A DNA stretch of 56,914 nt from an uncultured Gammaproteobacteria bacterium. GTDB taxonomy: Bacteria; Patescibacteriota; Microgenomatia; PFEM01; DATLAM01. Location of the stretch: the NCBI GenBank assembly GCA_964566925.1, contig CAZMIZ010000006.1:1-56914 (forward strand), given 5' to 3'. The notes below the pieces were generated by a model. That model ran no database searches, was not told where the DNA came from, and saw nothing but the letters and a program-made list of their open reading frames with translations. Both the position numbers and the translations under genes were made by a program. This document shows positions 1 through 56,914 of the stretch, one piece after another (positions within the stretch are counted from its first letter, which is position 1; every line of letters starts with the position of its first letter).

Positions 1-63
1 TCGTGAGCCATAATTAAGATTGATAGAATAAAAAGAAAAACAATTATCGTGATTAGCATTTTT

Positions 64-618
64 TTAAACCGTCAGAAGCTCTTTCTCTTTATTCTCTCCC
101 ATCTCCTCAACCCTTTTCATAAATTCATCCGTTAATTCTTGCAGTTCTTCTTCCAATCTAAACTTTTCGTCTTCCGAAAGCTCATTGTTTTCCGAAGCCC
201 GCTTGATTTCCGCTCTTATGTCTTGGCGAATCTGGCGAATGGTCACCCGGCCGGCTTCCAATTTTTGATTTAAAAGTTTAACAAACTCTTCACGGCGTTC
301 ACCAGTCAACGGCGGAATTTTGATCCGAATAACGTTGCCGTCAATCCGCGGGTTGAGTTTTAGCTCTTTATCTTGGGAAATGCCTCGCTCAATTTCTTTG
401 ATGACCGATTGATCAAAAGGGGTAACCACTAGCTGATCTGGTTCCGGGGCACTGATCGTAGCCAACTCAACCAAAGGCATCCGGGTTTCATAGGCTTCCA
501 CCGTAATCTTTTCTACCAGTGCTGGTGTGGCCCGGCCAGTTTTCAAAGTTCCCAGCTCACCCACCAAAAACTCAAGCGCCTGCTCCATCCTCTCTCTAAT
601 TTGATCTAAATCAATCAT
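64..618 (-). CDS. frr: Ribosome recycling factor
   Basis: TGRATPALVE...ATISAPEPDQLVVTPFD...IPPLTGERREE motifs; follows tsf. Confidence 0.97.
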   Translation of the reverse strand: MIDLDQIRERMEQALEFLVGELGTLKTGRATPALVEKITVEAYETRMPLVELATISAPEPDQLVVTPFDQSVIKEIERGISQDKELKLNPRIDGNVIRIKIPPLTGERREEFVKLLNQKLEAGRVTIRQIRQDIRAEIKRASENNELSEDEKFRLEEELQELTDEFMKRVEEMGENKEKELLTV

Positions 619-1078
619 CTTCTCTTAAGGCTAATCTAGTGAACTCCCTAACCTGAATATTTTCGCCAGTTTTAGCGCTTAGCTGTTTAATCAGATCAAC
701 TACTTCTCTTTTCTCATCCCTAATCCAAGCCTGTTTAAGGAGGCTTTTAATGTCTTTGGGTTTGGTGGCCGCCACCTGCATGGCTAGCTCGTGAGCTAAA
801 TCTCTAAAATCCTTGGTTCTGGCAACGAAGTCGGTCTCACAAGCCAAAACTACTAACGCGGCCACGCTGCTGTCGTGATGAGTGTAAGCGCTAATTACAC
901 CTTGACCAGTTTCTCGCCCGGCTCTTTTGGAGGCTGTTTTAATTCCCTTCTTCCGCAACCATTCTTCGGCTTTTTTCAGATCACCTTTGGTTTTGGTTAA
1001 AGCCTGACGGCAGTCCATCACCCCTGCTTTGGTTTCTTCTCTCAATTTTTTGATCTGATCAACGGTAATTTTAGTCAT
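611..1078 (-). CDS. tsf: Elongation factor Ts (short form, 155 aa)
   Basis: IKKLREETKAGVMDCRQAL, CETDFVA motifs; rpsB-tsf-frr order. Confidence 0.96.
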   Translation of the reverse strand: MTKITVDQIKKLREETKAGVMDCRQALTKTKGDLKKAEEWLRKKGIKTASKRAGRETGQGVISAYTHHDSSVAALVVLACETDFVARTKDFRDLAHELAMQVAATKPKDIKSLLKQAWIRDEKREVVDLIKQLSAKTGENIQVREFTRLALREDD

Positions 1079-1806
1079 TTATTTTCCTTTTCCTTTTTGG
1101 TTGTTTTCTTTCCTTTCTTTTCCCAAGCCAGCCGCCCCTCTTTAGCGGCTTCACCAATCACGCCGACCACTAATTTGACAGCTCCCACCGCATCATCATT
1201 GACCGGTATCACATAGTCTATCAAATCCGGATCAGAATTGGAATCAACCAAAGCCACCACCGGAATGTCTTTTTGGTCGGCTTCCCGAACCGCGGTTTCT
1301 TCTTTATTGGTATCAACCACAAAAATAGCGGCCGGTAATTCCTTAAGCCCTACCAAACCGCCGAAGAAACGCTCTAAGCGGATAATCTCTCGATCAATTA
1401 AAATGTTTTCTTTTTTAGTGAACTGTTTGTATTCTCCTTTTTCCCGCTTCTCTTTCATCTCCTCCAGCTTGCTAATGCTTTTTTTAATCATCTCCCAGTT
1501 GGTAATCGTTCCCCCCAACCAGCGCTCATAAACATAAGGCATGCCGGCTTTTTTGGCCTCTTCTTTAACAATTTCGGCGGCCTGACGTTTGGTGCCCACA
1601 AAAACGATCAGGTTCCCTTTAGCGGTGATCTCTTTAACAAAAGCAGCCGCTTTTTCCAAACCTTCTTTGGTTTTCACTAGATCAAAAATATGGACGCCGT
1701 TACGTACCCCAAACAGATAGGGTTTCATCTTCGGATTCCAACGTTTGGCCTGGTGGCCAAAATGGGCCCCCGCCTCAAGCAAATCTTTAAGGACAACTTT
1801 CGCCAT
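1075..1806 (-). CDS. rpsB: 30S ribosomal protein S2 (start moved from ORF-track 1848 to ATG at 1806)
   Basis: LLEAGAHFGHQAKRWNPKM, WLGGTITNW, IPVNDDA; extra 14 codons in the ORF track overlap the leader RNA structure. Confidence 0.97.
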   Translation of the reverse strand: MAKVVLKDLLEAGAHFGHQAKRWNPKMKPYLFGVRNGVHIFDLVKTKEGLEKAAAFVKEITAKGNLIVFVGTKRQAAEIVKEEAKKAGMPYVYERWLGGTITNWEMIKKSISKLEEMKEKREKGEYKQFTKKENILIDREIIRLERFFGGLVGLKELPAAIFVVDTNKEETAVREADQKDIPVVALVDSNSDPDLIDYVIPVNDDAVGAVKLVVGVIGEAAKEGRLAWEKKGKKTTKKEKENK

Positions 1807-1870
1807 GATTAATAATCCTTTGTTCCGCCATCTGCCAGAAGTCTTCAAGGATTAATGACAGATGTGTGTA
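1807..1870 (-). promoter_or_regulatory. rpsB (S2/t44-like) leader RNA
   Basis: ACACAC followed by a 9-bp stem CAUCUGUCA(1864-1856)/UGGCAGAUG(1837-1829), directly 5' of rpsB. Confidence 0.65.
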
Positions 1871-1880
1871 TTTAAGAATA

Positions 1881-1909
1881 ATTCTACAAGATTTTAGGAA
1901 AATAAGCAA
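1881..1909 (-). promoter_or_regulatory. sigma70-type promoter for rpsB
   Basis: TTGCTT-17 nt-TAGAAT on minus strand. Confidence 0.6.
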
Positions 1910-1931
1910 GGATTTTACCTTTTCAAAATCT

Positions 1932-2510
1932 TTAGGTTATTAAGCCACCCTCGGGATGAAGCTTGACTTCCGCCGCCGTTCTTACTGGAGCCGAAGGATC
2001 ATATCTAGCCATCAATTCAAGCAGCTCTATTCTCGTTTCTTTCTTTATTGCCCGGGGTTCAGTGATTAAGCCGATCAAGGCCATTCGAATCTCTTCTTCT
2101 GGATGGCACCAGACCACCTTGGCCATTTCGGTCCTGGCGACCACTGATCCTCGACCTTTTAGATCCCGCAGACAGCTAATTGCCTTCAAGCCGAAACCTT
2201 TGCCTATCTCGCCTGAAAAAATAAAAGAGTCAAACAGCCTCTCGCCAATCATATAAAGGCCATAAGTTCGAGCTCCCACCTCTTCTGAAACTTCAACTTT
2301 CAAATTAGGAAATCTTGCCGCCAAAACTCGACCCCGATGAAGTACAGGCGCAGCCATCATTTGCCGAATCTCCAAACGCCGACTCGAGTCTAGTTTCGGC
2401 TTACTCTTCACCAATCTCGCCCGAGCCGCTTCAGCCGGCTTTTTTGTCTTTGGTTGTGTTCTTAACCAAGACGGTGCCCAATCACTCAATCTTTCTTTCC
2501 AACCAGCCAT
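1932..2510 (-). CDS. Hypothetical protein
   Basis: 192-aa ORF with AAGGAGG SD 6 nt before ATG; no recognised motif. Confidence 0.65.
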   Translation of the reverse strand: MAGWKERLSDWAPSWLRTQPKTKKPAEAARARLVKSKPKLDSSRRLEIRQMMAAPVLHRGRVLAARFPNLKVEVSEEVGARTYGLYMIGERLFDSFIFSGEIGKGFGLKAISCLRDLKGRGSVVARTEMAKVVWCHPEEEIRMALIGLITEPRAIKKETRIELLELMARYDPSAPVRTAAEVKLHPEGGLIT

Positions 2511-2620
2511 CCACCGCCTCCTTTAAACCTTTAAAGCTGCCAAAGGCAGCTTTTCAATTTCTTATATCACAAAACCACCGACTTTTCAAGCAGATGAAAT
2601 TTTGATATTATAGGATTATT

Positions 2621-3325
2621 GTGAATGGAAATCAGAAAGAAGACGGCGTAATAACCGGGGAAGCCCAAAAGGCAGCCATCCGCCAAGCAGCTAAAGAGGA
2701 ACTTGATGAGGTAGTAAGAAAACATTCCCACCTAACCGGAGAGAAACCAATCGCCATATGGAAAAGCGGTCTTCATGGAGTAGTTTTCGAGGCGTTAGCT
2801 AAATATGACCCTCTTATTCCCAATAATGAACAGGAGAATCTTCAACGATTAAATGATTTACTCTTAGGAGCTATCCCAATTCATGGAGGCTTGCTTTATG
2901 AGGATCGCAATCAGAACACTCCGCAAATCCCTGATCGGCTTTTAATGAGTTATGACCCTGAAAATCAGGCTGCCACGATTATCGGCGTAGTTGAAGTCAA
3001 GATCAATCCCTTAAAGTTAAGAGCTAAATTAAGTAGATTTAAAAAAGATCCCTTGTCTTTGCTTGCGGATCAAATTGAAGAAACCAACAGCTTTCTTTCT
3101 GAGAGCGCCAGGGGGCATTACATCTCCCCGCCAGTAAGAAAACTACTCGTCGAGCCTCAAAAAACAATACGACGCTGCCTCGCAATTCCTCGCGGAGATG
3201 CTTTGGCTCGAAAAGGACACTATCGTCATTGGGAAATAGTCGAATCAACTTTTTCTCTCGAAGAAGTTAAGGCGATTACTCTAGATCTTTTTATGGCTGA
3301 GTCAAGACCTCAGCCCCGCTCGTGA
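2621..3325 (+). CDS. Hypothetical protein, possible PD-(D/E)xK nuclease fold
   Basis: HGVVFE...QIPDRLLMSY...IIGVVEVK pattern; GTG start after a TATTAT -10. Confidence 0.5.
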   Translation: MNGNQKEDGVITGEAQKAAIRQAAKEELDEVVRKHSHLTGEKPIAIWKSGLHGVVFEALAKYDPLIPNNEQENLQRLNDLLLGAIPIHGGLLYEDRNQNTPQIPDRLLMSYDPENQAATIIGVVEVKINPLKLRAKLSRFKKDPLSLLADQIEETNSFLSESARGHYISPPVRKLLVEPQKTIRRCLAIPRGDALARKGHYRHWEIVESTFSLEEVKAITLDLFMAESRPQPRS

Positions 3326-3839
3326 TTTCTCTCACTCTTTCCTTGATTGTCTTAATAAACTTTTTATCTTCAATAAAAGGAAGGTTAATTCTTACGTTTT
3401 CGAGGGCGCCGTAAATAGCAGCAGTTGCCAGCTCAATGGCACAATGGGCATCAGAGATGGTATTCTTATTGCCCTCTTTGGCGGCAAAAGCGGCCAGTTT
3501 CAAAACCTCCAAAGATTTTTGGGCCGTTTGCAAGGGAATTTCGGCCGCCGTTTGGATTGCCTCTTGGCTTTTAGTTTTAAAAACAGCTTGATAGGCTAAG
3601 GCATCCTCATCAGCTAAACGGAGAAGTTCGTCTTTTAAATCTTCAGCTTTATCTAAAATGCGTTGAAAATCATCTTCAACCTCTTGATACTTCTCCTTAC
3701 CAATGGTTAAATTGGCCACCATTGCTACTAAACTAGCGGCGATGGCGCCGGCCACAGCCGAAGCACTCCCCCCACCCGGCACCGGTTTCTTGCTAGCTAA
3801 ATCATCTAAAAATTGCTTGATCCTTTGATCTTTAATCAT
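3291..3839 (-). CDS. fchA: Formiminotetrahydrofolate cyclodeaminase
   Basis: FLDDLASKKPVPGGGSASAVAGA, NKNTISDA, ALENVRINL. Confidence 0.92.
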   Translation of the reverse strand: MIKDQRIKQFLDDLASKKPVPGGGSASAVAGAIAASLVAMVANLTIGKEKYQEVEDDFQRILDKAEDLKDELLRLADEDALAYQAVFKTKSQEAIQTAAEIPLQTAQKSLEVLKLAAFAAKEGNKNTISDAHCAIELATAAIYGALENVRINLPFIEDKKFIKTIKERVREITSGAEVLTQP

Positions 3840-4734
3840 GTTTCATCCTCTCTTCTAAAACCTGATCTTTCTTGAATTCAATTAATTGAAGTGCCTTTAG
3901 ATCGACTCCCTGAAGCGCGGCCCGAGGGATCATTCCGTAGATTTCCGAACCTAAAACTTCAACGCCTCTTTTTTGGGCTTCCTTTTTAATTTTAGCAAAA
4001 ACAACATCCATGTTCGTTTTCTCAAAATCACAAAGATTCATGGAAACTTGAACAAACCCTTGATCTTTAATTGCAAAACCCATCGCCTTGACTGCCGGGA
4101 AGCCGCCATCTTTTTCCCGAATCAGTTTAGCAATTTCTTTAGCTACCTGAACATCCTGGGTATCCAGGTTAACGTTGTAAGCAATCAGAAATTTGCGGGC
4201 GCCGATGACCATCGCTCCAGCGGCGGGGTGCATTTTGCTCGGCCCAAAATCAGGCTTCCGATCTGGATTAGTGACAATTTCTTTTTTTAACCCTTCATAC
4301 TCGCCTTTTCTAACGTTGGCTAAGTTGGCTCGTTCTGGCCGGGTCGCCGCCGCTTCATAAAGATAAACCGGAACCTTTAGCTCCTCGCCAACCTTCTTCC
4401 CTAGGCGCTTGGCTAAAGCCACACACTCCTCCATTGAAACATTGGCCACCGGAATAAAGGGAACCACGTCAGTGGCCCCAATGCGGGGATGTTCACCATG
4501 ATGTTTTTCCATGTCAATTAAGGCCGTTGCTTTTTTGATCATTCCCCAAACCGCCTGGAGAACCGCTTCCGGTTCACCCACTAAAGTTACTAAAGAGCGG
4601 TGATGATCTTTATCCCATTCAACATCAAGGACTTTAACTTTCTCCCGCCCCCGAGCGACATCGGCAATGGCTTTAATAACCTTTTGTTTTCTCCCTTCGG
4701 AGAAATTTGGTACGCATTCAACCAGTTTATCCAT
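3832..4734 (-). CDS. ftcD: Glutamate formiminotransferase / 5-formyl-THF cyclo-ligase substitute
   Basis: LVECVPNFSEGR, DHHRS, HHGEHPRIGATDVVPFIP, GARKFLIAYNVNL. Confidence 0.95.
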   Translation of the reverse strand: MDKLVECVPNFSEGRKQKVIKAIADVARGREKVKVLDVEWDKDHHRSLVTLVGEPEAVLQAVWGMIKKATALIDMEKHHGEHPRIGATDVVPFIPVANVSMEECVALAKRLGKKVGEELKVPVYLYEAAATRPERANLANVRKGEYEGLKKEIVTNPDRKPDFGPSKMHPAAGAMVIGARKFLIAYNVNLDTQDVQVAKEIAKLIREKDGGFPAVKAMGFAIKDQGFVQVSMNLCDFEKTNMDVVFAKIKKEAQKRGVEVLGSEIYGMIPRAALQGVDLKALQLIEFKKDQVLEERMKHD

Positions 4735-4761
4735 TTGGGAAATATTATAACAGAAAGCTTT

Positions 4762-5328
4762 TTACCCCCGATAGACCTGATGACATTTGGCACAAACCGG
4801 AAAATATTCAGCTTCTTTGGTGGAGGCAATTTTGCCGGTTTTGCCGCTTACCCGTTCTGTATGGCTGGCTTTTTTTCCGCACTTCACGCAAATAGCAAAA
4901 AGTTCAATTTTTTCATCCGCCTTTTTAAAAAGATCCAGCGTCACTCCAAACGGCTTTTTGGTGTAGTCATATAAAAGGCCGGTGGCGTAGACATCAATTC
5001 CTTTAGCTAAAAGTTCGGCCACTAGCTTCTTGGCCTTGTCTTTGGGGAAAAAATTGATATTGTCAATAATCACTTTCATCTCGTCAGTAAAAATATATTT
5101 TAAAATCCGCTCCGGCTGATCAGGGTCAATAAAAATCACCGGGAGGGAACGTTCATCATGAGAGTTAGTGTGGCCCATACCGCCGCTACCGGCTACCTCT
5201 GCTTTAAAACAGAGAACGGGGTAACCCAGTCTGGTTAAAACCCGAAAGAGGGTCAAAGCCTTGTTGGTTTTACCAGCAAACATGGGGCCGGCGATAACCG
5301 TCAATCTACCTTTTTTCTTTCTGCCCAT
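4762..5328 (-). CDS. tdk: Thymidine kinase (TK1-type), with DE->DN change in the catalytic motif
   Basis: IAGPMFAGKT P-loop; CVKC...CAKC zinc lasso; IIDNINFF where IDEGQFF is expected. Confidence 0.85.
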   Translation of the reverse strand: MGRKKKGRLTVIAGPMFAGKTNKALTLFRVLTRLGYPVLCFKAEVAGSGGMGHTNSHDERSLPVIFIDPDQPERILKYIFTDEMKVIIDNINFFPKDKAKKLVAELLAKGIDVYATGLLYDYTKKPFGVTLDLFKKADEKIELFAICVKCGKKASHTERVSGKTGKIASTKEAEYFPVCAKCHQVYRG

Positions 5329-5339
5329 TTGCCTCCATT

Positions 5340-6542
5340 TTATTTCCCTAGAAATTCTTTTTCAACCACCAGCTTGACTTGTTCAAAAACTTCCTCTATT
5401 GGCTTTGAAGCGTCAATGGTAACCACGTTAGGAATCTCTTTTAAAAGTCTCTTATATCGAGCTCGCTTCTCTCTTAAAAGTTTTAGCTTTTCAAATTTAC
5501 CATATTCCTCCCCGGTCTCTTGATGGCGCTTTCGGACTCGCGCCAGGGCCACTTCAGGCTTGAGGTCAAAGAAAAAGACTTTATCAGGCGTCGGTCGGAA
5601 CCAAGAAAACAAAAAATTAACTAGGGCTACCTCTTCTTCGGTTTTAGCCTGATAAACCAAAGCCGAAAGATAACAACGGAGACTGATTATCCAGCGGCCT
5701 TTTTTTAGGACTGGCAGGATAAACCGCTGGATGTAATCCAGTCGATCTCCAGCTAGTAAAAAAGCCTCAACCATTGACCCAATTGGTTCTTTTCGCCATT
5801 GTTTTATCGTTTCTTTCCACCTAAGACTAGGGTGAAAAATGATTTCAGCTCTTTTACCTTTCTTTACTAAAAATTTTTTAAGCAACTTGGCAATCGTTTC
5901 TTTGCCTGTCCCCGAAGTACCCTCAAAAGCAAAATAATTGCCTGAGAAAACAGGCCAATTCCTGTTCCCCCGATCAAGTAAGCTCAAATAAAGCGGAATC
6001 AGCGGATATTGGTTTTGGGCAATCTGGCGGCTTTGGCGAAACTCCAAACCCTTAACCCGATCTTTCATCTTCTTTAGCCTCACAAAAGCCTTGGTCAGAC
6101 TTTCCCCTGCTTCGGCTGTATAAAAAAAGGAACGCAAGATGCCTTTGGCACCAAAACCGTCTAAAAAATCCGCATCTTTTAAAATTTTCGCTTCTAAAAC
6201 TTGAGGTGAATGTTTAGGTTCATCGTGTTCAGCAATGATATGACAAACTTTTTCAATTTCTTCCTTTTTGAAGCCCGCCTTTCTTAAAATCGGTTTAGCG
6301 AAACTAATCGATTCCCTTCTCGTGGCTTCGCCGTGAAGTTCCGGCTTTTTTCTACCTAAGTCATGGAGGAGGGCCGCGGCGATTAAAATTTCTTTATCGC
6401 CACCATGGGTCTTAGCTAAAAAAAGACAGTTTTCCGCCACACCAATAAGGTGATTAAGATCATGGGTGGGGCTTAGTTTTTCTCTTTTCAGCTGGGCAAG
6501 AAGAGCTTTGATTCTTTCTTTCTGAAAATTTTTATCAGTCAT
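5340..6542 (-). CDS. HD-domain phosphohydrolase fused to thymidylate kinase-like domain
   Basis: N-term HDLNH...LLHDLGR...EHD...DADFLD; C-term FEGTSGTGKET, RCYLSALVYQ, PDKVFFFDLKPEVALAR, IDASKPIEEV. Confidence 0.85.
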   Translation of the reverse strand: MTDKNFQKERIKALLAQLKREKLSPTHDLNHLIGVAENCLFLAKTHGGDKEILIAAALLHDLGRKKPELHGEATRRESISFAKPILRKAGFKKEEIEKVCHIIAEHDEPKHSPQVLEAKILKDADFLDGFGAKGILRSFFYTAEAGESLTKAFVRLKKMKDRVKGLEFRQSRQIAQNQYPLIPLYLSLLDRGNRNWPVFSGNYFAFEGTSGTGKETIAKLLKKFLVKKGKRAEIIFHPSLRWKETIKQWRKEPIGSMVEAFLLAGDRLDYIQRFILPVLKKGRWIISLRCYLSALVYQAKTEEEVALVNFLFSWFRPTPDKVFFFDLKPEVALARVRKRHQETGEEYGKFEKLKLLREKRARYKRLLKEIPNVVTIDASKPIEEVFEQVKLVVEKEFLGK

Positions 6543-7467
6543 TTTTTTGGATTTCCTTCAGCTCGGCAGGCAAATTACGAATGTCTTTGATGATTCTCCC
6601 TAAGGGATGGTTCTTAACATACTCTTCACTCCAGGGAGGAACATAAGGGGTTTTAAAGAGGAAAAAAGGAAAACCCATCATCAACGGCACGGAGCCAACT
6701 AAAGAAAAAATATCGCCGACCGTCACCAGTCTGGCACCATCGTTGGCCTGATCTAGGAGAGCTCGGTAATAAACTGGCCGCCTCAAATCAACCTTAAACT
6801 CCCCATTAACCGGCAAAGTCTGAATCTTGCCAAGGTCAGGGTGGTTAAAATAATAATCCCAGCTGGCATCCATATGGTATTGGCGGGTATCGCCCAGGAT
6901 ATCAATCTTGTATTTGAATCCTTTCTTATCGTCTCCTTCTTCGGTAATCCCGATAGTTTCTAGGTTTTTCTTGACCTTGTCAGTTTTAGAATTGGTCAAA
7001 ACAATCGGCTGGATTTGGGGATGACCAATCATTTCAATCAAAGTTTCTTTGGCTCCTTCTCGAAAACTAGGCTCAAGAAAAGCGGTGTTCTTATGGAAAA
7101 GATAGTTGGTGCATTCGGCGACCGGATCATATTCTCGACCACCAAAAGCAGCTTTTACTCGTTCTTGATAAAAACCGTTGCTAGAAAGCATTTCTTGGAT
7201 GGTGGTCGTGTTTAGGGTAAAAGCGCCTTCATAACTGTAAGCCGCCGGCAGGCCGTTAACTTTCCAGAGATATTTTTGGGGTTCGGCCATAATTTTTTTC
7301 TGGGTCGCCCAATAATCTCTTTTAACCCGAGCCCTGGGAATGCCTAAAATTTCTTTGGCCAAAACATCAATCGCTTTCTCAATCAACTGATTAACTTGAT
7401 CTTCCTCTCGAGTCAAGGTGCCGTCGTAATCAATAATAACTTTCATCTTTTTCTTTTTTGGAGCCAT
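6535..7467 (-). CDS. HAD-superfamily hydrolase-like protein
   Basis: VIIDYDGTL motif I, VLTNS motif II, VGD motif IV. Confidence 0.7.
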   Translation of the reverse strand: MAPKKKKMKVIIDYDGTLTREEDQVNQLIEKAIDVLAKEILGIPRARVKRDYWATQKKIMAEPQKYLWKVNGLPAAYSYEGAFTLNTTTIQEMLSSNGFYQERVKAAFGGREYDPVAECTNYLFHKNTAFLEPSFREGAKETLIEMIGHPQIQPIVLTNSKTDKVKKNLETIGITEEGDDKKGFKYKIDILGDTRQYHMDASWDYYFNHPDLGKIQTLPVNGEFKVDLRRPVYYRALLDQANDGARLVTVGDIFSLVGSVPLMMGFPFFLFKTPYVPPWSEEYVKNHPLGRIIKDIRNLPAELKEIQKND

Positions 7468-8066
7468 TTTTTGACCTCGCTAGTTAGATATTCTTTGTCG
7501 GTTTTTCTTTTTACATAATTGATCTTTTTGGTATCGATTGTCAAGACAGGAATTTTAGTTTTTCCAATAAAACTTTCACAATTATCAATTAATCGCTGCC
7601 AATAATTTTTAGGGGTCTTCAATTCATACTTTCTCCCCCGGGAAGCAATCCTGGGCAACAGTTGGTCAAGACCAACCTGAAGGTAAATTAAAAGGTCGGG
7701 AACGGGCAGATCTTCAAGCAGGCTTTGGTAAATCATCTCATAAAGATCCCATTCTCTATCCTTAAGTCTGGCTTTAGCAAAAACCAGAGCGTCTTGAAAG
7801 ATGGGCGGCTCGTGAATAACTCCCTTTTTCACCAGCAAGGGAGTAATTTTTTTCATCTGCTTGGTCTTTTGGATCAAGAAAAAAACCTGAGAATGAAAAC
7901 TCCACCGCTTCATATCTTGATAGGAATCAGCTAAGAAGGGGTTGTTTTCAAACTCTTCCTCAAAAATTCGGAAGCCAAGCTCTTTTCCTAAAATCCGCGC
8001 CACCGTCGTCTTACCCGCTCCAACCGGCCCCATGATAGTAATGTAAGGATGTTTTTTCTTGACCAT
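7443..8066 (-). CDS. Deoxynucleoside kinase (Dgk/Dck family)
   Basis: ITIMGPVGAGKTT, ENNPFLADSYQDMKRWSFHSQVFFL, PDLLIYL, RIASRGRKYE. Confidence 0.88.
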   Translation of the reverse strand: MVKKKHPYITIMGPVGAGKTTVARILGKELGFRIFEEEFENNPFLADSYQDMKRWSFHSQVFFLIQKTKQMKKITPLLVKKGVIHEPPIFQDALVFAKARLKDREWDLYEMIYQSLLEDLPVPDLLIYLQVGLDQLLPRIASRGRKYELKTPKNYWQRLIDNCESFIGKTKIPVLTIDTKKINYVKRKTDKEYLTSEVKKWLQKRKR

Positions 8067-8068
8067 AG

Positions 8069-8779
8069 TTACGCCCGCTCTTTGTTAATCCCAGGTTGCC
8101 CTTCTTTGGCAAGATGGGCAGATAAGATTTGCGAGGCAACGGCTTCTACGTTTCGCCTGAAGACATCGAAGCATTCGGTCCCGTTTTCGATGATGTAAGT
8201 CGGCACCCCCATCTCCTTTAATCCAGGCAATAGCCTACCCATAAAATCGCTACCACCAAAGAGGGTTTCCATTGCCAAAGGAGGAACAAAAAAGGAAACT
8301 TCTCCAAGCTGGGACCGAGGGTTTTCTTTGCGCTTCTCATTCCAAGCAAAACGTAAATGCCGAGGCGTCCGAACATAAACCATCACCGATCTCTGCCAAA
8401 TTCCTCTAGGGACAAGGTTGTCTTCCAATAATCTTCCAAAGCTCAAGTCAAGTTCTGGATAACGACTGCCAATACCCCTAGCTACTTCAATGAGATTTAT
8501 TTGTCTTTCTTTTGCTAGAGGGACTTGGGCCACCCAACGACGAACGGCTTCATCAAGGGGATATTGGTGGGTGATACAGAAAGCTGGATTGCCTTCGTTT
8601 TCAAGAGGCCGAACATGCCAATTTCTCTCCTTATCTTCTTCGACTATACTCACCAGGGTCTCACCGTCACTTATCAGCTGACAGATAAAACCCTTCCGTC
8701 CCATTAGCTCTCTGGTAATTGACCGAGCAGCTGTCTTGCCTCCGCCGGCGACCCCGGCGAAGATAATAATGTCTCTCAT
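8069..8779 (-). CDS. Uncharacterised P-loop (nucleotide kinase-like) protein
   Basis: IIIFAGVAGGGKT at N-terminus, LIEVARG, VRTPRHLRFAWNEKR. Confidence 0.6.
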   Translation of the reverse strand: MRDIIIFAGVAGGGKTAARSITRELMGRKGFICQLISDGETLVSIVEEDKERNWHVRPLENEGNPAFCITHQYPLDEAVRRWVAQVPLAKERQINLIEVARGIGSRYPELDLSFGRLLEDNLVPRGIWQRSVMVYVRTPRHLRFAWNEKRKENPRSQLGEVSFFVPPLAMETLFGGSDFMGRLLPGLKEMGVPTYIIENGTECFDVFRRNVEAVASQILSAHLAKEGQPGINKERA

Positions 8780-9555
8780 TTTACTTTAAACTGCTTCCTA
8801 GCCTCGGGCCATTTATCCTTGTAGATATGCATGGAAACCGAGAAATGGGTATAGGTGCCGGTTTTGACCCCAATCCCATCAGCCAGGTATTTTTGGAGGG
8901 CAGTGAAAGCAAAAGCATTGCCTGGCCAGGCATTATATAAATCGTTCGTTTTCATCACCACAAACAGGTGAAGTCGCTTATCCACCAATTGGGGGTAAGC
9001 CAAGACGAGACAAGGAGAAGAAGTTTCCTCCCGTCGAGGCCCAAATTTCATCAGGTCCCGGTAGGGAATCCAGGTGTGCATCACCACCGTTCGCCGGGTT
9101 GGGTCTTTTTTCAAAGTCTTGATGGCCGCCTCCACCTGATCAATTCGCCTAACCACACATTTTTCGTCGGCCACAATCTTTTTAACCTGGAGCGTCAATT
9201 CTTTTTCGTCCGCCGAAACCGCTGGCAACCAAGCCCGAACCTTACAATCTGGATAACAACGAAGGCGCGAATGATAGGTGTATTCAAACTCTTTTTCTTT
9301 TTCTGGATCAGGATAGCCGTTAATTAGGGTTTCAGCGTATTCCTCCACTGTCTCTCTAGAATCGTCAGCCAGTTTTGAAAGCCGAGGTTCTTTAAAAGGA
9401 TCGCTTACTTTAATGATCATCGGCAGGTCTAAAGTGGCAATCTGGTACTCGGGGGCCTGAACATATCTCTTGTGGCCCTTTTTGAGCACCAATTTGCAAG
9501 CCTTTTCCCAGACCTGACCCAAAGTCTTAGCTTCAACGAGAGTGGTGTCGTACAT
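8776..9555 (-). CDS. thyA: Thymidylate synthase-family enzyme, archaeal-type
   Basis: YTYHSRL, DPTRRTV, SPCL (catalytic Cys), MKTNDL, AWPGN, SMHIY. Confidence 0.82.
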   Translation of the reverse strand: MYDTTLVEAKTLGQVWEKACKLVLKKGHKRYVQAPEYQIATLDLPMIIKVSDPFKEPRLSKLADDSRETVEEYAETLINGYPDPEKEKEFEYTYHSRLRCYPDCKVRAWLPAVSADEKELTLQVKKIVADEKCVVRRIDQVEAAIKTLKKDPTRRTVVMHTWIPYRDLMKFGPRREETSSPCLVLAYPQLVDKRLHLFVVMKTNDLYNAWPGNAFAFTALQKYLADGIGVKTGTYTHFSVSMHIYKDKWPEARKQFKVK

Positions 9556-10113
9556 CTATCTTTCGCCGGTGAAGCGCCAACCTCGCTTCTTTAAAATTAT
9601 CTGGGGGTAGCCTATCCGAACAAAGTTGCGCTTGTCAATCCCCAATTGGGAGAAAATTTGCATAATTTTTTGTTGAGCTTCTTTACCCTTCTCTTTTCCG
9701 GTAATGATCTCCATTTCAATAAAATCTCCTAATCCTTTAATTTGGTCAAGACAAAAAACAATTTTCCCTAACTTCCCTGGGATTCTTTTTTTCTCAAGGA
9801 TTAACGCCAACCCAAAACCCATGGCTTCGATTAACCTTCTTGCTTCTTGGGGGCTATCAATCCCAAATTCATACTCCACCCAAACACCCTTTCTTTCAGT
9901 CAAACCCTTGTAAGCCAGAAAATGCTTGCCGTTCTCACTCCGGATTCTTAAAAGATAGTCACCCGACTTTTGTGATTTTGTCTTAATCGCTTCTCTGTGG
10001 TAAAACAACCAGTCTTTCTGGTTTAAAACCGAGCCGAATTGAGCCCTCATGGCTTTCAGCTTTCGCCTCAGGGTGGAAAGATTTTTAACTTTAGCCTTGA
10101 CCTCTACTTCCAT
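9556..10113 (-). CDS. cyaB: CYTH-domain protein (class IV adenylate cyclase family)
   Basis: MEVEVKAKV ExExK motif, LRIR, LAYKG, LDQIKGLGDFIEME, GY. Confidence 0.88.
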   Translation of the reverse strand: MEVEVKAKVKNLSTLRRKLKAMRAQFGSVLNQKDWLFYHREAIKTKSQKSGDYLLRIRSENGKHFLAYKGLTERKGVWVEYEFGIDSPQEARRLIEAMGFGLALILEKKRIPGKLGKIVFCLDQIKGLGDFIEMEIITGKEKGKEAQQKIMQIFSQLGIDKRNFVRIGYPQIILKKRGWRFTGER

Positions 10114-10118
10114 TTTAA

Positions 10119-11138
10119 TTAAGAAGATTCTGGTTCTCTTAGATCTCTTTCTATTAGCGACAAAAGCATTTGTCGATGCCTCTTTGGATAGTCATTTTTT
10201 GCCTCCCCAGGTCTCTTTTCTAAGTTTTGAACGAAATTATCTATTTGGTCCGGCGTCATTTCTGCCCCGATCTTTCTCGACCAGGCTACCGGAAGCTTCA
10301 CCCCTCTCTGTTCAGACCACTCAATTGCCAAATCCCCTGAAATAAATTCCAAAAACGCTCTTAAATAATCTTCCTCTTCCACCTTCTCCTTTGTTTTGGG
10401 GAATCTTAACTTCCTTATAAGTTCATTCACCCGTTTAAAAATGAACCTTTCGGAAGAAAAAATGCGCCTAATTGATACATCCTTCTCTCTCGCTAATAAA
10501 TGACTGGGGTAAGTATGGGCTCCCCCCATGATAACGACTATCCTTCGCCTGGCCTGTTCTTCTTCAGAACCTGAGAAGATCCTATCCTTAATTTGGTCTA
10601 CCATTACGGTCTCCCGCGCTTCGACTTCTTGTACCGTCGCTTGAATCCAGTCTTTAAATAGGCGATACGCTTTCTTAATCTGACCAGCCTCTTTGACAGT
10701 CGATAGCCGCTCCTCTAACTGCTCTATCCGTTTTCCAAAAGTTTTCGTAACAGGTTCCTCTTCACTAACATCAATTAGAAAAAATTTTTTACCTGTTCCT
10801 CCGATTTTCCTAATCAGCGCCTTAATTATGTCTGGCTCTAAAGGTAATAAATCTGATAACCCCACTGTTGTAGAATGGGCTTTATCTGCGTCATAAGGGG
10901 TGTCTGAGAGTTCATTTATCCGCTTTTCAATTTTTCTTCTCTCTTCGTTGGATAACCCCATCGCTTCCACTAGAATCGTATCCCCTTCTTTTAAGGCGAT
11001 TTCTGCCGATCTAAAAACGTTTTTACTATGCCTCACAAAAATGAAAGTACAGGGTGCTTTAGGGTTCTCTATTTGCTCAGTAGCAACGTCGGGGGGCTCT
11101 GTTTTTCCTGGTTTTTCTAAGTTCGTTTCGCCACTCAT
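10119..11138 (-). CDS. Hypothetical protein (weak ChaN/TraB/EreA-like motif pattern)
   Basis: 339-aa ORF in operon orientation; IFVRH, LVE, RETVM, VVIMGGAH. Confidence 0.55.
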   Translation of the reverse strand: MSGETNLEKPGKTEPPDVATEQIENPKAPCTFIFVRHSKNVFRSAEIALKEGDTILVEAMGLSNEERRKIEKRINELSDTPYDADKAHSTTVGLSDLLPLEPDIIKALIRKIGGTGKKFFLIDVSEEEPVTKTFGKRIEQLEERLSTVKEAGQIKKAYRLFKDWIQATVQEVEARETVMVDQIKDRIFSGSEEEQARRRIVVIMGGAHTYPSHLLAREKDVSIRRIFSSERFIFKRVNELIRKLRFPKTKEKVEEEDYLRAFLEFISGDLAIEWSEQRGVKLPVAWSRKIGAEMTPDQIDNFVQNLEKRPGEAKNDYPKRHRQMLLSLIERDLREPESS

Positions 11139-11140
11139 TT

Positions 11141-12004
11141 TTAATCAAAAAAGCCGAATTCGTCGTCGGCTTGCTTCTTCTTTTTTTTCAAAACTACCGG
11201 TTCGTCTTGAACATAATCAAGGCCATTTTTTAAACAAACCTCTGCCTTAGCTAGTTCTCGGCCTAAATAAGCGGCATGGTCTTTAGCCTCCTTAAAATCA
11301 CCAATCAGTTTCTTATTAATAATAGTATCGGTGATCTCATGGGCTGTTTGGCCGGCAATTTTTAAATCCATTTCAAAATTAGAATTGTAGTGAGCAGCAA
11401 TAATTAATTTCTTCTTTTTATCAATTGTAATCTGGAACGAGCCTTTCGGATCAGTCATATATTGAGCGTCAACTTTCTTGGCTCTCACCATTTTTATTTT
11501 TCGTTTTTTAATCTTAACGACTTTCAATCGCTTGCCGGTAAATTTACCTGGTTTTTTGCGCCAAAGTTCCTCAATCTTAAACTGGATTTTTTGACTATTG
11601 GTTTCGCCTCGCAAATCGACCACTAAAATCTGTTTTCTAAACCTTTCAATTTCCTCAAGGGTTAGATGTTTTAAAAGAGGAATTGAGCCTTTGGAGCCAA
11701 CCACCCTCATTTCTTTATCCACCCCATTCTTGGCTAAAGCTAGAAGAGTTTGGCCAACCGCATGGCCTTTAGAAACTTTACCGCAAACAATCAAAAACCG
11801 AATATTGGGATTGGCGATTAAATTCTTAACAATCCGCTCCACCCCCACGTTTTCGGTCACGCATTTCCCAATCACCGCTATCTTTTCCAGGTCAACCTTA
11901 ATCCCGGAAATAGTGGCTTCAGTACAAACCGCCACCGGAGAATGAGAATTGCCCAACCGATAACGTCCCACCTCAACTGGCCAACTACCCGCCTTTTTTG
12001 CCAT
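11141..12004 (-). CDS. MtrA-like corrinoid-binding protein fused to DUF4346
   Basis: WPVEVGRY.LGNSHSPVAVCT, TENVGVERIVKNLIANPNIRFLIVCG..SKGH.VGQ, IERFRKQ; C-term DPKGSFQI...HAAYLGRELAKAE...YVQD. Confidence 0.88.
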   Translation of the reverse strand: MAKKAGSWPVEVGRYRLGNSHSPVAVCTEATISGIKVDLEKIAVIGKCVTENVGVERIVKNLIANPNIRFLIVCGKVSKGHAVGQTLLALAKNGVDKEMRVVGSKGSIPLLKHLTLEEIERFRKQILVVDLRGETNSQKIQFKIEELWRKKPGKFTGKRLKVVKIKKRKIKMVRAKKVDAQYMTDPKGSFQITIDKKKKLIIAAHYNSNFEMDLKIAGQTAHEITDTIINKKLIGDFKEAKDHAAYLGRELAKAEVCLKNGLDYVQDEPVVLKKKKKQADDEFGFFD

Positions 12005-12022
12005 CTTTCTTTAAAAACTTAA

Positions 12023-13795
12023 TTAAACTTTAAAAACTTTTCTCTCTTTAAACTCGCGCCGCTTTCCCTTATTCCACCATTTCACCGGCCGAAAATAGCC
12101 GACGATCCGCGAATAGACCTCCGTCTCTCGACCACAAGTTGGGCAGCGTTCCTGCTTACCTTTTAACCGGCCATGGTCAGCACAGATGCTAAAGGTAGGC
12201 GTAACCGTAAAATAAGGCAGTTTGGTATTCTCGGCAATCTTCTTGACCAATTTTTTTGTCGTTAGGTAACTGGGCATCTCTTCCCCTAAAAAGCAATGGA
12301 AAACGGTGCCGCCGGTATAAAGCGACTGGACTTCGCTTTGATGAAGTAAGGCCTCCCAAAGATCATCAGTGGCGTCCACTGGTAACTGAGTGGAGTTGGT
12401 TAAATAAGGCGCCTTTTTGGTCCCCGCGGTCACCACCCCCGGGCAAAACTGCTGATCTAAAAGGGCCAATCGATAGGTAGTTGATTCACCAGGAGTCGCC
12501 TCAAGATTATAAAGATGGCCTGTTTCTTTTTGGAATTTAATCAACTTATCGCGCATAAATTTCAAAACCTTAATGATAAACGCTTTTCCTTTTGGCTGAT
12601 CAATCCCCACCCCTAGAAGATTAAGGCAGGCTTCATGGCCCCCGATAATCCCCATGGTGGAAAAATAATTTCTGAAAGTGCCCAAATAAGCTTTGGTATA
12701 AGGCATTAAGCCTTTCTTGAGATTGGCGGTAATCTTTCCTCTCTTAATCTCCAAAGATTCCTTGGCCAATTCCATGTATTTTTCTAACAACTCAAAGAAA
12801 CGTTTTTCCGTCTTTGCCTTAAAAGCAAGTCGGTTAAGATTAATAGTCACGTTGCCAATCGACCCAGTCGAATCACCCTTACCCCAAAGATTGCCTGGCT
12901 GTTGCATCAGCTGTTGCAGGTTTAAGTGCAGACGGCAACACATCGCCCGGATAGATCGAGGATCAAGATTGCTACCAATATAATTTTGAAAGTAGGGTAA
13001 ACCATACTTGGCGGTTAATTGAAACAAAAGTCGGGCATTTTCAGAATCCCAATCAAAATCAGGAGTCAGATTGTAGGTGGGAATGGGAAAGGTAAAAAGT
13101 CTCCCTTTATCGTCACCCTCAAGCATGATTTCCAAGAAGGCTCGGTTAATCAGGTCCATTTCTTTCTGAAAGTCAGCATATTTTTTCTTTTGGGGCTTGC
13201 CGCCAATAATCGCCGGTTCTTTAGCTAAATCTTGGGGAACCACCCAATCAAAGGTGAGATTGGTAAAAGGCATCTCAAATCCCCATTTACTAGGAACGTT
13301 AAGAGAAAAAACGAGCCGCTGGATGTTCTGCTTAACTTTTTCGTAACCTAGCTTATCTTCGGCCACAAAAGGCGCCAGTAAAGTGTCCACCGAAGAGAAA
13401 GCTTGAGCCCCAGCAAATTCATTGTAGGTTGCTCTTAAAAAATTAATCATGTGAATGATGGCGGCATCAAAGTGCCTGGCCGGTCCGGAATCCATCTGCC
13501 CAGGAACATGCCCGAAACCCATTAACAAAAGATTTTTGAGTGACCAGCCAGCACAATAACCAGTTAAACCGTGGGTTAAGTCGTGGATATGGAAACAGCC
13601 TTCCTCATGAGCTTTTTTAATTTTTGGGGGGTAAACTTCATTTAAAGTATAGTTAGCCACAACTGCCCCGGCGGTGTGAAGAACTAGACCGGAAAAGGAA
13701 TAATTCGAATTACTATTAGCTTTTGTTTTCCAGCCATTTTCAGTAAGGTAATCTTCAACTACCTTTTTAACGTTAAGCAATTTCCCGTCTTCCAT
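12023..13795 (-). CDS. nrdD: Anaerobic (class III) ribonucleoside-triphosphate reductase, no ATP cone
   Basis: HIHDL, YCAGW, AMCCRL, NLEATPGEST, YTGGTVFH, CADHG..CPTC, YSRIVGY glycyl-radical loop. Confidence 0.96.
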   Translation of the reverse strand: MEDGKLLNVKKVVEDYLTENGWKTKANSNSNYSFSGLVLHTAGAVVANYTLNEVYPPKIKKAHEEGCFHIHDLTHGLTGYCAGWSLKNLLLMGFGHVPGQMDSGPARHFDAAIIHMINFLRATYNEFAGAQAFSSVDTLLAPFVAEDKLGYEKVKQNIQRLVFSLNVPSKWGFEMPFTNLTFDWVVPQDLAKEPAIIGGKPQKKKYADFQKEMDLINRAFLEIMLEGDDKGRLFTFPIPTYNLTPDFDWDSENARLLFQLTAKYGLPYFQNYIGSNLDPRSIRAMCCRLHLNLQQLMQQPGNLWGKGDSTGSIGNVTINLNRLAFKAKTEKRFFELLEKYMELAKESLEIKRGKITANLKKGLMPYTKAYLGTFRNYFSTMGIIGGHEACLNLLGVGIDQPKGKAFIIKVLKFMRDKLIKFQKETGHLYNLEATPGESTTYRLALLDQQFCPGVVTAGTKKAPYLTNSTQLPVDATDDLWEALLHQSEVQSLYTGGTVFHCFLGEEMPSYLTTKKLVKKIAENTKLPYFTVTPTFSICADHGRLKGKQERCPTCGRETEVYSRIVGYFRPVKWWNKGKRREFKERKVFKV

Positions 13796-13917
13796 GATCG
13801 ATGATTATTTTTCCTTTGATGAATTACCACGGACAGTAGCCGTGGTCTCTGTGTCCAAAATAGCATCCAAATGAAAGCTTGGTCAACTGGTAAAAACTGG
13901 ATCAAAGCAAACCTTTT

Positions 13918-15876
13918 TCACTTTGGCTTTCGCCAAGAAGCCCAGTTGCACTTCGGCCAGTTGGAGCAACCGTAAAACTGCCTTCCCTTCTTGGTTTTCT
14001 TAATCACCACGTCGCCCCCGCATTTCGGACATTTGACGCCTTCCAGTTTGGGGGTATAAGGGGCAGTGTAATCACATTCCGGAAATCGAGAACAAGATAG
14101 AAATTTACCAAATCTCCCAACTCGGATAACTAATTTACCCTTTTTACATTTCGGACAATTTTCCTCGGTCACCTCAGTCGGCACTTGAACCCTTTCCGCT
14201 ACTGCCGTTACCCCGGATATCTTCTCGTCAAAGGGTTGATAAAAATCCCGAATGACCGGCACCCATTTTACTTCGCCGCGGGCAACGGCGTCTAATTTGT
14301 CCTCCATCTGGGCGGTGAACTCATAATTGACAATGTCTGGAAAATATTCAACCAGAAAATCATTTACCGTTATTCCGAGGGGGGTCGGCTGAAAGCGTCC
14401 CTCAACTTTCTCGACATACTGCCGTCCCTGAATGGTCGAAACAATGGGTGCATAAGTCGATGGCCGGCCAATACCGCGCTCTTCAAGAGCTTTAATCAGC
14501 GTTGCTTCCGAGTATCTCGGCGGCGGTTGGGTAAACTTTTGCTCGGAATTAATTTTAATCAGGTCCAACTCGTCGCCTTTTTCCAGCTCGGGCATCGCTT
14601 CTTCTTTGTTTTGGACCCCACCGTAAATCTTTAGCCAACCATCAAACTTAATTACTTTTCCTTCAGCCATTAAAAGATAAATGTTCTTCTTACCAGCGGC
14701 TTGAACTAAAACCTTGGTTTGATCCCAAATAGCCGCTTTCATCTGGGAAACAATGGCTCTTTTCCAAATTAAATCATAAAGTTTTTCTTCGTCTCTTGTC
14801 CGATGTTTGACGCTTGATGTTTGCTTGGTCGGATCAGTCGGTCTGATTGCCTCGTGAGCCTCTTGAGCTACCTTTGACTTGGTTTTATAAAACAGGGGAT
14901 TCTCCGGGAGATACGGATTACCAAAAGTAGTCTTGATATATTGGCGAATCATCTCGATGGCTTCTTGAGACAGGACAACCGAGTCTGTCCGGTGATAAGT
15001 AATTAAGCCCTTCTCATATAAAGATTGGGCGACACGCATGGTTCTTTTACTAGAAAAGCGGAGAGTTGAAGCCGCTCTCTGTTGAAGGGTTGAGGTGGTA
15101 AAAGGAGGTGATGGCCTCTGCTTAACTTCCTTCTTCTTCACTTCGCCTACTTCATAACCAGCCTTTTTGAGTTCGGTGACAATCTCTTTGGCGGTTACCT
15201 CGTCTTCCACTTTAGCTTTCTGGCCGTTGATTTTTGCCAACTTGGCGAAAAAGCTCGGGACATCCGGCCGCTTCCCCCCCAGATGGCGCCTTAATTCGGT
15301 AATAATCTCCCAATATTCCTCGGGAACAAATTTCTCAATCTCTCTTTCTCGATCAACAATGAGACGAACCGCTACTGACTGAACTCGGCCTGCCGAAAGG
15401 CCGCGCCGAATCTTCCGCCAGAGGAGGGGCGAAAGTTTATAACCTACCAATCGGTCCAAAATCCGTCGGGCTTGTTGGGCATCGACTAATTGAAGATTGA
15501 TTTTGCCAGGTTGAGCCAGGGCTTTTTCAATCGCCGACTTAGTAATTTCATGGAAGACGATTCGGGCAAGATGATCCTCTTTTTTGCCTAATATCGTGGC
15601 CACGTGATAAGCAATCGCTTCTCCCTCCCGATCCGGGTCGGTGGCCAGATAAATCTTCTTGGCCGCTTTAGCCGCTTTTTTCAGCTCACTGACTACCTCT
15701 TTCTTCCCGGCCACCAATAAATAATCTGGCTTAAAATCGTGCTCGACATCCACGCCGAGCTTCTTCTTAGGTAGATCCCGGATATGTCCCATGGTGGAAG
15801 TAATCCGGTAATCGTTGCCCAAGAATCGAGTTAAGGTTTTGGCCTTAGTTGGTGATTCAACGATGATTAAATCCAT
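13918..15876 (-). CDS. topA: DNA topoisomerase I
   Basis: LIIVESPTKAK, ATDPDREGE, SAGRVQS, LITYHRTDS, C-terminal zinc ribbons. Confidence 0.98.
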   Translation of the reverse strand: MDLIIVESPTKAKTLTRFLGNDYRITSTMGHIRDLPKKKLGVDVEHDFKPDYLLVAGKKEVVSELKKAAKAAKKIYLATDPDREGEAIAYHVATILGKKEDHLARIVFHEITKSAIEKALAQPGKINLQLVDAQQARRILDRLVGYKLSPLLWRKIRRGLSAGRVQSVAVRLIVDREREIEKFVPEEYWEIITELRRHLGGKRPDVPSFFAKLAKINGQKAKVEDEVTAKEIVTELKKAGYEVGEVKKKEVKQRPSPPFTTSTLQQRAASTLRFSSKRTMRVAQSLYEKGLITYHRTDSVVLSQEAIEMIRQYIKTTFGNPYLPENPLFYKTKSKVAQEAHEAIRPTDPTKQTSSVKHRTRDEEKLYDLIWKRAIVSQMKAAIWDQTKVLVQAAGKKNIYLLMAEGKVIKFDGWLKIYGGVQNKEEAMPELEKGDELDLIKINSEQKFTQPPPRYSEATLIKALEERGIGRPSTYAPIVSTIQGRQYVEKVEGRFQPTPLGITVNDFLVEYFPDIVNYEFTAQMEDKLDAVARGEVKWVPVIRDFYQPFDEKISGVTAVAERVQVPTEVTEENCPKCKKGKLVIRVGRFGKFLSCSRFPECDYTAPYTPKLEGVKCPKCGGDVVIKKTKKGRQFYGCSNWPKCNWASWRKPK

Positions 15877-15881
15877 AATTT

Positions 15882-15953
15882 AGTAAAGACAGTAACTCAG
15901 TAATTCAGTAACTCAGTAAAGTCAGTAACCCAGTAACTCAGTAAAGTCAGTGA
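15882..15953 (+). repeat. Tandem micro-repeat array, 8-9-nt unit (C)AGTAA(CT/TT/AGT/CC), 9 units
   Basis: AGTAA at 15882, 15891, 15899, 15907, 15915, 15924, 15932, 15940 and AGTGA at 15949. Confidence 0.95.
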
Positions 15954-16325
15954 CTATTTAAATCTACTAACTATCGTAGCAAAAATTTTGGTAAATTCCA
16001 TCGCTTCTTTTCTAAGAGCATTAATTTCCTTCTTTAAATCCGGATTAAGCTCTAAAAGCAATTTTAGCCAATATTCCGTCTCCCTGGATTCTTTTTTGGC
16101 AATTTTGATTTTATGAACAAAGTCTTTAGCGCTTTCTGCTTCACAAGCCTCTCGATAGTTGGCCCCGACCGATGTCCCAGATCGAATAAGCTGAACAATC
16201 AATGGTTTATTAAGAGAATCTTTGGGAAATCTCTGTACCAATCTAAGTATTTTCTTGGCAAACTCTAAAGTTCTCTCAAGAAGTTTTTGATTGGCTTTCT
16301 TTCTGTCAAAGTCCTTCCTCACCAT
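15954..16325 (-). CDS. Four-helix-bundle protein (23S rRNA intervening-sequence protein / Avd-like)
   Basis: QLIRSGTSVGANYREA..AES.KDFVHKIKIAKKESRETEYWL. Confidence 0.92.
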   Translation of the reverse strand: MVRKDFDRKKANQKLLERTLEFAKKILRLVQRFPKDSLNKPLIVQLIRSGTSVGANYREACEAESAKDFVHKIKIAKKESRETEYWLKLLLELNPDLKKEINALRKEAMEFTKIFATIVSRFK

Positions 16326-16343
16326 AATTGTCCTTTATTTTCC

Positions 16344-16391
16344 TTACTCTTCTCTGTTTTTACTGGCTTTACTGGCTTTATTATCTTTACT
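16344..16391 (+). repeat. Micro-repeat array TTTACTGGC x2 plus TTACT units, inverted relative to 15882-15953
   Basis: TTACT at 16344, 16360, 16369, 16387; reverse complement TAAAGCCAGTAAAGCCAGTAAA matches left-array AGTAAAGTCAGTAA. Confidence 0.8.
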
Positions 16392-17499
16392 TATTTATTA
16401 TATAAACCATTCCGCCTAAGTTTTTTACTTTCCCTTTAATTTCCATTAAACTCATTATACTGGCCACTTGACCAGTTTCAAGTCCTGATTCCCGAACAAG
16501 TTGGTCCAAATGTTTTGCTTCGTCCTGAATAAGTGCTAAAAGCCTTTCTTCTTCTGGCGATTCCGGCAAAATTTTTCTTGATTCATATTTTTTAATTCTT
16601 GATTCTAAATTTAATCTCTCCAAAATATCATTAACATTAGAGACTAACTTTGCCCCCATCTTGATCAGATCCGCCGGTGCGGCCGACATTTGACTGGTGA
16701 TCGGCCCCGGAACCGCAAAAACCTCCCGCCCTTGGGCCGCTGCATGAGAGGCGGTAATTTTAGCCCCGCTTCTGGGGGCCCCTTCGGTCACCAAAACACC
16801 TAAAGATAAACCGGAAATAATTCTGTTTCTGGCCGGAAAAAGACCTTTGACTGGCGTCATCCCTAAGGGAAATTCGGAAACCACCGCCCCCTGGCCGGAG
16901 TTAACAATTTTTTCGACCAATCTTAATCTGCCCACCGGTGAGATGTGGTCCAACCCTGAAGCCAAAACACCAACTGTTCTCCCATCCACAGATAAAGCCA
17001 TTTCGTGGGCAACGCTGTCAACTCCATAGGCCAAACCAGAAACAATCGTCATTCCCGCCGCCACCAATTCTGAAACTAAAGCTTCGGTTGCCTGACGACC
17101 ATAACCAGTTATTCTTCTGGTTCCCACCACGGCTAAAGCCAGCTCATCCTCGGGTTTTAACTCTCCTTTTACGTAAAGAACAAATGGTGCATCATCGATC
17201 TTTTTAAGGTTCTCTGGGTAACCATTATCCTCTAAAGTTTTTGCCTTAATTTCGTTTTCACGCAACCGAAGAAAATACGAAGAGAAATCAAAGGATTTCC
17301 GGAATTTCAAAAAGCTTTCAACTAGGTTCGGACTAAGCCCAGCTTTTAACAGCTGTTTCTTATTCGCCCCCCACGCTTTTTTGGCTGAACCAAAATAATT
17401 TCTTAAAAGAGCAAATCTTTTCGGCCCAATCCCCTGGAAAACATTAAACCCCAACCAATAAAGCCTGTCCCGGTCAGATTTTTTTAAGCGCCTTTTCAT
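16387..17499 (-). CDS. dprA: DNA-processing protein DprA
   Basis: LAVVGTR, IVSGLAYGVDS.AH, FPARNRIISGLS, C-terminal winged helix; upstream of topA. Confidence 0.96.
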   Translation of the reverse strand: MKRRLKKSDRDRLYWLGFNVFQGIGPKRFALLRNYFGSAKKAWGANKKQLLKAGLSPNLVESFLKFRKSFDFSSYFLRLRENEIKAKTLEDNGYPENLKKIDDAPFVLYVKGELKPEDELALAVVGTRRITGYGRQATEALVSELVAAGMTIVSGLAYGVDSVAHEMALSVDGRTVGVLASGLDHISPVGRLRLVEKIVNSGQGAVVSEFPLGMTPVKGLFPARNRIISGLSLGVLVTEGAPRSGAKITASHAAAQGREVFAVPGPITSQMSAAPADLIKMGAKLVSNVNDILERLNLESRIKKYESRKILPESPEEERLLALIQDEAKHLDQLVRESGLETGQVASIMSLMEIKGKVKNLGGMVYIINK

Positions 17500-17501
17500 T
17501 T

Positions 17502-19088
17502 CTATCTGGTAAACCAGGCTTCCATCACCTTTTTGACAATCGGGGCGGCAACATAGGCCCCTTCGCCCCCGGCTTCCACCAAAGCGGTAACCACAATCTC
17601 GGGGTCGTCAGCCGGAGCATAAGCGGTTAACCAAGCATGGGTTCGGCCTTCTGGATCAGCAAATTCAGCTGTCCCCGTCTTACAAGCTACCTGAGGCGAG
17701 AACTCAAAAAAAGGAAAAGCGGTCCCTCCGGTTGAACAGGCTTCTTTCATTCCTTCCTTAACTAGTTTTAAAGTCTTTTCTTTAAGCTGGAGGTCCTGAC
17801 AACCACCATTAGTTTCTAGCTTAACTACTTCAGGTGAACACAATTTGCCGTTATTGGCGATCACGCTAGTCATCAGATTGACTTGAAGAGGGGTGGCCAA
17901 TAAATCTGCTTGGCCGATGGCAAAATGATAGGTATTACCTAAAAACCAAGACTCGCCTTTCGCCCTTTCTTTCCACTCCGGATCGGGCACTAAACCCGCC
18001 ACTTCTCCAGGGATATCAATCTCGCTTTTTCTTCCCAAACCAAAAGCCCGAGCCCATTCAGCCAATTTCGTGGCCCCCACCCACTCACCCACTTTATAAA
18101 AAAAGGTGTCGGTGGAACGCTTAATGGCCTGGACTAAACCAATTGCTCCTTCAGTCCGGCCGTACTGATTAAAATACCAATTTCGATAAACATACTCCCC
18201 GATTCTAATTTCACCGGTATCTTCATAAATAGTGTTTTCATCAACCTTTCCTTCTTCGACGCCGGCAACGGCGGTAACGATTTTAAAAGTTGATCCCGGC
18301 GGATAGATGCCGCCAATAGCTCGGTTGAACATCGGCAGAGATTCGTCAGTCAAAATCGCTTCGGTAATCTGATTAGGAAGAAAGGAAGGGCCGGAAATCA
18401 AAACTAAGACCTGGCCGGTTTTCGCTTCGGTCGCCACCACCGCTCCTTTCTGACCGCCTAAGGCCTGGTAGGCGACCTTAGAAAGTTCACCATCAATCGA
18501 TAGATGAAGATCTTTTCCGGAAACAGGCTCAAATTTACCAATTTCCCGGATTTTATTATCTTGGCTGTCCACTTCAAAGATTTCCCCGCCATCTTGACCA
18601 CGCAAAGATTGATCATATTTCTCCTCTACTCCCAGACGTCCCACTAAATCCCCCAATTGGTAGCGGCCAGTTCTAACCTCCTCCTGATTAGCCTCGCCTA
18701 AATAACCCAAAACATGAGCCAAAGCCGATCCATAGACATAATCCCGACCGACATCAACCCGCATTCTTTCTAATTCAGCTCCCTCTTCAGCTTCAATCTT
18801 TAAAGCCTCTTCCCGAGTGATAACCTGATATTCATCTGCTTCTCCTCCAACCTTTAGGCGGTACAAGGGAACATTTCTCACCAAAGCCTTCCCCTGCCAA
18901 TCATAAATTACTCCTCGAGGGGCCGGGTCAATTATTCTTTTGATTCGATTGCCTTCGGCAATGGCTCGATTTTTAGCTCCAAAAATAATTTGGAGTTCAA
19001 AAAGGCGGCCCATTAAAACCAAGAAGCCAAGAATCAAAATCCCATAGAAAAGATAAAGGCGGTTTTTCTTCATCATTGGTGATCTCAA
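17502..19088 (-). CDS. mrdA: Penicillin-binding protein 2
   Basis: PGSTFK (SxxK), RSTD (SxN variant), KTGTAE; after mreCD. Confidence 0.92.
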   Translation of the reverse strand: MRSPMMKKNRLYLFYGILILGFLVLMGRLFELQIIFGAKNRAIAEGNRIKRIIDPAPRGVIYDWQGKALVRNVPLYRLKVGGEADEYQVITREEALKIEAEEGAELERMRVDVGRDYVYGSALAHVLGYLGEANQEEVRTGRYQLGDLVGRLGVEEKYDQSLRGQDGGEIFEVDSQDNKIREIGKFEPVSGKDLHLSIDGELSKVAYQALGGQKGAVVATEAKTGQVLVLISGPSFLPNQITEAILTDESLPMFNRAIGGIYPPGSTFKIVTAVAGVEEGKVDENTIYEDTGEIRIGEYVYRNWYFNQYGRTEGAIGLVQAIKRSTDTFFYKVGEWVGATKLAEWARAFGLGRKSEIDIPGEVAGLVPDPEWKERAKGESWFLGNTYHFAIGQADLLATPLQVNLMTSVIANNGKLCSPEVVKLETNGGCQDLQLKEKTLKLVKEGMKEACSTGGTAFPFFEFSPQVACKTGTAEFADPEGRTHAWLTAYAPADDPEIVVTALVEAGGEGAYVAAPIVKKVMEAWFTR

Positions 19089-19519
19089 ATCTTGAGTCTA
19101 ATCCCTCTTTTCTCAAACCCTAAAGAGAAATATTTGATGAGCGGTCTCATTAAGAAAACTAAAAAGGCAAGAATTAGGGCTTCAACCCAGTAAAAATAAT
19201 GTCTGGTAATCAGCGAATAAAGACTGGCGCTCAAGAAAACAAAGAAAGGTAAAAAAGCCGGATGCAAGGGGTCAAATTTTCTGGAATAAAGATGGAGAAT
19301 ATAGGCGGTAAGCAGAAAAATTAAACTGGAAATTCCCCACGTGGTCCCCCAGGCGCAATCTAACAAAAGACCCGAGACAAAGGCAATAATAATCGTTTCC
19401 CGGACAGGCCTGATTGCCGCCCAAATCAAAATCATCAAGAGAACTAAATTCAAAGGTAAAAAGGCACCCTGGAGAAGGGCCAAAAGAAAAATGAGTATCA
19501 GAACAAAATAACTTCTCAT
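19085..19519 (-). CDS. mreD: Rod shape-determining protein MreD
   Basis: Hydrophobic 144 aa with AFVSGLLLD; between mreC and mrdA. Confidence 0.8.
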   Translation of the reverse strand: MRSYFVLILIFLLALLQGAFLPLNLVLLMILIWAAIRPVRETIIIAFVSGLLLDCAWGTTWGISSLIFLLTAYILHLYSRKFDPLHPAFLPFFVFLSASLYSLITRHYFYWVEALILAFLVFLMRPLIKYFSLGFEKRGIRLKI

Positions 19520-20316
19520 GGAATGACAACAAAAACAATTCTTAATAATGAATAATCAACTAAGGGGTAAACGGTTGCTTGTTGATAGACGGCCGCGGTT
19601 TTGGGTGAAACTTCTCCGACCTGACCAATCACCAAATCTGGCAACCAGCCTTCTTCGCCACTGGTAATCACCAAGTCGCCTTTTTGGATATCTTCATCTT
19701 GAAGAACTCGATCAAGAATGATTTTGCCGCCAAACTGGCCGATTAGAAGACCCCGGGCCTGGATACCACTGGAGGCGGGTTTTTTAACCACCACTGGGAT
19801 TTTGGAATTTGGATCGGTAGGCAGCTGAACTAAACAATCAACCTCTCCCACGGAAATCACCTTCCCTACCAAAATATTTTCTGAAACCACCATCATTCCC
19901 TCTTTTATCCCGTCTCTTTTCCCTCGATAAAGGCGCATCTTTTCTGTCCGACCAACAACTTTAGCATCAACAAACTGCCATTGGGGCGACAAAGGCGCAC
20001 TTAAAAGCCTCCTCAAATGTTCATTTTCTTCAAGACAGGAAGATAACTGATTTTGGTCGATGGCTAATTGGCGCAATTTGCCTTCCAGCTCCACTAATTC
20101 TTGGTCGCGTTTGCCGGAGTTAATCACTTGGTTGACTGGCTGATTAATTGATTGGCTGAAAAGATAGAGGGGTCTTTCCAGGGCGATAATCGGTCGCTCA
20201 ACTATCAGCCGAACCGGTGAAATTAAACGCCGTTGGTCGGCGATAATCAAAAAAAGAGAAACCAAAAAAAGCAAGAAAAAGAAAGGCAGTTCTCCTTTTA
20301 ATTCTTCTCTGTCCAT
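19516..20316 (-). CDS. mreC: Rod shape-determining protein MreC
   Basis: TM, coiled coil, LEENEHLRRLL, GIKEGM.V...LVGKV, GDLVITSG, IGQV. Confidence 0.92.
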   Translation of the reverse strand: MDREELKGELPFFFLLFLVSLFLIIADQRRLISPVRLIVERPIIALERPLYLFSQSINQPVNQVINSGKRDQELVELEGKLRQLAIDQNQLSSCLEENEHLRRLLSAPLSPQWQFVDAKVVGRTEKMRLYRGKRDGIKEGMMVVSENILVGKVISVGEVDCLVQLPTDPNSKIPVVVKKPASSGIQARGLLIGQFGGKIILDRVLQDEDIQKGDLVITSGEEGWLPDLVIGQVGEVSPKTAAVYQQATVYPLVDYSLLRIVFVVIP

Positions 20317-20379
20317 GCCCTCATTTTACCACACCATTATTTTAAGTGGCCTATCTCTGAAAAGGCGGGAGACAAGTTT

Positions 20380-22977
20380 CTACGGGGCGATTTCTTGCCA
20401 GGTGTAGCTGGCTTGTTGGATTTCAAGCGGTGTGTTAATCCAAAGTTCAGGCGAGAAAATAAAAGTTTCAGCCGGAGTATCTCCATTATCTCCTTCCAGA
20501 TCTCGTCCAAGACTAAATCCTTCCCAGCCGACAAACATCCCTTTGCCGGTGAAAACATTCGCTGAGGACTCAATCTCAATGGTGCCGTCGGCAATGAGAA
20601 TACCTTCTAAAGCCGGGTTAACACCCGCATCGGTGACATCGCCCTCAATGGTAATATCCTCGCCAACGATGAAGGCCAAGAAATTATTATTGGTGCCGAG
20701 ATTAATTCTTTCTTTAATCGTCAAATTGCCAGGAACCAAAATGACCACTTTCTGACCAGAACTGTTGACATTCCAAGAACTCTCAGGAAGACTAAGGTTG
20801 CCGTCACCCTCCACTTTGTAAAACCCATCTAGGGCATTCAAATCATCAATAGAAGGATTCTCACTTAAGGATTCTGGAGAGCTAATCAGGTGATCAAAGT
20901 AGTCATAGCCATAAGTCAAACCCCCATCAGAAGAGTTAGTCAACCAACCCTCTTCTGAGGCGGAATCATTACCAAAACTACAGCTGGTGCCATAGGAAAT
21001 CACTCCCGGTGAATCCCCGTCGCCTACAAGAGAACAATGTTCACCGGCGGGGAGAGGGTTAGAAAGAACCCCCTCGGCGTGAACATCACCATCCTTAGTT
21101 TGGAACCAAGCCCCAATCGTGCTGGTAAGGCCAATATTAACGGTCTTAACATCACCATCGCCGCTCAAAGTAACCGTGGCATTATTATTATCGTCGCCAT
21201 CACAATAATAAGGATCGCTATAACCATCAGGGAAGCCGGTCATCATTACCGTAAGAGGCTCCCCAACCGGTAAATCAGTAAACTGGTAGTCCGGATTAGG
21301 GGTTTGGGTTCCGTAACCAGCAATTTGAACCGTTCCCCCACTAAGGGTATCGCCATCCAAAGGGCAAGACTCACCTGATCCAGTGATATCATAAACCGTT
21401 CCATTAACCGTTCCGGTCGAAGGCTCATTAGGAGTAAAATCAATCGTGTCGGAACAGACCGTACACTCATCGGCTGAACTGGTAATCCCACAAACCTTAA
21501 TCCAGACCTGCAAACTCCGGCTACCAGTCCCGCTACAGTCTCCTTCTCTTCCCTCACAGATATCCCAATTAAAACCATGAAGGGTATCCTCGTCGTAAGT
21601 CGGTGTCCATTCACCTATGTCACCACTACTCCGATCAATTATTTTGGTCCAAGGGCCACTGCTGCTAAGATTGCTTAAAGAAACTCTACCGATCCCCTGG
21701 CTAATGTAGCCCGAGCCCAAGCCACCAATCGAGTTATCAACCGCGGCCACCAAATTTGAACTTTCTTCGGTTACCTCTTCTGTTTCATCCCAGGCACCAG
21801 TTAAGTAAGTATAGTTTCCCTCTGCCCCTTCTGCTCCGTTAACCTTAATCAGAGTAATCTCGATATTATAAATAAGCATCGAGCCGGTCTCCTCGGTGTG
21901 ATAAAAATAAAGGGCTTCGGAGGCGGGCCGAAGATAAACTGTTTTTGAACCAGTCCCTCTAACCTCCTTTAAACTATTATATGGGCTTCCAAAAGAGGCA
22001 CCATGGCGATATAAATTAATTTCAGGCGCCCCATCTAACCTTTTATGATTAAATTCGATCTTAAAAATCAATCTCCCACTAGGAATGTTATTGATAGCTA
22101 AAACCGAGCCTGGATAGAGAATGAAAAAATTACCCTCATAATTTAAATATTTCCGATGATCTGGTGGGGGCGGAGGAGGATCGCCGTCATAGGGACAACC
22201 CCATTTACCGCTTACCGAACAAGTGGCTTTATACCAATCAAGACCTGATGCCCCGGGACAAGCACCACCTGTTGTCTGATAGTTGGGTCGGCTCGGCACA
22301 CCGCTAGGCCTAGTCGAGCAGAAACTACCATTACAGGGCCAACCCGGAACTGATTCCCAATCATTCGTTTGGTTAGAAAAACCAAAGTAACAAACCTGTT
22401 CGGAAGCTCCTAGGTCAAATGGAATCCAGCCATTTTCAAAAGCCTGCCGGCCGGTTCTGGTGATTAATTCCTCATCCACTAAAACCTGATCAGTTTGATT
22501 AGGGTTACTTTCTTGACTGGGAACATAGTTGGCGGTGTTAACCGCAATCCGCTGAGAAAGCCTAATCCCACAATAATCTGGTGGTCGAGGCCCACCGCCT
22601 TTATTATGAACTCCAAAATCATTAGCAAAAAAGGTTTCTTTCCCATCAACCGAAAGATTATAAACATCCACCGGTTCTGGTTGGTAATCAAGCTTGGTAA
22701 TTGTTTCAGGTATTAAGTCTCCTGTCTCATTTTTTACAAAAACCCAATCACCAACCTTTAAATCTTTAACTTCAATAAACGAAGCATCTTCTAAATCCGG
22801 CCCAGGAACCTCTACCTCCTGGGCATGAACCGAACCTAATAATGCAAAACAAAGAACCAAGAACAAAGAACCAAGAACAAACGTTTTCAGTCCTACCTGC
22901 CCGCCGAAGTCTCGGCGAAGGTGGGAGTTTTTAGTTTTAAGTATTAAGTATTTAGTTAATTCGGGCAGTTTTTTCAT
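20380..22977 (-). CDS. Large secreted protein: signal peptide, C-terminal half of a Hint domain, Cys-rich region, CPR-type surface C-terminal domain
   Basis: h-region ending VHA/QE; FIEVKDLKVGD...VYNLSVDGKETFFANDFGVHN; C-term WFQTKDGDVHA...YTWQEIAP. Confidence 0.8.
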   Translation of the reverse strand: MKKLPELTKYLILKTKNSHLRRDFGGQVGLKTFVLGSLFLVLCFALLGSVHAQEVEVPGPDLEDASFIEVKDLKVGDWVFVKNETGDLIPETITKLDYQPEPVDVYNLSVDGKETFFANDFGVHNKGGGPRPPDYCGIRLSQRIAVNTANYVPSQESNPNQTDQVLVDEELITRTGRQAFENGWIPFDLGASEQVCYFGFSNQTNDWESVPGWPCNGSFCSTRPSGVPSRPNYQTTGGACPGASGLDWYKATCSVSGKWGCPYDGDPPPPPPDHRKYLNYEGNFFILYPGSVLAINNIPSGRLIFKIEFNHKRLDGAPEINLYRHGASFGSPYNSLKEVRGTGSKTVYLRPASEALYFYHTEETGSMLIYNIEITLIKVNGAEGAEGNYTYLTGAWDETEEVTEESSNLVAAVDNSIGGLGSGYISQGIGRVSLSNLSSSGPWTKIIDRSSGDIGEWTPTYDEDTLHGFNWDICEGREGDCSGTGSRSLQVWIKVCGITSSADECTVCSDTIDFTPNEPSTGTVNGTVYDITGSGESCPLDGDTLSGGTVQIAGYGTQTPNPDYQFTDLPVGEPLTVMMTGFPDGYSDPYYCDGDDNNNATVTLSGDGDVKTVNIGLTSTIGAWFQTKDGDVHAEGVLSNPLPAGEHCSLVGDGDSPGVISYGTSCSFGNDSASEEGWLTNSSDGGLTYGYDYFDHLISSPESLSENPSIDDLNALDGFYKVEGDGNLSLPESSWNVNSSGQKVVILVPGNLTIKERINLGTNNNFLAFIVGEDITIEGDVTDAGVNPALEGILIADGTIEIESSANVFTGKGMFVGWEGFSLGRDLEGDNGDTPAETFIFSPELWINTPLEIQQASYTWQEIAP
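22851..22957 (+). repeat. Composite repeat inside a coding N-terminus: heptamer array (AAAGAAC/CAAGAAC x4), REP-like palindrome, heptamer array (AGTWTTA)
   Basis: 22851-22878 four heptamers; 22892-22925 CCTACCTGCCCGCCGAAGTCTCGGCGAAGGTGGG; 22933-22953 three heptamers. Confidence 0.85.
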
Positions 22978-22978
22978 T

Positions 22979-23674
22979 TTATCTTAAAATCTCATTTACT
23001 GTCGCCTGCAAATTAGTAATCAATTTATAAGTGAGCGTCTGCGAGAGAATCTCTTTGACTTTATCCAAAACTGTTTCTTGGTTTTTTAGTTTTTCAGTTT
23101 CTCCGTCATTCTTAGCTTTAACGGCTAAGAACGGGTGTTCTCCGGTAACTTTGACTTTCTTCCCACTTTCAGTTTCCAATTCATAATAGCCTTCTCTGGT
23201 ATATTCCAGAATTCCAGAAACCGTATTTTCCTTAATTTCTCCTGTTTCTGGATCAAATGAAGAAACAAGATCACCTTCTTCCAAATCTTTTATTTGGAGT
23301 TTTGGAGTTTTGCCTGCCTTGCCGGCGGGCAGGGAGCTTTCGGTATTTACCTCCGTTTCTCCCGTAAAACATCCGCCGCCGCCGCAACACTGACTGTATT
23401 CGTTCCCGTCATCATCCGCGCATTCTTGATAACTAACAGTTTTTGTGACACCAGGAGGATTACATAAATCAACGCCGCATTCTTGGCAAGGTTCCCAACC
23501 TTCGTCACATAATGACTGTGGACAACCACTCGAAACACTATAACAAGCCAAACAGGTCCCTGGAGGAATCCAGGTATCTCCTGCTAAAACTATTTTAGGC
23601 AGAAGAAATAAAGATAAGATTAAAATGAAAAAAAATCCTAAAAATAACTTTTTAAGATTCATCAGGCTCCTCAT
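22979..23674 (-). CDS. Secreted Cys-rich protein ending in the N-terminal half of a Hint domain
   Basis: Signal peptide ending VLA/GD; GGGG-CFTGETEV...IKDLEEGDLVSSFD...KVTGEHPFL (Hint blocks A and B). Confidence 0.8.
   Translation of the reverse strand: MRSLMNLKKLFLGFFFILILSLFLLPKIVLAGDTWIPPGTCLACYSVSSGCPQSLCDEGWEPCQECGVDLCNPPGVTKTVSYQECADDDGNEYSQCCGGGGCFTGETEVNTESSLPAGKAGKTPKLQIKDLEEGDLVSSFDPETGEIKENTVSGILEYTREGYYELETESGKKVKVTGEHPFLAVKAKNDGETEKLKNQETVLDKVKEILSQTLTYKLITNLQATVNEILR
23313..23333. repeat. REP-like palindrome inserted in frame (encodes LPAGKAG)
   Basis: CCTGCC-TTGCCGGCG-GGCAGG. Confidence 0.65.
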
Positions 23675-24227
23675 ATCCTCTAATAACTATAATTGGAACA
23701 AAACCTTCAAAGCCCCCTATGCTCTCAATTTCGGAAAAAATCATCGAACTAGAAAAATAAGCCCTTACTACATAATCATTGGGAGATAAAAAATCTTCAA
23801 GATTATCTCTGGGGTAATTAAAATCATCATAGTAACCACACGGGTTTTGACAGACTAAAAATTCACTTCCTTCCTTAACAGTTAAAATTTTTTCTGAATT
23901 ATCAAGAAATCTAATCGTTAACTTCTCCCCAGCAATCTTAATAATTTCTCCTGAAATAGTAACCATATTTAAATTTTTATCTAATTTAAAATTATTTTTT
24001 TTAAATTCGCGCTCTGTTTCTCTTACCCCTGTTAATCTGGCTAAAAACGGAAAGGAAGAACCTACACGCAGAATACAAATATCAGAAGATAAACAATAAA
24101 AAGCCTCAATAAGGATAGTAATGAAAAGAAGCGGGATAATAACTCCAAGCACCAAAAAGAGTAATTTTCTCTTCGTTAAGAACATTTTTAACTTCCCTCT
24201 AGTGGCGACAAGCGATATTAATTTCAT
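23652..24227 (-). CDS. Hypothetical membrane-anchored protein (AT-rich)
   Basis: N-terminal TM helix; co-oriented in the mreB-mreC insert. Confidence 0.6.
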   Translation of the reverse strand: MKLISLVATRGKLKMFLTKRKLLFLVLGVIIPLLFITILIEAFYCLSSDICILRVGSSFPFLARLTGVRETEREFKKNNFKLDKNLNMVTISGEIIKIAGEKLTIRFLDNSEKILTVKEGSEFLVCQNPCGYYDDFNYPRDNLEDFLSPNDYVVRAYFSSSMIFSEIESIGGFEGFVPIIVIRGYEEPDES

Positions 24228-24278
24228 TAAAACAAACTAAACTACCCTTGTCAACCAATAACCAAGGCCAAAGTAAAA

Positions 24279-26054
24279 TTATGAATTTTCTTCTTCCCAA
24301 GCAGCTCTGATAAACAAAACATGATATCTGTTTATCAGGCTCGCGCCCTCCTCTGGCCAAATCTCTTCAGCTAATTCAACCAAATCATAACCTGTAACTT
24401 GCCTCTTTTCGCTTCTTGCTAACTCCCGGGCGGCACTAACAAGCTCCCCAAAAAAATCTGGATGGCCTTTTTCAACGGCTGTCTGATTAATCTCCCAGAT
24501 TGCCCAACCAGCGGAATTAGTCAGGGCTTGGTATCTTTTGAGAGAACTTTCATCATTAAAATCTAGATAAAGGGTTTCATTTCTAAGTTCTTCTAAATTA
24601 TTTTGTTCCAGTGTTTCTGCTTCCCCGAAAATAAAAGTTGATGGACTAAATTGCTCGCCCATTTTCTCGGCCCACCTTCTTGATCCAACATATTCAGCGA
24701 TTCCTTCATCAATTATCCGAGAGTAAACCGGAATCCAACTTCCATCCTCAAGTTGGACATTATTCCCGCCATGACAGAGTTCATGAGCTGGATCACCAAA
24801 GAATAGACTGCTTTTAATTACTATTCTACACCCACCCCCTTCTGGTTCGCAAAAAACCCCATTAAAGGAAGCTCCTACACCCTCCTGCGGTTCTGTAAGA
24901 TAAATTATTCTTTCAATTTTATTAATATCAAATCGACAATCCATTTGAACTTCAGGAAGAACAGTGTTAATTTCAAGGGCAACATGCTGAGCTGCTCCCT
25001 CCGGAAAATCGTAAGTTTCCATAGAGATAGATTGGCCAGAAAGCTCTAACTTCCAACGTAATCCCTCTCCAAAATTATTATCTATTATCTCCTCTGGAGT
25101 AAAACCGCAATCTATTAAAAAATTGCTGGGTGAAACTTCAAAATATTTATGACCCTCTATCTCGGTTATAAGATTGCCTGTTTCTGTATTCAACCCCACT
25201 ACAGTGGCCCTAATTGAAAAACTTTCAGATTGGCTATCGAAAATCCGCCCTTCCATCCCTTTTCCAACCACCCCGTTATCCCAAGCCCTAATACTGTTCA
25301 AGTCAGTTTCATCTACGTCCACTACGCCCTCAGGTAGGGCAATAAGTCTTCCACCGCGCAAAATCATTGGATCAAGACCGTAATAAGGACAATCTGGAGA
25401 ATTAATATCGCACTCTGTCGATAAAAATTTATTAACCCCCAAGAGCTCATCCTCAGTTACATTAAATCTCTCGGCAATTTGATTTAGATAAAGTGGGCGT
25501 TTAAGAAAAAATAGGGTCGGAGCGGTGGAAGAAGGTATTTCGCTTATCTCAGTCCCAGCCACCACTGTTTTTTCGAGAACTGAAGTTTCTTTCTGTGCTT
25601 GTTGAATTTCGGTCGGTTGTGGCGTGGCTTCGCTAACAACCATTTGTGGTTCTTGATTAATGGCTTCAATTGTTGCCTCAAACTCCTTCATCTCTCTACT
25701 TACTTCTCCCGGAGTCGGAAGAACTTTTGGAGTTGGGCCTAATTCAGAGGCTGAAGTAAAACCCGCCTTAGCGGCTTCTCCAACTTGAAAGGCCAGCAAT
25801 AAAGCAAGAACAACAGCTGGGGGGGCAATTTTGAGGAACCTTCTTCTTGTTATTGGCTCCCTGAGGTCTAATCCAGTCAATCCGCCCTTAGAAACCCCCA
25901 CCTCTTCAGGTAATCCTTCCGGAACTTTAGGAGATCCTTGGCCACTTTCCCTCTGTCTCACCACCCCCTTAAGGCTATCTCTCTGAGTTTCTCTTAAAGC
26001 TTGTTGATACAATGGCCCACCTAAGCTGCTTTCTTTGCCCATTTTATCTTCCAT
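24279..26054 (-). CDS. Membrane-anchored protein with LysM-like module and HExxH (gluzincin-like) metallopeptidase motif
   Basis: ITRRRFLK+TM; YLNQIAERFNVTEDELLGVNK; PAHELCHG...IIDEGIAEY. Confidence 0.62.
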   Translation of the reverse strand: MEDKMGKESSLGGPLYQQALRETQRDSLKGVVRQRESGQGSPKVPEGLPEEVGVSKGGLTGLDLREPITRRRFLKIAPPAVVLALLLAFQVGEAAKAGFTSASELGPTPKVLPTPGEVSREMKEFEATIEAINQEPQMVVSEATPQPTEIQQAQKETSVLEKTVVAGTEISEIPSSTAPTLFFLKRPLYLNQIAERFNVTEDELLGVNKFLSTECDINSPDCPYYGLDPMILRGGRLIALPEGVVDVDETDLNSIRAWDNGVVGKGMEGRIFDSQSESFSIRATVVGLNTETGNLITEIEGHKYFEVSPSNFLIDCGFTPEEIIDNNFGEGLRWKLELSGQSISMETYDFPEGAAQHVALEINTVLPEVQMDCRFDINKIERIIYLTEPQEGVGASFNGVFCEPEGGGCRIVIKSSLFFGDPAHELCHGGNNVQLEDGSWIPVYSRIIDEGIAEYVGSRRWAEKMGEQFSPSTFIFGEAETLEQNNLEELRNETLYLDFNDESSLKRYQALTNSAGWAIWEINQTAVEKGHPDFFGELVSAARELARSEKRQVTGYDLVELAEEIWPEEGASLINRYHVLFIRAAWEEENS

Positions 26055-26060
26055 TTTCGT

Positions 26061-26086
26061 AAAAAATCCTCCAAACTTTGGAGGAT
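26061..26086 (-). terminator. Intrinsic terminator-like hairpin plus U6
   Basis: ATCCTCCAA-3 nt-TTGGAGGAT followed by TTTTT on minus strand. Confidence 0.6.
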
Positions 26087-26175
26087 ATTAAATTAATCCT
26101 GTCTTCTTATTATTTAATTTTTGCCCTAAAATCATCGTGGCAGATTCTTAAACCATTATATCTTTTTAAAGATGC

Positions 26176-26757
26176 TTAGTCAATTCCTAGGATCTTAAAA
26201 CCCAAAGGCATGAGGATGAGAGGGAGGATCACGGCTGACCAGACCTGCCAGTAAGTATGGTAACCAAGCTTGATTCGCGACCAGGCCACCGGAAAGATGA
26301 AGAGAAACAAAGGCAGATGACGAAAACCGAAAAAGAGATTAATTAAAAGGATTAAGGCGGTTGTTGTCCCCACATGGACGCTAATTTTGGTAATGACCGT
26401 TAGGATTGAAAAAAGGTAGGCTAAAAGGTTGAAAATTAAAAGAATGTTAAAAAGGAATTCATTCCCATACATTGAGATTAAAATTAAGCCGGCAAACCAG
26501 CAGGCAACCGTAAATAAGTAAAGCCGGTAGCGCTCCTCCTTTTTGGTAATTTCCAAATCAGAAATTTTCCCGGTGCTTAAGGAGTACATAAAAAATCCCA
26601 CCGGGGCTGCCACTTCAAAAATTAAGAAAACGGCTAGAGCAAATGGCGGAATCCCCGCTGCCAGTCGAGGCTTAAACAAAAGGAGAATGATACCCAGAGG
26701 AATCACATAAATCGGGTTGGAAACCGCGGAAACAAATTTGGCTATTTTTAACTTCAC
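26176..26757 (-). CDS. PAP2-like integral membrane protein (start moved to GTG at 26757, overlapping the mreB stop)
   Basis: Multiple TM helices; KISVH...WSRIKLGYHT resembles the PAP2 C2/C3 motifs. Confidence 0.65.
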   Translation of the reverse strand: MKLKIAKFVSAVSNPIYVIPLGIILLLFKPRLAAGIPPFALAVFLIFEVAAPVGFFMYSLSTGKISDLEITKKEERYRLYLFTVACWFAGLILISMYGNEFLFNILLIFNLLAYLFSILTVITKISVHVGTTTALILLINLFFGFRHLPLFLFIFPVAWSRIKLGYHTYWQVWSAVILPLILMPLGFKILGID

Positions 26758-27803
26758 CTTAAACCTCCGGTCACCCGGACTTTTTTCAAAAGATCCGGTT
26801 CGGCTAAAACCTTGGCGCACCCCCGAACGACAGCGGTCATCGGGTCATCCGCCACCCAAACCGGCATTTTCGTCTCCTCGGCAATTAGTTTATCCAAGCC
26901 CGATAGTTGAGAAGCCCCTCCTACCAAAGTAATTCCCCGGGAAACAATGTCTGAAACCAGCTCTGGAGGCGTTTCCTCAATCACTTCGGAAAGCTGATCA
27001 ACAATTTGGCGAACAATCGGGGCAATCGCCTCCCGAACCTCACCGCTGGCCAGTTTTAAAGATTGAGGCAAGCCTGTTTCTAGCCCCCGCCCGCGAACGA
27101 CTATCTGTTTTTCTTTTTCGCCTGGGTAAGCACTGCCAATCTCAATTTTGATTTCTTCAGCCGTCACCTCACCTAACAAAAGCGAATATTTAAGCCGGGC
27201 AAAGGTCACAATCGCCTGATCCATCTCGTCTCCGGCCACCCGCAAACACCGCTCAATGACAATCCCGCCTAAAGAGATAACGGCAATTTCGGTTGTTCCC
27301 CCACCAATGTCTACTAAAAGCATTCCTTGAGGCTCATCAATAGGTAAATCCACCCCAATCGCCGCGGCCATTGGTTCTTCTACTAAATAGGCTTTACGGG
27401 CGCCGGCAGAAAGACAAACATCCTGAACCGCCCGGCGTTCAACTTCAGTCACCCCAGTCGGAATGCCAACGGCCACCCGCGGCTTAGGAATCTTGGGAAT
27501 TAAACCGCCTGATTGATGGGTTTCCTTAATGTAACGGGTCAACATTGCCTCGGCCGCATCAAAATCGGCAATTACCCCATCCCGTAACGGCCGAACCGCT
27601 TCAATTGTATTAGGGGTCTTCCCCATCATCTTTTTAGCCTCAGAGCCAATGGCTAAAATTTCCTTAGTTTTTTTATGGCGGGCCACCACTGAAGGCTCTC
27701 GAATGACAATCCCTTTGCCACCAACCAAAACTAGGGTATTAGCCGTTCCTAAATCGATCGCCAAATCGTGGGAAAAAAGGCCGAAAATTGAGTCAATAAT
27801 CAT
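26754..27803 (-). CDS. mreB: Rod shape-determining protein MreB
   Basis: DLAIDLGTANT, IREPSVVA, PLRDGVIADF, VDIGGGTTE. Confidence 0.98.
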   Translation of the reverse strand: MIIDSIFGLFSHDLAIDLGTANTLVLVGGKGIVIREPSVVARHKKTKEILAIGSEAKKMMGKTPNTIEAVRPLRDGVIADFDAAEAMLTRYIKETHQSGGLIPKIPKPRVAVGIPTGVTEVERRAVQDVCLSAGARKAYLVEEPMAAAIGVDLPIDEPQGMLLVDIGGGTTEIAVISLGGIVIERCLRVAGDEMDQAIVTFARLKYSLLLGEVTAEEIKIEIGSAYPGEKEKQIVVRGRGLETGLPQSLKLASGEVREAIAPIVRQIVDQLSEVIEETPPELVSDIVSRGITLVGGASQLSGLDKLIAEETKMPVWVADDPMTAVVRGCAKVLAEPDLLKKVRVTGGLR

Positions 27804-27861
27804 GATGAATAACCTTCAGTTAACGAGGGCAGGAAACCTTGAAGTTAGTATACCATAATAC

Positions 27862-28167
27862 TTATTCTTTTTTGGGAGAAAAACAAACCACTCTTTTCCC
27901 ATCTTGGGAGATCCATGAAGAGGCCAGGGGTAATTTTCGGAGTAATTCTGGATCCCAACCAGTTAGTCGAGCCACTTTCCAAGTGGTTAAACCACTCTTT
28001 TTGGTATAGATTTTACCACCAGTTAGATAATCATAAGGATCAAGTTCAGCCAAACCTCTCGCTTCATCTAGGGTGGTTGGGACAAAACTGTTGCGAAAAC
28101 GGAAATAGCCACTCTCCTTGCCTAAAGCCATGGGGTGAATGATAACAAAATGTTTGTTCCTTAGCAA
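27862..28167 (-). CDS. Hypothetical protein
   Basis: 101-aa ORF filling the gap before mreB; no motif. Confidence 0.5.
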   Translation of the reverse strand: MLRNKHFVIIHPMALGKESGYFRFRNSFVPTTLDEARGLAELDPYDYLTGGKIYTKKSGLTTWKVARLTGWDPELLRKLPLASSWISQDGKRVVCFSPKKE

Positions 28168-28197
28168 GGAATCTGTTAAACTGAAAATCGAAAACCT

Positions 28198-30294
28198 ATG
28201 GAAAAACTGGAAAATCTAATTGATAAGACTATTGAACGAAGCTTTTGTCTTCTCTTCTTTCTGGTTCCTCTCATTCTCACCCCTTTTAACTACGAGCTCT
28301 TCGAATACAATAAAATGCTGCTCGTTTATCTCTTTACCGCCATTATTGTGGCTGCCTGGCTAATCAAGATGATTCTTCAAAAAAGAATTATCTTTACCCG
28401 GACTTTTCTGGATCTTCCCTTACTTATTTTCTTAATTTCCCAATTACTTAGTTACTTTTTCTCTATTGACCGCCACACCAGCTTCTGGGGTTATTATTCC
28501 CGCTCTCATGGCGGCCTAGCCTCAACTTTTGCCTATCTCTGTCTTTATTGGGCTTTTGTTGCCAACATGGATCTCAAAAAAACACTTTCGGCTCTTCACT
28601 TTTCCCTTTTCGCTGGCGGTTTGGTGGCTGGCTACGGAATTCTGGAACATTTTGGCATTGATAAAAACTACTGGGTCCAGGATGTTCAAAACCGAGTTTT
28701 TTCAACCCTCGGCCAACCTAACTGGTTAGCCGCCTATTTGGTTGCCCTTCTTCCCTTAACCTGGGCCTTAACCCTTGAAACTCAAAAGAAGAAATCAAAA
28801 ACCGCTCTTTACTTTTTCCTCTCAGTCCTTTTTTATCTGGCCCTTACTTTTACCAAGTCCCGTTCCGGCTTTTTAGGCTTGAGCGCTGCCTATCTTGTCT
28901 TCTGGGGGATGATTTTCCTGCAACGTCTTCTCAGGCGTAAAAAAATCGCCCCTCTTTTGGCGCTGCGCCAAATGCCCAAAACCTTTTTCATTCTCACCGT
29001 TGTCATGATTCTTTTAAGCATTATTGCCGGCACTCCCTGGACACCAAAGCTAGAGCACCTCATCCGAAAGCCCCAAGCTAAACAACAAGCCTCCCCGATT
29101 CCTGCTGGCGGAACCGAGTCCGGTGAAATCAGGAAAATTGTCTGGCAAGGAGCAATTGATGTCTGGCGCCATTATCCCCTCTTAGGCACCGGTCCAGAAA
29201 CCTTTGCCTATTCTTATTACAATTTCCGTCCCCGGGAGCATAATGACGTCTCTGAATGGGATTTTCTTTACAACAAGGCCCACAATGAATATCTCAACTT
29301 TGCGGCCAACACCGGCACCCTAGGACTTTTGGCCTATTTAGGGGTAATTGGAGGGTTCATCTTTTGGTCGCTTAAAAAAATAATAACGGCAATCAGAGAA
29401 AATAAGAAAATTTCTAATTTCCCAAGATTTTATTATTTTAGTCTTGCCCTTTTGGCGGGTTACGCCAGCATCCTAGTCACCAACTTCTTTGGTTTTTCGG
29501 TGGTGGTCGTCGGCCTGCTCTTCTTCCTCTACCCTGCGTTCGCTTTCGTGCTCAGTCAGGAAGAAAATAATACAAAGGGCATAGCGCATAGGAACGAAAA
29601 AAAATCTTTGGATTGGCCACAAAAAATCTTTACATTTTTCTTTGCGCTGTGCGCTATTTACTTTTTCCTGCGCCTGGCGCAGTTTTGGTATGCCGACACT
29701 CTTTTTGCTAAAGGTAAAAAGCTTAATGAGGTCAATCAATATAATCAAGCCTTCGGGGAACTCCAAGCCGCTGTCCAGCTAAATTTTTCTGAACCTTTTT
29801 ACCATGATGAGTTGGCCCAATCCGCCGCCAGCCTGGCCGTAGCCGCCCACCAGCAAGAGGAAGCTAGTTTAAGCGCGGAATTAACTACCCTGGCGATTTC
29901 CGAATCTGATCAAACCTTAAAAATTTCTCCCTGGCATCTGAACTTCTGGAAAAACCGGACTCGGGTCTTCTATACTCTCGCCGAGATCGATGAAAGCTAT
30001 TATCAGGAGGCGCTTTCTTCTCTCCTCAAAGCCGCGGAAATTGCGCCCACTGATGCCAAAGTCTTCTATAATTTAGCCGTTCTTTATGGCCGGTTGGGCC
30101 AAAATCAAACCGCTATCGAGACCCTGGAAAAGACTATCCAATTGAAACCCAATTATGAAGCCGCCCGTTGGGCCCTGGCCCTTTTTTATGAACAAGAAGG
30201 AAATTTAGAGAAAGCCAAAGAAGAGTTAAATTATATCTTGGAAAAAATCAATCCCAACAACCAAACAGTCAAAGAGAAACTGGAGGAGCTTTGA
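28198..30294 (+). CDS. O-antigen ligase/Wzy_C-family membrane protein with C-terminal TPRs
   Basis: RVFSTLGQPNWLAAY, TKSRSG, GTGPETF, KAHNEYL; TPR helices at the C-terminus. Confidence 0.9.
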   Translation: MEKLENLIDKTIERSFCLLFFLVPLILTPFNYELFEYNKMLLVYLFTAIIVAAWLIKMILQKRIIFTRTFLDLPLLIFLISQLLSYFFSIDRHTSFWGYYSRSHGGLASTFAYLCLYWAFVANMDLKKTLSALHFSLFAGGLVAGYGILEHFGIDKNYWVQDVQNRVFSTLGQPNWLAAYLVALLPLTWALTLETQKKKSKTALYFFLSVLFYLALTFTKSRSGFLGLSAAYLVFWGMIFLQRLLRRKKIAPLLALRQMPKTFFILTVVMILLSIIAGTPWTPKLEHLIRKPQAKQQASPIPAGGTESGEIRKIVWQGAIDVWRHYPLLGTGPETFAYSYYNFRPREHNDVSEWDFLYNKAHNEYLNFAANTGTLGLLAYLGVIGGFIFWSLKKIITAIRENKKISNFPRFYYFSLALLAGYASILVTNFFGFSVVVVGLLFFLYPAFAFVLSQEENNTKGIAHRNEKKSLDWPQKIFTFFFALCAIYFFLRLAQFWYADTLFAKGKKLNEVNQYNQAFGELQAAVQLNFSEPFYHDELAQSAASLAVAAHQQEEASLSAELTTLAISESDQTLKISPWHLNFWKNRTRVFYTLAEIDESYYQEALSSLLKAAEIAPTDAKVFYNLAVLYGRLGQNQTAIETLEKTIQLKPNYEAARWALALFYEQEGNLEKAKEELNYILEKINPNNQTVKEKLEEL

Positions 30295-31316
30295 AAGAAA
30301 CACTTTTAGCTAAAAAGCGCCCAGGCAAAAAAGTGGCTTGTTTTACCTGCCAACGGCGCTGTCTCGTCGCTCCTGGTAAATGGGGCTATTGTCAAACCAG
30401 AGTTAACAAAAACGGCAAACTTTATTCAGTCATTTATAATCTGGTTTCCTCGGTTAACATTGACCCAATTGAAAAGAAGCCGGTTTTCCATTACCAGCCT
30501 GGTTCGCCCTGTCTCTCTCTAGGCACCTACGGCTGCAACTTCCGTTGTAAATTCTGTCAAAACTGGCTTATTTCCCATGTTAACGGCGGTTCATTAAATA
30601 TCGACAACGAAAAAGCTCTTTCTCCTAAGGAGGCGGTTAAATTGGCCAAGAAATCAAAAGCCTCGGGCATTGCCTGGACCTACAACGAGCCCGCCATTTG
30701 GCTGGAATATTCGCTTGAAGGCGCCAAGCTAGCCAAAAAAGAAGGTCTTTATACCTGCTGGGTAACCAACGGCTACGCCACCAAAGAAGCGATTGACGCC
30801 ATTGCCCCTTATCTTAGTATTTACCGAGTGGATCTCAAAAGCTTTGATGACCGCCTTTATCAAAAACTAAGCAACATTCCTTTGGCGGCTGGCGTTTTTA
30901 AAACCCTAAAATATGTTCATGACAAATATCCCCAGATCCACATTGAGTGTATTACCAATGTCGTCCCTACCTGGAATGATAGCGAAGACAATCTCAAGCG
31001 GATAGCAAACTGGATTATCAAAAACATTGGCCCTAAAACCCCCTGGCATGTCACCCGCTTTTTTCCTTACGCCGATTTGACTGACGTCCCTCCAACCCCT
31101 GAAGAAACCCTTTATCAAGCCCGGAAACTAGGCATGAAAGAAGGATTAGAGTTTGTTTATATCGGCAATATGGCGGTGGACAAAGAGGACGACACCTTTT
31201 GCCCGAAATGTAAAAACCTGGCCATCCGCCGCACCGGCTACTCGGTTGAGGTTTTGGGGGTGGACAAGGAAGGAAAATGTGAAGATTGCGGTGAAGATTT
31301 GAATATTAAAATGTAA
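30291..31316 (+). CDS. amrS: AmmeMemoRadiSam system radical SAM enzyme
   Basis: IDPIEKKPVFHYQPG, GCNFRCKFCQN, WTYNEP, PWHVTRFFP, FVYIGN. Confidence 0.93.
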   Translation: MKETLLAKKRPGKKVACFTCQRRCLVAPGKWGYCQTRVNKNGKLYSVIYNLVSSVNIDPIEKKPVFHYQPGSPCLSLGTYGCNFRCKFCQNWLISHVNGGSLNIDNEKALSPKEAVKLAKKSKASGIAWTYNEPAIWLEYSLEGAKLAKKEGLYTCWVTNGYATKEAIDAIAPYLSIYRVDLKSFDDRLYQKLSNIPLAAGVFKTLKYVHDKYPQIHIECITNVVPTWNDSEDNLKRIANWIIKNIGPKTPWHVTRFFPYADLTDVPPTPEETLYQARKLGMKEGLEFVYIGNMAVDKEDDTFCPKCKNLAIRRTGYSVEVLGVDKEGKCEDCGEDLNIKM

Positions 31317-31319
31317 GAA

Positions 31320-32783
31320 ATGAAAACCAAGAAATTCACCATTCTTCACTCCAACGACATGCATGGCGACTTCTTTGCTGAAGACCAACGGGGTAAATTA
31401 ATCGGTGGCTTAGCTCTCCTTTCCGGCTATATCAATCAAGTCAGAAAAGAGGAAGAAAACGTTCTCTTTGTTATCTCCGGCGACATGCTCCAAGGCTCAA
31501 TCATTGATTCGGAGTACAAAGGCATCTCCACCATGGAAATTATGAACTATCTGGCTCCAGATGTGGTCTCTACTGGTAACCACGAGTTTGATTATGGCCT
31601 CCCCCATCTTCTTTTCCTGGAACGAGTGGCCAACTTCCCAATTGTCAATGCCAATCTTTATATTAAAGGTTATAACAAGCGCTTGATGAAACCTTATCTT
31701 ATCCTTAGAAAAGCTGGGTTTGATATCCTCTTTACCGGCATTATCACCGAGAAGGTCATGGATAGTATTAACCAAGATGAGCTCATCGGCAGTTTTATTA
31801 GCCTAGAGGAAGCCAGCCATGAGGTCGGTAAAATCTGTAATGCCTACAAAAATGACGATATCGACCTAACCGTCCTTTTAACCCATATTGGCTTTGACTC
31901 CGATGTTGAGCTGGCCAAACTTTTAAAGCCCCAGTGGGGCGTGGATCTAATCATTGGTGGTCATTCTCACACAATCTTGAAAAAACCAGCTAAAGTCAAT
32001 AACATTCTGATCACTCAGGCCGGAGTCGGCACCAACCAGGTCGGCCGGTTCGATCTGGTGGTTGATGACGATACTAACAGCATTATTGACTATCGATGGA
32101 AGCTGATTCCCATTGAAAGTGGCCTCGCCAAACCAGATCAGAAATTAAAAGACTTTATTGCTTCCTTTAAGGGCAAAGTAGATCATAAATATAATACCGT
32201 TATCTGTAAATTTGCCAAAAAATTAATCCACCCGAAAAGGGAAATCGAAACTTCACTGGGTAATCTCATTGCTGATGCTTTTGCCGAAAACGCTGAATGT
32301 GATGTGATGCTGGTGGGCAGTGGCTCAATCAGGGTAAAAGAAATGGGACCGGTGGTCACTTTGATGGATTTGATGGCCTGTTTCCCTTATGATGACACCT
32401 TAACGCGTTTTTCCATTCCTGGCTCAAAGCTTAGGAAAATCTTCGAACATTTTATGAGGAAGAAAAATCGAAACAGCGAGGGTGAGTGCTATCAGGTCAG
32501 CAGTAATGTCCGGACAGTTTACTCAGACAAGGAAGGCAAACTCCTGACTTTTGAGATTAATCAAGTATCAGTCAAAGACACCCAGTTTTATACTCTTTGC
32601 TTACAAAATTATCATTTTAAAAACTCGGCTGAATACTTAAATATCACCAATCAAGAATTGCTGGAGTCGGGCAAGCAAAAAGTAGTCACCACTTCGGCCC
32701 AAGATGTTCTGGAAGAATATTTGAGAAGTCATCAAAACATCAGCCGCGAAACTGAAGGCAGGCTTCAATATAAACCAAAATAA
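31320..32783 (+). CDS. Bifunctional metallophosphatase / 5'-nucleotidase
   Basis: LHSNDMHG, SGDMLQG, GNHEFD, LTHIG, IIGGHSHT, 5'-NT C-domain. Confidence 0.92.
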   Translation: MKTKKFTILHSNDMHGDFFAEDQRGKLIGGLALLSGYINQVRKEEENVLFVISGDMLQGSIIDSEYKGISTMEIMNYLAPDVVSTGNHEFDYGLPHLLFLERVANFPIVNANLYIKGYNKRLMKPYLILRKAGFDILFTGIITEKVMDSINQDELIGSFISLEEASHEVGKICNAYKNDDIDLTVLLTHIGFDSDVELAKLLKPQWGVDLIIGGHSHTILKKPAKVNNILITQAGVGTNQVGRFDLVVDDDTNSIIDYRWKLIPIESGLAKPDQKLKDFIASFKGKVDHKYNTVICKFAKKLIHPKREIETSLGNLIADAFAENAECDVMLVGSGSIRVKEMGPVVTLMDLMACFPYDDTLTRFSIPGSKLRKIFEHFMRKKNRNSEGECYQVSSNVRTVYSDKEGKLLTFEINQVSVKDTQFYTLCLQNYHFKNSAEYLNITNQELLESGKQKVVTTSAQDVLEEYLRSHQNISRETEGRLQYKPK

Positions 32784-32849
32784 CAAAAGATTTTGGCTTC
32801 TTAGTCATCTGATAGCCCGAGTCTTGCTTTAGTATGATAAAATCCAGGT

Positions 32850-33275
32850 GTGACAGAAAGACTTTCTCCAATAACAGTTGGGTTTCAAAGAACCGTCATT
32901 AACGTTGCCAGTCTTAGGGTCAATGCTAAAAACCCAGAAGAAAGAATCCAAGCGGTTCCCAACTCGGAAAGCATAAGGGCGGCTGTTTTTCTTCCAGAAG
33001 ACGGCCATTTAGAGATTGCGGATAAGCCTTGGGAAGGCCACGCTGGGCTTTGGCTTAAAAGGGCAGGTGTTTGCCAAGAAGAAGGGCTTAATCCGCCATC
33101 AGCTGAGACCGTTTCCGGAGAATGTTTTGAGTTTGAAGGCGAAAGATATCTTCATCTTTACATTGACCCAAGCCAAGAGGTCATTGAAGCTCTGCAAACA
33201 AATTATCCTGAGTTAATTCTCTTAGGCCTGGGTTTTAAACCTCTCCCTTCTGTCAAGGAAGCTTCAGGAGCCTAG
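32850..33275 (+). CDS. Hypothetical protein
   Basis: 141-aa ORF, GTG start 6 nt after TGA-TAAAAT. Confidence 0.55.
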   Translation: MTERLSPITVGFQRTVINVASLRVNAKNPEERIQAVPNSESIRAAVFLPEDGHLEIADKPWEGHAGLWLKRAGVCQEEGLNPPSAETVSGECFEFEGERYLHLYIDPSQEVIEALQTNYPELILLGLGFKPLPSVKEASGA

Positions 33276-33326
33276 AACCACCTTTCTCTTTTGAAAATTC
33301 TTCTTGGCTGCTGTAAAATCTAACCA

Positions 33327-33944
33327 GTGTTGGTTTTTGCGTGTCTCAGTCCTCATCCACCAATTATTTTGCCTACGGTTGGCTCGGAAACCGATCGAGC
33401 CCAGGTAAAGAAAACGATCGCATCGCTGGAAAAATTAGGTAAACAATTAGCTAAAGCCAAACCTGATTATCTCCTTATCTCCTCCCCTCATCCGGACTGG
33501 GGGTTCAATGTCCCCCTTCACTTCTTAGCCAAAGATGTTCGCGGGATTGAGGTGAAAACTTATCTCACCGATTCTGCCTCTCCTGGAGTCCATTTCAAGC
33601 GCGGAAAAGAACTCATTAAAAGTTTACCTCGAGCCAGGCGGTGGGCCTGGATTGCCTCCGGGGACATGAGTCATCGCTTAAAAGAAGACGGCCCCTATGG
33701 CCTCCACCCTTCAGGCCTAAAATTTGATAAGAAGCTTATTAACCTTTTAAAGAAAAAAGATGTCCCGGGAATCTTAAATCTTGATCCAAGACTGGTTGAA
33801 GAGGCTGGCGAATGCGGTTTGCGCTCCTTTTGTCTACTTCTGGGGGTTTTAGAAGGAGCGAAAATCAAATGGAAGCCGGAAATTTTATCCTACGAAGGCC
33901 CATTCGGCGTCGGTTATTTAGTGGCCAATTTCAAACTCAAATGA
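33327..33944 (+). CDS. amrB: AmmeMemoRadiSam system protein B (MEMO/LigB-like, shortened)
   Basis: SPHPPII, ISSPH, IASGDMSHRL, AGECGLRS, SYEGPFGVGY. Confidence 0.88.
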   Translation: MLVFACLSPHPPIILPTVGSETDRAQVKKTIASLEKLGKQLAKAKPDYLLISSPHPDWGFNVPLHFLAKDVRGIEVKTYLTDSASPGVHFKRGKELIKSLPRARRWAWIASGDMSHRLKEDGPYGLHPSGLKFDKKLINLLKKKDVPGILNLDPRLVEEAGECGLRSFCLLLGVLEGAKIKWKPEILSYEGPFGVGYLVANFKLK

Positions 33945-34462
33945 GAAATGCTTACGTTAATTTAGCCAAAAAAACAATTAAAACCCATCTGGAGACAGGA
34001 AAGGTTCCTTCTCTCCCAAAAAACCTGCCTGTTGAAATGCTCGCCAGAAAAGCCGGGGTCTTTGTTTCCCTTCATCAAAAAAACGGCTCCCTTCGAGGCT
34101 GCATTGGCACTTTTAAGCCAACCAAAGAAAATTTGGCCCAAGAAATCACCACCAACGCGATTGCCGCCGCCACCCAGGATCCCCGTTTTCCTCCCGTCAC
34201 CTTAAAGGAATTACCTAATCTTGTCTTTTCTGTTGACATCCTTTCTGCCTCAAAAAAAGTATCAAACCATAAACTTTTAGATCCCAAAAAATACGGCCTG
34301 ATTGTTTCCACGGGAGATGGCCGAAGGGGCTTACTTCTCCCTGATTTACCAGGCGTGGAGACGGCCGAAGATCAAATGGTGATTTGCCGGCGCAAAGCCG
34401 GAATTGGGTCAAAAGAAAAAGTCGCTCTAAAAACCTTCACGGTGAAACGTCACCACGAATAG
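33941..34462 (+). CDS. amrA: AmmeMemoRadiSam system protein A (AMMECR1 family); start moved to ATG 33941
   Basis: GVFVSLH...LRGCIGT, AATQDPRFPPV, GLLLPDL; ATGA overlap with amrB stop. Confidence 0.92.
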   Translation: MRNAYVNLAKKTIKTHLETGKVPSLPKNLPVEMLARKAGVFVSLHQKNGSLRGCIGTFKPTKENLAQEITTNAIAAATQDPRFPPVTLKELPNLVFSVDILSASKKVSNHKLLDPKKYGLIVSTGDGRRGLLLPDLPGVETAEDQMVICRRKAGIGSKEKVALKTFTVKRHHE

Positions 34463-34494
34463 ATTTCCAGCCTCACTTTTGTTAAAATAAAGTT

Positions 34495-35043
34495 ATGGCA
34501 ATTCAAAAAATCATCACTGTGTCTAATCCGTCGCTGCGCAAGAAGTCAAAGCCGATCAGAAAAGTAGACCAAAAGATCAAAAATTTGGCTAAAGATTTAA
34601 TTGATACGGCTAAGGCCGCCAAAGAGCCTAGGGGTGTTGGCCTTTCCGCGGTTCAAATCAACCAGCCAGTCAGGATTTTCGTGATTAAGCGGGGTAAGAA
34701 ATTTGTCCCTTTTATTAATCCCCAGATCGTTTGGCAATCAAAAAAGCGCTTCAGTCAAGTTCTGGAAAAAGAAAAACTCTTCATGGAAGGTTGTCTTTCA
34801 ATCCCGGGCTACTACGGCTTTGTTGATCGACCTCATGCAGCGAAGCTTAAATGGCAGGATCTTCAGGGGAAAACCCACCAAGAACAATTCGAAAATCGAG
34901 AATCGGCTTATGTCCAGCATGAACTTGACCATTTGAACGGTGTCCTTTTCGTTGACCGAATCTTAAAGCAAAAAGGCAGTGTCTATAAACTGGGTAAAGA
35001 TGATCAAGGCGAGGAAACCTTGGTTGAAGTTAATCTTCCATGA
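34495..35043 (+). CDS. def: Peptide deformylase
   Basis: GVGLSAVQI, EGCLSIP, QHELDHLNG. Confidence 0.97.
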   Translation: MAIQKIITVSNPSLRKKSKPIRKVDQKIKNLAKDLIDTAKAAKEPRGVGLSAVQINQPVRIFVIKRGKKFVPFINPQIVWQSKKRFSQVLEKEKLFMEGCLSIPGYYGFVDRPHAAKLKWQDLQGKTHQEQFENRESAYVQHELDHLNGVLFVDRILKQKGSVYKLGKDDQGEETLVEVNLP

Positions 35044-35918
35044 AACCAAGAGTCATTTTTTTTGGTTCTGATAAATGCTCTGTTATCGTGCTGAATCAAT
35101 TGGTTAATGACAGCCGGTTCAAGATTGTGGGCGTGGCCACCCTTGAACCCAAGCCAAAAGGGAGAAAGCGCGAAGTAACCCCTAATCCGGTTGAAGAATA
35201 CACGAAAACTCTTTTTGAGATTAAATTTTTCCCTATTAAAAGATTTGATCAAAAATCAATCAATCAATTCAAGAAACTCAAAGCCGATGTCGGTATCTTG
35301 GCCTGGTACGGTAAGATTCTGCCTAAAGAAATCCTGGCAGTTCCTAAGTATGGAGTGCTAAACATCCACCCTTCTCTCCTCCCCAAATATCGCGGGCCTT
35401 CTCCGGTCCAAGATGCCATCATCAATGGCGATCAGGAAGCTGGAGTAACTATCTTTAAGATGGATGAGCAAATGGACCATGGCCCGATTGTGGCTCAATT
35501 CAAAGAAGAGATTAAGTCTAACGACACCGCCGAATCTTTGTACGAACGGCTTTTTACTCTCGGCGGTCAAGTACTAACCACTATTCTTCCTTCTTATCTA
35601 GAGAGCCAGATTAAACTCCGCCCCCAGAATCATCGCCAAGCCACTTTTACCCGAATCCTCAACCGAGATAGCGGCAAAATCGACTGGACGTTAGCCGACC
35701 AGCAAATTGAACGTCTTATCCGAGCCATGCACCCCTGGCCTGGCGCCTGGACCCTCCTTCGCTCTCCGAGCTTCGAAGGGCAGGCAAAAAGGTTAAAAAT
35801 CCTGGAAGCCCATCTTGAAAAAGGTAAGCTAATCTTAGATCGGGTTCAGCTTGAAGGGAAAAAACCAGTCGCCTGGAAGCAATTTCAAGAAGGCTATCCT
35901 GATTCGAAACTGATTTAA
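35040..35918 (+). CDS. fmt: Methionyl-tRNA formyltransferase
   Basis: NIHPSLLPKYRGPSP, MDEQMDHGPI, RAMHPWPGAW. Confidence 0.96.
   Translation: MKPRVIFFGSDKCSVIVLNQLVNDSRFKIVGVATLEPKPKGRKREVTPNPVEEYTKTLFEIKFFPIKRFDQKSINQFKKLKADVGILAWYGKILPKEILAVPKYGVLNIHPSLLPKYRGPSPVQDAIINGDQEAGVTIFKMDEQMDHGPIVAQFKEEIKSNDTAESLYERLFTLGGQVLTTILPSYLESQIKLRPQNHRQATFTRILNRDSGKIDWTLADQQIERLIRAMHPWPGAWTLLRSPSFEGQAKRLKILEAHLEKGKLILDRVQLEGKKPVAWKQFQEGYPDSKLI
35752..35785. repeat. REP-like palindrome inserted in frame in fmt (encodes LLRSPSFEGQA)
   Basis: CCCTCCTTCGCTCTCCGAGCTTCGAAGGGCAGGC; resembles the reverse complement of 22892-22925. Confidence 0.6.
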
Positions 35919-36172
35919 GCAGCTTTAGGGGTAAGGGGTTTTTTAGGGGCAGGTTTAACTTCTTCAGTTTTTGTTTCTTTTTTAGGCTTCTGGGCTTTTT
36001 TGACCGTTCTTAAACACTTGGTACACAGCCGCCATCTGCCAAACTTACCATTGAGCACCCCTCGAAAGGGTTGAAGGTTAGGCAAACTTATCTTCCGAGT
36101 TCTATTTTTAGCGTGGGAAACATTGCGGCCAATCATCACGCCTTTACCACACCGGTCGCATGCGTAAGCCAT
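35915..36172 (-). CDS. rpmB: 50S ribosomal protein L28 (start moved to ATG 36172)
   Basis: MAYACDRCGKG...GRNVSHAKNRTRK..LPNLQ...LCTKCLR. Confidence 0.95.
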   Translation of the reverse strand: MAYACDRCGKGVMIGRNVSHAKNRTRKISLPNLQPFRGVLNGKFGRWRLCTKCLRTVKKAQKPKKETKTEEVKPAPKKPLTPKAA

Positions 36173-36194
36173 ATGTGTTATACTATAGCACAAA

Positions 36195-36265
36195 CAATGA
36201 CAAATTTCTAATGTCTAATTTCTAAATTTTTTAGATCAATTAGTCATTAGGTCAATTAGAAATTG
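36195..36265. repeat. Pair of mutually inverted heptamer arrays with no intervening gene
   Basis: Left CAATGAC AAATTTC TAATGTC TAATTTC TAA; right arm reverse complement CAATTTC TAATTGACC TAATGAC TAATTGATC TAA. Confidence 0.75.
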
Positions 36266-36270
36266 CCCAT

Positions 36271-36918
36271 ATGTTTGCTAACCCAATTCTTTTAATTGTC
36301 GCCTTTCTTTTCTCTCTTTCTATTCATGAAGCCGCTCATGCTTACATGTCTGATCGACTTGGTGATCCAACCGCTCGGCTCTCCGGCCGAGTGACTCTTA
36401 ATCCCCTGGCCCACCTTGATCCAATCGGCACCCTTCTACCCTTATTCCTTCTTTTCAGTGGTTCGCCAATCATCTTTGGTTGGGGTAAACCGGTCCCTTT
36501 TGACCCTTTCAACCTAAGAAATCCAAGGCGTGATTCGGCCCTAATTTCTTTTGCCGGGCCTGCATCCAATCTTATTCTGGCTACCATTCTGGCTGTAGTG
36601 ATCCGTTTTGGTTACCTCTTTTTTGGCACCAGCGGCTTAATCTTTGAATCTTTTCTAGTTCCAGTAATCGCTTTAAACGTCATGTGGGCTCTTTTTAACC
36701 TGATTCCCCTTCATCCGCTTGATGGCGGTAAAGTTTTGATCGGCCTTTTGCCGCGCAATTGGGCCATTAAGTGGGACGAAATCTTAGGCCAATACGGCTT
36801 AATCATTCTGATCTTTCTTATCTTTCCCTTTTTCGGTGTTTCCGGTATTATCTTGATCCTCTCCCCATTAGTTAGTCTAATCTTAAATATTCTTCTTCCA
36901 GGCACACCCTTAGTCTAA
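36271..36918 (+). CDS. Site-2 protease (M50 family)
   Basis: HEAAH, NPLAHLDP, FAGPASN, FNLIPLHPLDGGK. Confidence 0.94.
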   Translation: MFANPILLIVAFLFSLSIHEAAHAYMSDRLGDPTARLSGRVTLNPLAHLDPIGTLLPLFLLFSGSPIIFGWGKPVPFDPFNLRNPRRDSALISFAGPASNLILATILAVVIRFGYLFFGTSGLIFESFLVPVIALNVMWALFNLIPLHPLDGGKVLIGLLPRNWAIKWDEILGQYGLIILIFLIFPFFGVSGIILILSPLVSLILNILLPGTPLV

Positions 36919-36948
36919 AATTGACCCCTTTTGTTATAGTTTAGCCTC

Positions 36949-36977
36949 TTGACTGTGAAAAGGATTTTTGCTATCCT
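36949..36977 (+). promoter_or_regulatory. sigma70-type promoter for 6S RNA
   Basis: TTGACT-17 nt-TATCCT with TG extension. Confidence 0.6.
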
Positions 36978-36985
36978 AAAACCAT

Positions 36986-37134
36986 CCTGCCGTGACGGGC
37001 TTGAGCCGTAAGAGATTTTTTCCTCTACAGATGCTCACGCCGGGAGCGCGACTTCCTAAGGTCCGTGGACTTTAGGAGAGTGCACCCACTTGTTCGTTCG
37101 GGGAAAACACCCTACGGTAACCTGGGCGGCAGGG
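36986..37134 (+). ncRNA. ssrS: 6S RNA
   Basis: Closing stem CCTGCCG/CGGCAGG, CCGTA/TACGG, central bubble, GGGAGC...GTGCACCCAC motif, terminal hairpin CCTAAGGTC..GACTTTAGG. Confidence 0.72.
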
Positions 37135-37167
37135 CTTTCTATCCTCAATTTTTACCATTCTCAATAA

Positions 37168-37197
37168 TTGCTAACTATCGCCAGAATTTAGTATAAT
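37168..37197 (+). promoter_or_regulatory. Promoter of the tRNA cluster
   Basis: TTGCTA-18 nt-TATAAT; AATTTAGTATAAT recurs before tRNA-Thr(GGU). Confidence 0.6.
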
Positions 37198-37210
37198 ATT
37201 GTTAGAACAC

Positions 37211-37396
37211 GCTGGTGTCGCTCAGTGGTAGAGCAACGGTTCTGCCTGGCCCGTTAATTGCCGAGGTAGTTCAGCGGCAGAACACTTGTTTTGTAAACAA
37301 GATGTCGTGGGTTCGACTCCCACCCTCGGCTCAAGATTCGGGCAATTTTACGGGCTAAACCGTCGGTCGTGAGTTCGATCCTCACCGCCAGCTCCA
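37211..37396 (+). tRNA. Interrupted tRNA-Thr-like gene: 5' half 37211-37244, 111-nt insert, 3' half 37356-37396 with encoded CCA
   Basis: Acceptor GCTGGTG/CGCCAGC, D-arm GCTC/GAGC, anticodon stem ACGGT/ACCGT, T-arm GTGAG-TTCGATC-CTCAC, U73, CCA; insert lies in the anticodon loop. Confidence 0.8.
37260..37331 (+). tRNA. tRNA-Thr(UGU), nested inside the interrupted tRNA
   Basis: GCCGAGG/CCTCGGC acceptor, CTTGT-TTTGTAA-ACAAG anticodon arm (TGT at 37292-37294), GTGGG-TTCGACT-CCCAC. Confidence 0.93.
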
Positions 37397-37479
37397 GCCA
37401 GGGTGGCAGAGTGGACAATTGCACCGGTCTGTAAAACCGGCGCCGCAAGGCTTCGGGGGTTCGAATCCCTCCCCTGGCA
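37397..37479 (+). tRNA. tRNA-Tyr(GUA)
   Basis: GCCAGGG/CCCTGGC, CCGGT-CTGTAAA-ACCGG, long variable arm. Confidence 0.95.
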
Positions 37480-37506
37480 CCGCGTTCAACGCGGACTATT
37501 AATTAA

Positions 37507-38433
37507 ATGAAATATCTTGCCCAGCTAGTTAAGCTTTTCCTTTTGAGTGCTCTTCTCTCCTCTCCCTTGATCAGCGCCTCATATCTTTTCCCGGCCCAGT
37601 CAGCATCAAATTCTGTTCCGATCACCCCAATTATTTTCCATTACCAGGAAAGAGAGCCGGTCCACCCATCAGAAAGCAAATTCGCCCTTTTGATAGCTCA
37701 AGAACCTCAACCAAAAGTTTTGGGTGCCCAAATTGAAAAAGAGATAGTCGAAGAAGAAAGTCTTCAATCCGAAGTTTCTGGTACTTACACCATTGCTGTT
37801 CTTGGCGATTCAATGGTGGATGTTTTACAGCCTGAGCTGCCCCAACTGGAAAATGCCTTGAAGAAATACTATCCCCTGGCCGAATTTAAACTCCTAAACT
37901 ATGGCGTCGGCGCCTCTGACCTTGAATACGGCTTAACCAGGCTGACTTCTGGTTACACTTACCTCGGCCACTCCTTTCCCTCTCTCCTTTCCCAAAATCC
38001 GGATATCATTGTCGTTGAATCATTTGCCTACAATCACTGGACCAATAACCAGACCGAGCTTGATCGCTATTGGTTAACTTTAGCTGATTTGACCAACATC
38101 ATTAAAAGCCAAACTAGAGCCAAAATTGTTCTGGCGGCCACCATTGCGCCGGATGTTAATACCCTTTGCGATGGCATTGAAGGCCTTCAATTGAACTCTG
38201 AACAAAAGCGGGAAAAGGCCGCTGCCATTAAGGCCTATTTACAAAATCTGATCAACTTCGCCTCTTCTCAAAATTATCCCCTGGCTGATGCCTATCATCC
38301 CAGCCTTGACAGTGAAGGCAATGGTAACCCTCTCTATATAAACGCCGGTGATCACCTTCACCCTTCAGGCCCAGGCGGTGAACTTTTTGCCCAAAAAGTG
38401 GCTGAAGCGATTTACAAAAACAGCCTTCTTTAA
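37507..38433 (+). CDS. Secreted SGNH/GDSL hydrolase
   Basis: Signal peptide; VLGDSM, NYGVGA, YN, DHLHP. Confidence 0.85.
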   Translation: MKYLAQLVKLFLLSALLSSPLISASYLFPAQSASNSVPITPIIFHYQEREPVHPSESKFALLIAQEPQPKVLGAQIEKEIVEEESLQSEVSGTYTIAVLGDSMVDVLQPELPQLENALKKYYPLAEFKLLNYGVGASDLEYGLTRLTSGYTYLGHSFPSLLSQNPDIIVVESFAYNHWTNNQTELDRYWLTLADLTNIIKSQTRAKIVLAATIAPDVNTLCDGIEGLQLNSEQKREKAAAIKAYLQNLINFASSQNYPLADAYHPSLDSEGNGNPLYINAGDHLHPSGPGGELFAQKVAEAIYKNSLL

Positions 38434-38479
38434 ACTGGTAATTTATTCCCAAAATTTAGTATAATAGTCACATCGTTTA

Positions 38480-38506
38480 CACTGAGCGAGCAAAGTGAGT
38501 CGAAGT
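38480..38506. repeat. REP-like element CACTGAGCG...AGTCGAAGT abutting the tRNA 5' end
   Basis: CACTGAGCGAGCAAAGTGAGTCGAAGT(G) resembles the CTGAGCG..GTCGAAG class of bacterial palindromic repeats. Confidence 0.5.
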
Positions 38507-38580
38507 GCTCCTGTAGTTAAGTGGTATAACAGCAACTTGGTAAGTTGCAATCTCGGGTTCGATTCCCGACGGGAGCTCCA
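38507..38580 (+). tRNA. tRNA-Thr(GGU) with encoded CCA
   Basis: GCTCCTG/CGGGAGC, GCAAC-TTGGTAA-GTTGC, TCGGG-TTCGATT-CCCGA. Confidence 0.95.
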
Positions 38581-38641
38581 TATAGGAATGCCTTCTCAAT
38601 TTCTCCAAATTTAGTCTGAAGTATTGGTATAATGTGAATAT

Positions 38642-39679
38642 ATGAACTCGTATTTTTCAATCTTCATTACCGGTTTTGATCGGGTTATAGAAAAAGCCTT
38701 AACTAATTCGATTAATGGTGTCCAGATTGAGTTATTGACTGATGGGCTGGTCATTTATAAAACCACAGCAGGTCTCAATAAAATTAGGGGCTTTAAGTTT
38801 CTAAACAATAGCTTCATTTTATTAAGAAAATTTGATCATCTATCCTCTAATCCAGTCAGGGACATAGTTAAAACTTTGATCAAAGACCGAAATCTTAGAA
38901 AGGCAATAAAAAACCATTTTTCAGGCAAAAAACTGAAATTCAGAATCCGAGCTTCGATAAAAAACCAATTTGTACTAATAGACAAAAACTTATTAAGAAG
39001 CTTAGAGGAAAGGATCGTAAAAGATGTCCCAAACCTGACAGTGGATCGAAGTCTTCCAGATATTGAAATTCTTATTTCTATAAGAAGTGAAGGGTTTGGA
39101 CTTGTTGGAATCCAGTTTAGCAAAAGACCAAATTATGAAAAAATTCTAGCCAAAGGAGAACTCTATCCTGAATTAGCATATATTCTCTGTTTGATTTCTG
39201 AGCCTGATAAAAAAGATGTGTTCTTTGATCCGTTTGCGGGGCACGGCGCCATCCCAGCTCAACGACTAAACTTTCCCTACAAACAAATAAGAGCAGGTGA
39301 AATAGACAGAGATTTACAAAAGGAGCTTAAGAATAAGTTTAGCGAAAAAGTAATTGTGGATCCAGTTAACGCACTCAGTTTAAGCACTGTTCCAGATGAT
39401 TCAATTGACAAGATTGTAACCGATCCTCCATGGGGCCTATATGATACTAATAAAGATATTCTAAAATTTTATAATTTAATGCTCAAGCGGTTTGTTCGTG
39501 TTATAAAACCCAACGGAATTATGGTAATTCTCACGGCACAAAAAGAGCTTTTTAAAGGGTTGATTAATCGTTACAAAAACCAGTTAAAACTCGAGGAAGA
39601 ATATAGCACTTTAGTTTCTGGTAAGAAGGCAGGGGTATACAAAATCAGAAAAATCAGCACTCAGTCATGTGGTTTTTGA
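38642..39679 (+). CDS. SAM-dependent RNA methyltransferase (THUMP + UPF0020/Trm11-like)
   Basis: FFDPFAGHG motif I, IVTDPPWG motif IV, N-terminal THUMP-like region. Confidence 0.75.
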   Translation: MNSYFSIFITGFDRVIEKALTNSINGVQIELLTDGLVIYKTTAGLNKIRGFKFLNNSFILLRKFDHLSSNPVRDIVKTLIKDRNLRKAIKNHFSGKKLKFRIRASIKNQFVLIDKNLLRSLEERIVKDVPNLTVDRSLPDIEILISIRSEGFGLVGIQFSKRPNYEKILAKGELYPELAYILCLISEPDKKDVFFDPFAGHGAIPAQRLNFPYKQIRAGEIDRDLQKELKNKFSEKVIVDPVNALSLSTVPDDSIDKIVTDPPWGLYDTNKDILKFYNLMLKRFVRVIKPNGIMVILTAQKELFKGLINRYKNQLKLEEEYSTLVSGKKAGVYKIRKISTQSCGF

Positions 39680-39758
39680 ATTCGTTCATTTGTAAAGTTA
39701 AGTCCTGGGAGATAAGTGGTGATCGGAGGATTATTTTTGCCTGAATACCATCCCTAAT

Positions 39759-40367
39759 TTATTTAGTGATTTTTAAGCTCACTTCTTCATTAGCCACTTC
39801 AAATATAAAGGTCACTGGATAATCAAACCCGTTTTTAACATAAAGGTTTTGGGTGGGACTTTGGGAACGAATTGAGGTTCCGTACTCGCGCGGCACCCCA
39901 GGTACAGGCGAAAAGTCATGGTTGGCTAAGGCGGTCACTTCTAAACCGGCTTCAGAGGCCACCCAGTTAATTAAAGTGGCCAAATGGCAAACACCATTAC
40001 CGCCCAATCCCCCAATCGCCCGATAGCCCTCTTCAATATAAAACTTAGAGTTCATCGTGATTTTGGGACCCTCAAATTCGGGCAAAACATTGGCATGGAA
40101 AGCAAAAACCTCACCCGGTTCCAAAGTAAAGCTTTCAGCGCCTAAATATTCAAGTGCCTTTAAGATATTGAAGGCAAAAACCTCATTAACAATCTCGACT
40201 TCATCACGAGTGGTTAAATCAAGCGCCTGCTCAGCCAAAACCTGCTCCTGATTACCTAAAACCCGAGCATATTCAGGAATTGGCGCCAATAAAGGCCCAG
40301 CCGCTTGAGAAACAGGGAAAATAGCGGTTGAAATTAAAGTAGCAAGACCGATGATTGTTTGTTTCAT
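39759..40367 (-). CDS. VanW-family secreted protein
   Basis: LEPGEVFAF, GGLGGNGVCHLAT, NLYVKN..DYPV. Confidence 0.75.
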   Translation of the reverse strand: MKQTIIGLATLISTAIFPVSQAAGPLLAPIPEYARVLGNQEQVLAEQALDLTTRDEVEIVNEVFAFNILKALEYLGAESFTLEPGEVFAFHANVLPEFEGPKITMNSKFYIEEGYRAIGGLGGNGVCHLATLINWVASEAGLEVTALANHDFSPVPGVPREYGTSIRSQSPTQNLYVKNGFDYPVTFIFEVANEEVSLKITK

Positions 40368-40374
40368 AAAACCT

Positions 40375-40398
40375 AAAAGCCTCTGCTCGCGCAGAGGC
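40375..40398 (-). terminator. Intrinsic terminator-like hairpin
   Basis: GCCTCTGC-4 nt-GCAGAGGC followed by TTTT on minus strand. Confidence 0.55.
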
Positions 40399-40441
40399 CA
40401 AATATAACTTAACAGGTATTATTATAACTTAAAACATCAAA

Positions 40442-41206
40442 TTATTCAAGTTCGTGGCCTTGAAAATAAGGAACTAAATGAGGGTCTTTGTGGTCGGGAA
40501 CAAAAACAAAAGCCAGTCGGAATTTATTGGCGGCCCTTTCCTTGGTGGCTGGAACAGTCATCGTTTTCGCACCCATAATAATCTCCCAATCCTCAAACTC
40601 ATCAAACGGAGTTCCTGTTTCCTTTTCGAGCCATTGATTAGCTGATTGCCTCTTTCCGTTTATATCCAAACCAAACTCTTCTTGAAAAAGTCGGTAAAAG
40701 GCCCTTTTTTGTTCATCATTCAACTGTTCCCACCAATCATGATCGTTGGCTACCAAAACCTCTAAGACTTCTTGAGTACTTGGCCCTTTAAGTTGAAGTC
40801 TATTTTTAAAATCCAGATAAACAGCCCCTCTTCTCTTATTACCCATTTCATCCCAAGCCGCACGAGTTTCTTCATCAAGATGGGGCTTTAGTGTCGGGAA
40901 AAATAACTCTTCCAGCTGTTCAAATCGCGGCGGCAAGGCTAGCTCCGCTAAAGACAACCTCACCATCTCGGACATCCCCAATCCCATTTCCAGAGTAACT
41001 ACTCCCAGAGGCAGGTCCATCACTTCGGCTAGGCTTTCGGTATTGCTGACAATCTCATCCATCCCAAAGCGAATTCTCCTAACAACCACCTCTTTATTTT
41101 TTAAAATCTCTTCTACCCCGAATTTTCCCACCCTTTCCTGCTGGCTGGCAAGAATTTCTTCTTCTCTAACTCCTAATCCTTCTCCGACTTCTGTTTCATC
41201 AGGCAT
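40442..41206 (-). CDS. Hypothetical acidic protein
   Basis: 254-aa ORF, no motif. Confidence 0.6.
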   Translation of the reverse strand: MPDETEVGEGLGVREEEILASQQERVGKFGVEEILKNKEVVVRRIRFGMDEIVSNTESLAEVMDLPLGVVTLEMGLGMSEMVRLSLAELALPPRFEQLEELFFPTLKPHLDEETRAAWDEMGNKRRGAVYLDFKNRLQLKGPSTQEVLEVLVANDHDWWEQLNDEQKRAFYRLFQEEFGLDINGKRQSANQWLEKETGTPFDEFEDWEIIMGAKTMTVPATKERAANKFRLAFVFVPDHKDPHLVPYFQGHELE

Positions 41207-41223
41207 CTTTTATTTAAATCAAA

Positions 41224-41934
41224 TCACTCTCGCACTTCGCCGAACTCAAAAAAAACGGTTTCACCAAACAAGGTCAGGCTCGCTACATTAATGGCTCCTT
41301 TAAGGCAATAAACCACTCCTCCCCAGCCTTGAAACCGCCGGCTCGAAGCAACAACTGGATCATTCCAGAGAAAAACCATCTTTCCTTTTCTTTTAGCTCG
41401 CAAACAAAGATCAAAATCGGTGTCAAAATTGATTTCTTTTCTGAAGCCACCAATCTTTTGATAAATATCCTTCCTAATCGAAAGATTAAACCCAGGCGAA
41501 AATTTAAAAAGCCAGCCACCAAAATTATAGACAAATTCCACTAGGAGGGCCAGGAAACTTCTTGGTTGATGAGCCACTCTGCCTCCCACTAAAACTACCC
41601 GGCCATCGTCTAAATAGGTCTGATAAATCTTTTTTAACCAATCTCTGGGGACAAGGGAGTCAGCGTCGGTGATGGCAATAATCTCTCCTTTAGCCTGGGA
41701 ACAACCCTTTCTTAAGGCAAAAACATAGCCTTGCTTTTCTTCAGAAACCACTTTTACTCTTGCTTTTTGGGCAATTTGGGCCGTTTTGTCAGTAGAATTG
41801 TTGTCGACGACAATAATCTCGTAATTACTTTTAGGAAAGGTCTGGGCTTTAAGGGCTTTGAGGCAGCTGCCAAGCCATTTTTCTTCATTATAAGCCGGCA
41901 CGACCACTGAAATTAGGAGTTTTCTTTTTTTCAA
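41224..41934 (-). CDS. Family 2 glycosyltransferase
   Basis: SVVVPAYNEE, VVDNNSTDKT, ITDADS, SSRRF. Confidence 0.93.
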   Translation of the reverse strand: MKKRKLLISVVVPAYNEEKWLGSCLKALKAQTFPKSNYEIIVVDNNSTDKTAQIAQKARVKVVSEEKQGYVFALRKGCSQAKGEIIAITDADSLVPRDWLKKIYQTYLDDGRVVLVGGRVAHQPRSFLALLVEFVYNFGGWLFKFSPGFNLSIRKDIYQKIGGFRKEINFDTDFDLCLRAKRKGKMVFLWNDPVVASSRRFQGWGGVVYCLKGAINVASLTLFGETVFFEFGEVRE

Positions 41935-43250
41935 CTTTGGAGAATTTCCTTAATTGCTTGAACCAGCTCCGGATAATTAAAATAGTCTAAAAGTTCATTT
42001 TCCCAGCCGGCATTGGTGGTGTTAATCAGGGGCTTCACTCCCCTATCTTGAATTGGCTGGCCGTCATCACCCAAAGTCAAACTATGAACTAGAAAAACCG
42101 AATATTTTTCACTGGAATCAATCTGTCTCTCCAGCGGGAAAACCTTCTCCACCGTCCCCCAGCCCTTGGTGGGTGTTCCCACTAAAACCCCAACGTTATA
42201 TTTCTTCAACGCCGCCGCCATGACCTCGGCTGAAGACTGGGTGCCCTCATTAACTAAAATTACCACCTTTTTATAGCGCACTAAACTCGGCAACCAACCG
42301 GTGGTCGTTTTAAAATCGGTCCGCTCACCTTGATGGAAAAATTGATAGGCATATTGATCGGCACCGATAAAAGGACCAAGAAAAGAAGGTAGGCCGTCAA
42401 TCGACCCGCCAATGTTATCCCGTAAATCTAAAATCAGGGTATCTAAACCGGCCTGATCGTCAACCTTTTCGGTCACTCTTTTAAGCTCATCAAAAGTGGT
42501 AGGCGAAAACTTTTTAATATGAAGCCAAAAAATGGTTGGCCGAACTAGCTTATAATCCATGGTGGGTTCCACTCCAGACTGATCATAGAGCTGGCGATTG
42601 GATTCGTCCCCAAGAACTTTGTAGGCCTGCTGGAGCTTCTCATATTCTTGTTCGGCTTCGGGTGAGGCTTCTTTCAGCGACTCCAACTGATTAGCTTTCT
42701 CTTCATAGGCCAAATTCAGTTCATCCTGGCTGGCATTTTTCTCTATGCCCAAAATATCGTATTGGTTGACTTCAGGGTTAATATTTTGAACTTGGTTACT
42801 TAGAGCTTTTTCGCTTTTTTTGGTGTAAAGACGGCTATGACCAAAGGGCTCCAGGTTTGCCAGGACAATATCTGCCAACTGGACTGAGAATTCTTTCTTT
42901 TTCTCTTCCTCCAACTCCTTGATAATTCCAGCCACCATCTTTTCCACTCCCTCTTTGTTATTGGTACTTAAAACCTGGGGGGCGCCGGTTAGTTTCTCTG
43001 CGCCCAACTGAAAAAGATGACTTAATTGTTCATCCGAGATCTTATCCCAATAATTTTCTTGAATCTTATCGTAGACCTCATCTAAAAAAGTAAGATAGGT
43101 GTCTCTAGGGATGAAGCGGAAAAGACTAATTCCTTCCTGTTTGGCGCGGAAAAAATAGCCTGAAGCCGAACCAACTCCAAAGATTAAAAGGAGAAGAAAA
43201 ATGACTAAAGCCTGGCGCCGGTGGCTTTTTAAAAATTGCTTCATGACCAT
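41931..43250 (-). CDS. S41-family peptidase with a J-domain-like insert in place of PDZ
   Basis: DLRDNIGG, VNEGTQSSAE, TKGWG; insert QYDILGIEKNASQDEL...QAYKVLGDESNRQLYDQ lacking HPD. Confidence 0.8.
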   Translation of the reverse strand: MVMKQFLKSHRRQALVIFLLLLIFGVGSASGYFFRAKQEGISLFRFIPRDTYLTFLDEVYDKIQENYWDKISDEQLSHLFQLGAEKLTGAPQVLSTNNKEGVEKMVAGIIKELEEEKKKEFSVQLADIVLANLEPFGHSRLYTKKSEKALSNQVQNINPEVNQYDILGIEKNASQDELNLAYEEKANQLESLKEASPEAEQEYEKLQQAYKVLGDESNRQLYDQSGVEPTMDYKLVRPTIFWLHIKKFSPTTFDELKRVTEKVDDQAGLDTLILDLRDNIGGSIDGLPSFLGPFIGADQYAYQFFHQGERTDFKTTTGWLPSLVRYKKVVILVNEGTQSSAEVMAAALKKYNVGVLVGTPTKGWGTVEKVFPLERQIDSSEKYSVFLVHSLTLGDDGQPIQDRGVKPLINTTNAGWENELLDYFNYPELVQAIKEILQS

Positions 43251-43331
43251 TAATATACCCTACTAGATTTTACCTGTAAACCCCACGAATAAATTTAATA
43301 AGGAGATAGTCAAGTCGTGTTTAAGAAGCAG

Positions 43332-43808
43332 CTAGCTAAAGTTCTGGGCAATCCAATCACCAACGAAATAGGTAATCACAATCACGATTAAGGCAATCAC
43401 CAAGTGTTCCAGGATGACTTTAAGAGGATCAGCGCCTCTTCTCCTGCCCAGCCAATAACTAAAAACCGAAAGCACCAAAAGTCCCCAAACAATCCCCACC
43501 AGAATGGCTGGCAAAAGTTCAAAAAGAAGAAACGGAATGATAAAGGTCAGGGCAAAAAGAAATTTGGAGAAGAAGGTGCTCAGGGTCGCTAGCCAAATTT
43601 GCTTACCGGTGTGTTTATCTTCTGTTTCCTCGGCAATATGAATTCCTAAAGCATCAGAAAAAGCATCGGCCACGGCCACAGTCAAAATCCCGCCAATAAC
43701 CACCATCTTGGAGTGGGTGCCCGAATTGAGGCCGACCATTAAACCTAGGGTGGTAATCACCCCAGAAGTTAAGCCAAAGCTAAATCCGGTCTTTAAGGAC
43801 CGCCTCAT
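43332..43808 (-). CDS. VIT1/CCC1-family membrane protein
   Basis: FSFGLTSGVITTLG, AVADAFSDALG. Confidence 0.85.
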   Translation of the reverse strand: MRRSLKTGFSFGLTSGVITTLGLMVGLNSGTHSKMVVIGGILTVAVADAFSDALGIHIAEETEDKHTGKQIWLATLSTFFSKFLFALTFIIPFLLFELLPAILVGIVWGLLVLSVFSYWLGRRRGADPLKVILEHLVIALIVIVITYFVGDWIAQNFS

Positions 43809-43871
43809 AATCCCATTCTATCATAAAAATAAAAAGGAAAATTGGGTAGAAGTTAAAGAAAAAAAGGGTTT

Positions 43872-44225
43872 TTAAATCTCTGGCTCCTCGTGGCCAAAGA
43901 TATCACCATATTTTTTATCCCATCTCGAATTCTTCCCAGGGTGGCCAGAAACTGATTTTCCCAGACTAGGCGAATCTTTACCAACCTTTATTCCACCTGC
44001 CAACTTCATTTCCTCATCTACCTTCCTCCTCGCTTCTTCTGATCCCGCCACCGTGACTACTACCCTTTTCCCAGGAATGATTTCTTCTCCAGGAATTATG
44101 GATCTCGCCATCTCGCCAGTCCCTATCGTCCGGCTTAAAAAATAACCACCTGTATCAAAAAGATCGGCTATGGGTTCACCCTCGGGGGTTCTTCTTAATC
44201 TGGCCATATTTGGTTTTTTTGACAC
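43872..44225 (-). CDS. Hypothetical protein (start moved to GTG 44225)
   Basis: AAGGAGG SD 4 nt before GTG. Confidence 0.55.
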   Translation of the reverse strand: MSKKPNMARLRRTPEGEPIADLFDTGGYFLSRTIGTGEMARSIIPGEEIIPGKRVVVTVAGSEEARRKVDEEMKLAGGIKVGKDSPSLGKSVSGHPGKNSRWDKKYGDIFGHEEPEI

Positions 44226-44247
44226 TTCGCCTCCTTTTAAAAAAAGT

Positions 44248-44742
44248 TTAAGTAGAATCTTCAGCAACCGAATACTCCCACAACGCCTCAACTAATCTTT
44301 CTGCCCTGTGAGTATCGTAAGGTTTCATCCTCTCTTCCCGGCCGACAAGTTTGCTAAAAGCTCGCCTAGCTCCTTGAAGGATTCTCATTGTCTCCTGCTC
44401 ATCAGTTCCCAGCGCCTCTCTACAACAATTCCAAAAGTCTAAACCAGGCAATCGTAAATCAGGTGATTCCTCCGTTTCTCCCAAAAGCCCTCTGGTAGTA
44501 ACGGCTGATTCACAAAGGGAAAACCAACCCAAGACTAAAATTCCAAGAGCCATCTCTACTTTGTCTGTGTCTAATGGTATTGAGGGAATTTGCCATGAAT
44601 TTCTCTCCCTCATAAGAGTAATAAACTCCCCTGTAAGCCTTAAGAAACGTTCATTCATAGGCTCAGGCAATCTTAAGGAAGCATCTACCTGTTCAGTGGT
44701 TGGTTCTCCCCTCTGATCGGGGCTTAAGTCAGGACTTCTCAT
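44248..44742 (-). CDS. Hypothetical protein
   Basis: 164-aa ORF with TTGACT-17-TATTTT promoter upstream. Confidence 0.55.
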   Translation of the reverse strand: MRSPDLSPDQRGEPTTEQVDASLRLPEPMNERFLRLTGEFITLMRERNSWQIPSIPLDTDKVEMALGILVLGWFSLCESAVTTRGLLGETEESPDLRLPGLDFWNCCREALGTDEQETMRILQGARRAFSKLVGREERMKPYDTHRAERLVEALWEYSVAEDST

Positions 44743-44847
44743 TTTTTAAAAAACAAAAACTGCTCTTTGGAGCAGCTTGCCAATAAAATAACAAATTGTT
44801 TCTCAAAAGTCAAGGCAAATTTAAAAGCAGGGAATTTCATCAAAACC

Positions 44848-45069
44848 CTAGCTTTCTCGATCGGTTGGAGCTTTACCCTGTGCCTTAGAAGATTGAGTTC
44901 GCAAATAATCAGCAGCTTCCTCTAGGAGATCAAAACATTCTTCTCCATTTACCTCAAGGGATTGTTTTTTAGCCTGCTCAAGCGCCTCGTCTAAGCTCAT
45001 CCCTTTTCGCATAAAACATTTCAAACCTGAAATGTAAGGCTCTCCAGGTTCCTTCATTTCTGAACTCAT
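44848..45069 (-). CDS. Small hypothetical protein
   Basis: 73 aa; TGG-TAGAAT 6 nt before ATG. Confidence 0.55.
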   Translation of the reverse strand: MSSEMKEPGEPYISGLKCFMRKGMSLDEALEQAKKQSLEVNGEECFDLLEEAADYLRTQSSKAQGKAPTDRES

Positions 45070-45161
45070 AGTGATATTCTACCAAAAACAAGACTAGATT
45101 GCACCTCAACAAACCGGGGAGGGAAGTTCCCCTTTGTGTAGTTGAAGATCGAAAGATTGCC

Positions 45162-45695
45162 CTACTCCTCCATTGCTCCCTGCATCAGCTCTTCTATGTC
45201 TAAAAAGTTGACGCTGGCGGGAGGATCAAATTTTGAGTCAGAGAAAACCGCTGGTGCACAGCGATACTCGGCGTCAGTAGGCACGGAGGCCTGACTTTCT
45301 TCGGCATATTCCTCATCCATTTCCCAAAAATCTTCCTCAAAACAAGTCTTAATTCCTTGGGCTTCCCCTTCGGTCCAGCTCCAAAGACAATTGTCTTTAA
45401 TAATCACGTATCCCTGTTTGCCCTCCGTGGTTACTTCGCCATACATTTTTTTACCTTGGATATAGCTTGTGCCCGAGGTGCCACCTTGAGTGTAAGTACA
45501 TTTCATCGGCGCACCTAGAGTCATCGCATCTTTGATTTTCCCCACAAACTCTCCGCCCGCCTCCCCAGCTTCTTTAGTGATCTCTGCTCCCGGAACCGGT
45601 AAAGAAACTTCGCCTTTACCTAGAAAGTTCCAGGCAATAAAACCGATACCTACCACGACGACCGCTATCACAATAATCGGTAATCCTTTTTTCAA
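45162..45695 (-). CDS. Membrane-anchored hypothetical protein
   Basis: N-terminal TM; two Cys pairs. Confidence 0.7.
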   Translation of the reverse strand: MKKGLPIIVIAVVVVGIGFIAWNFLGKGEVSLPVPGAEITKEAGEAGGEFVGKIKDAMTLGAPMKCTYTQGGTSGTSYIQGKKMYGEVTTEGKQGYVIIKDNCLWSWTEGEAQGIKTCFEEDFWEMDEEYAEESQASVPTDAEYRCAPAVFSDSKFDPPASVNFLDIEELMQGAMEE

Positions 45696-45715
45696 GTTTT
45701 CTCACCCCCTTTCTT

Positions 45716-45742
45716 TGCCCTCCGTAACTTTAGTGGAGGGGG
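45716..45742. repeat. Intergenic REP-like palindrome
   Basis: TGCCCTCC-GTAACTTTAGT-GGAGGGGG; same layout as 22892-22925. Confidence 0.55.
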
Positions 45743-45751
45743 GTTTAAAAT

Positions 45752-46384
45752 TTATTCAATTACTTCCTCGACTTCCCAAATAACACCACTGCCAGCCGGC
45801 GCTCCTCCGCCGTCCGCAGGTTCAGCCACTTCTTCGCCTTCAATCGGGATAAAAGCAAAACTCTCTAGAATCTGGTCAAAAACTTCCAGCCAAAAGTCTT
45901 CTCCTTCAGGTTCCATTTCCAACAAAACCAGGGCATCCACATCAATCGCTGCTACCACCAGTTTTTCCGGATCAGAATAAGCAATTTTCTTGGCTGATTC
46001 TTCGCCTAATTGAGTATCTAAAATCTGGCCGCCAGGAGAAGCTTCTTCGTCAACCCAAGAATCGATATCTTGATAATCAGTCTCTTTAGCCCAAATCAAA
46101 ATCTTACCGGAATGATCAGTAGAAGTTAATTCAAGATGGGCATAATTTTCGGTGTCTTCTTCATGAGGATCAATTTCGACCTCTTCAGGATATAAAAAGC
46201 TAAAGCCTGCCTGATCCTCCCAGGCAAGAGCTTCTGCCTCTTCTGTTTGCTCGCCAATCGGAGTCACTAACGGCCCTATTTTTTTGAAGCGCCAAACCAA
46301 AATTGCCCCACCCACCACCAAAACAACGATAATTAAGCCGATTCCTATCAACTTTTTGTCTATAGGCGGCAATTTAAAATTCAT
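45752..46384 (-). CDS. Membrane-anchored hypothetical protein (PsbP-like)
   Basis: N-terminal TM; GFSFLYPEE...FDQILESFAF pattern. Confidence 0.6.
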   Translation of the reverse strand: MNFKLPPIDKKLIGIGLIIVVLVVGGAILVWRFKKIGPLVTPIGEQTEEAEALAWEDQAGFSFLYPEEVEIDPHEEDTENYAHLELTSTDHSGKILIWAKETDYQDIDSWVDEEASPGGQILDTQLGEESAKKIAYSDPEKLVVAAIDVDALVLLEMEPEGEDFWLEVFDQILESFAFIPIEGEEVAEPADGGGAPAGSGVIWEVEEVIE

Positions 46385-46487
46385 TATTCTCTCTATTAAA
46401 TTAAACGGCTACCCCTATCCTAACTTTCTTGACAAACGAATGTCAAATAACTAGAGTGGATAGTGAAAGTAATTAAGTAATTAATTA

Positions 46488-46919
46488 ATGAAAAAACTGT
46501 TGATCATTGGCCTTCCCCTCTTATTACTTCTTTCTCCTTTTAATTGGGTTTTGGCGGCCAAAAAGAGGCCACCCAGAAGTAGTGGGGAAGGTGCTCCAGT
46601 CCGGGCTTACTACACTCGTGGAGTCCGGGCTTCAATTCGCTTTCGGCCTGATCGACTTGGCTTGCTAGTTAATTTCTCTGGCTTTAGTAATATTGCTTCG
46701 GTCACCTATTCACTCACTTATACTGCCAATGGTATTCCCCAGGGTGTCTCCGGCACGGTTACCGCGGCCACGGCTGGCGAGCAAAGAGAAATTTTGTTCG
46801 GTACCTGCTCAGGTGGAATCTGCCGCTACCATACCAATATCACCAACGCCCGCCTGATTATTGATTCTAAGCTTTATTCGGGCACAATCATCCGCAAACC
46901 CTACCGGATTAAAGTTTGA
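46488..46919 (+). CDS. Secreted basic hypothetical protein
   Basis: Signal peptide; SVTYSLTY...GTCSGGICRYH. Confidence 0.65.
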   Translation: MKKLLIIGLPLLLLLSPFNWVLAAKKRPPRSSGEGAPVRAYYTRGVRASIRFRPDRLGLLVNFSGFSNIASVTYSLTYTANGIPQGVSGTVTAATAGEQREILFGTCSGGICRYHTNITNARLIIDSKLYSGTIIRKPYRIKV

Positions 46920-46934
46920 TTAAATGCTTGTAAC

Positions 46935-46963
46935 TAAAGACCTAAGACTCAATACTTGCGACT
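46935..46963 (+). repeat. Degenerate heptamer array upstream of the second four-helix gene
   Basis: TAAAGACC TAAGACT CAATACT TGCGACT. Confidence 0.6.
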
Positions 46964-46975
46964 AGATAGTGAAAG

Positions 46976-47338
46976 ATGGGGTTTCGGTTTCAGAAGTTTC
47001 CAATTTATAAAGAATTACGTTTATTTGTAAAGGAAATCTATCGCCTTTCCAGGACTTTTCCAAAATCTGAACAATTCGAATTGGGCGCCCAATTAAGGAG
47101 ATCGGCCTCATCAATTCTTCTTAATATTGCTGAAGGCTCTGCCAAAAAGTCTGATGCAGACTTTAATCGCTTTGTTCTCATTGCCATAGGTTCTCTGACA
47201 GAAATAGCTGCCATTCTGGACATTTCTCTAGATCAAAAATACATCACCATTAAGATTCACGGAGAATATATTAAGAGGTGTCAAAGCTTTGCCCGCCGCC
47301 TTTACGGCTTTAGCAGAAAATTGACAAAAAACGGCTAA
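46976..47338 (+). CDS. Four-helix-bundle protein (23S rRNA intervening-sequence protein / Avd-like)
   Basis: FQKFPIYK, FPKSEQFELGAQLRRSASSILLNIAEGS, F..IAIGSLTE. Confidence 0.93.
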   Translation: MGFRFQKFPIYKELRLFVKEIYRLSRTFPKSEQFELGAQLRRSASSILLNIAEGSAKKSDADFNRFVLIAIGSLTEIAAILDISLDQKYITIKIHGEYIKRCQSFARRLYGFSRKLTKNG

Positions 47339-47366
47339 AATTATAAAATTACCCTATATTCCCATT

Positions 47367-47396
47367 CGTATTTTGTATTAAGTATTAGGTATTAAG
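47367..47396 (+). repeat. Heptamer array downstream of the second four-helix gene, inverted relative to 46935-46963
   Basis: CGTATTT TGTATTA AGTATTA GGTATTA. Confidence 0.8.
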
Positions 47397-47403
47397 CAAT
47401 ATT

Positions 47404-47577
47404 ATGGCAAAGAAGGGTCCAAGGCAAATTTTAGCTTTAGTTTGTACGGCTTGCAAAAGCCAAAATTATGTTACGGAAAGAAATAAGGTTAATACGCCTG
47501 AGAAGCTGGTTTTGAAAAAATTCTGTCGAAGATGTAGGCGCGTAACCGAGCATAAAGAAACAAGCAAGCTTAAATAA
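47404..47577 (+). CDS. rpmG: 50S ribosomal protein L33, zinc-ribbon type (57 aa; absent from ORF track)
   Basis: Manual translation: MAKKGPRQILALVCTACKSQNYVTERNKVNTPEKLVLKKFCRRCRRVTEHKETSKLK*. Confidence 0.95.
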   Translation: MAKKGPRQILALVCTACKSQNYVTERNKVNTPEKLVLKKFCRRCRRVTEHKETSKLK

Positions 47578-47663
47578 GCCTATATCGGAGATCCTGCTAA
47601 ATCGCTCCTTGAGCCGTGTACGAATAGTACTGAAAAGGCGAAAGGTAAGATTATGTAGGGCAA
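47578..47663 (+). other. Putative 5' fragment (P3-P4-P5abc-like) of a group I intron
   Basis: GCCTATATCGGAGA start; TCCTGC/GTAGGG and TCGCT/GGCGA helices, GTAC-GAATA-GTAC hairpin, TGAAAA bulge, ends GGGCAA; no P7/P8 seen. Confidence 0.45.
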
Positions 47664-47712
47664 AAGGTGTCGCAAAGTAACCGAACACAAGGAAACGAGT
47701 AAATTAAAGTGA
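47662..47712 (+). pseudogene. Duplicate of the rpmG 3' end (KRCRKVTEHKETSKLK*)
   Basis: 14 of 16 residues identical to the L33 C-terminus; in-frame TAG at 47656-47658 precedes it. Confidence 0.88.
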
Positions 47713-47715
47713 TTT

Positions 47716-47788
47716 AGGCGAGTAGCTCAGCTGGTAGAGCACCGGTCTCCAAAACCGGCGGTCGGGGGTTCGATTCCCTCCTCGCCTG
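47716..47788 (+). tRNA. tRNA-Trp(CCA)
   Basis: AGGCGAG/CTCGCCT, CCGGT-CTCCAAA-ACCGG, G73. Confidence 0.96.
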
Positions 47789-47906
47789 CAAAACACCCTA
47801 TAATATTGAATCCTCCCCTCTCTTAAGATATAATTCTCCTGTTTAAATCAAGCTTTTCTGAAAAGACCCTTGCTTTTCTGGGAAACATCATTTTATTATA
47901 GTCTTA

Positions 47907-49259
47907 ATGCAGCTTTCTGTGCCTTTAAAGCTGATCTTAGCCTTGGTTCTGGGTGCAGTGATCGGCCTGGAAAGAGAATCTCATGAGAAGAAAAAACAGT
48001 CGCGGAAAGAAGCTCTTGGCACCATAGGCGTCAGAACTTTCTCCTTGATCACCGCTCTGGGGGCCATTGCCGGCCTCTTAAGAGAAGATTACTTCAGTCT
48101 TTTTCTGTTAATCAACGCCACTTTCATGGCTCTGTTAATCGCCTACTATACTCTCCAGAGCTTGCTGACTAAAGACCAAGGGATCACCACCGAAATTGCC
48201 ATCATCTTCAGTTATTTAATTGGATTGCTTATCATCTTGGAGATCTTTCCGATCCAACTGGTTTTAGCAATCACCATTGTTCTCGTCCTGATTCTAGCCC
48301 GAAAAGGAGAAATTAAGGCGCTGGTGGCCGGGATTAAGAGAAGCGAAATCAATGCCTTTATTAGCTACGCGATTATCGCTTTGGTTATTCTCCCTTTCCT
48401 GCCCAACCAATCATTCTTCCTGGCGGACATTCCCAACCTAGAGATGATTTTAAGTCCCTACGGGATCGATCTTGGTAAACTATCCCAAATCGAAATCATC
48501 AATCCCTTCTGGCTCTGGTTGATTGTCGCTTTAATTACTGGGGTGGAGATGCTTGGCTACCTCCTGGAGCGAACCGTTGGCCAAAAAAAAGGGTGGCTCT
48601 TAACCAGTATTGCCGGCGGCTTTATTTCCTCCACCGCCACTACCCAATCCTTAGCCCAACAGAGCCAAAAAGGCAAAATGGTCAACCTCTTGGTGGCTGC
48701 TGCCCTTTTTGCTAATCTAGCTTCCTTTTTCCAGGTCTTTATCTTTATTGCTCCAATTAACAGCCTTTTCTTAGTGAAAGTCACCCCCTTAATTTTGGCT
48801 ATTGTTCTCAGCGCTCTTTTAATGGGCTTGTTTTTCTTAAAGATTAAAGGAAGTTCAGATGAAGAAGATCTGCCGGCCACCAAAGAACGCTTAAAAAGAG
48901 AACAAATCTTTGCCCTTGGCCCGGCTTTAAAGTTCGCTTCTATCTTCTTGATAATTAGGATCGCTACCAAAATCTCTTTAGCTCTTTTCGGCAGCGGCGG
49001 ATTTTTAGCCACTGCGGTCATCGCCTCCGTCCCCGGAATTGATGCCGTGACCATTAACTTAGCGGAAATGGCTGGAAAAACAATTAATTTTCAAACTGGG
49101 GTTTTGGCTCTAATTCTGGTTAATGCGGCTAATCTTTTAAGTAAGGTCATCTACAGCTTTGTTCAAGGGAAACGGGAGTTTGCCCTTAAATTTGCCGCCA
49201 GCGTGGCGGTAATGATCCTCGCCAGCCTCTTAGGCCTCCTCCCCTTCTATAGCCTCTAA
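47907..49259 (+). CDS. MgtC/SapB + DUF4010 membrane protein
   Basis: LGAVIGLERE, GVRTFSL, GITTE, GGFISSTATT. Confidence 0.88.
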   Translation: MQLSVPLKLILALVLGAVIGLERESHEKKKQSRKEALGTIGVRTFSLITALGAIAGLLREDYFSLFLLINATFMALLIAYYTLQSLLTKDQGITTEIAIIFSYLIGLLIILEIFPIQLVLAITIVLVLILARKGEIKALVAGIKRSEINAFISYAIIALVILPFLPNQSFFLADIPNLEMILSPYGIDLGKLSQIEIINPFWLWLIVALITGVEMLGYLLERTVGQKKGWLLTSIAGGFISSTATTQSLAQQSQKGKMVNLLVAAALFANLASFFQVFIFIAPINSLFLVKVTPLILAIVLSALLMGLFFLKIKGSSDEEDLPATKERLKREQIFALGPALKFASIFLIIRIATKISLALFGSGGFLATAVIASVPGIDAVTINLAEMAGKTINFQTGVLALILVNAANLLSKVIYSFVQGKREFALKFAASVAVMILASLLGLLPFYSL

Positions 49260-50128
49260 GGCTGCGCCCACTCGGACCATAAGTTTCTTACCTCTTCAAA
49301 CTGGATTTTTCTTGCTTCCCTTTCGCTTGTCTCATAATTTTGGAAAACTGAATCAGGCATCCCCCAGAAAGCGCTGGAAATAAGGACCTTTCTGCCAGTT
49401 AAATACTCAAGGACTGGCGGGTAAATCCTTGCGTGTTCCATTAAAGCCGACACCTGATTTGATAAGACATCGGCTGTTAGCCACCGGAGTCGGAGAGATA
49501 AATCGACCTGGACTTCATCCTCGGCTTGCCTGCTAATTTGCCAGGCTTCTAAACCGGTCTCTAGGTAACCCAATCTCTCAATTGCATTAAAGGCTCGGCC
49601 CAATTTTGAATCAGGCATGGAAACCACTTTAAACGCTCGCTTTAATAGTTTCCGAAGAATTGGACTCTCGGGAAAAAGTTCTCTAATTATTTCTTGTTGA
49701 GAGATTAATTCTAACCTTTCATTCTCTGGGGTTTTCCTCCCGTAAGGGGCATCACCAGCGACCGCTTCGCCCCAATCATGCTCCAGACCAGCCAAACAAA
49801 GAATCACTTTGTCTTCAGGCGAAAACCGGGCTTCTTCTGGAACATTGCCTACCCAAAGCGGAAAAGGGTCAGCACAAGCAGAGATAAACCTCTGGACTTG
49901 TACAAGCGTTAGTTTTAAATGTTCAAGCCCATTAATATCCGGCCCAAGCAAATTCTGCCATTCATCATCCTCAACCCCGTCTGGTTTGTACCGACTGTAT
50001 CGGCAGATTCCAGCTAGCGACTGACCGTAGGTCGAAGCCGCAAGTTGGTCGTGGATCTCTTCAAAGGAAAAGGGCCTCTCTTCTTCGATCACCACCCCGG
50101 TGGGACGATCAATTTCTTGCATAGTCAA
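49256..50128 (-). CDS. HD-domain protein (YfbR/5'-deoxynucleotidase-like motif)
   Basis: LEHL...EHDWGEAVAGDAPY. Confidence 0.55.
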   Translation of the reverse strand: MTMQEIDRPTGVVIEEERPFSFEEIHDQLAASTYGQSLAGICRYSRYKPDGVEDDEWQNLLGPDINGLEHLKLTLVQVQRFISACADPFPLWVGNVPEEARFSPEDKVILCLAGLEHDWGEAVAGDAPYGRKTPENERLELISQQEIIRELFPESPILRKLLKRAFKVVSMPDSKLGRAFNAIERLGYLETGLEAWQISRQAEDEVQVDLSLRLRWLTADVLSNQVSALMEHARIYPPVLEYLTGRKVLISSAFWGMPDSVFQNYETSEREARKIQFEEVRNLWSEWAQP

Positions 50129-50188
50129 TCATTATATTATAAGTATCCGTTTGGACTTAAACAGGCAGGAGATAAAAACTGATCGGCT

Positions 50189-50467
50189 TTAAACCAAGAC
50201 CAAAAAGGAAAAGGCCAAGAGGATCAGTAAGGCGCCAAAGCCGATACTAATAGCCGTTGGTTCAAAAAACCCCGTGGCGGGGATGGTGGGCGTCGCCGTG
50301 GCCGTAGCGGTGGAGGTTGGGGTTACGGTGGCCGTAGGTGTATTGGTGGGAGTCGACGTGGTGGTCGGCGTCGGGGTAGAAGTTACCGCCTGAACTAAAT
50401 TTACTTGAACAAACAAACAAAAGAAAGAAAGAAAAAGGAAAATTAATAAAACTTTAAAGGGCTTCAT
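50189..50467 (-). CDS. Small Thr/Pro-rich exported protein with IPATG + hydrophobic tail
   Basis: Signal peptide, (TPT/TAT)n, LPxTG-like motif. Confidence 0.65.
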   Translation of the reverse strand: MKPFKVLLIFLFLSFFCLFVQVNLVQAVTSTPTPTTTSTPTNTPTATVTPTSTATATATPTIPATGFFEPTAISIGFGALLILLAFSFLVLV

Positions 50468-50549
50468 CCTTATTTGAGTTTAAAGCATTTTCAAGAACTT
50501 TGTCAACCCTTTGACAAATTTGAGCCTTTATTATATAATCGCCCCATCA

Positions 50550-51446
50550 ATGAAGCGGGTTAAGTTATTAGTCTTTCTCCTGCCCGCCCTCATTCTTCTT
50601 TTCTGCCCTAGAAGTGTTCTCGCGGATTCAAAAACCTTTGATACGGTCAAAGACACCTACGCCAACCAGGCCTATCCAGACCAAAATAGAGGAACTCTAG
50701 GGAGCGTTATCGTTAGTAATAAATACACCACCCGCCTCGGCTATCTTCAGTTTGAAGACCTTGACTTGCCTGAAGGGGCAATTTTTGATCAGGCCGTTAT
50801 CAACTTCTCCCTCTCCGAGGTCCATTACAGTGATCGGGCTAAAGTCAATATTGGCCCAATCAGTGGGAATTGGGAAGAAACCACCGTTACTTGGAACAAT
50901 AAGCCTACCATTAACCAGGCTGAGGCGATTGAGGCGGAATTCTCTTTAACCGCCACAGGCTGGAGACAGGTTGATATTAGCCCGGTAGTCCGACGCTGGA
51001 TCGAGGGGACAACTGAAAATAGGGGTATCTTTATTTATCCTTACGGCTTTCTGTACGGCGGCACCGAAACGGAATACGCCTTCACTCTTAGATCAAAAGA
51101 ATCGGGAACGGAGAGAGCCAATTTAGTCGTCGAATATCATTTCGAGGCCGCGCCCACCTCTTCACCTACACCTGAACCCACGGAGACTCTCGCTCCGGAA
51201 GCCAGTCCGGTTGAGGAAGAAGAAGTCCTTGAAGAAGAAACTCCTACTCCGACGCCTGAAGAAGAAAAAGAGGGCACCGTTTCCGGTCTTTCCACTGGTC
51301 AAATGGCGATTGGCGGCTTAATCCTTCTCTCCTTAGCTGGAGTCGGGATTGCTCTCCTGGTTTACGCCCTGCGCAAACCGAAAAAGAAAGCGGAAGAGAA
51401 GAAAAAAGAGGAAGAACCTCAGAAAGAAACCCCAGAAGAGGCTTAA
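50550..51446 (+). CDS. DNRLRE-domain surface protein with C-terminal TM (start moved to ATG 50550)
   Basis: KDTYANQAYPDQN, YLQF, VTWNNKP, VDISPVVRRW, FTLRSKE. Confidence 0.75.
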   Translation: MKRVKLLVFLLPALILLFCPRSVLADSKTFDTVKDTYANQAYPDQNRGTLGSVIVSNKYTTRLGYLQFEDLDLPEGAIFDQAVINFSLSEVHYSDRAKVNIGPISGNWEETTVTWNNKPTINQAEAIEAEFSLTATGWRQVDISPVVRRWIEGTTENRGIFIYPYGFLYGGTETEYAFTLRSKESGTERANLVVEYHFEAAPTSSPTPEPTETLAPEASPVEEEEVLEEETPTPTPEEEKEGTVSGLSTGQMAIGGLILLSLAGVGIALLVYALRKPKKKAEEKKKEEEPQKETPEEA

Positions 51447-52093
51447 CTAGATCTCTTGTTTCTCCAACTCTCCACGAATCTCTTCCGATGAAACCTAGTC
51501 AAACCACATCTTAATATGGCTTTTCGATGCAGCTTCGTTCCGTAGCCCTTATTCTTCCCCCATCCATAGAGCTTATATTTTGATCTTCTCGCCAAACTGC
51601 GCATGATTTTATCCCGATGAACTTTGGCCAAAATCGAGGCGGCGGCGATTGAAAAAGACCGCTGATCACCGTGTCTAATCCCTTTCTGTCTTGCCTTGCC
51701 TACTCCATGAAGATAGGGGATATAATAATAGTCAATTAAAACAAAATTGGGTAAAAAACCTTTTTTAGCTAAATCACGGATCGTTTTTCTCATCGCTTTC
51801 TCGGTTGCCTTGCCAATCCCGATCCGATTAATAACCCTGACTCCCACTTCAGTCACATCCCAAGTTAAAGCTTTTTTCTTAATCTGGATGGTTAATTGCT
51901 CCCGAAACCTGGGTTTCAAGAGTTTGGAATCATTAATTCCGTCAATCTGAACTATTTCTCTAGGAAAAATGACGGCGCCGACAACCACGGGACCGGCGAA
52001 AGCCCCCCGGCCAACTTCATCAATGCCAGCAATTAATTTAAACCCCTTCTGCCAAAGTTGTTTTTCAAAAGAAAAATTAGGCTGGTTCATCAA
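51443..52093 (-). CDS. rnhB: Ribonuclease HII
   Basis: AGIDEVGRGAFAGPV, INDSK, GDQRSFSIAAASILAKV, NKGYGT. Confidence 0.96.
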   Translation of the reverse strand: MMNQPNFSFEKQLWQKGFKLIAGIDEVGRGAFAGPVVVGAVIFPREIVQIDGINDSKLLKPRFREQLTIQIKKKALTWDVTEVGVRVINRIGIGKATEKAMRKTIRDLAKKGFLPNFVLIDYYYIPYLHGVGKARQKGIRHGDQRSFSIAAASILAKVHRDKIMRSLARRSKYKLYGWGKNKGYGTKLHRKAILRCGLTRFHRKRFVESWRNKRSS

Positions 52094-52965
52094 TCAAGTT
52101 TGAGGCTGCGAAGATATTTTTTGAATTCTTTGCCAAAATCCGGCCGGTCAAGAGCAAACTCAACCATTGCTTCCATGTAGTGCAAAGGGTCGCCAGTCGT
52201 GTGCCAACGACCCTCAATTTTAGCCACGACTGCTTTATGTTTCTTGGCGTAACGAGAAATCGCGTCAGCCAACCACAACTCTCTCCCTTTGCCCAACTTT
52301 CTTTCCGCCAAAATCTCAATCACCTTTTCGTTAAGAATAAACCGGCCAAATTGAGCCAAATTTGAGGGTGCTTCAGAGGGGTCAGGCTTTTCAATGATAT
52401 CGGCAATCCGGGTTTGGTTTCCCTTTTTAAATTTAATGATTCCATAACGGTTAACCTCCTCTTTAGGAACAGCCTGAGTGGCCACCACGACGGCACCAGC
52501 ATTTTCCCGCCAAACCGAAATCAATTGTTTGGTGGCCGGCACCTTACTTTTAACCAAATCGTCTCCAAACATATAAACAAAGCTTTCTCCTTTTTCGATT
52601 AAGTCAGCGGCCACCAAAAGGGGGGCACCGTTACCATAGGGTAAGTCTTTGGTCTGGCGCAAGTAAATAAAATTAGCCAGCTGGGGAATTTTTTTAACTT
52701 TTTTAAGGAGGGCTTTTTTGTTATTAGCCATCAACTGATGTTCAATCTCAAAAGCGGAATCAAAGTGATCTTCAACTGCATGAAGCCCGGCTCGGGTAAC
52801 AATAATAATATCCGTAATTCCGGAATCAACCGCCTCTTCCACCAAATACTGAACAATCGGCTTATCAATAATCGGCAACATCTCTTTTGGTTGGACTTTG
52901 GTGGCCGGCAAAAAACGGGTTCCGTAACCCGCTGCCGCAATGATCGCTTTTTTAATTTTGGGCAT
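52090..52965 (-). CDS. galU: UTP-glucose-1-phosphate uridylyltransferase (start moved to ATG 52965)
   Basis: KAIIAAAGYGTRFLPATK..PKEMLPIIDKP, FGDD, IIEKP. Confidence 0.93.
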   Translation of the reverse strand: MPKIKKAIIAAAGYGTRFLPATKVQPKEMLPIIDKPIVQYLVEEAVDSGITDIIIVTRAGLHAVEDHFDSAFEIEHQLMANNKKALLKKVKKIPQLANFIYLRQTKDLPYGNGAPLLVAADLIEKGESFVYMFGDDLVKSKVPATKQLISVWRENAGAVVVATQAVPKEEVNRYGIIKFKKGNQTRIADIIEKPDPSEAPSNLAQFGRFILNEKVIEILAERKLGKGRELWLADAISRYAKKHKAVVAKIEGRWHTTGDPLHYMEAMVEFALDRPDFGKEFKKYLRSLKLD

Positions 52966-53026
52966 GGCTAAATTTCTTCGTTGAACAATTGTAGCATATG
53001 TGGTAAAATTTGACCAGTAAAACAAA

Positions 53027-53233
53027 ATGGCAAAGCCTGTTTTCGGAAGGCAAAAACCTTTCGTCTTTTTAAAAGAAGTCAAAAACGAATTAGGTAAGGT
53101 CATCTGGCCCACCCGAGCCCAAGCAATCAAGCTGACGGCAATCGTGGTTGGGGTTTCGGTGATCGTCGGTATCTTTATTGGCACTTTAGATTTTCTTTTT
53201 ACAAAGCTAATGGGTATCATCCTGGGAAGATAA
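53027..53233 (+). CDS. secE: Preprotein translocase subunit SecE
   Basis: FLKEVKNELGKVIWPTR + TM; before nusG. Confidence 0.95.
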   Translation: MAKPVFGRQKPFVFLKEVKNELGKVIWPTRAQAIKLTAIVVGVSVIVGIFIGTLDFLFTKLMGIILGR

Positions 53234-53234
53234 A

Positions 53235-53888
53235 ATGACCACTGTTAAAAACCAGAAAAAAACAGCCGTTAAAATAACCAAGAAGCCTAAGAAAAAGGTG
53301 AGAAAGAAGGCTGGACCTCGCCAGCCGGAACCTGGGCACATCATTATCAAAAAAAGCGATGATAAACGGGCTTCATGGTACGTCGTTCATACCTATTCAG
53401 GTCATGAAGCCAAGGTTGCCGAACAACTGAGACAAAGAGTCATTTCAATGGGTTTAGAGGATAAGGTTTCGGAAGTGCTTATCCCTACTCAAGACAAAAT
53501 CCAAATCCGCTCCGGTAAAAAAGAAACGGTTAAGGAAAAAATCTTCCCTGGCTATTTGCTTATCCGGATGGTTTTAACTGATCAATCCTGGCTCACGGTT
53601 CGGACCACTCCGGGGATCACCGGTTTTGTTGGCCTGGGAACCAAGCCAACGCCTCTAGAAACAGAAGAAGTTAAAGCTATCCAGAAATTTTCGGAAATCA
53701 AAGCACCTAAGTTTAAAGCTAAATTTAGCCTGGGCGAAGCGATCAAAATCATTGACGGCCCCTTTGCGGACTTTCTGGGAACAATTGATAAAATTGATGA
53801 AGACAAAGGCAGGTTGAGGGTTCTGGTCTCCATTTTCGGACGAGAAACACCAGTGGAACTAGACTTCCTTCAAGTTTCTAAAATTTAA
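53235..53888 (+). CDS. nusG: Transcription factor NusG with Lys-rich N-terminal extension
   Basis: WYVVHTYSGHE, IFPGY, TPGITGFVG, KOW, VSIFGRETPVEL. Confidence 0.97.
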   Translation: MTTVKNQKKTAVKITKKPKKKVRKKAGPRQPEPGHIIIKKSDDKRASWYVVHTYSGHEAKVAEQLRQRVISMGLEDKVSEVLIPTQDKIQIRSGKKETVKEKIFPGYLLIRMVLTDQSWLTVRTTPGITGFVGLGTKPTPLETEEVKAIQKFSEIKAPKFKAKFSLGEAIKIIDGPFADFLGTIDKIDEDKGRLRVLVSIFGRETPVELDFLQVSKI

Positions 53889-53890
53889 CC

Positions 53891-54316
53891 ATGCCAAAAA
53901 AAGTCAAAACGACCATTAAACTTAATCTCCCGGGCGGCGAAGCAACGCCAGCTCCCCCAGTGGGTCCCGCCCTAGGCCAGCACGGACTAAACATTATGGA
54001 ATTTGTCAAGGCTTACAATGAAAAAACAGCTGATAAAAAAGGTGAGGTTATTCCGGTGGTAATTACCGTTTATGAAGACCAAACGTTTATTTTTGAAACT
54101 AAACTTCCGCCGGTAACCGCCATGATTAAAAAAGAATTAAGCTTAGAAAAAGGTTCAAGCACGGCTGGCAGAGAAGAAGCTGGTTTGCTAACTAAAACCC
54201 AGGCAGAAAAGATTGCTCAAGCAAAAATGGGAGACCTAAATACCGAAGACTTAGACGCCGCCAAAAAAATGGTGGAAGGTACCGCCAGAAGCATGGGGAT
54301 AAAAGTAGAGGAGTAA
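53891..54316 (+). CDS. rplK: 50S ribosomal protein L11
   Basis: ATPAPPVGPALGQHG, GTARSMGI. Confidence 0.98.
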   Translation: MPKKVKTTIKLNLPGGEATPAPPVGPALGQHGLNIMEFVKAYNEKTADKKGEVIPVVITVYEDQTFIFETKLPPVTAMIKKELSLEKGSSTAGREEAGLLTKTQAEKIAQAKMGDLNTEDLDAAKKMVEGTARSMGIKVEE

Positions 54317-54318
54317 AG

Positions 54319-55128
54319 ATGGGGAAGAAAAGAATTACCGACATGGCCGGAGGAAAAGAGGCCGAAAAAAAACGAAAGCTAGTCAAAACCGGCAAAGAGC
54401 ATGGTCGGATCACAGACATGGGCGCCGAGGCTTTGGCTGAGGCAGAAAAGATTAAAGAAAAGGAAACAGAGTTAGAAAAACTGGCTACCGCCGAAAAGCC
54501 GAAGAAGTCAAAAAAACAAAAGAAAGCCAAACCAACCAAAAAGAGGGGTAAACGCTATTTAGCTGCCCGAGATCAAATTGATCGGACTAAACTCTATTCT
54601 CTATCAGAAGCCATCAAACTATTAAAAAAAACATCAATATCTCACTTTAATGGTGCGGTGGAAGTTCATCTTAATGTTAAGGAAAAGGGCCTCAAAGGCG
54701 AAATCAAGTTCCCCCACCCGACCGGGAAAACCCAAAGAATAAAGGTGGCTGACGATAAATTAGTAAGCCAACTGGAAAAAGGGAAGATTGACTTTGATCT
54801 TTTAGTTGCTTCACCAGCAATGATGACCAAACTGGTTAAATTCGCCAAACTCTTAGGCCCTAAAGGACTAATGCCCAACCCTAAAACGGGCACCATTAGC
54901 GAAAAACCAGCAGAGTTAGCTAAAGAGTTGGTTGGCAAAACCCAGTTCCGGACTGAAACTAAAGCCCCTTTGATCCATCTCGTTATTGGCCGAATTGAGG
55001 CTAAAGAAAGCGAATTAGTTGAAAATTTTAAAACTCTGATCAACACCATTGGCCCCAGCAATATCCAAAAGGCAGTTTTAACCACCACTATGGGGCCAGG
55101 CATCAAGGTTGACATCAGTTCGCTTTAA
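54319..55128 (+). CDS. rplA: 50S ribosomal protein L1 with long N-terminal extension and shortened domain II
   Basis: PHPTGK, LGPKGLMPNPKTGT, LTTTMGPG. Confidence 0.95.
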   Translation: MGKKRITDMAGGKEAEKKRKLVKTGKEHGRITDMGAEALAEAEKIKEKETELEKLATAEKPKKSKKQKKAKPTKKRGKRYLAARDQIDRTKLYSLSEAIKLLKKTSISHFNGAVEVHLNVKEKGLKGEIKFPHPTGKTQRIKVADDKLVSQLEKGKIDFDLLVASPAMMTKLVKFAKLLGPKGLMPNPKTGTISEKPAELAKELVGKTQFRTETKAPLIHLVIGRIEAKESELVENFKTLINTIGPSNIQKAVLTTTMGPGIKVDISSL

Positions 55129-55150
55129 AAAGATAATTAAATCAAGCAAA

Positions 55151-55672
55151 ATGGATGAACTTGGTGAATTAAGAAAATCCCCTCTTCCAGTGAAAGAAGC
55201 TGAAAGGTATTTTGTCGGTGCCGTTGCTGCTCCTCACTTAAAAAGCGCCATTTTAGAAACCCTTCTTCGTGGTGGTAAAATCCGAATTTCAATTTCTAAA
55301 GAAGATATAAAAGAAGGTTATTATCGGGACCAAGAGAGACGCAATGACTGCTTTCGAGCCTATCTGGTTGCTTTAGGCCCGAGCCGGCGAAGCTTTTTAG
55401 GTAGGCGCAAAACAGAAGAGCAGCTTGAAAAAGAAAATCAAAAGAAAAGAGATCGGCTTGAGGAAGAAAGTCGGAAAAAAATTGGGCCGGAAATAATTGA
55501 GCCCCTTCACGAGTTGGCTACTCTCCGCAACCAAAACCTGGGATCTCTTTTGCTTGAAGCTGGAGAAGGGGAAGATGAAAAACTTACCGAGATCGTGAGA
55601 AAGAAGCTTTCTGATTTCGGTCTTGAAGTTAACAAGCTTATCAATGAAGTTCGTCTAAGCACGAAACGATAG
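55151..55672 (+). CDS. Hypothetical protein between rplA and rplJ (start moved to ATG 55151)
   Basis: Avoids overlap with rplA; charged helical sequence. Confidence 0.55.
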   Translation: MDELGELRKSPLPVKEAERYFVGAVAAPHLKSAILETLLRGGKIRISISKEDIKEGYYRDQERRNDCFRAYLVALGPSRRSFLGRRKTEEQLEKENQKKRDRLEEESRKKIGPEIIEPLHELATLRNQNLGSLLLEAGEGEDEKLTEIVRKKLSDFGLEVNKLINEVRLSTKR

Positions 55673-55692
55673 AATTCCAATCATCCTTCAGC

Positions 55693-55722
55693 TTGACAGA
55701 AGCAAGCTTTTTGTGATATAAA
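55693..55722 (+). promoter_or_regulatory. sigma70 promoter of rplJL
   Basis: TTGACA-18 nt-TATAAA with TG extension. Confidence 0.65.
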
Positions 55723-55728
55723 TTGGGT

Positions 55729-55824
55729 TGCCAAAGACAGTAGGCATCCGCCAACTGGCGGAAGAAGACCTACCGAGGTAAAACTAATTACTTTATTTAC
55801 CTCGGTAGATGCCGAGGATTTTTT
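55729..55824 (+). promoter_or_regulatory. L10 leader with antiterminator/terminator
   Basis: AAGACAGTAGG...AGACCTACCGAGG motif; 13-bp hairpin 55770-82/55796-808; CCTCGG/CCGAGG + T6. Confidence 0.85.
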
Positions 55825-56337
55825 ATGGTTCAGCAACGAAAAATTTTTACGGTTCAGAACCTAACCCAAAAGCTTAAGGATACTCAGGCTTTGGTTTTGG
55901 CGGACTATCGGGGTTTGACTGTTGAACAAATGGGAGAATTGCGGGCTAAAATTAAAAAGGCAGGGGGCGAGCTGGAAGTCATCAAAAACCGGCTTTTGGG
56001 CCGGGCAGCCAAAGAAGCCAAGGTTGAAATTGATGATGAAGCTCTAACTGGTCCCACCGCGGCTCTTTGGGCTTGGGAAGATAAAATCGAGCCCATCAAA
56101 GCCCTTTATCAGTTTGCTCAAGAATCAGGTCTTCCTAAAATTAAATTCGGGATTTTTGATGAAGAAACAGTCTCTTTAGAGCGAATCAAGCAATTAGCTA
56201 CTCTACCCAGTAGCGAGGAACTGAAGGCTAAACTGGTCGGTACTCTTAAATCCCCCACTTTTAGGCTGACTTCTTCGTTGAATTCAAATTTAACCAAACT
56301 AATCTTAGTTTTAAAAGCGAAAGGTGGTGAAAATTAA
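55825..56337 (+). CDS. rplJ: 50S ribosomal protein L10
   Basis: [28 protein letters not shown]. Confidence 0.97.
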
Positions 56338-56339
56338 AT

Positions 56340-56914
56340 ATGGCGGATAAACCCGATAAACCAACCGAAGATCAAAAAACAGAAAAACCAAAGGAAAAAC
56401 CGGTTGAGGCAAAACCAAAAACGCCTCCAACTGAACCTGCTGTTAATAAACCTGAAAAGAAAAAAGCTGAGGAAAAACCAGCTGCTCCAGCACCTGAAAA
56501 GCCGGAAAAAGCAAAAAAACCAGAAAAGCCGGTCAAAGTTTCTGGTAAATTAGCGAAAATTATTGAAGAAATCGAAACTCTTTCTGTCTTAGAGTTGGCC
56601 GATCTAGTCAAGGCTTTAGAAGACAAATTTGGTGTGGCTGCCGTTGCCCCAATGGCTACCTCAGCCGCTCCTGCTGGCACCCCAGCCGGAGAGGAAAAAG
56701 GCGCCCCGGAACAAACAACGTTCAATGTCGTCTTAACCGCGGCCGGAGCCAATAAGATCAACGTTATTAAAACCGTCCGTGAGGTCAACCAGAATCTTGG
56801 TCTTAAAGAAGCTAAGGATCTCGTCGAAGCGGCCCCCAAAGAGGTTTTGAGTGGGGTCAAAAAAGAAGAAGCTGAAGGAGCTAAGAAAAAACTGGAAGAA
56901 GCCGGCGCTAGCGT
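56340..56914 (+). CDS. rplL: 50S ribosomal protein L7/L12 with ~65-aa Lys/Pro/Glu N-terminal extension; runs off the window
   Basis: Manual translation: [13 protein letters not shown]...[34 protein letters not shown]...[11 protein letters not shown]...LEEAGAS. Confidence 0.95.

Follow-up and report, generated by a model that had tools for sequence, protein, structure and literature searches.

The gene cluster analysed here is best explained as a dTTP-supply operon of an uncultured CPR bacterium (Microgenomates/Gottesmanbacteria-like), in which we propose a two-protein thymidylate synthase: an MtrA-DUF4346 corrinoid protein would pass a methyl group to a divergent ThyA-like enzyme, giving dTMP with no need for DHFR. 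We put the probability of this reading at roughly 0.55. The two proteins are paired in over 100 related loci, which suggests that thymine can be made by a B12-dependent route not yet described, and our literature search found no report of a corrinoid-dependent dTMP route through such a pair. The argument is one of guilt by association, and it is from this that we infer corrinoid binding, the physical partnership itself, the chemistry of methyl transfer and what the accessory genes do. A non-canonical, corrinoid-using dTMP route was one of two options in the original prediction; the backing that it gains here, from adjacency, fusions, archaeal operons with MtrH, MTHFR and SHMT, and invariant ligands, is strong but comparative rather than biochemical.

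The window, that is, the whole stretch of DNA analysed, covers 56,914 nt (contig CAZMIZ010000006.1 of assembly GCA_964566925.1, positions 1 to 56,914, forward strand). Checking of its ORFs upheld the prediction of 12 co-oriented genes, all 12 having the predicted limits, lying on the minus strand between 3291 and 13795, and abutting, overlapping or following closely on one another. In transcription order, nrdD is followed after 18 nt by the MtrA-DUF4346 gene, after 2 nt by orf339, and after 5 nt by the CYTH gene, which abuts that of the ThyA-like enzyme; the gene for a P-loop protein overlaps the latter by 4 nt, its start lying over the ThyA-like stop, and precedes that of a deoxynucleoside kinase (dNK) by 2 nt. 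The HAD-like gene overlaps dNK by 25 nt and the HD-TMK gene by 8 nt, gaps of 11 and 27 nt set off TK and FtcD, respectively, and FtcD and FchA overlap by 8 nt. Chromosomal housekeeping genes flank the operon, with topA on one side and rpsB-tsf-frr on the other. A promoter-like site found by consensus scan (TTGACC, 18 nt, TATTTT, with extended TG; 13857..13886, minus strand) lies in the 122 nt that separate topA from nrdD and is possibly the operon promoter, the count of such sites in the region (22) being not clearly higher than in shuffles (15.7, sd 3.4). The predicted absence of folA, glyA, folD and thyX from the cluster extends to the entire 57-kb window, which also lacks metF. As the window is a part of the genome, folA, folD, metF or mtrH may be encoded outside it.

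The corrinoid partner (287 aa; 11141..12004, minus strand) is a soluble MtrA-type protein fused to DUF4346, with Pfam matches to MtrA (5.5e-47) and PF14251 (PterinBD-DUF4346; 1.8e-22), and we propose that it carries methyl groups. Its Rossmann-like, cobalamin-binding MtrA domain (11501..11995, minus strand) matches PDB 5laa by profile comparison (7e-58), and in the AF2 model (pLDDT 83) it superposes on cobalamin-bound MtrA with a TMt of 0.89, an rmsd of 1.6 A and 45% identity (Foldseek). The Glu/His pair that provides the cobalamin ligand residues in MtrA (PMC4915002), Glu54 and His84, corresponds to Glu51 (codon 11852-11854) and His81 (codon 11762-11764) on the minus strand of the window. These ligands are invariant wherever the ThyA-linked loci could be aligned (Glu 79/79, His 80/80), and the protein is expected to bind a corrinoid. 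A Lys-rich linker of low model confidence (residues 151-186, approximately) leads to the DUF4346 domain (11204..11452, minus strand), modelled as three strands and two helices, for which Foldseek found no structural match in the PDB. All versions of the ThyA-linked system include DUF4346; in archaea it also stands alone, after MtrH or core-MetE. The protein ends in an acidic/aromatic tail, ADDEFGFFD (11144..11170, minus strand; pLDDT <50), which may be a docking peptide; in the alignment of homologs the corresponding motif, DE[FY]GW[FH]D, is conserved in CPR copies only, DPANN members being without it.

There are 490 homologs of MtrA-DUF4346 in CPR and DPANN, and in 18 of 21 CPR and DPANN genome loci a ThyA-like gene lies downstream, within about 0-2.4 kb. 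Seen from the ThyA-like gene in metagenome loci, DUF4346 is encoded within 3 kb upstream in 68 of the 69 with more than 600 nt of upstream sequence, and an MtrA domain within 5 kb in 50 of the 51 with more than 2 kb. What is widely conserved is this pair, usually with a dCTP deaminase (DCD). Treatment of the full 10.5 kb as a single unit is only partly borne out: most of the operon recurs only in close relatives, with substitutions, and nrdD and orf339 belong to it in this window only, relatives carrying a dCTP deaminase at the nrdD position. Locus L083 shares the CYTH, FtcD and FchA positions, the P-loop ortholog and the HD-TMK fusion. Directly upstream in CPR loci are genes for a DUF4430 protein (15/27) and a membrane protein, DUF6580 (16/27); DUF4430 is the transcobalamin C-terminal domain (PMC4350170).

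In related archaea, genes for MTHFR and SHMT precede a tightly packed MtrA-MtrH-DUF4346-ThyA(-DCD) array, both being found in all nine archaeal loci with more than 6 kb of upstream sequence. CPR loci differ: neither the window nor any CPR/Aenigmarchaeota-type locus has MtrH, MTHFR or SHMT within 10 kb, which leaves the loci that matter most without a corrinoid-methylating step. In four loci (L042, L064, L071 and L140) the MtrA-MtrH-DUF4346 module adjoins core-MetE, two of them also having MTHFR upstream. Core-MetE is a methionine synthase that uses methylcob(III)alamin, a corrinoid protein being its suspected physiological donor (PMC7005905). As the module is common to both, the ThyA-like enzyme occupies the slot of the methyl acceptor.

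The ThyA-like enzyme (259 aa; 8776..9555, minus strand) is a divergent, C-terminally short member of its family. Only its C-terminal half matches in Pfam (5e-14), and the best model, methanogen-type TIGR03283 (9e-40), gives 136 bits, under the cut-off of 174.55; hhalign against E. coli ThyA and structural comparison (TM 0.60-0.66) nevertheless identify a ThyA fold. The Cys nucleophile (Cys182, codon 9010-9012, minus strand), the Arg pair, the Asn177 equivalent that specifies uracil (94/95) and the His/Tyr dUMP site are kept in 94-95 of 95 unique sequences. The folate-closing elements are gone: 14 residues follow the Tyr209 equivalent, against 55 in E. coli ThyA, and the protein lacks the tryptophans of the IWDEW motif (Trp80/Trp83). 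In canonical ThyA, the C-terminus closes over folate, these tryptophans bind it, and Asp169 binds the pterin ring. The last of these is retained as D205, so the ThyA-like enzyme may bind a pterin. Model confidence is low over a conserved insertion (residues 87-136). ThyA-fold enzymes are able to switch cofactor, an example being AfhB (PDB 9iqu), a flavin-dependent dCMP hydroxylase that matches with a TMt of 0.73. We propose that the enzyme is a methyl-corrinoid:dUMP methyltransferase.

In such a mechanism, cob(I)alamin held base-off/His-on on the MtrA domain by way of His81 and Glu51 would be methylated from an N5-methyl-pterin, in archaea by MtrH fed from SHMT and MTHFR. The flexible linker would swing the methyl-Co(III) domain over to the ThyA-like enzyme, whose Cys182 would add to C6 of dUMP; the C5 enolate so formed would accept the methyl by an SN2 reaction, with release of dTMP and Co(I). 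No pterin hydride would be used, no dihydrofolate formed and no DHFR needed.

Retention of the pterin-binding Asp allows a more conventional alternative, in which the ThyA-like enzyme is an ordinary reductive methylase using a methylene-pterin (THF or H4MPT-like) and MtrA-DUF4346 is an accessory that, for example, regenerates reduced pterin in place of a DHFR or delivers the C1 carrier. A DHPS-like pterin-binding protein (TIGR00284 match) likewise carries DUF4346 on its C-terminal side, and a ThyA without an obvious DHFR requires some recycling activity. Archaeal cell extracts make dTMP from formaldehyde and tetrahydrosarcinapterin (Nyce and White 1996, as summarised in 10.1101/2021.12.15.472764), which fits a methylene-pterin route, but extracts could also reduce methylene to methyl. 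Against this alternative, sequence and model predict an almost ideal cobalamin-binding site in the MtrA domain, its His and Glu being invariant, MtrH and MTHFR of the archaeal operons indicate the methyl rather than the methylene level, and the folate-binding elements described above are missing. We also know of no corrinoid-dependent pterin reductase, and overall we consider this alternative possible but doubtful.

Alternatively, the corrinoid could be a reductant rather than a methyl carrier: dUMP would receive CH2 from a methylene-pterin, and the exocyclic methylene intermediate would be reduced by Co(I) and a proton, as it is by FADH2 in ThyX. This would explain the CPR loci without MtrH as well as the retained Asp, and would avoid DHF formation. 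It is nonetheless unlikely: regeneration of Co(I) costs two low-potential electrons per turnover with no reductase encoded nearby, and the archaeal MtrH and MTHFR and the module shared with core-MetE are left unexplained. Similarly improbable is co-localisation without partnership, with MtrA-DUF4346 (and MtrH) serving core-MetE or an unknown methyltransferase beside a self-sufficient ThyA. In L140, MtrAH-coreMetE-DUF4346 does form one block with ThyA-DCD 2.3 kb downstream, and SHMT, MTHFR and ThyA, all being folate genes, might cluster anyway. However, no MetE lies beside CPR or DPANN pairs, adjacency is near 100% over more than 100 bacterial and archaeal loci whose neighbours are otherwise unrelated, and both DCD-MtrA-DUF4346 (13 protein clusters) and MtrA-ThyA-DUF4346 (P0291 of L089, 496 aa) exist as single polypeptides. 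The other option of the original prediction, a modified pyrimidine nucleotide (hydroxymethyl-/hydroxy-dUMP/dCMP) processed by altered kinases for DNA hypermodification, would suit the unusual motifs of TK, dNK and TMK and the presence of the CMP hydroxymethylase MilA and AfhB among the closest solved relatives by sequence, but is highly improbable given the uracil-specifying Asn, partners that supply dUMP (dCTP deaminase) and phosphorylate dTMP, a housekeeping setting in cellular CPR and DPANN genomes with no phage copy found, no glycosyl- or aminotransferases or modification enzymes alongside, and no second thymidylate synthase in any locus examined.

Around the proposed corrinoid-dependent synthase, the remaining genes would supply and process nucleotides. 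NrdD (590 aa; 12023..13795, minus strand), a class III (anaerobic) ribonucleoside-triphosphate reductase (PF13597 5e-174; NF006126 900 bits, cut-off 548) with the glycyl-radical motif RIVGY and a Cys-rich Zn site at its C-terminus, would provide dNTPs, where dCTP deaminase would yield dUTP or dUMP in relatives. Phosphates could be trimmed by three proteins, all encoded on the minus strand. The first is a CYTH/triphosphate-tunnel metalloenzyme (9556..10113; PF01928 4.8e-20; TIGR00318 76.7 bits, cut-off 58) with EXEXK intact, whose nearest matches of solved structure are archaeal CYTH members, among them the triphosphate tunnel metalloenzyme Saci_0718, and which lies between corrinoid protein and ThyA-like enzyme in this lineage only (L001, L083-85, L092). 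The second is the HD phosphohydrolase (6159-6458) fused to dTMP kinase (TMK; 5379-5927) in HD-TMK (5340..6542; PF01966 8.9e-14, PF02223 5.4e-31; TIGR00041 107.5 bits, cut-off 83). The third, the HAD-like protein (6535..7467), is assigned from a sub-threshold match to PF00702 (1e-4) together with an intact DxDGT motif I (DYDGT), and has no PDB relative; it is probably a nucleotidase or phosphatase, and is kept in the lineage's operon (about 70-80% identity in L083 and L086). TK (TK1-type; 4762..5328; PF00265 1.3e-23; P-loop and Zn cysteines intact) and dNK (7443..8066; PF01712 2.6e-41; normal P-loop), both on the minus strand, would salvage nucleosides, and TMK would phosphorylate dTMP.

FtcD (3832..4734, minus strand; PF07837 1.1e-76, PF02971 5e-27) comprises the transferase domains of a glutamate formimino/formyl-transferase, and FchA (3291..3839, minus strand; PF04961 1e-55) is an FTCD_C protein, either formimino-THF cyclodeaminase or methenyl-THF cyclohydrolase. 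They would load formyl-level C1 units onto THF. Outside the cluster, fmt (35040..35918, plus strand; PF00551 1.8e-41, PF02911) encodes methionyl-tRNA formyltransferase, a consumer of 10-formyl-THF, and so is evidence of folate use by the organism. Provision of 10-formyl-THF for Fmt is a more plausible role for FtcD and FchA than supply of the ThyA-like enzyme.

Two further proteins lack any Pfam, PDB or PHROG match. The P-loop protein (8069..8779, minus strand), predicted to be a kinase, has a Walker A motif (GVAGGGKT) but matches no kinase or other family, NCBIfam included; its ortholog follows the ThyA-like gene in L083, L092 and L093. The orf339 protein (339 aa; 10119..11138, minus strand), an insertion specific to the window and found neither in L083 and L086 nor in any other locus examined, was called an orphan, but a search of 1.84 billion representatives gives 72 remote homologs at 23-31% identity, and the protein belongs to a rare family with invariant H37, E58, D123, G205 and H208.

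The three altered kinase motifs that had been predicted are present in part as described. TK has IIDNINFF, with D-N for the D-E of E. coli Tdk and L086; dNK, aligned with L086, has EPP where the canonical motif is ERS; and TMK has GKET and LRC for the GKTT and DRH of E. coli (consensus GK[ST]T and DRx), but P-loop variation like GKET occurs in other TMKs. L083 has the same alterations in TK and TMK, and L086 the same one in dNK, so these are traits of the lineage and not decay.

We propose that the ThyA-like protein (259 aa, 8776-9555, minus strand) and the MtrA-DUF4346 protein (287 aa, 11141-12004, minus strand) encoded in the cluster belong to a third, cobalamin-dependent class of thymidylate synthesis. 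In this class a methyl-corrinoid would directly methylate Cys-activated dUMP, and the methyl group would be loaded from methyl-pterin by MtrH in archaea and by another loader in the candidate bacterial phyla (CPR). To our knowledge, only ThyA and ThyX are established for de novo thymidylate synthesis. We give this reading as a whole a probability of about 0.5. The components belong to known families; confirmation of the chemistry would make them a third class.

The original prediction described 12 co-oriented genes, without folA, glyA, folD or thyX among them. ORF listing and Pfam/NCBIfam searches confirm the cluster with small corrections: 12 successive minus-strand ORFs run from 13795 to 3291, with gaps of at most 27 nt or overlaps of 4-25 nt. 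The absence of these four genes holds for the entire 57-kb window, in which metF, dut and dcd were not found either. The cluster is preceded by topA (13918-15876) and followed by two ORFs of no known family and then rpsB-tsf-frr. The remainder of the window is CPR-typical housekeeping (mreBCD, PBP2, dprA, def-fmt, nusG-rplKAJ and an AmmeMemoRadiSam trio), and the best matches that carry a name are Gottesmanbacteria and Patescibacteria. Promoter and terminator scans did not rise above chance. Across the window, Rfam detects tRNAs, one L10 leader and nothing else, with no B12 or THF riboswitch or other RNA control; the leader (RF00557, 55713-55832) lies upstream of rplJ and scores barely over the gathering threshold.

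The MtrA domain of the MtrA-DUF4346 protein (PF04208) scores 160 bits against a cut-off of 25, the family profile matches cobalamin-bound MtrA (PDB 5laa) at 7e-58, and the AF2 model (pLDDT 83) superposes on that structure with an rmsd of 1.6 Å and a TMt of 0.89. In MtrA, His84 is the lower axial ligand and Glu54 its hydrogen-bond partner (Wagner et al., PMC4915002). Their equivalents, His81 and Glu51, are invariant in our MtrA-DUF4346 alignment and in all 79-80 aligned MtrA domains of ThyA-linked loci. On these grounds the protein is predicted to bind a corrinoid and to carry a methyl group. It is 45% identical to MtrA of the MtrA-H methyl-H4MPT:coenzyme M methyltransferase and its cytoplasmic homologues (5laa, 5l8x), and is soluble as the latter are. 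Unlike MtrA of the MtrA-H complex, it ends in DUF4346 rather than a transmembrane helix, occurs in non-methanogen hosts with no mtr genes (mtrB-H) in the window, and carries the meander motif GSIPLLKH rather than GAIPF/YxEN.

A Lys-rich, low-confidence linker of about 35 residues joins the MtrA domain to DUF4346, which is modeled as a small domain of three strands and two helices. For DUF4346 itself no PDB match was found, because hits to the MtrA domain swamp the Foldseek search with the whole model. A conserved C-terminal tail, DE[FY]GW[FH]D, marks the CPR copies and is missing from those of DPANN. In the window, the stretch encoding the tail ADDEFGFFD (11144-11172) also reads as a hairpin with a perfect 7-bp stem and a T-run behind it, giving a terminator-like score, which could be a coincidence or an internal attenuator. 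The function of non-methanogen MtrA-like and MtrAH proteins has been described as unclear (PMC4915002; PMC11291895). Source databases annotate MtrA-DUF4346 proteins as 'tetrahydromethanopterin S-methyltransferase subunit A' or 'hypothetical'; the proposed role, if true, would correct this widespread mis-annotation, the former label being one that can be miscounted as methane metabolism.

The ThyA-like protein scores 52.4 bits against PF00303 (cut-off 24.3), with only its C-terminal half matched by Pfam. It is about 17% identical to solved ThyAs, alignable again only in the C-terminal half, and sequence searches reach 1e-6 at best; its AF2 model matches ThyA structures with Foldseek TM scores of 0.60-0.66 and a probability of 1.0. 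Alignment by hhalign with canonical E. coli ThyA (EC 2.1.1.45) equates the catalytic C146 with C182, R126/R127 with R154/R155, S167 with T203, D169 with D205, N177 with N213, H207 with H243 and Y209 with Y245. R166, which contacts the phosphate and the thiolate, is replaced by Lys202, as it is in 93 of 95 unique ThyA-like sequences. Residues C182, R154, R155, T203, N213 and Y245 are found in 91-95 of the 95, and position 243 is His in 34 (about a third) and Gln in 57. This conservation of catalytic and dUMP-site residues indicates that the dUMP-activating machinery and uracil specificity are intact, and dUMP is the likely substrate, as for canonical ThyA.

The features that bind folate in canonical ThyA are mostly missing. 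The ThyA-like protein lacks about 50 C-terminal residues, ending 14 residues past Tyr245 as compared with 55 past Tyr209 in E. coli ThyA, where the C-terminus closes over folate. There is no counterpart of the folate-binding tryptophans of the IWDEW motif (Trp80/Trp83), and no Trp at all between residues 17 and 108; of the folate-binding elements tested, only Asp169 (D205) is kept. Also unlike canonical ThyA, the protein has an insertion of about 50 residues (~87-136) with invariant Cys104 and Cys133, which is extremely conserved and modeled with low confidence, a pattern that might be expected of a partner interface. Cofactor switching in the ThyA fold has precedent, since the structural neighbor 9iqu, a phage dCMP hydroxylase, uses a flavin.

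The best family model is that of the methanogen-type ThyA (TIGR03283, MJ0757-like), matched over nearly the full length at 9e-40, with 136.3 bits, under the equivalog cut-off of 174.55. Both are short forms of ThyA; the methanogen type differs from the ThyA-like protein in lacking the insertion and in its genomic setting, as none of 40-odd methanogen loci has a ThyA within 10 kb of mtrA. A comparative-genomics paper regards the cofactor or C1 donor of the methanogen-type enzyme as not settled (PMC9012536), and a corrinoid-dependent route, if true, may explain why it was never pinned down.

A gene-neighborhood survey bears out the pairing of the MtrA-DUF4346 and ThyA-like genes, which recurs in more than 100 loci, with two kinds of fusion and two informative sister operons. 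In one close relative (locus L083, ThyA 88% identical) the order is topA-DCD-MtrA_DUF4346-CYTH-ThyA-Ploop-HADlike-HD_TMK-TK-FtcD-FchA-orf-rpsB-tsf-frr, and in three others (L086-88, 83% identical) it is topA-DCD-MtrA_DUF4346-ThyA-TK-dNK-HADlike-TMK, DCD being dCTP deaminase. The operon, with substitutions, is thus a feature of the lineage. Outside it, only a small core is kept: MtrA-DUF4346 and ThyA-like, with DCD as the third recurrent member, which immediately precedes the pair in CPR loci and follows closely after it in archaeal ones. From the MtrA side, a survey of 589 relatives in a one-genome-per-species collection retained 21 CPR and DPANN loci, in 18 of which the ThyA-like gene is directly downstream of MtrA-DUF4346. 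In the reverse direction, starting from ThyA, we retrieved 80 metagenome loci. Of the 69 with more than 600 nt of upstream sequence, 68 have DUF4346 no further than 3 kb upstream; of the 51 with more than 2 kb, 50 have an MtrA domain no further than 5 kb upstream. Both exceptions are contig-end truncations. Further conserved neighbors in the DPANN loci are housekeeping genes only (ribosomal L16, nucleotidyltransferase, GlmS, methylase). As for the fusions, 13 of the best 120 MtrA-DUF4346 protein clusters begin with a dCTP deaminase domain (for example in locus L082), and a 496-aa protein in locus L089 (P0291) combines MtrA, ThyA and DUF4346, in that order, in one polypeptide.

Two further patterns emerged from the survey. 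MtrA-DUF4346 proteins lengthened at the N-terminus (318-460 aa) occur in Bacteroidota, Acidobacteriota, Nitrospirota and Chloroflexota (L022-L036, for example L027:562-1518 and L028:1268-2230); none of these has a ThyA nearby, their neighbors being unrelated PAS histidine kinase, cNMP-binding and SpoIIE signaling proteins that gave no clue to the ThyA-linked pair, and they appear to be a separate, uncharacterized use of the two-domain protein. In Parcubacteria-type CPR loci (L082:6856-7988, also L005, L008 and about 15 of L098-L135), a DUF4430 protein and a DUF6580 membrane protein are encoded directly upstream of DCD, in 15 and 16, respectively, of the 27 CPR loci with enough upstream sequence; the window lacks this pair. 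Transcobalamin-type B12 binders have DUF4430 as their C-terminal domain (PMC4350170), and by its position the pair is likely to serve in B12 capture and uptake.

Archaeal ThyA-like proteins, 57-60% identical to that of the window, are found in a different operon of uncultured archaea, on contigs that carry archaeal ribosomal proteins, GINS and NurA. In these operons, genes for MtrA (~196 aa), MtrH (~272 aa), DUF4346 (~100 aa), ThyA-like and often DCD abut or overlap, and MtrA and MtrH are fused in loci L081 and L140. MtrH is present in 13/13 loci of this type with more than 2 kb upstream, and SHMT and MTHFR lie just upstream in all nine with more than 6 kb. Read as a pathway, the gene order spells out SHMT (serine to methylene-pterin), MTHFR (to methyl-pterin), MtrH acting on MtrA (to methyl-corrinoid) and then an acceptor.

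In sister operons, the same MtrA-MtrH...DUF4346 module encloses a core-MetE of about 300 aa (PF01717). Three of these are Thermoplasmata-type (L042:5943-9653, L064:4033-7503 and L071:9054-12708), with an MTHFR homolog upstream in L042 and L071, and the fourth is in L140 (42-2609), where both acceptors are near a single MtrAH and DUF4346, with ThyA-DCD 2.3 kb downstream of the core-MetE block. Core-MetE uses methylcob(III)alamin, not methyl-THF, as its methyl source, and its physiological donor has long been suspected to be a corrinoid protein (PMC7005905). The ThyA-like protein therefore occupies the operon slot of a proven methyl-corrinoid-dependent methyltransferase and, in P0291, is fused to the carrier, both of which bear on the question of its being an MT2. 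The sister operons also make the MtrA/DUF4346 pair a candidate for the physiological corrinoid donor that has long been sought for archaeal core-MetE.

In the proposed route, the C5 enolate of dUMP, bound to the Cys of the ThyA-like enzyme, would attack methyl-Co(III) as electrophile, and the products would be dTMP and Co(I). As the pterin would never be oxidized, DHFR would be unnecessary. By analogy, this chemistry would combine the logic of SAM-dependent C5-pyrimidine methyltransferases with that of homocysteine-thiolate attack on methyl-Co(III) in MetH and core-MetE. With the latter it would share both transfers, from methyl-pterin to Co(I) and from methyl-Co(III) to a nucleophile; the differences are that the methyl group would go to a carbon nucleophile (C5 of Cys-activated dUMP), not to a Zn-activated thiolate, and that the enzyme has the ThyA fold and not a MetE/Hcy barrel. 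The archaeal versions also resemble three-component corrinoid systems (MT1/corrinoid protein/MT2, as in MtaB/MtaC/MtaA and bacterial O-demethylases), with MtrH as loader, MtrA plus DUF4346 as carrier and the ThyA-like protein as unloader. Unlike those systems, the carrier is of the MtrA type and not B12-binding or B12-binding_2, no activase was recognized, and the CPR version has no recognizable MT1. As with ThyX, dTMP would form without pterin oxidation and hence independently of DHFR; ThyX, however, is not homologous and uses FAD, NADPH and methylene-THF but no corrinoid.

We rate a methyl-corrinoid mechanism for dTMP synthesis at slightly better than even. Its main weakness is the methylating step: MtrH, MTHFR and SHMT were not found within 10 kb in the window or in any CPR/Aenigmarchaeota-type locus, nor was an MT1 (methyl-donor:corrinoid methyltransferase) in the window or within 10 kb in any CPR-type locus, and tblastn did not find MtrH. 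Among the rival explanations, a canonical ThyA with an accessory corrinoid protein ranks first but is considered unlikely. With the Asp169 equivalent kept, the enzyme could still bind a pterin, and archaeal extracts are described, in a passage of 10.1101/2021.12.15.472764 on the work of Nyce and White, as having made dTMP from formaldehyde and tetrahydrosarcinapterin. Such labeling fits either route, since methylene can be reduced to methyl in extracts, and the truncated C-terminus and missing tryptophans set the ThyA-like protein apart from canonical ThyA. A corrinoid acting as reductant is considered improbable; the core-MetE slot points instead to methyl transfer. Coincidental clustering is also considered improbable, and against it the fusions argue for physical and functional coupling over mere neighborhood; we consider it probable that the corrinoid protein is, in some way, the functional partner of this ThyA clade. 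The modified-pyrimidine pathway offered by the original prediction, or a phage origin, is rejected, as no family-less gene has a PHROG match, no viral contig with MtrA-DUF4346 was found and the Asn that specifies uracil is conserved; viral mtrA genes in the literature are Methanobrevibacter-type. Its other suggestion, a corrinoid-mediated route to dTMP, is the best-supported reading, its chemistry being a proposal. Across 8 million open-access full texts and bioRxiv (subscription journals being outside this scope), we found no paper on DUF4346 and none tying MtrA, MtrH or a corrinoid to thymidylate synthase.

If true, a corrinoid-dependent route on the ThyA fold would be a third way to make thymidylate and would answer how ThyA-bearing organisms without DHFR recycle pterin. 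Many CPR bacteria, DPANN and other archaea would depend on B12 for DNA synthesis with no need for DHFR, tying DNA replication in ultra-small symbionts (CPR, DPANN) to scavenged vitamin B12 and predicting insensitivity to antifolates that act via DHFR. Three or four small soluble proteins and the natural fusion make up a direct test set.

Most of the other genes of the operon would serve nucleotide supply. NrdD, a class III ribonucleotide reductase (12023-13795; NF006126, 900 bits against 548) with a glycyl-radical RIVGY motif and a C-terminal Cys cluster, would supply dNTPs to the cell; no NrdG activase, dcd or dut was recognized among the scanned window ORFs of at least 110 aa. Its gene sits in the slot held by dCTP deaminase in every relative examined, and its presence there is unique to the window, as is orf339 (10119-11138), inserted between the corrinoid protein and CYTH. 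Profile searches of orf339 against PDB and Pfam gave no match; its family of 72 remote homologs has invariant His, Glu, Asp, Gly and His residues, which suggest a metal-dependent hydrolase, and may resemble TraB/Tiki-type GxxH...E...GxxH motifs. CYTH is above the TIGR00318 cut-off, with EXEXK intact, and is closest to archaeal triphosphate-tunnel enzymes; it may trim triphosphates, as may the HD domain. Two proteins, one of 236 aa with a Walker-A motif and one of 310 aa with a DxDGT HAD motif and a weak family hit, have no confident family and no PDB sequence relatives, the latter being a probable nucleotidase.

Pfam/NCBIfam also identify dNK, an HD-TMK fusion, TK, FtcD (FTCD_N and FTCD) and an FTCD_C (FchA-like) protein. 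TK and dNK may salvage nucleosides, and HD-TMK may make dTDP. TK (TK1-type, 4762-5328) has the P-loop GPMFAGKT and the CxxC...CxxC cysteines, falls under the cut-off of all NCBIfam TK equivalogs, and has D-N in place of the acidic D-E pair (catalytic base) in the window and L083, D-E being kept in L086. In dNK (7443-8066) EPP replaces ERS, as in L086, and TMK (5340-6542) has GKET and LRC; the TMK and TK changes are common to L083. Being shared with relatives, the altered genes appear to be under selection. FtcD and the FchA-like protein would yield methenyl- and formyl-THF, a supply that fits Fmt (35040-35918) better than ThyA because no FolD or MetF is in view.

Elsewhere in the window, an ORF of the '23S rRNA intervening sequence protein' family (15954-16325) lies between dprA and topA, and an 865-aa ORF that matches nothing in Pfam precedes one of 231 aa with Hint/intein-splicing-like domains (20380-23674). 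In the AmmeMemoRadiSam-type trio (30291-34462), the genes for the radical SAM protein and the LigB/Memo-like protein are separated by one for a 5'-nucleotidase, and the LigB-like ORF shares about 130 nt with that of AMMECR1, the third member.

Follow-up and report, generated by a model that had tools for sequence, protein, structure and literature searches.

The 287-aa open reading frame (ORF) at positions 11,141 to 12,004 of the window, by which we mean the whole stretch of 56,914 nucleotides (57 kb) analysed here, encodes a protein that joins an MtrA-type corrinoid-binding domain to DUF4346. This gene and a gene for a short thymidylate synthase (ThyA) form a well-supported conserved pair in CPR bacteria and DPANN archaea, where the two are sometimes fused, and in the window the pair clearly sits inside an operon that leads from dUMP to dTTP (Table 1). 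The pairing hints at an undescribed B12-dependent thymine-making route in ultra-small bacteria and archaea. The reading that we favour, with a probability of roughly 45%, is that the protein is a soluble methyl-cobamide carrier and that its ThyA would act as a methylcobamide:dUMP methyltransferase for which no DHFR is needed. Extending this to all archaeal/methanogen-type ThyA proteins that are paired with MtrA-like proteins, as a third, B12-dependent thymidylate route besides ThyA and ThyX, is a slightly more tentative step. Thymidylate synthesis is essential and a classic drug target, and to our knowledge ThyA and ThyX are the only mechanisms known for it. Our literature search found no paper on a pairing of MtrA or a corrinoid protein with thymidylate synthase in CPR or DPANN.

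Table 1. Features of the MtrA-DUF4346 protein and of the surrounding operon (positions in the window; aa, residues of the 287-aa protein).
Feature	Positions	Strand	Basis or remark
Whole ORF, 287 aa	11141..12004	(-)	MtrA-like corrinoid domain, Lys-rich linker, DUF4346, acidic-aromatic tail
MtrA-like Rossmann-type corrinoid-binding domain, aa 4-168	11501..11995	(-)	PF04208; 5LAA, TM 0.9
Motif GKCVTEN, aa 46-52	11849..11869	(-)	T50 and N52, cobalamin-contact equivalents
Motif CGKVSKGHAVGQ, aa 74-85	11750..11785	(-)	His81 (11762-11764), predicted lower axial cobalt ligand
Lys/Arg-rich flexible linker, aa 156-180	11465..11539	(-)	Composition, pLDDT dip
DUF4346 domain, aa 185-267	11204..11452	(-)	PF14251; three strands, then two helices
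Disordered Lys-rich tail, terminus DDEFGFFD	11144..11203	(-)	pLDDT <50; tails of 65 homologues
NrdD, anaerobic ribonucleotide reductase of class III, at the start of the operon	12023..13795	(-)	PF13597, 580 bits; NF006126, 900 bits
339-aa ORF, no family match, lineage-specific insertion	10119..11138	(-)	Missing from close relative L088 and other loci
CYTH (triphosphate tunnel) protein	9556..10113	(-)	In L006, L007 and L088 too, located between MtrA-DUF4346 and thyA
Archaeal/methanogen-type ThyA, 259 aa	8776..9555	(-)	
Remainder of dNTP operon	3291..8779	(-)	
P-loop ORF	8069-8779	(-)	
Deoxynucleoside kinase	7443-8066	(-)	
HAD-like protein	6535-7467	(-)	
HD-dTMP kinase	5340-6542	(-)	
Thymidine kinase	4762-5328	(-)	
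Glutamate formiminotransferase	3832-4734	(-)	
Formimino-THF cyclodeaminase	3291-3839	(-)	

The fusion of the two domains, which a preliminary description of this DNA had proposed, is borne out by Pfam, in which PF04208 (MtrA) matches aa 4-168 with 160 bits (cut-off 25; E 5.5e-47) and PF14251 (PterinBD-DUF4346) matches aa 185-267 with 80.3 bits (gathering threshold 29.6; E 1.8e-22). The MtrA domain is 43-44% identical to the cobalamin-bound MtrA of M. fervidus (PDB code: 5LAA; E 1e-39), onto which it can be superimposed in the AF2 model of the ORF (pLDDT 89) with a TM score of 0.89-0.90, and MtrA structures were the sole matches of the whole model in a PDB fold search. The C-terminal half of the protein consists of the linker and DUF4346. 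The same description had noted a Lys-rich linker and the lack of a membrane anchor, and both observations hold: Lys and Arg make up 48% of aa 156-180, where pLDDT falls to 81-83, and no membrane anchor or C-terminal transmembrane helix was found in the 287-aa protein, whose highest 19-residue Kyte-Doolittle mean is 0.97. Among the tails of 65 homologues, those of the CPR forms share an acidic-aromatic C-terminal motif, [DE][DE][FY]GW.., which is missing in DPANN and probably serves to dock a partner protein.

The N-terminal domain is, on good evidence, an MtrA-type corrinoid-binding fold in which the predicted His-on/base-off site is intact. The segment CGKVSKGHAVGQ of the ORF is aligned to CGSEVQGHIVGQ of 5LAA, so that His81 corresponds to the cobalt ligand His84, as expected from the earlier claim that the cobamide-ligating His of MtrA is retained. 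Six residues, H81, N52, T50, N61, Y15, and G54, are equivalent to His84, Asn55, Thr53, Asn64, Tyr18, and Gly57 of 5LAA, respectively, and are invariant or nearly so in the 65 homologues; three of them, H81, T50, and N52, are strictly invariant. In the 5LAA structure, Thr53 and Asn55 keep the cobalamin nucleotide tail and a propionamide in place (PMC4915002), and all side-chain cobalamin contacts seen there are conserved in the window protein. One homologue carries an intein between GK and CVTEN of the corresponding motif. A B12-uptake gene pair is located just upstream at many Parcubacteria loci. The pair encodes a DUF4430 protein of the transcobalamin type and a CbrT homologue, CbrT being a B12 transporter component; it was found upstream at four genome loci and at 14 of 31 metagenome loci, and the CbrT-like profile has 6FNP as its sole PDB match (E 5.6e-4). 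The conserved 5LAA contacts and the adjacent uptake pair in many relatives together support the predicted binding of a cobamide.

Taken at face value, the Pfam MtrA match and the database name of the homologues, 'tetrahydromethanopterin S-methyltransferase subunit A', would make the protein subunit A of the tetrahydromethanopterin:coenzyme M methyltransferase of methanogenesis. This assignment is extremely improbable, and membership of the ORF in an Mtr complex could be ruled out, because the score of 144.2 against the TIGR01111 equivalog is below the cut-off of 249.15, the transmembrane helix is absent, and there is no MtrH homologue in the 57-kb window; the host is also bacterial and the context is that of dNTP synthesis. 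The statement in the preliminary description that no other mtr subunit is present agrees with a comparison of 38 window ORFs with Pfam, in which none (0/38) was an Mtr subunit, MtrH being the one subunit that was searched for individually. The protein nevertheless has the same Rossmann-type fold (TM 0.9; 43% identity) as MtrA, the corrinoid subunit of the Na+-translocating Mtr complex, and its cytoplasmic homologues (PDB codes: 5LAA, 5L8X, and 8Q3V), shares their His ligand and the residues of their nucleotide-tail pocket, and lacks a membrane helix like the cytoplasmic MtrA homologues of methanogens. It differs from the Mtr-complex MtrA in having the C-terminal DUF4346 and the docking tail, in standing outside any Mtr complex, with no MtrB-H genes found nearby, and in being paired with ThyA in the dNTP operon of a non-methanogenic bacterium. 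Thus, 'mtrA' in genomes of the CPR/DPANN type should not be taken as a marker of methanogenesis.

The gene had been placed between ribonucleotide reductase and ThyA. NrdD is indeed encoded directly upstream, whereas ThyA is not adjacent but lies two genes downstream, past the 339-aa ORF and the CYTH gene, in the same minus-strand operon. The 339-aa ORF and a 236-aa ORF of the operon were considered as a missing MT1 or reductase and rejected; neither has a family match and the former is missing in close relatives, so that neither counts as a conserved part of the module. A CPR origin of the window is plausible from indirect signs: it encodes the bacterial markers MreB, MreC, PBP2, DprA, and TopA as well as an L10 leader, and the closest homologues with a name belong to Gottesmanbacteria and other Patescibacteria. 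A phage or viral origin was rejected, as tblastn gave no match in 50,697 phage records and none in IMG/VR.

A co-occurrence and fusion analysis, which the preliminary description had suggested, was run in both directions with a clearly positive outcome. An archaeal-type ThyA is encoded downstream at 23 of 25 informative CPR/DPANN genome loci, and in the reciprocal search both domains were found at 63 of 68 informative ThyA-centred metagenome loci; at the other five, DUF4346 is present and the upstream flank is truncated, and DUF4346 is lacking at none (0/68). ThyA is the sole conserved partner of MtrA-DUF4346 at the CPR/DPANN loci, and within this clade the pairing is nearly obligate both ways. 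Two fusion forms were observed, DCD-MtrA-DUF4346 (DCD, dCTP deaminase) and MtrA-like-ThyA-DUF4346, and DCD was found at 46 of the 48 fused loci. The triple fusions with ThyA keep the MtrA-like fold, and their His ligand is gone and their TEN motif partly gone, suggesting that some lineages may work without a His-on cobamide. This loss counts against the methyl-transfer reading and would be expected if the protein were a non-catalytic partner of a classical archaeal-type ThyA, namely a regulator that responds to B12, an assembly factor, or a scaffold. It could, for instance, link dTMP synthesis to the supply of cobamide or bring DCD and ThyA together. The conserved docking-type C-terminal peptide of the CPR forms and the DCD fusion, which suggests metabolite channelling, also fit a partner of this kind. 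Such a role is nonetheless unlikely, because every cobalamin contact is invariant among CPR and DPANN homologues whose overall identity is as low as 42-80%, a dedicated B12-uptake pair adjoins, and MtrH as a companion in sister operons speaks for catalysis.

These sister operons are archaeal. At 20 archaeal loci MtrH adjoins a ThyA with 56-60% identity to the window ThyA, and in the 14 loci that could be resolved the genes mtrA-mtrH-DUF4346-thyA mostly overlap or are at most 12 nt apart. Eleven of these loci encode MTHFR within 6 kb. In L142, the gene between MTHFR and mtrA is SHMT; this is the single locus in which that gene was scanned with Pfam. The order is MtrA-MtrH-ThyA-DUF4346 in Altiarchaeota and MTHFR-MtrA-MtrH-core MetE-DUF4346 in Thermoplasmata, where the core MetE, a methylcobamide acceptor of a known type, takes the place that ThyA would have. 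The sister operons contain the full set of an MT1/corrinoid protein/MT2 system, that is, MTHFR, MtrH as MT1, the MtrA-like protein, and an acceptor enzyme, which in Thermoplasmata is a core methionine synthase (MesA) of the MetE type. Core methionine synthases have been predicted to accept methyl groups from MtrA (Price et al. 2021, PMC7857596).

The set of MtrA, MtrH, and DUF4346, whose acceptor enzyme is a core methionine synthase in Thermoplasmata as well as in L137, raises the question of whether the window protein could deliver its methyl group to an acceptor other than dUMP, in methionine synthesis or in RNA or DNA modification, and owe its adjacency to thyA to a common C1 pool alone. 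The N-terminally extended MtrA-DUF4346 proteins of non-CPR bacteria, with no ThyA found nearby, would agree with this. These 390-aa 'MtrA' proteins (NF002128; PRK00964.1-6), which occur in Firmicutes, Chloroflexi, Verrucomicrobia, and Deltaproteobacteria, have the same MtrA and DUF4346 architecture and 32-39% identity to the window protein; they also have an N-terminal Cys-rich domain of ~110 aa, which the window protein is missing, and their genes stand beside ArsR regulators and metal efflux pumps, no ThyA being found within 10 kb. The window protein scores 200.6 against NF002128 (cut-off 568), with a match confined to profile positions 111-369. Another acceptor is, however, an even weaker candidate than the non-catalytic role, given the nearly obligate pairing with ThyA in CPR/DPANN and fusions that are specifically with DCD and ThyA; only one of the archaeal MtrH-ThyA loci contains a core methionine synthase, and none was found at the fused-type loci.

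The partner ThyA belongs to the archaeal/methanogen type, for which it scores 136 bits against TIGR03283, under the cut-off of 174.55. It retains the catalytic Cys182 and the dUMP-binding residues, with C182, R154-R155, N213, and Y245 aligned to C146, R126-R127, N177, and Y209 of E. coli ThyA, of which residues 108-213 are the only part that could be aligned by hhalign. It thus has the core fold, catalytic Cys, dUMP-binding residues, and product (dTMP) in common with the classical enzyme and differs from it by lacking the folate-closing C-terminal 40-50 residues, as members of this family all stop ~15 residues past the equivalent of Tyr209, and by an insertion of 35 aa in which Cys104 and Cys133 are conserved. 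A combination of these features with the sister operons can be accommodated in the following mechanism. The C1 unit would first be reduced to the methyl level by SHMT and then MTHFR, which converts methylene- to methyl-pterin; MtrH would load the methyl group onto the cobamide of the soluble MtrA-type protein, which would alternate between Co(I) and CH3-Co(III); Cys182 of ThyA, added to C6, would activate dUMP; and C5 would receive CH3+ directly from CH3-Co(III), so that ThyA would be the acceptor-side methyltransferase (MT2). Since reduction would precede transfer and no dihydrofolate or dihydropterin would be formed, DHFR would not be needed. Compared to known corrinoid methyltransferases, the acceptor enzyme would have the ThyA fold, and a carbon, C5 of dUMP, would serve as nucleophile in place of a thiolate. 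The corrinoid protein with a predicted His-on/base-off site is present in the window as in MT1/MT2 systems, whereas no MT1 was found nearby in CPR: no fused CPR-type gene has MtrH, a Pterin_bind protein, or MTHFR encoded within 6-10 kb, and the absence of MtrH and MTHFR from this range and from the 57-kb window counts against the methyl-transfer reading.

The pterin-ring-binding Asp, equivalent to D169 of E. coli, is invariant across this ThyA family, which also argues against methyl transfer and would suit a classical methylene-THF-dependent ThyA. The MtrA-DUF4346 protein could then reduce dihydrofolate in place of DHFR or give two electrons to the reaction; in the latter case THF, not DHF, would be released, as with ThyX, the cobamide replacing the flavin. 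ThyA-DHFR gene pairs and fusions are a classical precedent for coupling of ThyA to a second protein (PMC9931769), comparably tight to that seen here, with the difference that the partner here is a corrinoid protein and not DHFR. DHFR was absent from the Pfam and NCBIfam scans and from the PDB sequence and fold matches of the 287-aa ORF. No FolA-like ORF was found at 80 ThyA loci, an absence from 12-kb loci that says little about whole genomes. The window encodes Fmt besides the formiminotransferase and cyclodeaminase at the operon end, all THF-dependent, indicating an ordinary THF C1 metabolism with which classical methylene-THF supply fits equally well, and DUF4346 is elsewhere fused to pterin-binding domains and also to single-cluster ferredoxins. 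We know of no His-on/base-off corrinoid protein that reduces pterins; those that are known are methyl carriers or radical isomerases. In addition, the CPR protein lacks any Fe-S or flavin motif that could re-reduce cobalt, and MtrH and MTHFR of the sister operons would be left without a role. Pterin recycling or supply of reductant is therefore improbable, to about the same degree as a non-catalytic partnership. Of the two functions offered in the preliminary description, the methyl shuttle gains from the mtrA-mtrH-DUF4346-thyA operons of related archaea, while pterin recycling gained no support.

Which C1 donor is used by archaeal-type ThyA, and how it works without DHFR, is a decades-old question; Krone et al., in 1994, reportedly obtained only partial reactions with the purified M. 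thermoautotrophicum enzyme. The near-obligate coupling to a cobamide protein, which reaches MtrH and MTHFR in sister lineages, opens the donor question to direct tests on a small number of recombinant proteins. If methyl transfer to dUMP is correct, it would explain how ThyA-bearing archaea and CPR/DPANN manage without FolA and why the classical reaction has not been demonstrated with any purified archaeal ThyA. The coupling also predicts that many CPR bacteria and DPANN archaea need vitamin B12 to make DNA, a point of relevance to their host dependence and culturing.

The pairing provides a first functional context for DUF4346, on which no paper was found by its name, and for many 'MtrA' annotations in non-methanogens. 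Every soluble MtrA system found here comes with DUF4346, whose near-invariant residues are D185, P186, G188, H205, H243, Y246, E250, K253, E255, Y264, Q266, and D267. The model of this domain alone has a pLDDT of 93 and no match among PDB folds (best E 0.09), so that its fold, which has no solved relative, gives no functional clue and its role is a guess: it might serve soluble MtrA systems as an accessory module, capping their exposed cobamide or reactivating it, by analogy a counterpart of the cap/activation module of MetH. DHPS-like-DUF4346 proteins of Methanothrix, Archaeoglobi, and others were set aside, as their neighbours are CitG-like, DUF447, PAC2, L7Ae, and IF-2 genes with no ThyA link. 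Hydrothermarchaeota are the sole group in which a DHPS-like-DUF4346 protein is encoded beside an MtrA-like gene.

The MtrA-DUF4346 ORF combines both domains of the preliminary description in one reading frame, with an MtrA domain at residues 4-168 (Pfam; 160 bits, E 5.5e-47) and a PterinBD-DUF4346 domain at residues 185-267 (Pfam; 80 bits). Its nearest solved structure is 5LAA, a cobalamin-bound cytoplasmic MtrA homologue from Methanothermus fervidus (E 1e-39). CGKVSKGHAVGQ of the ORF is matched in the alignment to CGSEVQGHIVGQ of 5LAA, so that His81, previously taken for the cobamide-ligating His, is indeed the counterpart of the cobalt ligand His84. The AlphaFold2 model, obtained with an alignment of 65 homologues, has a pLDDT of 89, and superposition of its N-terminal domain on 5LAA gives a TM score of 0.89-0.90. 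Cobalamin in 5LAA is contacted by His84, Asn55, Thr53, Asn64, Gly57, and Tyr18 in addition to backbone atoms (Wagner et al., PMC4915002). The counterparts in the ORF are H81, N52, T50, N61, G54, and Y15, respectively, and these six residues are invariant or nearly so in the 65 homologues, which are only 42-80% identical to the window protein. Functionally critical sites are typical intein locations, and the DPANN-type homologue P0192 (466 aa) carries an intein exactly between GK and CVTEN of the conserved cobamide-binding motif GKCVTEN, its remnant ending ...VHN directly before CVTEN. The reported lack of a membrane anchor is confirmed, as no hydrophobic segment was found in the ORF (maximal 19-residue hydropathy mean, 0.97), and the linker, described as Lys-rich, is 48% Lys+Arg.

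The face-value annotation as a subunit of the Mtr complex is refuted, because the protein scores below the equivalog cut-offs and lacks a membrane helix, its host is bacterial, and Mtr neighbours, including MtrH, are absent from the window, as had been noted. It belongs to both the MtrA domain family and DUF4346, and its closest resemblance is to the corrinoid proteins of three-component methyltransferase systems; here, the presumed acceptor is a ThyA-fold enzyme. It does not belong to NF002128, an N-terminally extended bacterial family found in ArsR/metal-efflux contexts. MtrA-DUF4346 proteins with an N-terminal Cys-rich domain of ~110 aa (CxxCxC...CxxCxxC) occur at loci L028-L053 and L078 (e.g., L036:9608-10861 and L078:8731-9894) in Firmicutes, including the isolate Desulfosporosinus metallidurans, Chloroflexi, Verrucomicrobia, Planctomycetota, and Deltaproteobacteria. 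Their neighbours are ArsR-family regulators, HMA-type P-type ATPases, RND pumps, and a membrane protein rich in Cys. ThyA is not encoded within 10 kb of them, and they may represent a metal- or metalloid-related corrinoid system.

The minus strand carries every gene between 13795 and 3291, and together these form a deoxynucleotide, specifically dTTP, operon with two THF-dependent C1 enzymes at its end. The preliminary description is thus confirmed, except that the placement of the ORF between RNR and ThyA needs a minor qualification: it follows nrdD and shares an operon with ThyA, but ThyA is not adjacent to it.

Features of the window operon and other window genes
Feature	Position	Strand	Remark
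NrdD	12023-13795	-	directly upstream of MtrA-DUF4346
MtrA-DUF4346 ORF	11141-12004	-	287 aa
339-aa ORF	10119-11138	-	no family match; between MtrA-DUF4346 and CYTH
CYTH (triphosphate tunnel) protein	9556-10113	-	between 339-aa ORF and ThyA
ThyA homologue	8776-9555	-	two genes downstream of MtrA-DUF4346
236-aa ORF	8069-8779	-	no family match; P-loop-like GVAGGGKT motif
Deoxynucleoside kinase, then HAD-like protein, HD-dTMP kinase, thymidine kinase		-	after P-loop ORF
Glutamate formiminotransferase (FTCD_N + FTCD), then formimino-THF cyclodeaminase (FTCD_C)	3291-4734	-	operon end
231-aa ORF	22979-23674	-	Hint/intein-splicing domains
Fmt (methionyl-tRNA formyltransferase)	35040-35918	+	

The presence of Fmt indicates that the organism uses ordinary folates, and a formimino donor appears to be the source of the C1 units that this genome-reduced bacterium loads onto THF; FolD, GlyA, and FolA were not found among the 38 window ORFs scanned. 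The 339-aa ORF has no counterpart in the close relative L088 or at other loci and is thus a lineage-specific insertion. Several CPR loci (L006, L007, and L088) likewise have a CYTH gene between MtrA-DUF4346 and thyA, and the encoded protein may act on a (deoxy)nucleoside triphosphate, for example dUTP. Whereas dCTP deaminase (DCD) is present in 46 of 48 loci with fused MtrA-DUF4346, none is found in the window operon. MreB, MreC, PBP2, DprA, bacterial TopA, and an L10 leader identify the host as a bacterium, and its CPR origin is likely, judging from the closest named homologues of the ORF, which come from Gottesmanbacteria and other Patescibacteria. The 231-aa ORF matches only Hint/intein-splicing domains and is apparently free-standing, with no host protein around it.

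Cobamide binding by the ORF is independently supported by its neighbours in related loci. In Nealsonbacteria, Pacebacteria, and Parcubacteria, a conserved gene pair encoding a secreted DUF4430 protein and a DUF6580 membrane protein lies directly upstream of DCD-MtrA/DUF4346-ThyA (e.g., L002:8341-9416, L003:8856-9988, and L014). The pair is seen in four genome loci and, of the 31 metagenome loci that extend far enough upstream, in 14. DUF4430 is the C-terminal part of transcobalamins (PMC4350170). The sole PDB match of the DUF6580 family profile is a 182-aa 'Membrane protein' chain (E 5.6e-4) of 6FNP, the ECF-CbrT vitamin B12 transporter (PMC5997447), and we infer from its length that this chain is the S-component CbrT. 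The DUF6580 protein thus seems distantly related to the B12 component of an ECF transporter and is likely a cobamide uptake component.

The association with ThyA is solid. A scan of GTDB species genomes gave 80 loci. Of those in the CPR/DPANN group (L002-L027, 41-74% identity), 25 are informative, and 23 of these encode an archaeal-type ThyA downstream, frequently in overlap with the stop codon; dCTP deaminase is directly upstream in CPR and ~3 kb off in DPANN. Reciprocally, metagenome contigs were searched with the ThyA family, and 68 loci had 900 bp or more of upstream sequence; 63 of them encode both MtrA and DUF4346 domains (47 as a fusion), the other five having DUF4346 and a truncated flank; none lacks DUF4346. 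Two further fusions are found: dCTP deaminase-MtrA-DUF4346 (~490 aa) in several clusters, and MtrA-like-ThyA-DUF4346 (460-545 aa) in five proteins from archaeal-looking contigs (P0163, P0227, P0177, P0220, and P0234). The co-occurrence and fusion analysis proposed earlier is thereby positive, and the functional link to dTMP synthesis is as strong as comparative genomics allows. No homologue of the ORF was found in phage and viral collections, and no description of the system in the searchable literature. The closest genome match, L007 (DATLAM010000038.1, 4953 bp; 74% identity), is labelled Candidatus Bathyarchaeia and is probably mis-binned, given its CPR-type gene order (DCD upstream, CYTH downstream) and short contig.

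The association bears on a long-standing open question. Experimental characterisation of archaeal and methanogen ThyA is scarce (PMC9931769; PMC9012536), and according to one of these papers, cell-free extracts with unidentified enzymes are the only setting in which dTMP formation has been demonstrated. Sister operons place ThyA downstream of enzymes that make methyl-pterin and load a corrinoid with methyl. In twenty archaeal metagenome loci, where RadA and RPA are encoded close by, ThyA shares 56-60% identity with that of the window and is accompanied by an MtrA-like protein (~196 aa, His kept), an MtrH-like protein (~278 aa), and a stand-alone DUF4346 (~99 aa). In most of the 14 resolved loci these genes overlap or are at most 12 nt apart, and 11 of the 14 also have MTHFR no more than 6 kb away; in L142, SHMT is the gene between MTHFR and mtrA. 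Core methionine synthase occurs in only one of these MtrH-ThyA loci. An Altiarchaeota genome has MtrA-MtrH-ThyA-DUF4346. In Thermoplasmata and Methanomassiliicoccales (L054-L072 and L080, e.g., L054:9033-12734), the operon MTHFR-MtrA-MtrH-core MetE (Meth_synt_2)-DUF4346 amounts to MetH split into separate proteins, and in L137 an MtrA-MtrH fusion precedes core MetE and DUF4346. This split operon matches the kind of system in which core methionine synthases were predicted to take methyl groups from MtrA (Price et al., PMC7857596). ThyA therefore takes the place of an enzyme whose type is known to accept methyl groups from methylcobamide.

Read most simply, these arrangements encode a linear chain in which SHMT would convert serine to methylene-pterin, MTHFR would reduce this to methyl-pterin, MtrH would transfer the methyl group to give CH3-Co(III)-MtrA, and ThyA would use the latter to form dTMP. 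The Cys-activated C5 carbanion of dUMP would attack the methyl group, as with SAM in m5U/m5C methyltransferases, and the redox balance would equal that of ThyA + DHFR, without dihydropterin. TsrM is a precedent for polar C-methylation from methylcobalamin. The ThyA family keeps the equivalents of Cys146, Arg126/127, Asp169, Asn177, and Tyr209, but only residues 108-213 of E. coli ThyA align in the profile comparison. As every member stops ~15 residues past Tyr209, the family lacks the 40-50 C-terminal residues with which classical enzymes close over folate. Four points count against a methyl carrier in the window. The pterin-binding Asp is invariant, and the formiminotransferase and cyclodeaminase of the operon could equally supply methylene-THF to a ThyA of the classical kind. 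MtrH and MTHFR were not found in the window or in the vicinity of any fused CPR-type gene. In the triple fusions, the MtrA-like domain has lost the His ligand (Ser or Phe instead) and, in two of five, the T/S-x-N motif, although the ligand is kept in the ORF. Three alternatives are therefore retained: MtrA-DUF4346 may recycle pterin, as also suggested earlier, or supply reductant, or it may be a non-catalytic scaffold or regulator, both unlikely, or it may serve another methyl acceptor, which is less likely still. In CPR, DPANN, and L142-type ThyA, a 35-aa insertion (R[CH]YPDC...GKC; window ThyA residues 99-135, alignment A4) with near-invariant Cys104 and Cys133 could be an interface, metal site, or redox site; it is absent in Altiarchaeota and the triple fusions.

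DUF4346 is found in all soluble MtrA systems examined, with or without MtrH, and is therefore not the donor-side methyltransferase. An exhaustive search gave 634 representative proteins, and among the best 148 of these it stands alone (~100-160 aa) or follows MtrA (29), DHPS-like Pterin_bind (23, mostly with DUF6513), single-cluster ferredoxins (about 9-15), ThyA (6), core MetE (2), CdhD (2), or a BtuF-like periplasmic-binding fold (1). Its fold, three strands then two helices (model pLDDT 93), has no match in the PDB. The near-invariant polar residues (H205, H243, Y246, E250, K253, E255, Y264, Q266, and D267) and the ferredoxin fusions hint that DUF4346 might resemble the cap and activation modules of MetH in capping or reactivating an exposed cobamide. 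In a Hydrothermarchaeota MAG (L058:9980-12360), an MtrA-like gene with a C-terminal GYF_2 lies tail to tail with DUF6513-Pterin_bind-DUF4346, the only locus where a DHPS-like DUF4346 protein adjoins an MtrA-like gene.

Follow-up and report, generated by a model that had tools for sequence, protein, structure and literature searches.

[quoted passage not shown] ORF1 encodes a four-helix-bundle protein and is bracketed by arrays of short repeats, with which it forms a cassette (15877–16386, minus strand) that fills the whole dprA–topA junction. All 510 nt between the dprA stop codon (16387) and the topA ATG (15876) belong to the cassette, in the order 5' array, leader, ORF, 3' array:

17502–19088, minus strand: PBP2, upstream of dprA
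16387–17499, minus strand: dprA, the upstream host gene (Pfam DNA_processg_A, 5e-70); the cassette begins at its stop codon
16454–16481, minus strand: TTGAAA-16-TATAAT, promoter-like at 11 of 12 positions, located within the dprA 3' end and upstream of the cassette; a consensus match only
16341–16391, minus strand: 5' array, in gene sense GTAAAG-ATAATAAAG-CCAGTAAAG-CCAGTAAAA..GAGTAAGGA; starts on the dprA stop codon; predicted to form a duplex with the 3' array
16326–16340, minus strand: short leader; contains AAGGA, which resembles a Shine-Dalgarno motif, ahead of the four-helix-bundle ATG
15954–16325, minus strand: four-helix-bundle gene (ORF1), 123 aa, PF05635 / TIGR02436
15877–15953, minus strand: 3' array; when read in gene sense, nine units of the TTACTG type (CACTG, TTACTG x7, TTACTA), the last of them 5 nt from the topA ATG
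13918–15876, minus strand: topA, the downstream host gene (Pfam)

The repeats of the two arrays have the form (CAGTAAAG)n and (CTTTACTG)n, in different copy numbers. Units of the 5' array are of the CAGTAAAG type, and the interval 16344–16391 contains TTACT, two copies of TTTACTGGC, one of TTTATTATC, and TTTACT. The 3' array consists of nine (Y)AGTRA units, which read as the reverse complement TTACTG in gene sense; on the plus strand (15882–15953) they are TAGTAA, seven CAGTAA and CAGTGA, spaced 8–9 nt apart. Tandem Repeats Finder (TRF) reports this array both at 15890–15944 (period 8, 6.8 copies, score 80) and at 15882–15944 (period 33, score 105), the top scores of the whole window, and the 5' array at 16359–16391 (period 9, 3.7 copies, score 45). 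In inverted orientation, the arrays match over 15 nt (93%) and over 21 nt (81%), and they do so in several registers. The original prediction had described nine (C)AGTAA-type units on one side and arrays that are mutual reverse complements; the count, the description and the inverted relation are all correct, and the array-bracketed gene between dprA and topA is confirmed as a real observation. The 100-nt flanks of ORF1 have seven inverted 7-mers in common and zero direct ones, and their duplex energy has a z-score of -3.6 against dinucleotide shuffles.

Promoter-like matches in the region are not more numerous than expected by chance. A second AAGGA lies farther upstream of ORF1, within GAGUAAGGA of the 5' array, and is paired in the minimum-energy duplex. 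After the 3' array, no Shine-Dalgarno sequence is evident for topA.

The encoded protein belongs to PF05635 (3.7e-21, 75.8 bits, cut-off 33.8) and to TIGR02436, 'four helix bundle protein' (6e-27, 94 bits, cut-off 24). Its AlphaFold (AF2) model, made from 34 homologues, has a pLDDT of 94.9 and four long helices at residues 8–30, 39–61, 66–93 and 95–122. In Foldseek, the best match to this model is 2RLD ('S23 ribosomal protein family', E = 2e-6, TM 0.77–0.87), which the sequence profile also matches at 1e-29; XCC0516 (2GSC) is matched as well, and both PDB entries contain five chains. The name 'S23 ribosomal protein' is a misnomer for PF05635 / TIGR02436 ('23S rRNA IVS protein', where IVS denotes an intervening sequence). 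Weaker matches were obtained to Avd, the protein of diversity-generating retroelements (DGRs; 4DWL, 8UBE, TM about 0.7), so that the kinship between this family and Avd stated in the original prediction is borne out by structure. The very large PF05635 family has, to our knowledge, no assigned function, and among its relatives only Avd, an RNA-binding cofactor of a reverse transcriptase, has been studied.

The RxxxSxxxNxxE motif, conserved in the family (PMC3936711), occurs in ORF1 as R-SGT-S-VGA-N-YR-E, and S52, N56 and E59 are invariant across the 34 aligned sequences. Comparison with an 88%-identical homologue from an independent metagenome contig (L001) gives a dN/dS of 0.16, which indicates that ORF1 is a functional gene under purifying selection and not a relic. 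An exact-protein look-up of ORF1 returned no record, and viral contigs scanned with the family alignment yielded zero relatives.

Two further features of the window resemble the cassette, one with a gene of the same family and one without any open reading frame:

46934–46955, plus strand: degenerate 5' arm, CTAAAGA-CCTAAGA-CTCAATAC; 22 nt, 82% complementary to 47375–47396
46976–47338, plus strand: second PF05635 gene (ORF2), 120 aa, 24% identical to ORF1, between a hypothetical gene and rpmG
47368–47396, plus strand: 3' array, GTATTTT-GTATTAA-GTATTAG-GTATTAA
36199–36267, no strand assigned: ORF-less hairpin of AATTTCT/AATGTCT and TTAGGTCAATTAGAAATT arrays; fold z = -3.7

ORF2 matches PF05635 at 1.4e-29 (102.9 bits) and TIGR02436 with 95.8 bits. 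A recurrence of the architecture at 46935–47396 with a different unit had been claimed; the PF05635 gene and the complementary arms are real, but this copy is weaker than the first, as the 5' side is degenerate and a clear tandem array is present on the 3' side only (GTATTAA x3). The predicted fold closes ORF2, with statistics that are not significant (z 0.25). The second cassette (46934–47396) is a decayed, degenerate example of the architecture seen at dprA–topA. The ORF-less hairpin lies between rpmB (minus strand) and an M50 peptidase gene (plus strand), and its unit type flanks PF05635 genes in many other genomes.

The dprA–topA junction and the repeat unit in relatives

Among relatives, the dprA–topA junction occurs in three states: empty, occupied by an ORF-less hairpin, and occupied by a full cassette. 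The full cassette is present in the window, in L001 and in L188. The L001 insertion carries the same repeat unit as the window with different array copy numbers (four 5' and about five 3' units, against 3–4 and nine in the window), while L188 and L189 have a 71%-identical homologue at this junction. The empty state is found in L003 and L004, whose dprA and topA are 63–64% and 70–73% identical to those of the window; here the stop codon of dprA (TGA) and the start codon of topA (ATG) overlap in ATGA. A few bases separate the two genes in L006 and L009. The ORF-less state is represented by L037, a more distant CPR relative with a TTCATAG x3 / CTATGAA x2–3 hairpin (fold z = -6.7), and probably also by L008 and L011, where the fold statistics are weaker. 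The comparison of junctions for empty sites suggested by the original prediction has thus recovered both empty alleles and hairpins that lack the gene. The 80 closest GTDB species-representative topA loci, used as empty-site controls, have no PF05635 gene within 10 kb of topA (0/80). A possible TAAAT target-site duplication at dprA|topA is indistinguishable from AT-rich chance.

The clade of ORF1 comprises eight homologues with 54–88% protein identity, located at no fewer than five different genomic sites (dprA|topA, topA|mazG, topA|cdd, SpoIID|bPH_2 and hypothetical|L25). In all eight members, CAGTAA lies upstream, on average in 2.9 copies, and TTACTG lies downstream, on average in 5.0 copies, and the reverse arrangement never occurs; both motifs together are present at 0/72 other family loci. 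The CAGTAA/TTACTG unit is thereby shown to be specific to the ORF1 protein clade and to accompany the gene between sites. Since it follows the gene to different places, the arrays are part of the element and not of its target. Noncoding sequence would be randomised at these divergences, and it is therefore the unit itself, beyond mere complementarity of the arms, that has been conserved. The protein is the sole factor encoded by the element and would thus be the most economical candidate for a reader of the repeats.

The same association extends across the family. Over 80 distinct proteins, protein identity correlates with the 6-mer similarity of the arrays (Spearman 0.45, Mantel p = 0.001), and among pairs with unrelated outer flanks, the array cosine rises from 0.07 below 40% identity to 0.47 above 70%. 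One contig (L123) contains two paralogous cassettes, 3.9 kb apart, with identical arrays in different surroundings; one of the two carries a nonsense mutation. Elsewhere in L123, this type of bracket has another cargo, namely a GxxExxY/PDDEXK_3 nuclease. Neither of the two paralogous copies shows a target-site duplication, and no transposase or recombinase was found near the cassettes. From the distribution of the cassettes, we infer that they are mobile.

Inverted arrays as a family-wide bracket

A metagenome scan keyed on peptide motifs inside the protein only returned 80 loci. By eye, nearly all 80 genes have a 5' array of 7–9-nt units and a 3' array of their reverse complements, and the units vary by locus (AATTAACCT/AATTTCT, AATTTTCA, AATGACGA, AATGAACA, AAAGTCGA and others). 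Flank statistics were calculated for the 73 independent PF05635 loci with full 100-nt flanks, and for 370 neighbouring control ORFs:

At least three inverted 7-mers common to both flanks: PF05635 66/73, controls 88/370
At least ten inverted 7-mers in common: PF05635 50/73, controls 16/370
Median inverted 7-mers in common: PF05635 15, controls 1
Median direct 7-mers in common: PF05635 1, controls 1

The difference between family and controls is highly significant (Mann-Whitney p = 2e-29, Fisher p = 5e-34), and the 16/370 is an upper limit, as at least five of these 16 high-scoring 'controls' are further PF05635 genes. The median flank duplex energy of the family is -37 kcal/mol, compared with -24 for shuffles. 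The 5' arm has a purine bias that is significant and small in CPR loci (0.56 vs 0.49) and clearer by eye in cyanobacteria. Preferential inversion across the family had been set out as a check on the original prediction, and 66 of the 73 loci display it, with a median of 15 inverted 7-mers against one direct. The inverted-array bracket is thus shown to be a family-wide feature of PF05635 genes.

These numbers bear on the idea that the arrays are chance or neutral microsatellites, products of slippage in AT-rich DNA that happen to lie beside a small gene. The genome is indeed AT-rich and has many weak tandem repeats, and the second cassette is degenerate. Chance is nonetheless extremely improbable as an account of inverted sharing at 15 times the control level (p about 1e-29 to 5e-34), of a unit conserved across five sites at 54–88% protein identity, and of an architecture that recurs in three phyla.

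In CPR-type loci, the 5' neighbour of the cassette gene is co-directional in 66/67 cases, against a background of 85% (p = 2e-4), and the intergenic spacers are tight, about 55 and 69 nt, and filled by the arrays. Co-direction and tight spacing fit an element that relies on read-through transcription. The proposal that such elements insert between co-transcribed genes therefore holds as a strong tendency but not as a rule, as some cyanobacterial plasmid copies (L195) are antisense to both neighbours. ORF-less hairpins of the same array types are frequent in the contigs that carry family loci.

Predicted transcript pairing and competing explanations

A long stem with the ORF as its loop had been proposed for the transcript, and the predicted folds agree with it: in both the minimum free energy and centroid structures, a stem formed by the flanks closes the ORF of the window copy, of L001 and of the second cassette. 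For the window copy, the predicted flank duplex has 40 pairs and an energy of -32 kcal/mol, and takes in the AAGGA that lies farther upstream of the start codon. The whole-region fold z-scores (-2.45 for the first copy, 0.25 for the second, and likewise weak for L008, L010 and L011) are modest because the sequence is AT-rich, and the k-mer and duplex statistics were relied on in their place.

The most probable explanation, given with some reserve, is an IVS-type cassette that resides in mRNA at the dprA–topA junction of a CPR (Microgenomates-like) bacterium. The mRNA-level IVS-like cassette or minimal mobile element originally suggested is supported by the inverted arrays (66/73), the empty alleles and the predicted stem. 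Such a cassette would lack its own promoter and depend on read-through transcription that starts upstream of dprA's end. Once transcribed, the arrays could pair in any of several registers and form an imperfect stem of about 30–40 bp with the ORF as its loop. RNase III would cut this stem, in analogy to the IVSs of Coxiella and Leptospira; the cut would free a stem-capped monocistronic ORF RNA and would separate the dprA and topA segments. Having lost the ATGA coupling and being without an evident Shine-Dalgarno sequence, topA would then depend either on this processing or on a dprA stop codon brought into apposition by the stem. The signature motif of an RNase III gene was not found in the 57-kb window, a result that says little about the whole genome.

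Tandem arms would offer both a pairing that tolerates shifts of register and repeated binding sites for the protein. More speculatively, the presumably pentameric protein may recognise its own repeats, as RNA or as DNA, for regulation, maintenance or spread. This is suggested by the conservation of the exact unit at 54–88% protein identity, as complementarity would be enough to satisfy RNase III. If the gene is part of a discrete cassette with co-travelling arrays, the protein acquires a testable ligand, its own repeats. The process to test would be the formation of the stem and its excision by RNase III from any host transcript.

Pairing at the RNA level should be distinguishable from pairing at the DNA level by its tolerance of wobble. 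Among arm mismatches, the G:U type (89) and the A:C type (87) are about equally frequent, with no excess of wobble, and these counts do not distinguish between the two levels; power is low in multi-register arrays. Transversions dominate the mismatches, and register ambiguity reduces the power of the test.

The absence of a G:U bias is one of several observations that would suit a DNA-level foldback or MITE-like element, with the arrays acting as terminal inverted repeats that a recombinase encoded elsewhere would recognise on DNA, in the shape of a hairpin or cruciform. The PF05635 gene would then be a passenger or accessory and RNA pairing a by-product, although such an element would be compatible with RNA excision too. 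ORF-less array hairpins, common in the same contigs and found once in the window, would be expected of it, as would paralogous copies at different sites, a unit that travels with its gene, and the bracket around the PDDEXK_3 nuclease in L123. We regard this as a possible but rather unlikely alternative. The two L123 copies show neither transposase nor target-site duplication, and a DNA transposon need neither share the orientation of the upstream gene so strongly nor be fitted so closely between a stop and a start codon. Furthermore, the related rRNA IVSs are demonstrably processed as RNA.

A different function for the arrays, as operator-like or RNA-binding regulatory sites through which the protein autoregulates or tunes its neighbours, with slippage giving phase variation, is improbable. 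It would accommodate the clade specificity of the unit, the pairing of the Shine-Dalgarno region within the duplex, and the copy numbers that differ between the window and L001 and among Coxiella strains; similar paired arrays in Geobacter were also read by their authors as sites for regulator binding (PMC2700814). It leaves unexplained the strict reverse-complement relation of the arrays, their presence/absence polymorphism, the relocation of whole units between sites, and residence in rRNA helices.

rRNA intervening sequences and other repeat systems

The ORF-bearing 23S rRNA IVSs of Leptospira and Coxiella burnetii (S23p) resemble the window cassette in several respects. They encode a PF05635 protein, have terminal inverted repeats around the ORF, and have arms with tandem heptamer-type units of variable copy number, where those of the window are 8–9 nt. 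They also have no promoter of their own and a sporadic distribution (PMC4990558). The Coxiella IVS has a 28-bp terminal stem with two or three GACAGAT heptamers, depending on the strain, and RNase III cuts it where the first of these begins (PMC4990558). Residence of the family in 23S IVSs cut by RNase III, as the original prediction stated, is therefore documented, and a further case was found here. On plasmid p2 of Azospirillum lipoferum (L164), an unannotated family member lies within a 23S rRNA gene (Rfam LSU, 2537 bits), and its flanks, CAGAGGACGGATGACAGAGGACGGAGGACAGAA and TCCGTCCTCTGTCTTCTGTCATCCGTCTTCTGA, form the closing stem (fold z = -9.7). The window cassette differs in that its host transcript is an mRNA and not helix 25 or 45 of rRNA, its 3' array is long (nine units), and RNase III cleavage is proposed by analogy only. 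An Rfam scan of the window found zero rRNA, only tRNAs and an L10 leader.

A second relative is the DGR, with which the cassette shares the homologous four-helix-bundle fold of Avd (bAvd). Avd acts as a pentamer bound to structured RNA and to reverse transcriptase. Unlike a DGR, the cassette has no reverse transcriptase and no template or variable repeats nearby, its neighbours being dprA, topA and PBP2. Neither family member in the window belongs to the Avd equivalog NF033474, to which ORF1 has zero match and ORF2 scores 20 bits against a cut-off of 80.

Among repeat families of DNA, the REP/REPIN-RAYT systems similarly combine a gene flanked by cognate inverted repeats with scattered ORF-less inverted doublets. 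They differ in having one master gene per genome, whereas each PF05635 paralogue has its own unit. MITEs and foldback transposons are alike in their terminal inverted repeats and dispersed copies, including ORF-less ones; the target-site duplication expected of them was not seen at the L123 copies. Foldback elements end in inverted repeats that are themselves composed of short tandem units. We know of no nuclease or transposase chemistry in PF05635.

Arrays comparable to those of the window have been described before. The convergent GGGAATC pairs of Xanthomonas and the STRR-type heptamers of cyanobacteria are unexplained arrays (PMC4692102), and paired arrays in Geobacter metallireducens were read as 'global regulator binding sites' (PMC2700814). 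The class 3 pairs of Geobacter are about 100 bp apart (PMC2700814), and are therefore ORF-less. Like the window arrays, these consist of tandem 7–9-nt units in convergent pairs at intergenic or intra-operon positions; neither report connects them with PF05635 genes (PMC4692102, PMC2700814).

The separate pieces are known: the IVS protein family, with terminal inverted repeats and heptamers, from a single rRNA IVS, PF05635 genes from cas loci, and unexplained paired heptamer or octamer arrays from Xanthomonas, Nostoc and Geobacter. No paper was found that joins them. Nor was any found to describe inverted arrays that generally bracket PF05635 genes outside rRNA in a clade-specific manner; the literature covered excludes subscription journals, where a prior description is possible.

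A broader synthesis, which is tentative and on balance doubtful, would unite PF05635 proteins and their inverted arrays in a single widespread class of small mobile cassettes that also has ORF-less hairpin derivatives, and in which each clade recognises its own 7–9-nt unit. Such a class could be the common origin of rRNA IVSs (ORF-bearing and ORF-less), STRR-type heptamers, the Xanthomonas and Geobacter arrays, and four-helix-bundle genes in cas and other operons. It would amount to a REP/RAYT-like partnership without a known transposase. If true, the classical rRNA IVS would be one habitat of a general transcript-riding element, and an origin would be suggested for the heptamer arrays of cyanobacteria, Xanthomonas and Geobacter.

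A link to cas operons comes from cyanobacterial plasmids. They carry 'four helix bundle protein' genes with purine-rich heptamers on one side and the complements of these on the other (GTCAGGA/TCCTGAC, GGGAGTA/TCCCTAC, GGGTGTA/CTACACC, GGTGACA/TGTCACC and AAGGGAA/TTCCCTT), and some of these cassettes lie inside cas operons, at a cas10–cmr3 or a cas6–cas4 junction. The occurrence of PF05635 genes in cas loci has been published before (PMC3936711), and cassettes of this kind probably account for the earlier reports of CRISPR association (PMC3936711, PMC10910872). If the cassette interpretation is true, the presence of PF05635 genes in cas operons would be explained, and there would be no need to class them as CRISPR accessory genes. 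At one cyanobacterial locus (L162), the arrays are direct, not inverted.

Divergence, possible promoter and operon positions of the first cassette

Synonymous divergence differs between the first cassette gene and its neighbour. When the window is compared with L001, a metagenome contig that carries this cassette at the same dprA-topA junction, dS is 0.36 for the cassette gene (15954-16325), which is less than half the value of 0.89 for the adjoining dprA segment (16387-16827). The lower value may mean that the cassette was exchanged more recently, or that its RNA is under additional constraint.

A promoter-like sequence lies about 60 nt from the cassette, on its upstream side:

16454-16481, minus strand: TTGAAA-16-TATAAT, close to the sigma-70-type promoter consensus, within the 3' end of dprA

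This candidate promoter could allow the cassette and topA to be transcribed separately from dprA.

Members of the same protein clade (L166, L176 and the window) occupy three positions in or beside the dprA-topA operon: between dprA and topA, downstream of topA and ahead of mazG, and downstream of topA and ahead of a convergent cdd. This could reflect either local hopping or a preference of the clade for the operon. In L002, the closest relative in topA (78%), PBP2 and the topA downstream of it are separated by a 235-nt spacer (943-1177). The gene dprA is missing there, and its presence therefore itself varies across the lineage.

Array brackets at other loci

One PF05635 locus, located between cas6 and cas4 on the Pseudanabaena galeata plasmid pPg_01 (L162, 1260-1960), breaks the inverted-array rule. 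The arrays beside the gene are in direct orientation, (AAAAGCT)x17 upstream and (AAAAGCC)x9 downstream. Their inverted counterpart, (AGCTTTT)n, is found farther upstream, where it forms a separate ORF-less hairpin.

L123 is a contig with two paralogous PF05635 cassettes. Adjoining a PF05635 cassette is a GxxExxY / PDDEXK_3 nuclease-superfamily gene (4541-4957; TIGR04256, 7.6e-27), bracketed by arrays of a CGCTGAT/ATCAGCG unit (flanks 4440-4540 and 4958-5060). The array bracket may carry alternative genes as cargo. A stretch of some 40 nt (GAGGTTTTGCAGTTATAC...GGAAGGTAAAT) also occurs once on each side of the PF05635 cassette (3877-3918 and 4406-4447). The two copies have six differences; the repeat could stem from duplication of a target, or the element itself could include it.

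Other repeats and hairpins in the window

Two further repeat features were recorded:

36199-36267: ORF-less hairpin of AATTTCT/AATGTCT and TTAGGTCAATTAGAAATT arrays, between rpmB (minus strand) and an M50 peptidase gene (plus strand)
46467-46489: AAGTAATT x2.9, directly 5' of the start of a hypothetical gene (46488-46919)

The hairpin (fold z = -3.7) has the unit type of PF05635 cassettes in other genomes, and differs from both copies resident in the window. The hypothetical gene and its repeat lie just upstream of the second cassette, and AGTAA, the core of the unit in the first cassette, is present within AAGTAATT.

Two neighbouring secreted proteins with Hint/intein-like modules (1.9e-8 for Pfam Hint and a weak match for PT-HINT) are encoded at 20380-23674 on the minus strand. 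Their coding sequence contains the short tandem repeats AACAAAG and AAAACTCC. It also has, near 23300-23330, the GC-rich hairpin CTGCCCGCCGGCAAGGCAGGC, which seems to be an insertion into the N-terminal motif of Hint.

Follow-up and report, generated by a model that had tools for sequence, protein, structure and literature searches.

A complete tRNA-Thr(UGU) gene nested in the anticodon loop of a second tRNA-Thr(UGU) gene in a Microgenomates-group bacterium

The threonine tRNA locus at positions 37211-37396 of the window (the whole stretch of 56,914 nucleotides of DNA analysed here) consists of a complete tRNA-Thr(UGU) gene set inside the anticodon loop of a second tRNA-Thr gene, the two halves of which lie on either side of it. 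This nesting had been proposed by a model that read the sequence alone (hereafter the first-pass annotation) and was confirmed by inspection of the sequence, by ARAGORN and by Rfam. The most economical explanation, and in our judgement the probable one, is a recent insertional replacement of the resident tRNA-Thr(UGU), in which the inner gene would be the working gene and the outer halves would persist as a broken leader and spacer. The features of the locus and of the tRNA operon to which it belongs are listed in Table 1.

Table 1. Features of the nested tRNA-Thr locus and its surroundings, in window coordinates
Feature	Position	Strand	Description	Basis
Promoter-like sequence	37168..37197	+	TTGCTA-18-TATAAT, upstream of tRNA operon	Consensus scan, 10/12 matches
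Outer tRNA-Thr(UGU), 5' half	37211..37244	+	tRNA positions 1-35	Sequence; L209 orthologue; ARAGORN on joined halves
Insert	37245-37355		111 nt = 15 nt + inner tRNA + 24 nt	Sequence
Insert 5' flank	37245..37259	+	CCTGGCCCGTTAATT	Single occurrence in window at up to 3 mismatches; inverted repeats with 3' flank
Inner tRNA-Thr(UGU)	37260..37331	+	Complete, no encoded CCA	ARAGORN, Rfam
Insert 3' flank	37332..37355	+	CAAGATTCGGGCAATTTTACGGGC	Single occurrence in window; pairs with 5' flank
Outer tRNA-Thr, 3' half	37356..37396	+	tRNA positions 36-76	Sequence; acceptor match to L084/L233
tRNA-Tyr(GUA)	37397..37479	+	Same transcription unit	ARAGORN; Rfam 57.8 bits
Terminator-like hairpin	37480..37494	+	CCGCGTTCAACGCGG, 3' of tRNA-Tyr	Consensus scan

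The outer halves together retain the parts of a threonine tRNA. The 5' half comprises the acceptor 5' strand GCTGGTG, U8, an unusual C9, the D arm GCTC-AGTGGTA-GAGC, A26, ACGGT and UCUG, the last of these including a likewise unusual C33, and the 3' half continues with UAA, ACCGT, the variable loop CGGTC, the T arm GTGAG-TTCGATC-CTCAC, CGCCAGC, U73 and CCA. Between them they form an acceptor stem of seven pairs (GCTGGTG at 37211-37217 with CGCCAGC at 37386-37392), a D stem GCTC/GAGC, an anticodon stem (ACGGT at 37236-37240 with ACCGT at 37359-37363) and a T stem GTGAG/CTCAC closing the T loop TTCGATC, followed by U73 at 37393 and an encoded CCA at 37394-37396. All 21 stem pairs form, and the first-pass statement that the halves pair in all four arms and carry U73 and an encoded CCA could be read off the sequence, with the qualification that one acceptor pair is U6.G67. 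Joined from 37244 to 37356, the halves give 75 nt that ARAGORN identified as tRNA-Thr(tgt) with the loop UCUGUAA, the same loop (UC-UGU-AA) that had been predicted for precise removal of the insert. In its intron mode ARAGORN reported an interrupted tRNA at 37211-37396, with a different splice point and the call Ala(ggc). In the minimum free energy (MFE) structure, of -73.4 kcal/mol (z = -3.8), the 186 nt form one cloverleaf nested in another; none of 200 shuffled sequences reached this value. Judged from the alignments described below, the cloverleaf of the outer halves is not a product of chance, since relatives carry an intact orthologue of the halves. The gene is not uninterrupted; the insert of 111 nt lies at 35/36, and no recognised signal for its removal (group I, group II or bulge-helix-bulge) is present.

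The insert has the composition originally read from it, namely 15 nt, an intact tRNA-Thr(UGU) without CCA and 24 nt. The inner gene matched Rfam RF00005 over model positions 1-71 with 72.2 bits, above the gathering score of 29, and was called tRNA-Thr(tgt) by ARAGORN. In the sequence and in the ARAGORN drawing it is canonical, with U8, A9, G18G19, U33, G35 and U36, A37 and a canonical T loop, and it carries the threonine identity elements G1-C72 and C2-G71 and also U73. Both Rfam and ARAGORN in standard mode reported the inner gene only and not the outer one. Inner and outer genes are 75% identical over their 3' portions (32 nt), and the 3' part of the inner gene is nearest to the Thr(UGU) genes of other Microgenomates, with 89% identity over 46 nt to that of locus L026.

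Both inverted repeats that had been noted in the flanks were located, GCCCGTTAA/TTTACGGGC, by which the flanks pair with each other, and AATTGCC/GGCAATT. In the MFE structure the flank pairing is GCCUG/CGGGC plus GCCCG/CGGGC, and when the helix AATTGCC/GGCAATT, which invades the inner acceptor stem, was forced, it cost 4.8 kcal/mol relative to the nested fold. The flank arms GCCCGT/ACGGGC share ACGG/CCGT with the outer anticodon stem ACGGT/ACCGT. No further occurrence of either flank was found in the window, and the junctions of the insert showed no direct repeat of a tRNA segment (att core), only the inverted flank arms. Searches beyond the window returned little. BLAST against phage and plasmid collections gave just generic tRNA-Thr similarity to the inner gene (~75% identity), and a 28-mer from the inner tRNA had no match in viral contigs. 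The 16-mer GGGCAATTTTACGGGC matched 19 viral contigs, by chance, since no similarity extended beyond the 16 bases in any of them. In L051 the start of the M50 ORF matches 17 nt of the 3' flank, with nothing further similar, which was treated as chance; neither the short repeats AGAACAC and CAAGAT nor the resemblance between the 5' flank and the tRNA-Tyr 3' end (CCTGGC...) exceeded chance level.

A misjoining of the Thr tRNA genes of two strains could in principle produce such a locus, the sequence being metagenome-derived and tRNA genes being frequent contig break points (the contig of the relative L209 ends in this very gene). The first-pass annotation had raised this concern, which was not borne out at the level of assemblies. 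The independent Logan contig SRR14817123_59664 is 100% identical over 32271-38734 (6.46 kb), across both junctions. A k-mer chimera is unlikely, since 37200-37400 shares no exact repeat of more than 12 nt with any other part of the window, and assemblers work with much longer k-mers. A chimera, moreover, would not set a whole gene symmetrically between two fitting halves. On this comparison of assemblies misassembly is unlikely, and a two-strain artefact in particular appears highly improbable.

The surroundings of the locus are those of a conventional tRNA operon. In an alignment with L209, L084, L210 and L208, the -35 TTG and the -10 GTATAAT of the promoter are invariant. The start of tRNA-Tyr directly abuts the outer CCA, the adjacency of Thr(UGU) and Tyr is kept in relatives, and the hairpin is also found 3' of Tyr in L084. 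Neighbouring genes encode a peptide deformylase, a formyltransferase, L28, an M50 site-2 protease, an SGNH hydrolase and a THUMP methyltransferase, and the nearest relatives are Microgenomates-group CPR bacteria, for example, Woesebacteria and Gottesmanbacteria. A protein search with the N-terminal 130 residues of the SGNH hydrolase gave no matches. A tRNA with the anticodon UGU is needed, as ACA and ACG make up 23% of the Thr codons in the ORFs of the window. Use of ACG and presence of rtcB were two points to which the first-pass annotation had drawn attention; the former is covered by this combined figure, and no rtcB was found among the window ORFs that were scanned. No integrase, transposase, homing endonuclease, RtcB or RNA ligase domains were detected among the ORFs checked between about 20.4 and 50.1 kb, nor EndA and RtcB among the scanned ORFs of the 57-kb window.

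Comparison of sequences across relatives distinguishes the resident from the newcomer. The gene order M50 protease, conserved ~148-nt structured RNA, promoter, Thr(UGU) and Tyr is shared with L084, L233 and L210-212, and an uninterrupted Thr(UGU) occupies the syntenic position in three lineages. The uninterrupted gene of L084 and L233 reads GCTGGCG...CGCCAGCT, and the outer acceptor in the window GCTGGTG...CGCCAGCT, so that the acceptor 3' strand and discriminator are identical in the two; L210-212 carry another uninterrupted Thr(UGU) at the same locus. The nearest relative with data at the locus is L209, a population in run SRR31655991 with an M50 gene 86% identical to that of the window. It carries GCTGGTGTAGCTCAGTGGTAGAGCAACGGTTTTGT, after which the contig ends inside the Thr gene. 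Of the 34 positions of the outer 5' half, 32 agree with the L209 gene and two differ (A9C and U33C), and L209 runs through G35-T36 without interruption before its contig ends. From this synteny and from the match of the 5' half to L209 it follows that the outer halves are, on the sequence comparison, the resident Thr(UGU) gene and that the inner gene and both flanks constitute inserted DNA specific to this lineage.

The first-pass annotation had envisaged that relatives might show only decaying outer halves; the syntenic relatives carry an uninterrupted gene instead. It had also suggested that the outer gene could be the remnant of a Thr(CGU) gene, which is ruled out because the anticodons of the orthologous genes read UGU (...GGTTTTGT in L209, TTTTGTAA in L084 and L233). 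A Thr(CGU) gene with a near-identical 5' half exists on the unrelated contig L147, at a different locus. The Thr(UGU) sequence at the locus itself varies among the close relatives L208, L209 and L210. The contigs of L207, which has a 95%-identical M50 gene, and of L232 end short of the tRNA, and L083 is without the region.

Relative to L209, the M50 gene differs at 129 of 216 third codon positions (60%) and the intergenic spacer at 17 of 77 positions, and the outer 5' half at only 2 of 34. With so little divergence, the insertion must be very recent or constraint must still act on the halves. In the alignment C9 and C33 are derived, L209, L084, L210 and L208 having A9 and U33. Of 431 distinct tRNAs in the gathered loci, five have C33, and none of the 155 Thr tRNAs has C9. 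Substitutions at two positions that are almost invariant in working tRNAs would fit relaxed selection on decoding; they are not proof of it, because some apparently intact tRNAs, for example, Thr(GGU) of the relative L086, carry C33. Possibly a 114-bp insertion took the place of TTG, with 'C33' as its first base; the UGU restored in the joined halves would then be partly coincidental. Still intact in the outer halves are every stem pair, a canonical T loop and the encoded CCA. The retention of all stems, together with a CCA that RNase P cleavage at tRNA-Tyr would exactly expose, is an observation that speaks against a dead outer gene.

In the insertional replacement that we favour, the resident Thr(UGU) of a Thr(UGU)-Tyr(GUA) operon would have been interrupted, at the level of DNA, by an insertion into its anticodon loop, either of 111 bp between 35 and 36 or of 114 bp with the loss of 3 bp. 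The insert would have brought a complete Thr(UGU) of other sequence together with 15 and 24 bp of foreign flank, and the conserved promoter of the resident gene would drive transcription of the whole unit. As in tRNA processing generally, RNase P would be expected to cut at 37260 and 37397, and the inner tRNA to be finished, as in bacterial 3' maturation, by a 3' nuclease and the CCA-adding enzyme. The products would be a working inner tRNA-Thr(UGU), reading ACA and ACG codons, and tRNA-Tyr; the outer halves would be by-product fragments, possibly still paired, without an anticodon loop and presumably without a decoding role. The resident Thr(UGU) was probably the only copy, and the shared anticodon of host and guest would then be expected, because an insertion into a sole copy survives only if it brings a replacement. 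The matching anticodons are in our reading explained without a new mechanism. As to the source of the DNA, it may have been a fragment of a relative's tRNA locus, captured during break repair or transformation, or else the stump of a mobile element. The mutual pairing of the flanks and their ACGG/CCGT likeness to the outer anticodon stem speak against the capture of a random fragment, and this likeness hints at an element stump or at a structure-dependent process. An origin by tandem duplication followed by two deletions was considered and set aside as less parsimonious than a single insertion.

Were the insert the stump of a tyrosine-recombinase element that carried its own tRNA-Thr and was later deleted to 111 bp, the account just given would change in its origin alone. 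The anticodon loop is a classic integrase target. The break in this loop would agree with that and with an archaeal model in which tRNA genes are disrupted by the integration of mobile elements (Sugahara et al., 2012, PMC3293823), and the flank arms, which share ACGG/CCGT with the outer anticodon stem, could be relics of core sites resembling that stem. Comparable breaks exist elsewhere. In L010 the 5' half of a Thr(UGU) gene stands as an orphan, broken off at 35/36 as in the window, with an intact copy 95 nt further on. A metagenome scan with the outer 5' sequence, used as a base rate only, returned at least 120 Thr tRNAs of many bacteria, and among these listed genes none was nested and five were interrupted by other things: the break falls after TTTGTAA in L122 and L192, the type left by integrated elements, and in the T loop in L189, and in L106 and L145, which are from other bacteria, insertions of 0.5-0.65 kb bearing ORFs lie at the anticodon-loop site of Thr(UGU). 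Against such an origin, none of the ORFs checked within about 17 kb encodes a recombinase, and there is no duplicated tRNA segment beside the insert (the two putative overlap regions differ) and no other occurrence of the flanks in the window, two precise deletions would be required, and the viral matches of the 16-mer are chance, with none at all for the 28-mer of the inner tRNA. We therefore think a recombinase-element stump an unlikely source of the insert.

Orphan or partial tRNA pieces beside intact genes were seen in L010, L012, L025, L052 and L078, and the tRNA loci of this clade are visibly unstable. Nesting is another matter: a tRNA lying between two free halves was found in none of the 522 tRNAs in about 210 loci from CPR relatives and unrelated metagenome contigs, and the pair of halves around a variable insert, for which the first-pass annotation had proposed a search, was accordingly not met with a second time in this set. 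ARAGORN in intron mode, when applied to the relatives, gave just false joins between adjacent tRNAs.

A different fate for the insert would be that of a tRNA-shaped mobile intron of the type seen in Lak megaphages, cut out by RNase P, RNase Z and trimming and followed by ligation of the exons, so that one precursor would yield two Thr tRNAs. Anticodon-loop insertions with a tRNA-like structure, polymorphic among close relatives, are present in Lak genes; here the outer cloverleaf is intact and exact removal gives back the UGU anticodon. Cleavage by RNase P and RNase Z would produce 3'-OH and 5'-P ends, suitable substrates for a classical RNA ligase. However, the cuts made by RNase P and in 3' processing would fall at the ends of the inner tRNA, which flanks of 15 and 24 nt separate from the exons, so that a precise junction would need extra steps. 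In addition, the spliced outer product would carry C33 and C9, no ligase gene is among the ORFs scanned in the window, the insert has no likeness to the Lak insertions in sequence or architecture, there is no second example among the 522 tRNAs, and the Lak introns themselves are not known to be spliced. A spliced intron of this kind is very unlikely, and the unknown splicing route put forward in the first-pass annotation fared no better, as there are no recognisable splice signals and the RNase P cut would fall 15 nt inside the insert.

Known classes of intron do not fit the insert either. The core of a group I intron, P3-P8, usually takes more than 200 nt, and the insert offers just 39 nt outside the tRNA; Rfam Intron_gpI gave no match at E up to 1 and no other Rfam intron family matched in the region, in agreement with the earlier view that 39 nt are too few for such a core. 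The archaeal bulge-helix-bulge motif consists of two 3-nt bulges on opposite strands with a 4-bp helix between them, placed at the exon-intron boundaries. It cannot be drawn here, since a 3-nt bulge UAA faces 8 unpaired nt on the 5' side (a 2x2 loop in the MFE structure). The first-pass annotation had seen no such motif, and what adjoins the anticodon stem is indeed an 8-nt by 3-nt internal loop. To our knowledge no endonuclease of the bulge-helix-bulge type is known for this bacterium. More broadly, the locus could be a cellular (CPR) counterpart of the Lak tRNA-in-tRNA, a mobile tRNA-shaped insertion that would excise itself through RNase P and RNase Z and leave the host as a religated or an annealed two-piece tRNA-Thr; this, too, we consider unlikely.

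The outer pieces might instead anneal into a stable tRNA-like RNA with a non-decoding or regulatory role, or the flank helix might act as a switch on the output of tRNA-Thr. Cofolding of 37211-37259 with 37332-37396 gave -46.3 kcal/mol, as against -13.9 and -17.4 kcal/mol for the pieces alone (sum -31.3), and the acceptor, D and T helices and the extended anticodon helix are kept in the cofold; a CCA end would be set free on the outer piece when RNase P cleaves at tRNA-Tyr, and the outer 5' half is little diverged from L209. The nested arrangement is, however, absent in every relative examined, so that no argument for function can be made from conservation. Bacterial ThrRS uses G35 and U36, and in a two-piece RNA these determinants would sit at a broken end. 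We likewise take it that processing of the inner tRNA would leave two outer pieces, as the first-pass annotation had proposed, and find no indication of the role that it gave them; its conformational switch is without support, the competing flank helix being 4.8 kcal/mol less stable than the nested cloverleaf. Either function is, in our assessment, quite unlikely.

[quoted passage not shown] In these phages the tRNA-Thr(TGT), Tyr, Phe and Gly genes have anticodon-loop insertions of 79-114 nt with a tRNA-like acceptor and T arm (PMC6784885, Table S6), which are polymorphic among close relatives and were called 'enigmatic' (PMC6784885). ARAGORN found a tRNA-like gene inside the Lak Thr insertion. 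In kind the likeness is striking. Both the Lak introns and the present insert are ~80-115 nt in the anticodon loop of Thr(UGU), have a tRNA-like fold, vary in presence among relatives and lack a group I or bulge-helix-bulge signature. The Lak insertions, on the other hand, form a sequence family with a 5' hairpin from tacaN, an A/T-rich linker attaaattaaact and a tRNA-like 3' end abutting exon 2; this family occurs in several tRNAs, and its nested element is low-scoring with another or no clear anticodon. By contrast, the guest described here is a high-scoring canonical tRNA with the anticodon of its host, between flanks of 15 and 24 nt that pair with each other, and is a single case in a cellular CPR genome, with no sequence similarity to the Lak family.

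Other known systems share part of the arrangement. Islands of tyrosine recombinases also break the anticodon loop, bring in DNA that preserves tRNA function and leave orphan halves (compare L010), but what they duplicate is only the tRNA segment beyond the crossover, and they bring a recombinase gene with them, whereas the insert here is a whole unrelated copy within 111 bp and shows neither. Archaeal split, tri-split and intron-containing tRNAs have halves separated by foreign sequence and pairing flanks that extend the anticodon stem, as here, although they depend on bulge-helix-bulge, EndA and RtcB, and the present case has no bulge-helix-bulge and a bacterial host. The position in the anticodon loop is that of the bacterial group I introns in tRNA-Leu(UAA), tRNA-fMet and other tRNAs, from which the insert differs by its 39 non-tRNA nt, the missing P3-P8 core and the absence of an Rfam match. 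The archaeal tRNA-Trp intron with its box C/D guide RNA is similar in that a second functional RNA is carried inside and released by processing; there, removal is through a bulge-helix-bulge and the host is functional, and here the function of the host is doubtful. Among disruptions of tRNA genes, one by a whole tRNA of the same anticodon is, on these comparisons, a new form with the Lak introns as its one precedent, and the structure is rare.

For annotation, the locus means that standard tRNA finders give the inner gene alone and that intron-tolerant modes mis-call the outer one ('Ala(ggc)'). If the insertion proves to be the cellular counterpart of a Lak intron, it would link a CPR bacterium to the tRNA introns of Lak phages and provide a substrate of ~190 nt with predictable ends for testing the excision of a tRNA-shaped intron, and would imply a protein-enzyme-dependent pathway for intron-containing or split tRNAs in Bacteria, apart from group I introns and bulge-helix-bulge. 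If the insertional replacement that we favour is correct, the locus would be a snapshot of the replacement of an essential single-copy tRNA, in which the newcomer sits inside the old gene and uses its promoter, with both halves of the old gene left behind and as yet perfect. Such intermediates bear on the origin of intron-containing and split tRNA genes and are rarely seen in Bacteria.

A threonine isoacceptor closely resembling the resident gene was found on an unrelated metagenome contig (L147), whose tRNA-Thr(CGU) matches the outer gene of the window at positions 1–32 save position 9 and has the ACCGTCGGTC segment in common with it. The bodies of Thr isoacceptors can thus be very similar.

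The anticodon loop of tRNA-Thr(UGU) is also interrupted in unrelated bacteria (L106 and L145), by ORF-containing insertions of 0.5–0.65 kb with a matching acceptor 3' strand downstream. The ORF in the L106 insertion is HNH-like, and both insertions probably represent group I introns that encode homing endonucleases. In three further loci (L006, L054 and L078), the Thr(UGU) gene carries the T loop TTGCAAAA instead of TTCGAAT and is not called by ARAGORN. In L006 and L054 this gene is followed by an ORF of ~296 aa and then by tRNA-Tyr; the product of the ORF has a YRPDFYLP...EVK motif at its C-terminal end and resembles a PD-(D/E)XK endonuclease.

Upstream of the tRNA operon, the window contains a conserved rod-shaped RNA also found in five relatives sharing the locus (L084, L208, L209, L210 and L233). 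Its consensus fold comprises 52 pairs, eight of them with compensatory changes, and a comparison with Rfam gave no match at E values up to 1. It may be a small RNA of Microgenomates, either 6S-like or of some other unclassified type. Elsewhere in the window, two adjoining ORFs may constitute a polymorphic-toxin-like or intein-bearing locus, and a set of radical SAM, LigB-family and AMMECR1 genes (30291–34462) resembles the AmmeMemoRadiSam trio.

Features in the window and in the compared loci
Feature	Locus	Coordinates	Strand	Remarks
Two adjoining ORFs, 865 and 231 aa	window	20380–23674	-	Hint, intein-splicing and pretoxin-HINT domain matches
Radical SAM gene	window	30291–31316	+	upstream of LigB-family gene
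LigB-family gene	window	33327–33944	+	adjoins AMMECR1
AMMECR1 gene	window	33812–34462	+	adjoins LigB-family gene
Promoter-like site of ~148-nt RNA	window	36949–36977	+	separate from that of tRNA operon
Conserved rod-shaped RNA, ~148 nt	window	36986–37133	+	between M50 protease gene and tRNA operon
tRNA-Thr(CGU)	L147	6755–6831		unrelated metagenome contig
Insertion with ORF in tRNA-Thr(UGU) anticodon loop	L106	12550–13210
Insertion with ORF in tRNA-Thr(UGU) anticodon loop	L145	1231–1760
Thr(UGU), non-canonical T loop	L006	~6909–6985
Thr(UGU), non-canonical T loop	L054	~6856–6935
Thr(UGU), non-canonical T loop	L078	6848–6922
Orphan Thr(UGU) 5' half and intact gene	L010	10922–11124
Partial tandem tRNA copies	L025	8040–8500	-	adjoin intact tRNAs
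Partial tandem tRNA copies	L012	5460–5560		adjoin intact tRNAs
Partial tandem tRNA copies	L052	6562–6597		adjoin intact tRNAs
Partial tandem tRNA copies	L078	7078–7093		adjoin intact tRNAs

The Logan contig of L209, the nearest relative with data, stops inside the anticodon (1567–1601 being the contig end), one base beyond the insertion point of the window. This end could be due to low coverage, or to a graph branch arising from an insertion polymorphism in the L209 population. In L010, an orphan Thr(UGU) 5' half covering positions 1–35 with one indel stops at 35/36, the same break point as in the window, and is separated by 95 nt from an intact Thr(UGU) downstream; a search for a recombinase near this half found none. 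Partial copies were identified in L025, L012, L052 and L078, in some cases with the promoter co-copied, and the pseudo-Tyr and pseudo-Thr of L025 have TCCCG...CGGGA hairpins in place of the anticodon arm. In these genomes, tRNA loci seem to duplicate and decay readily.
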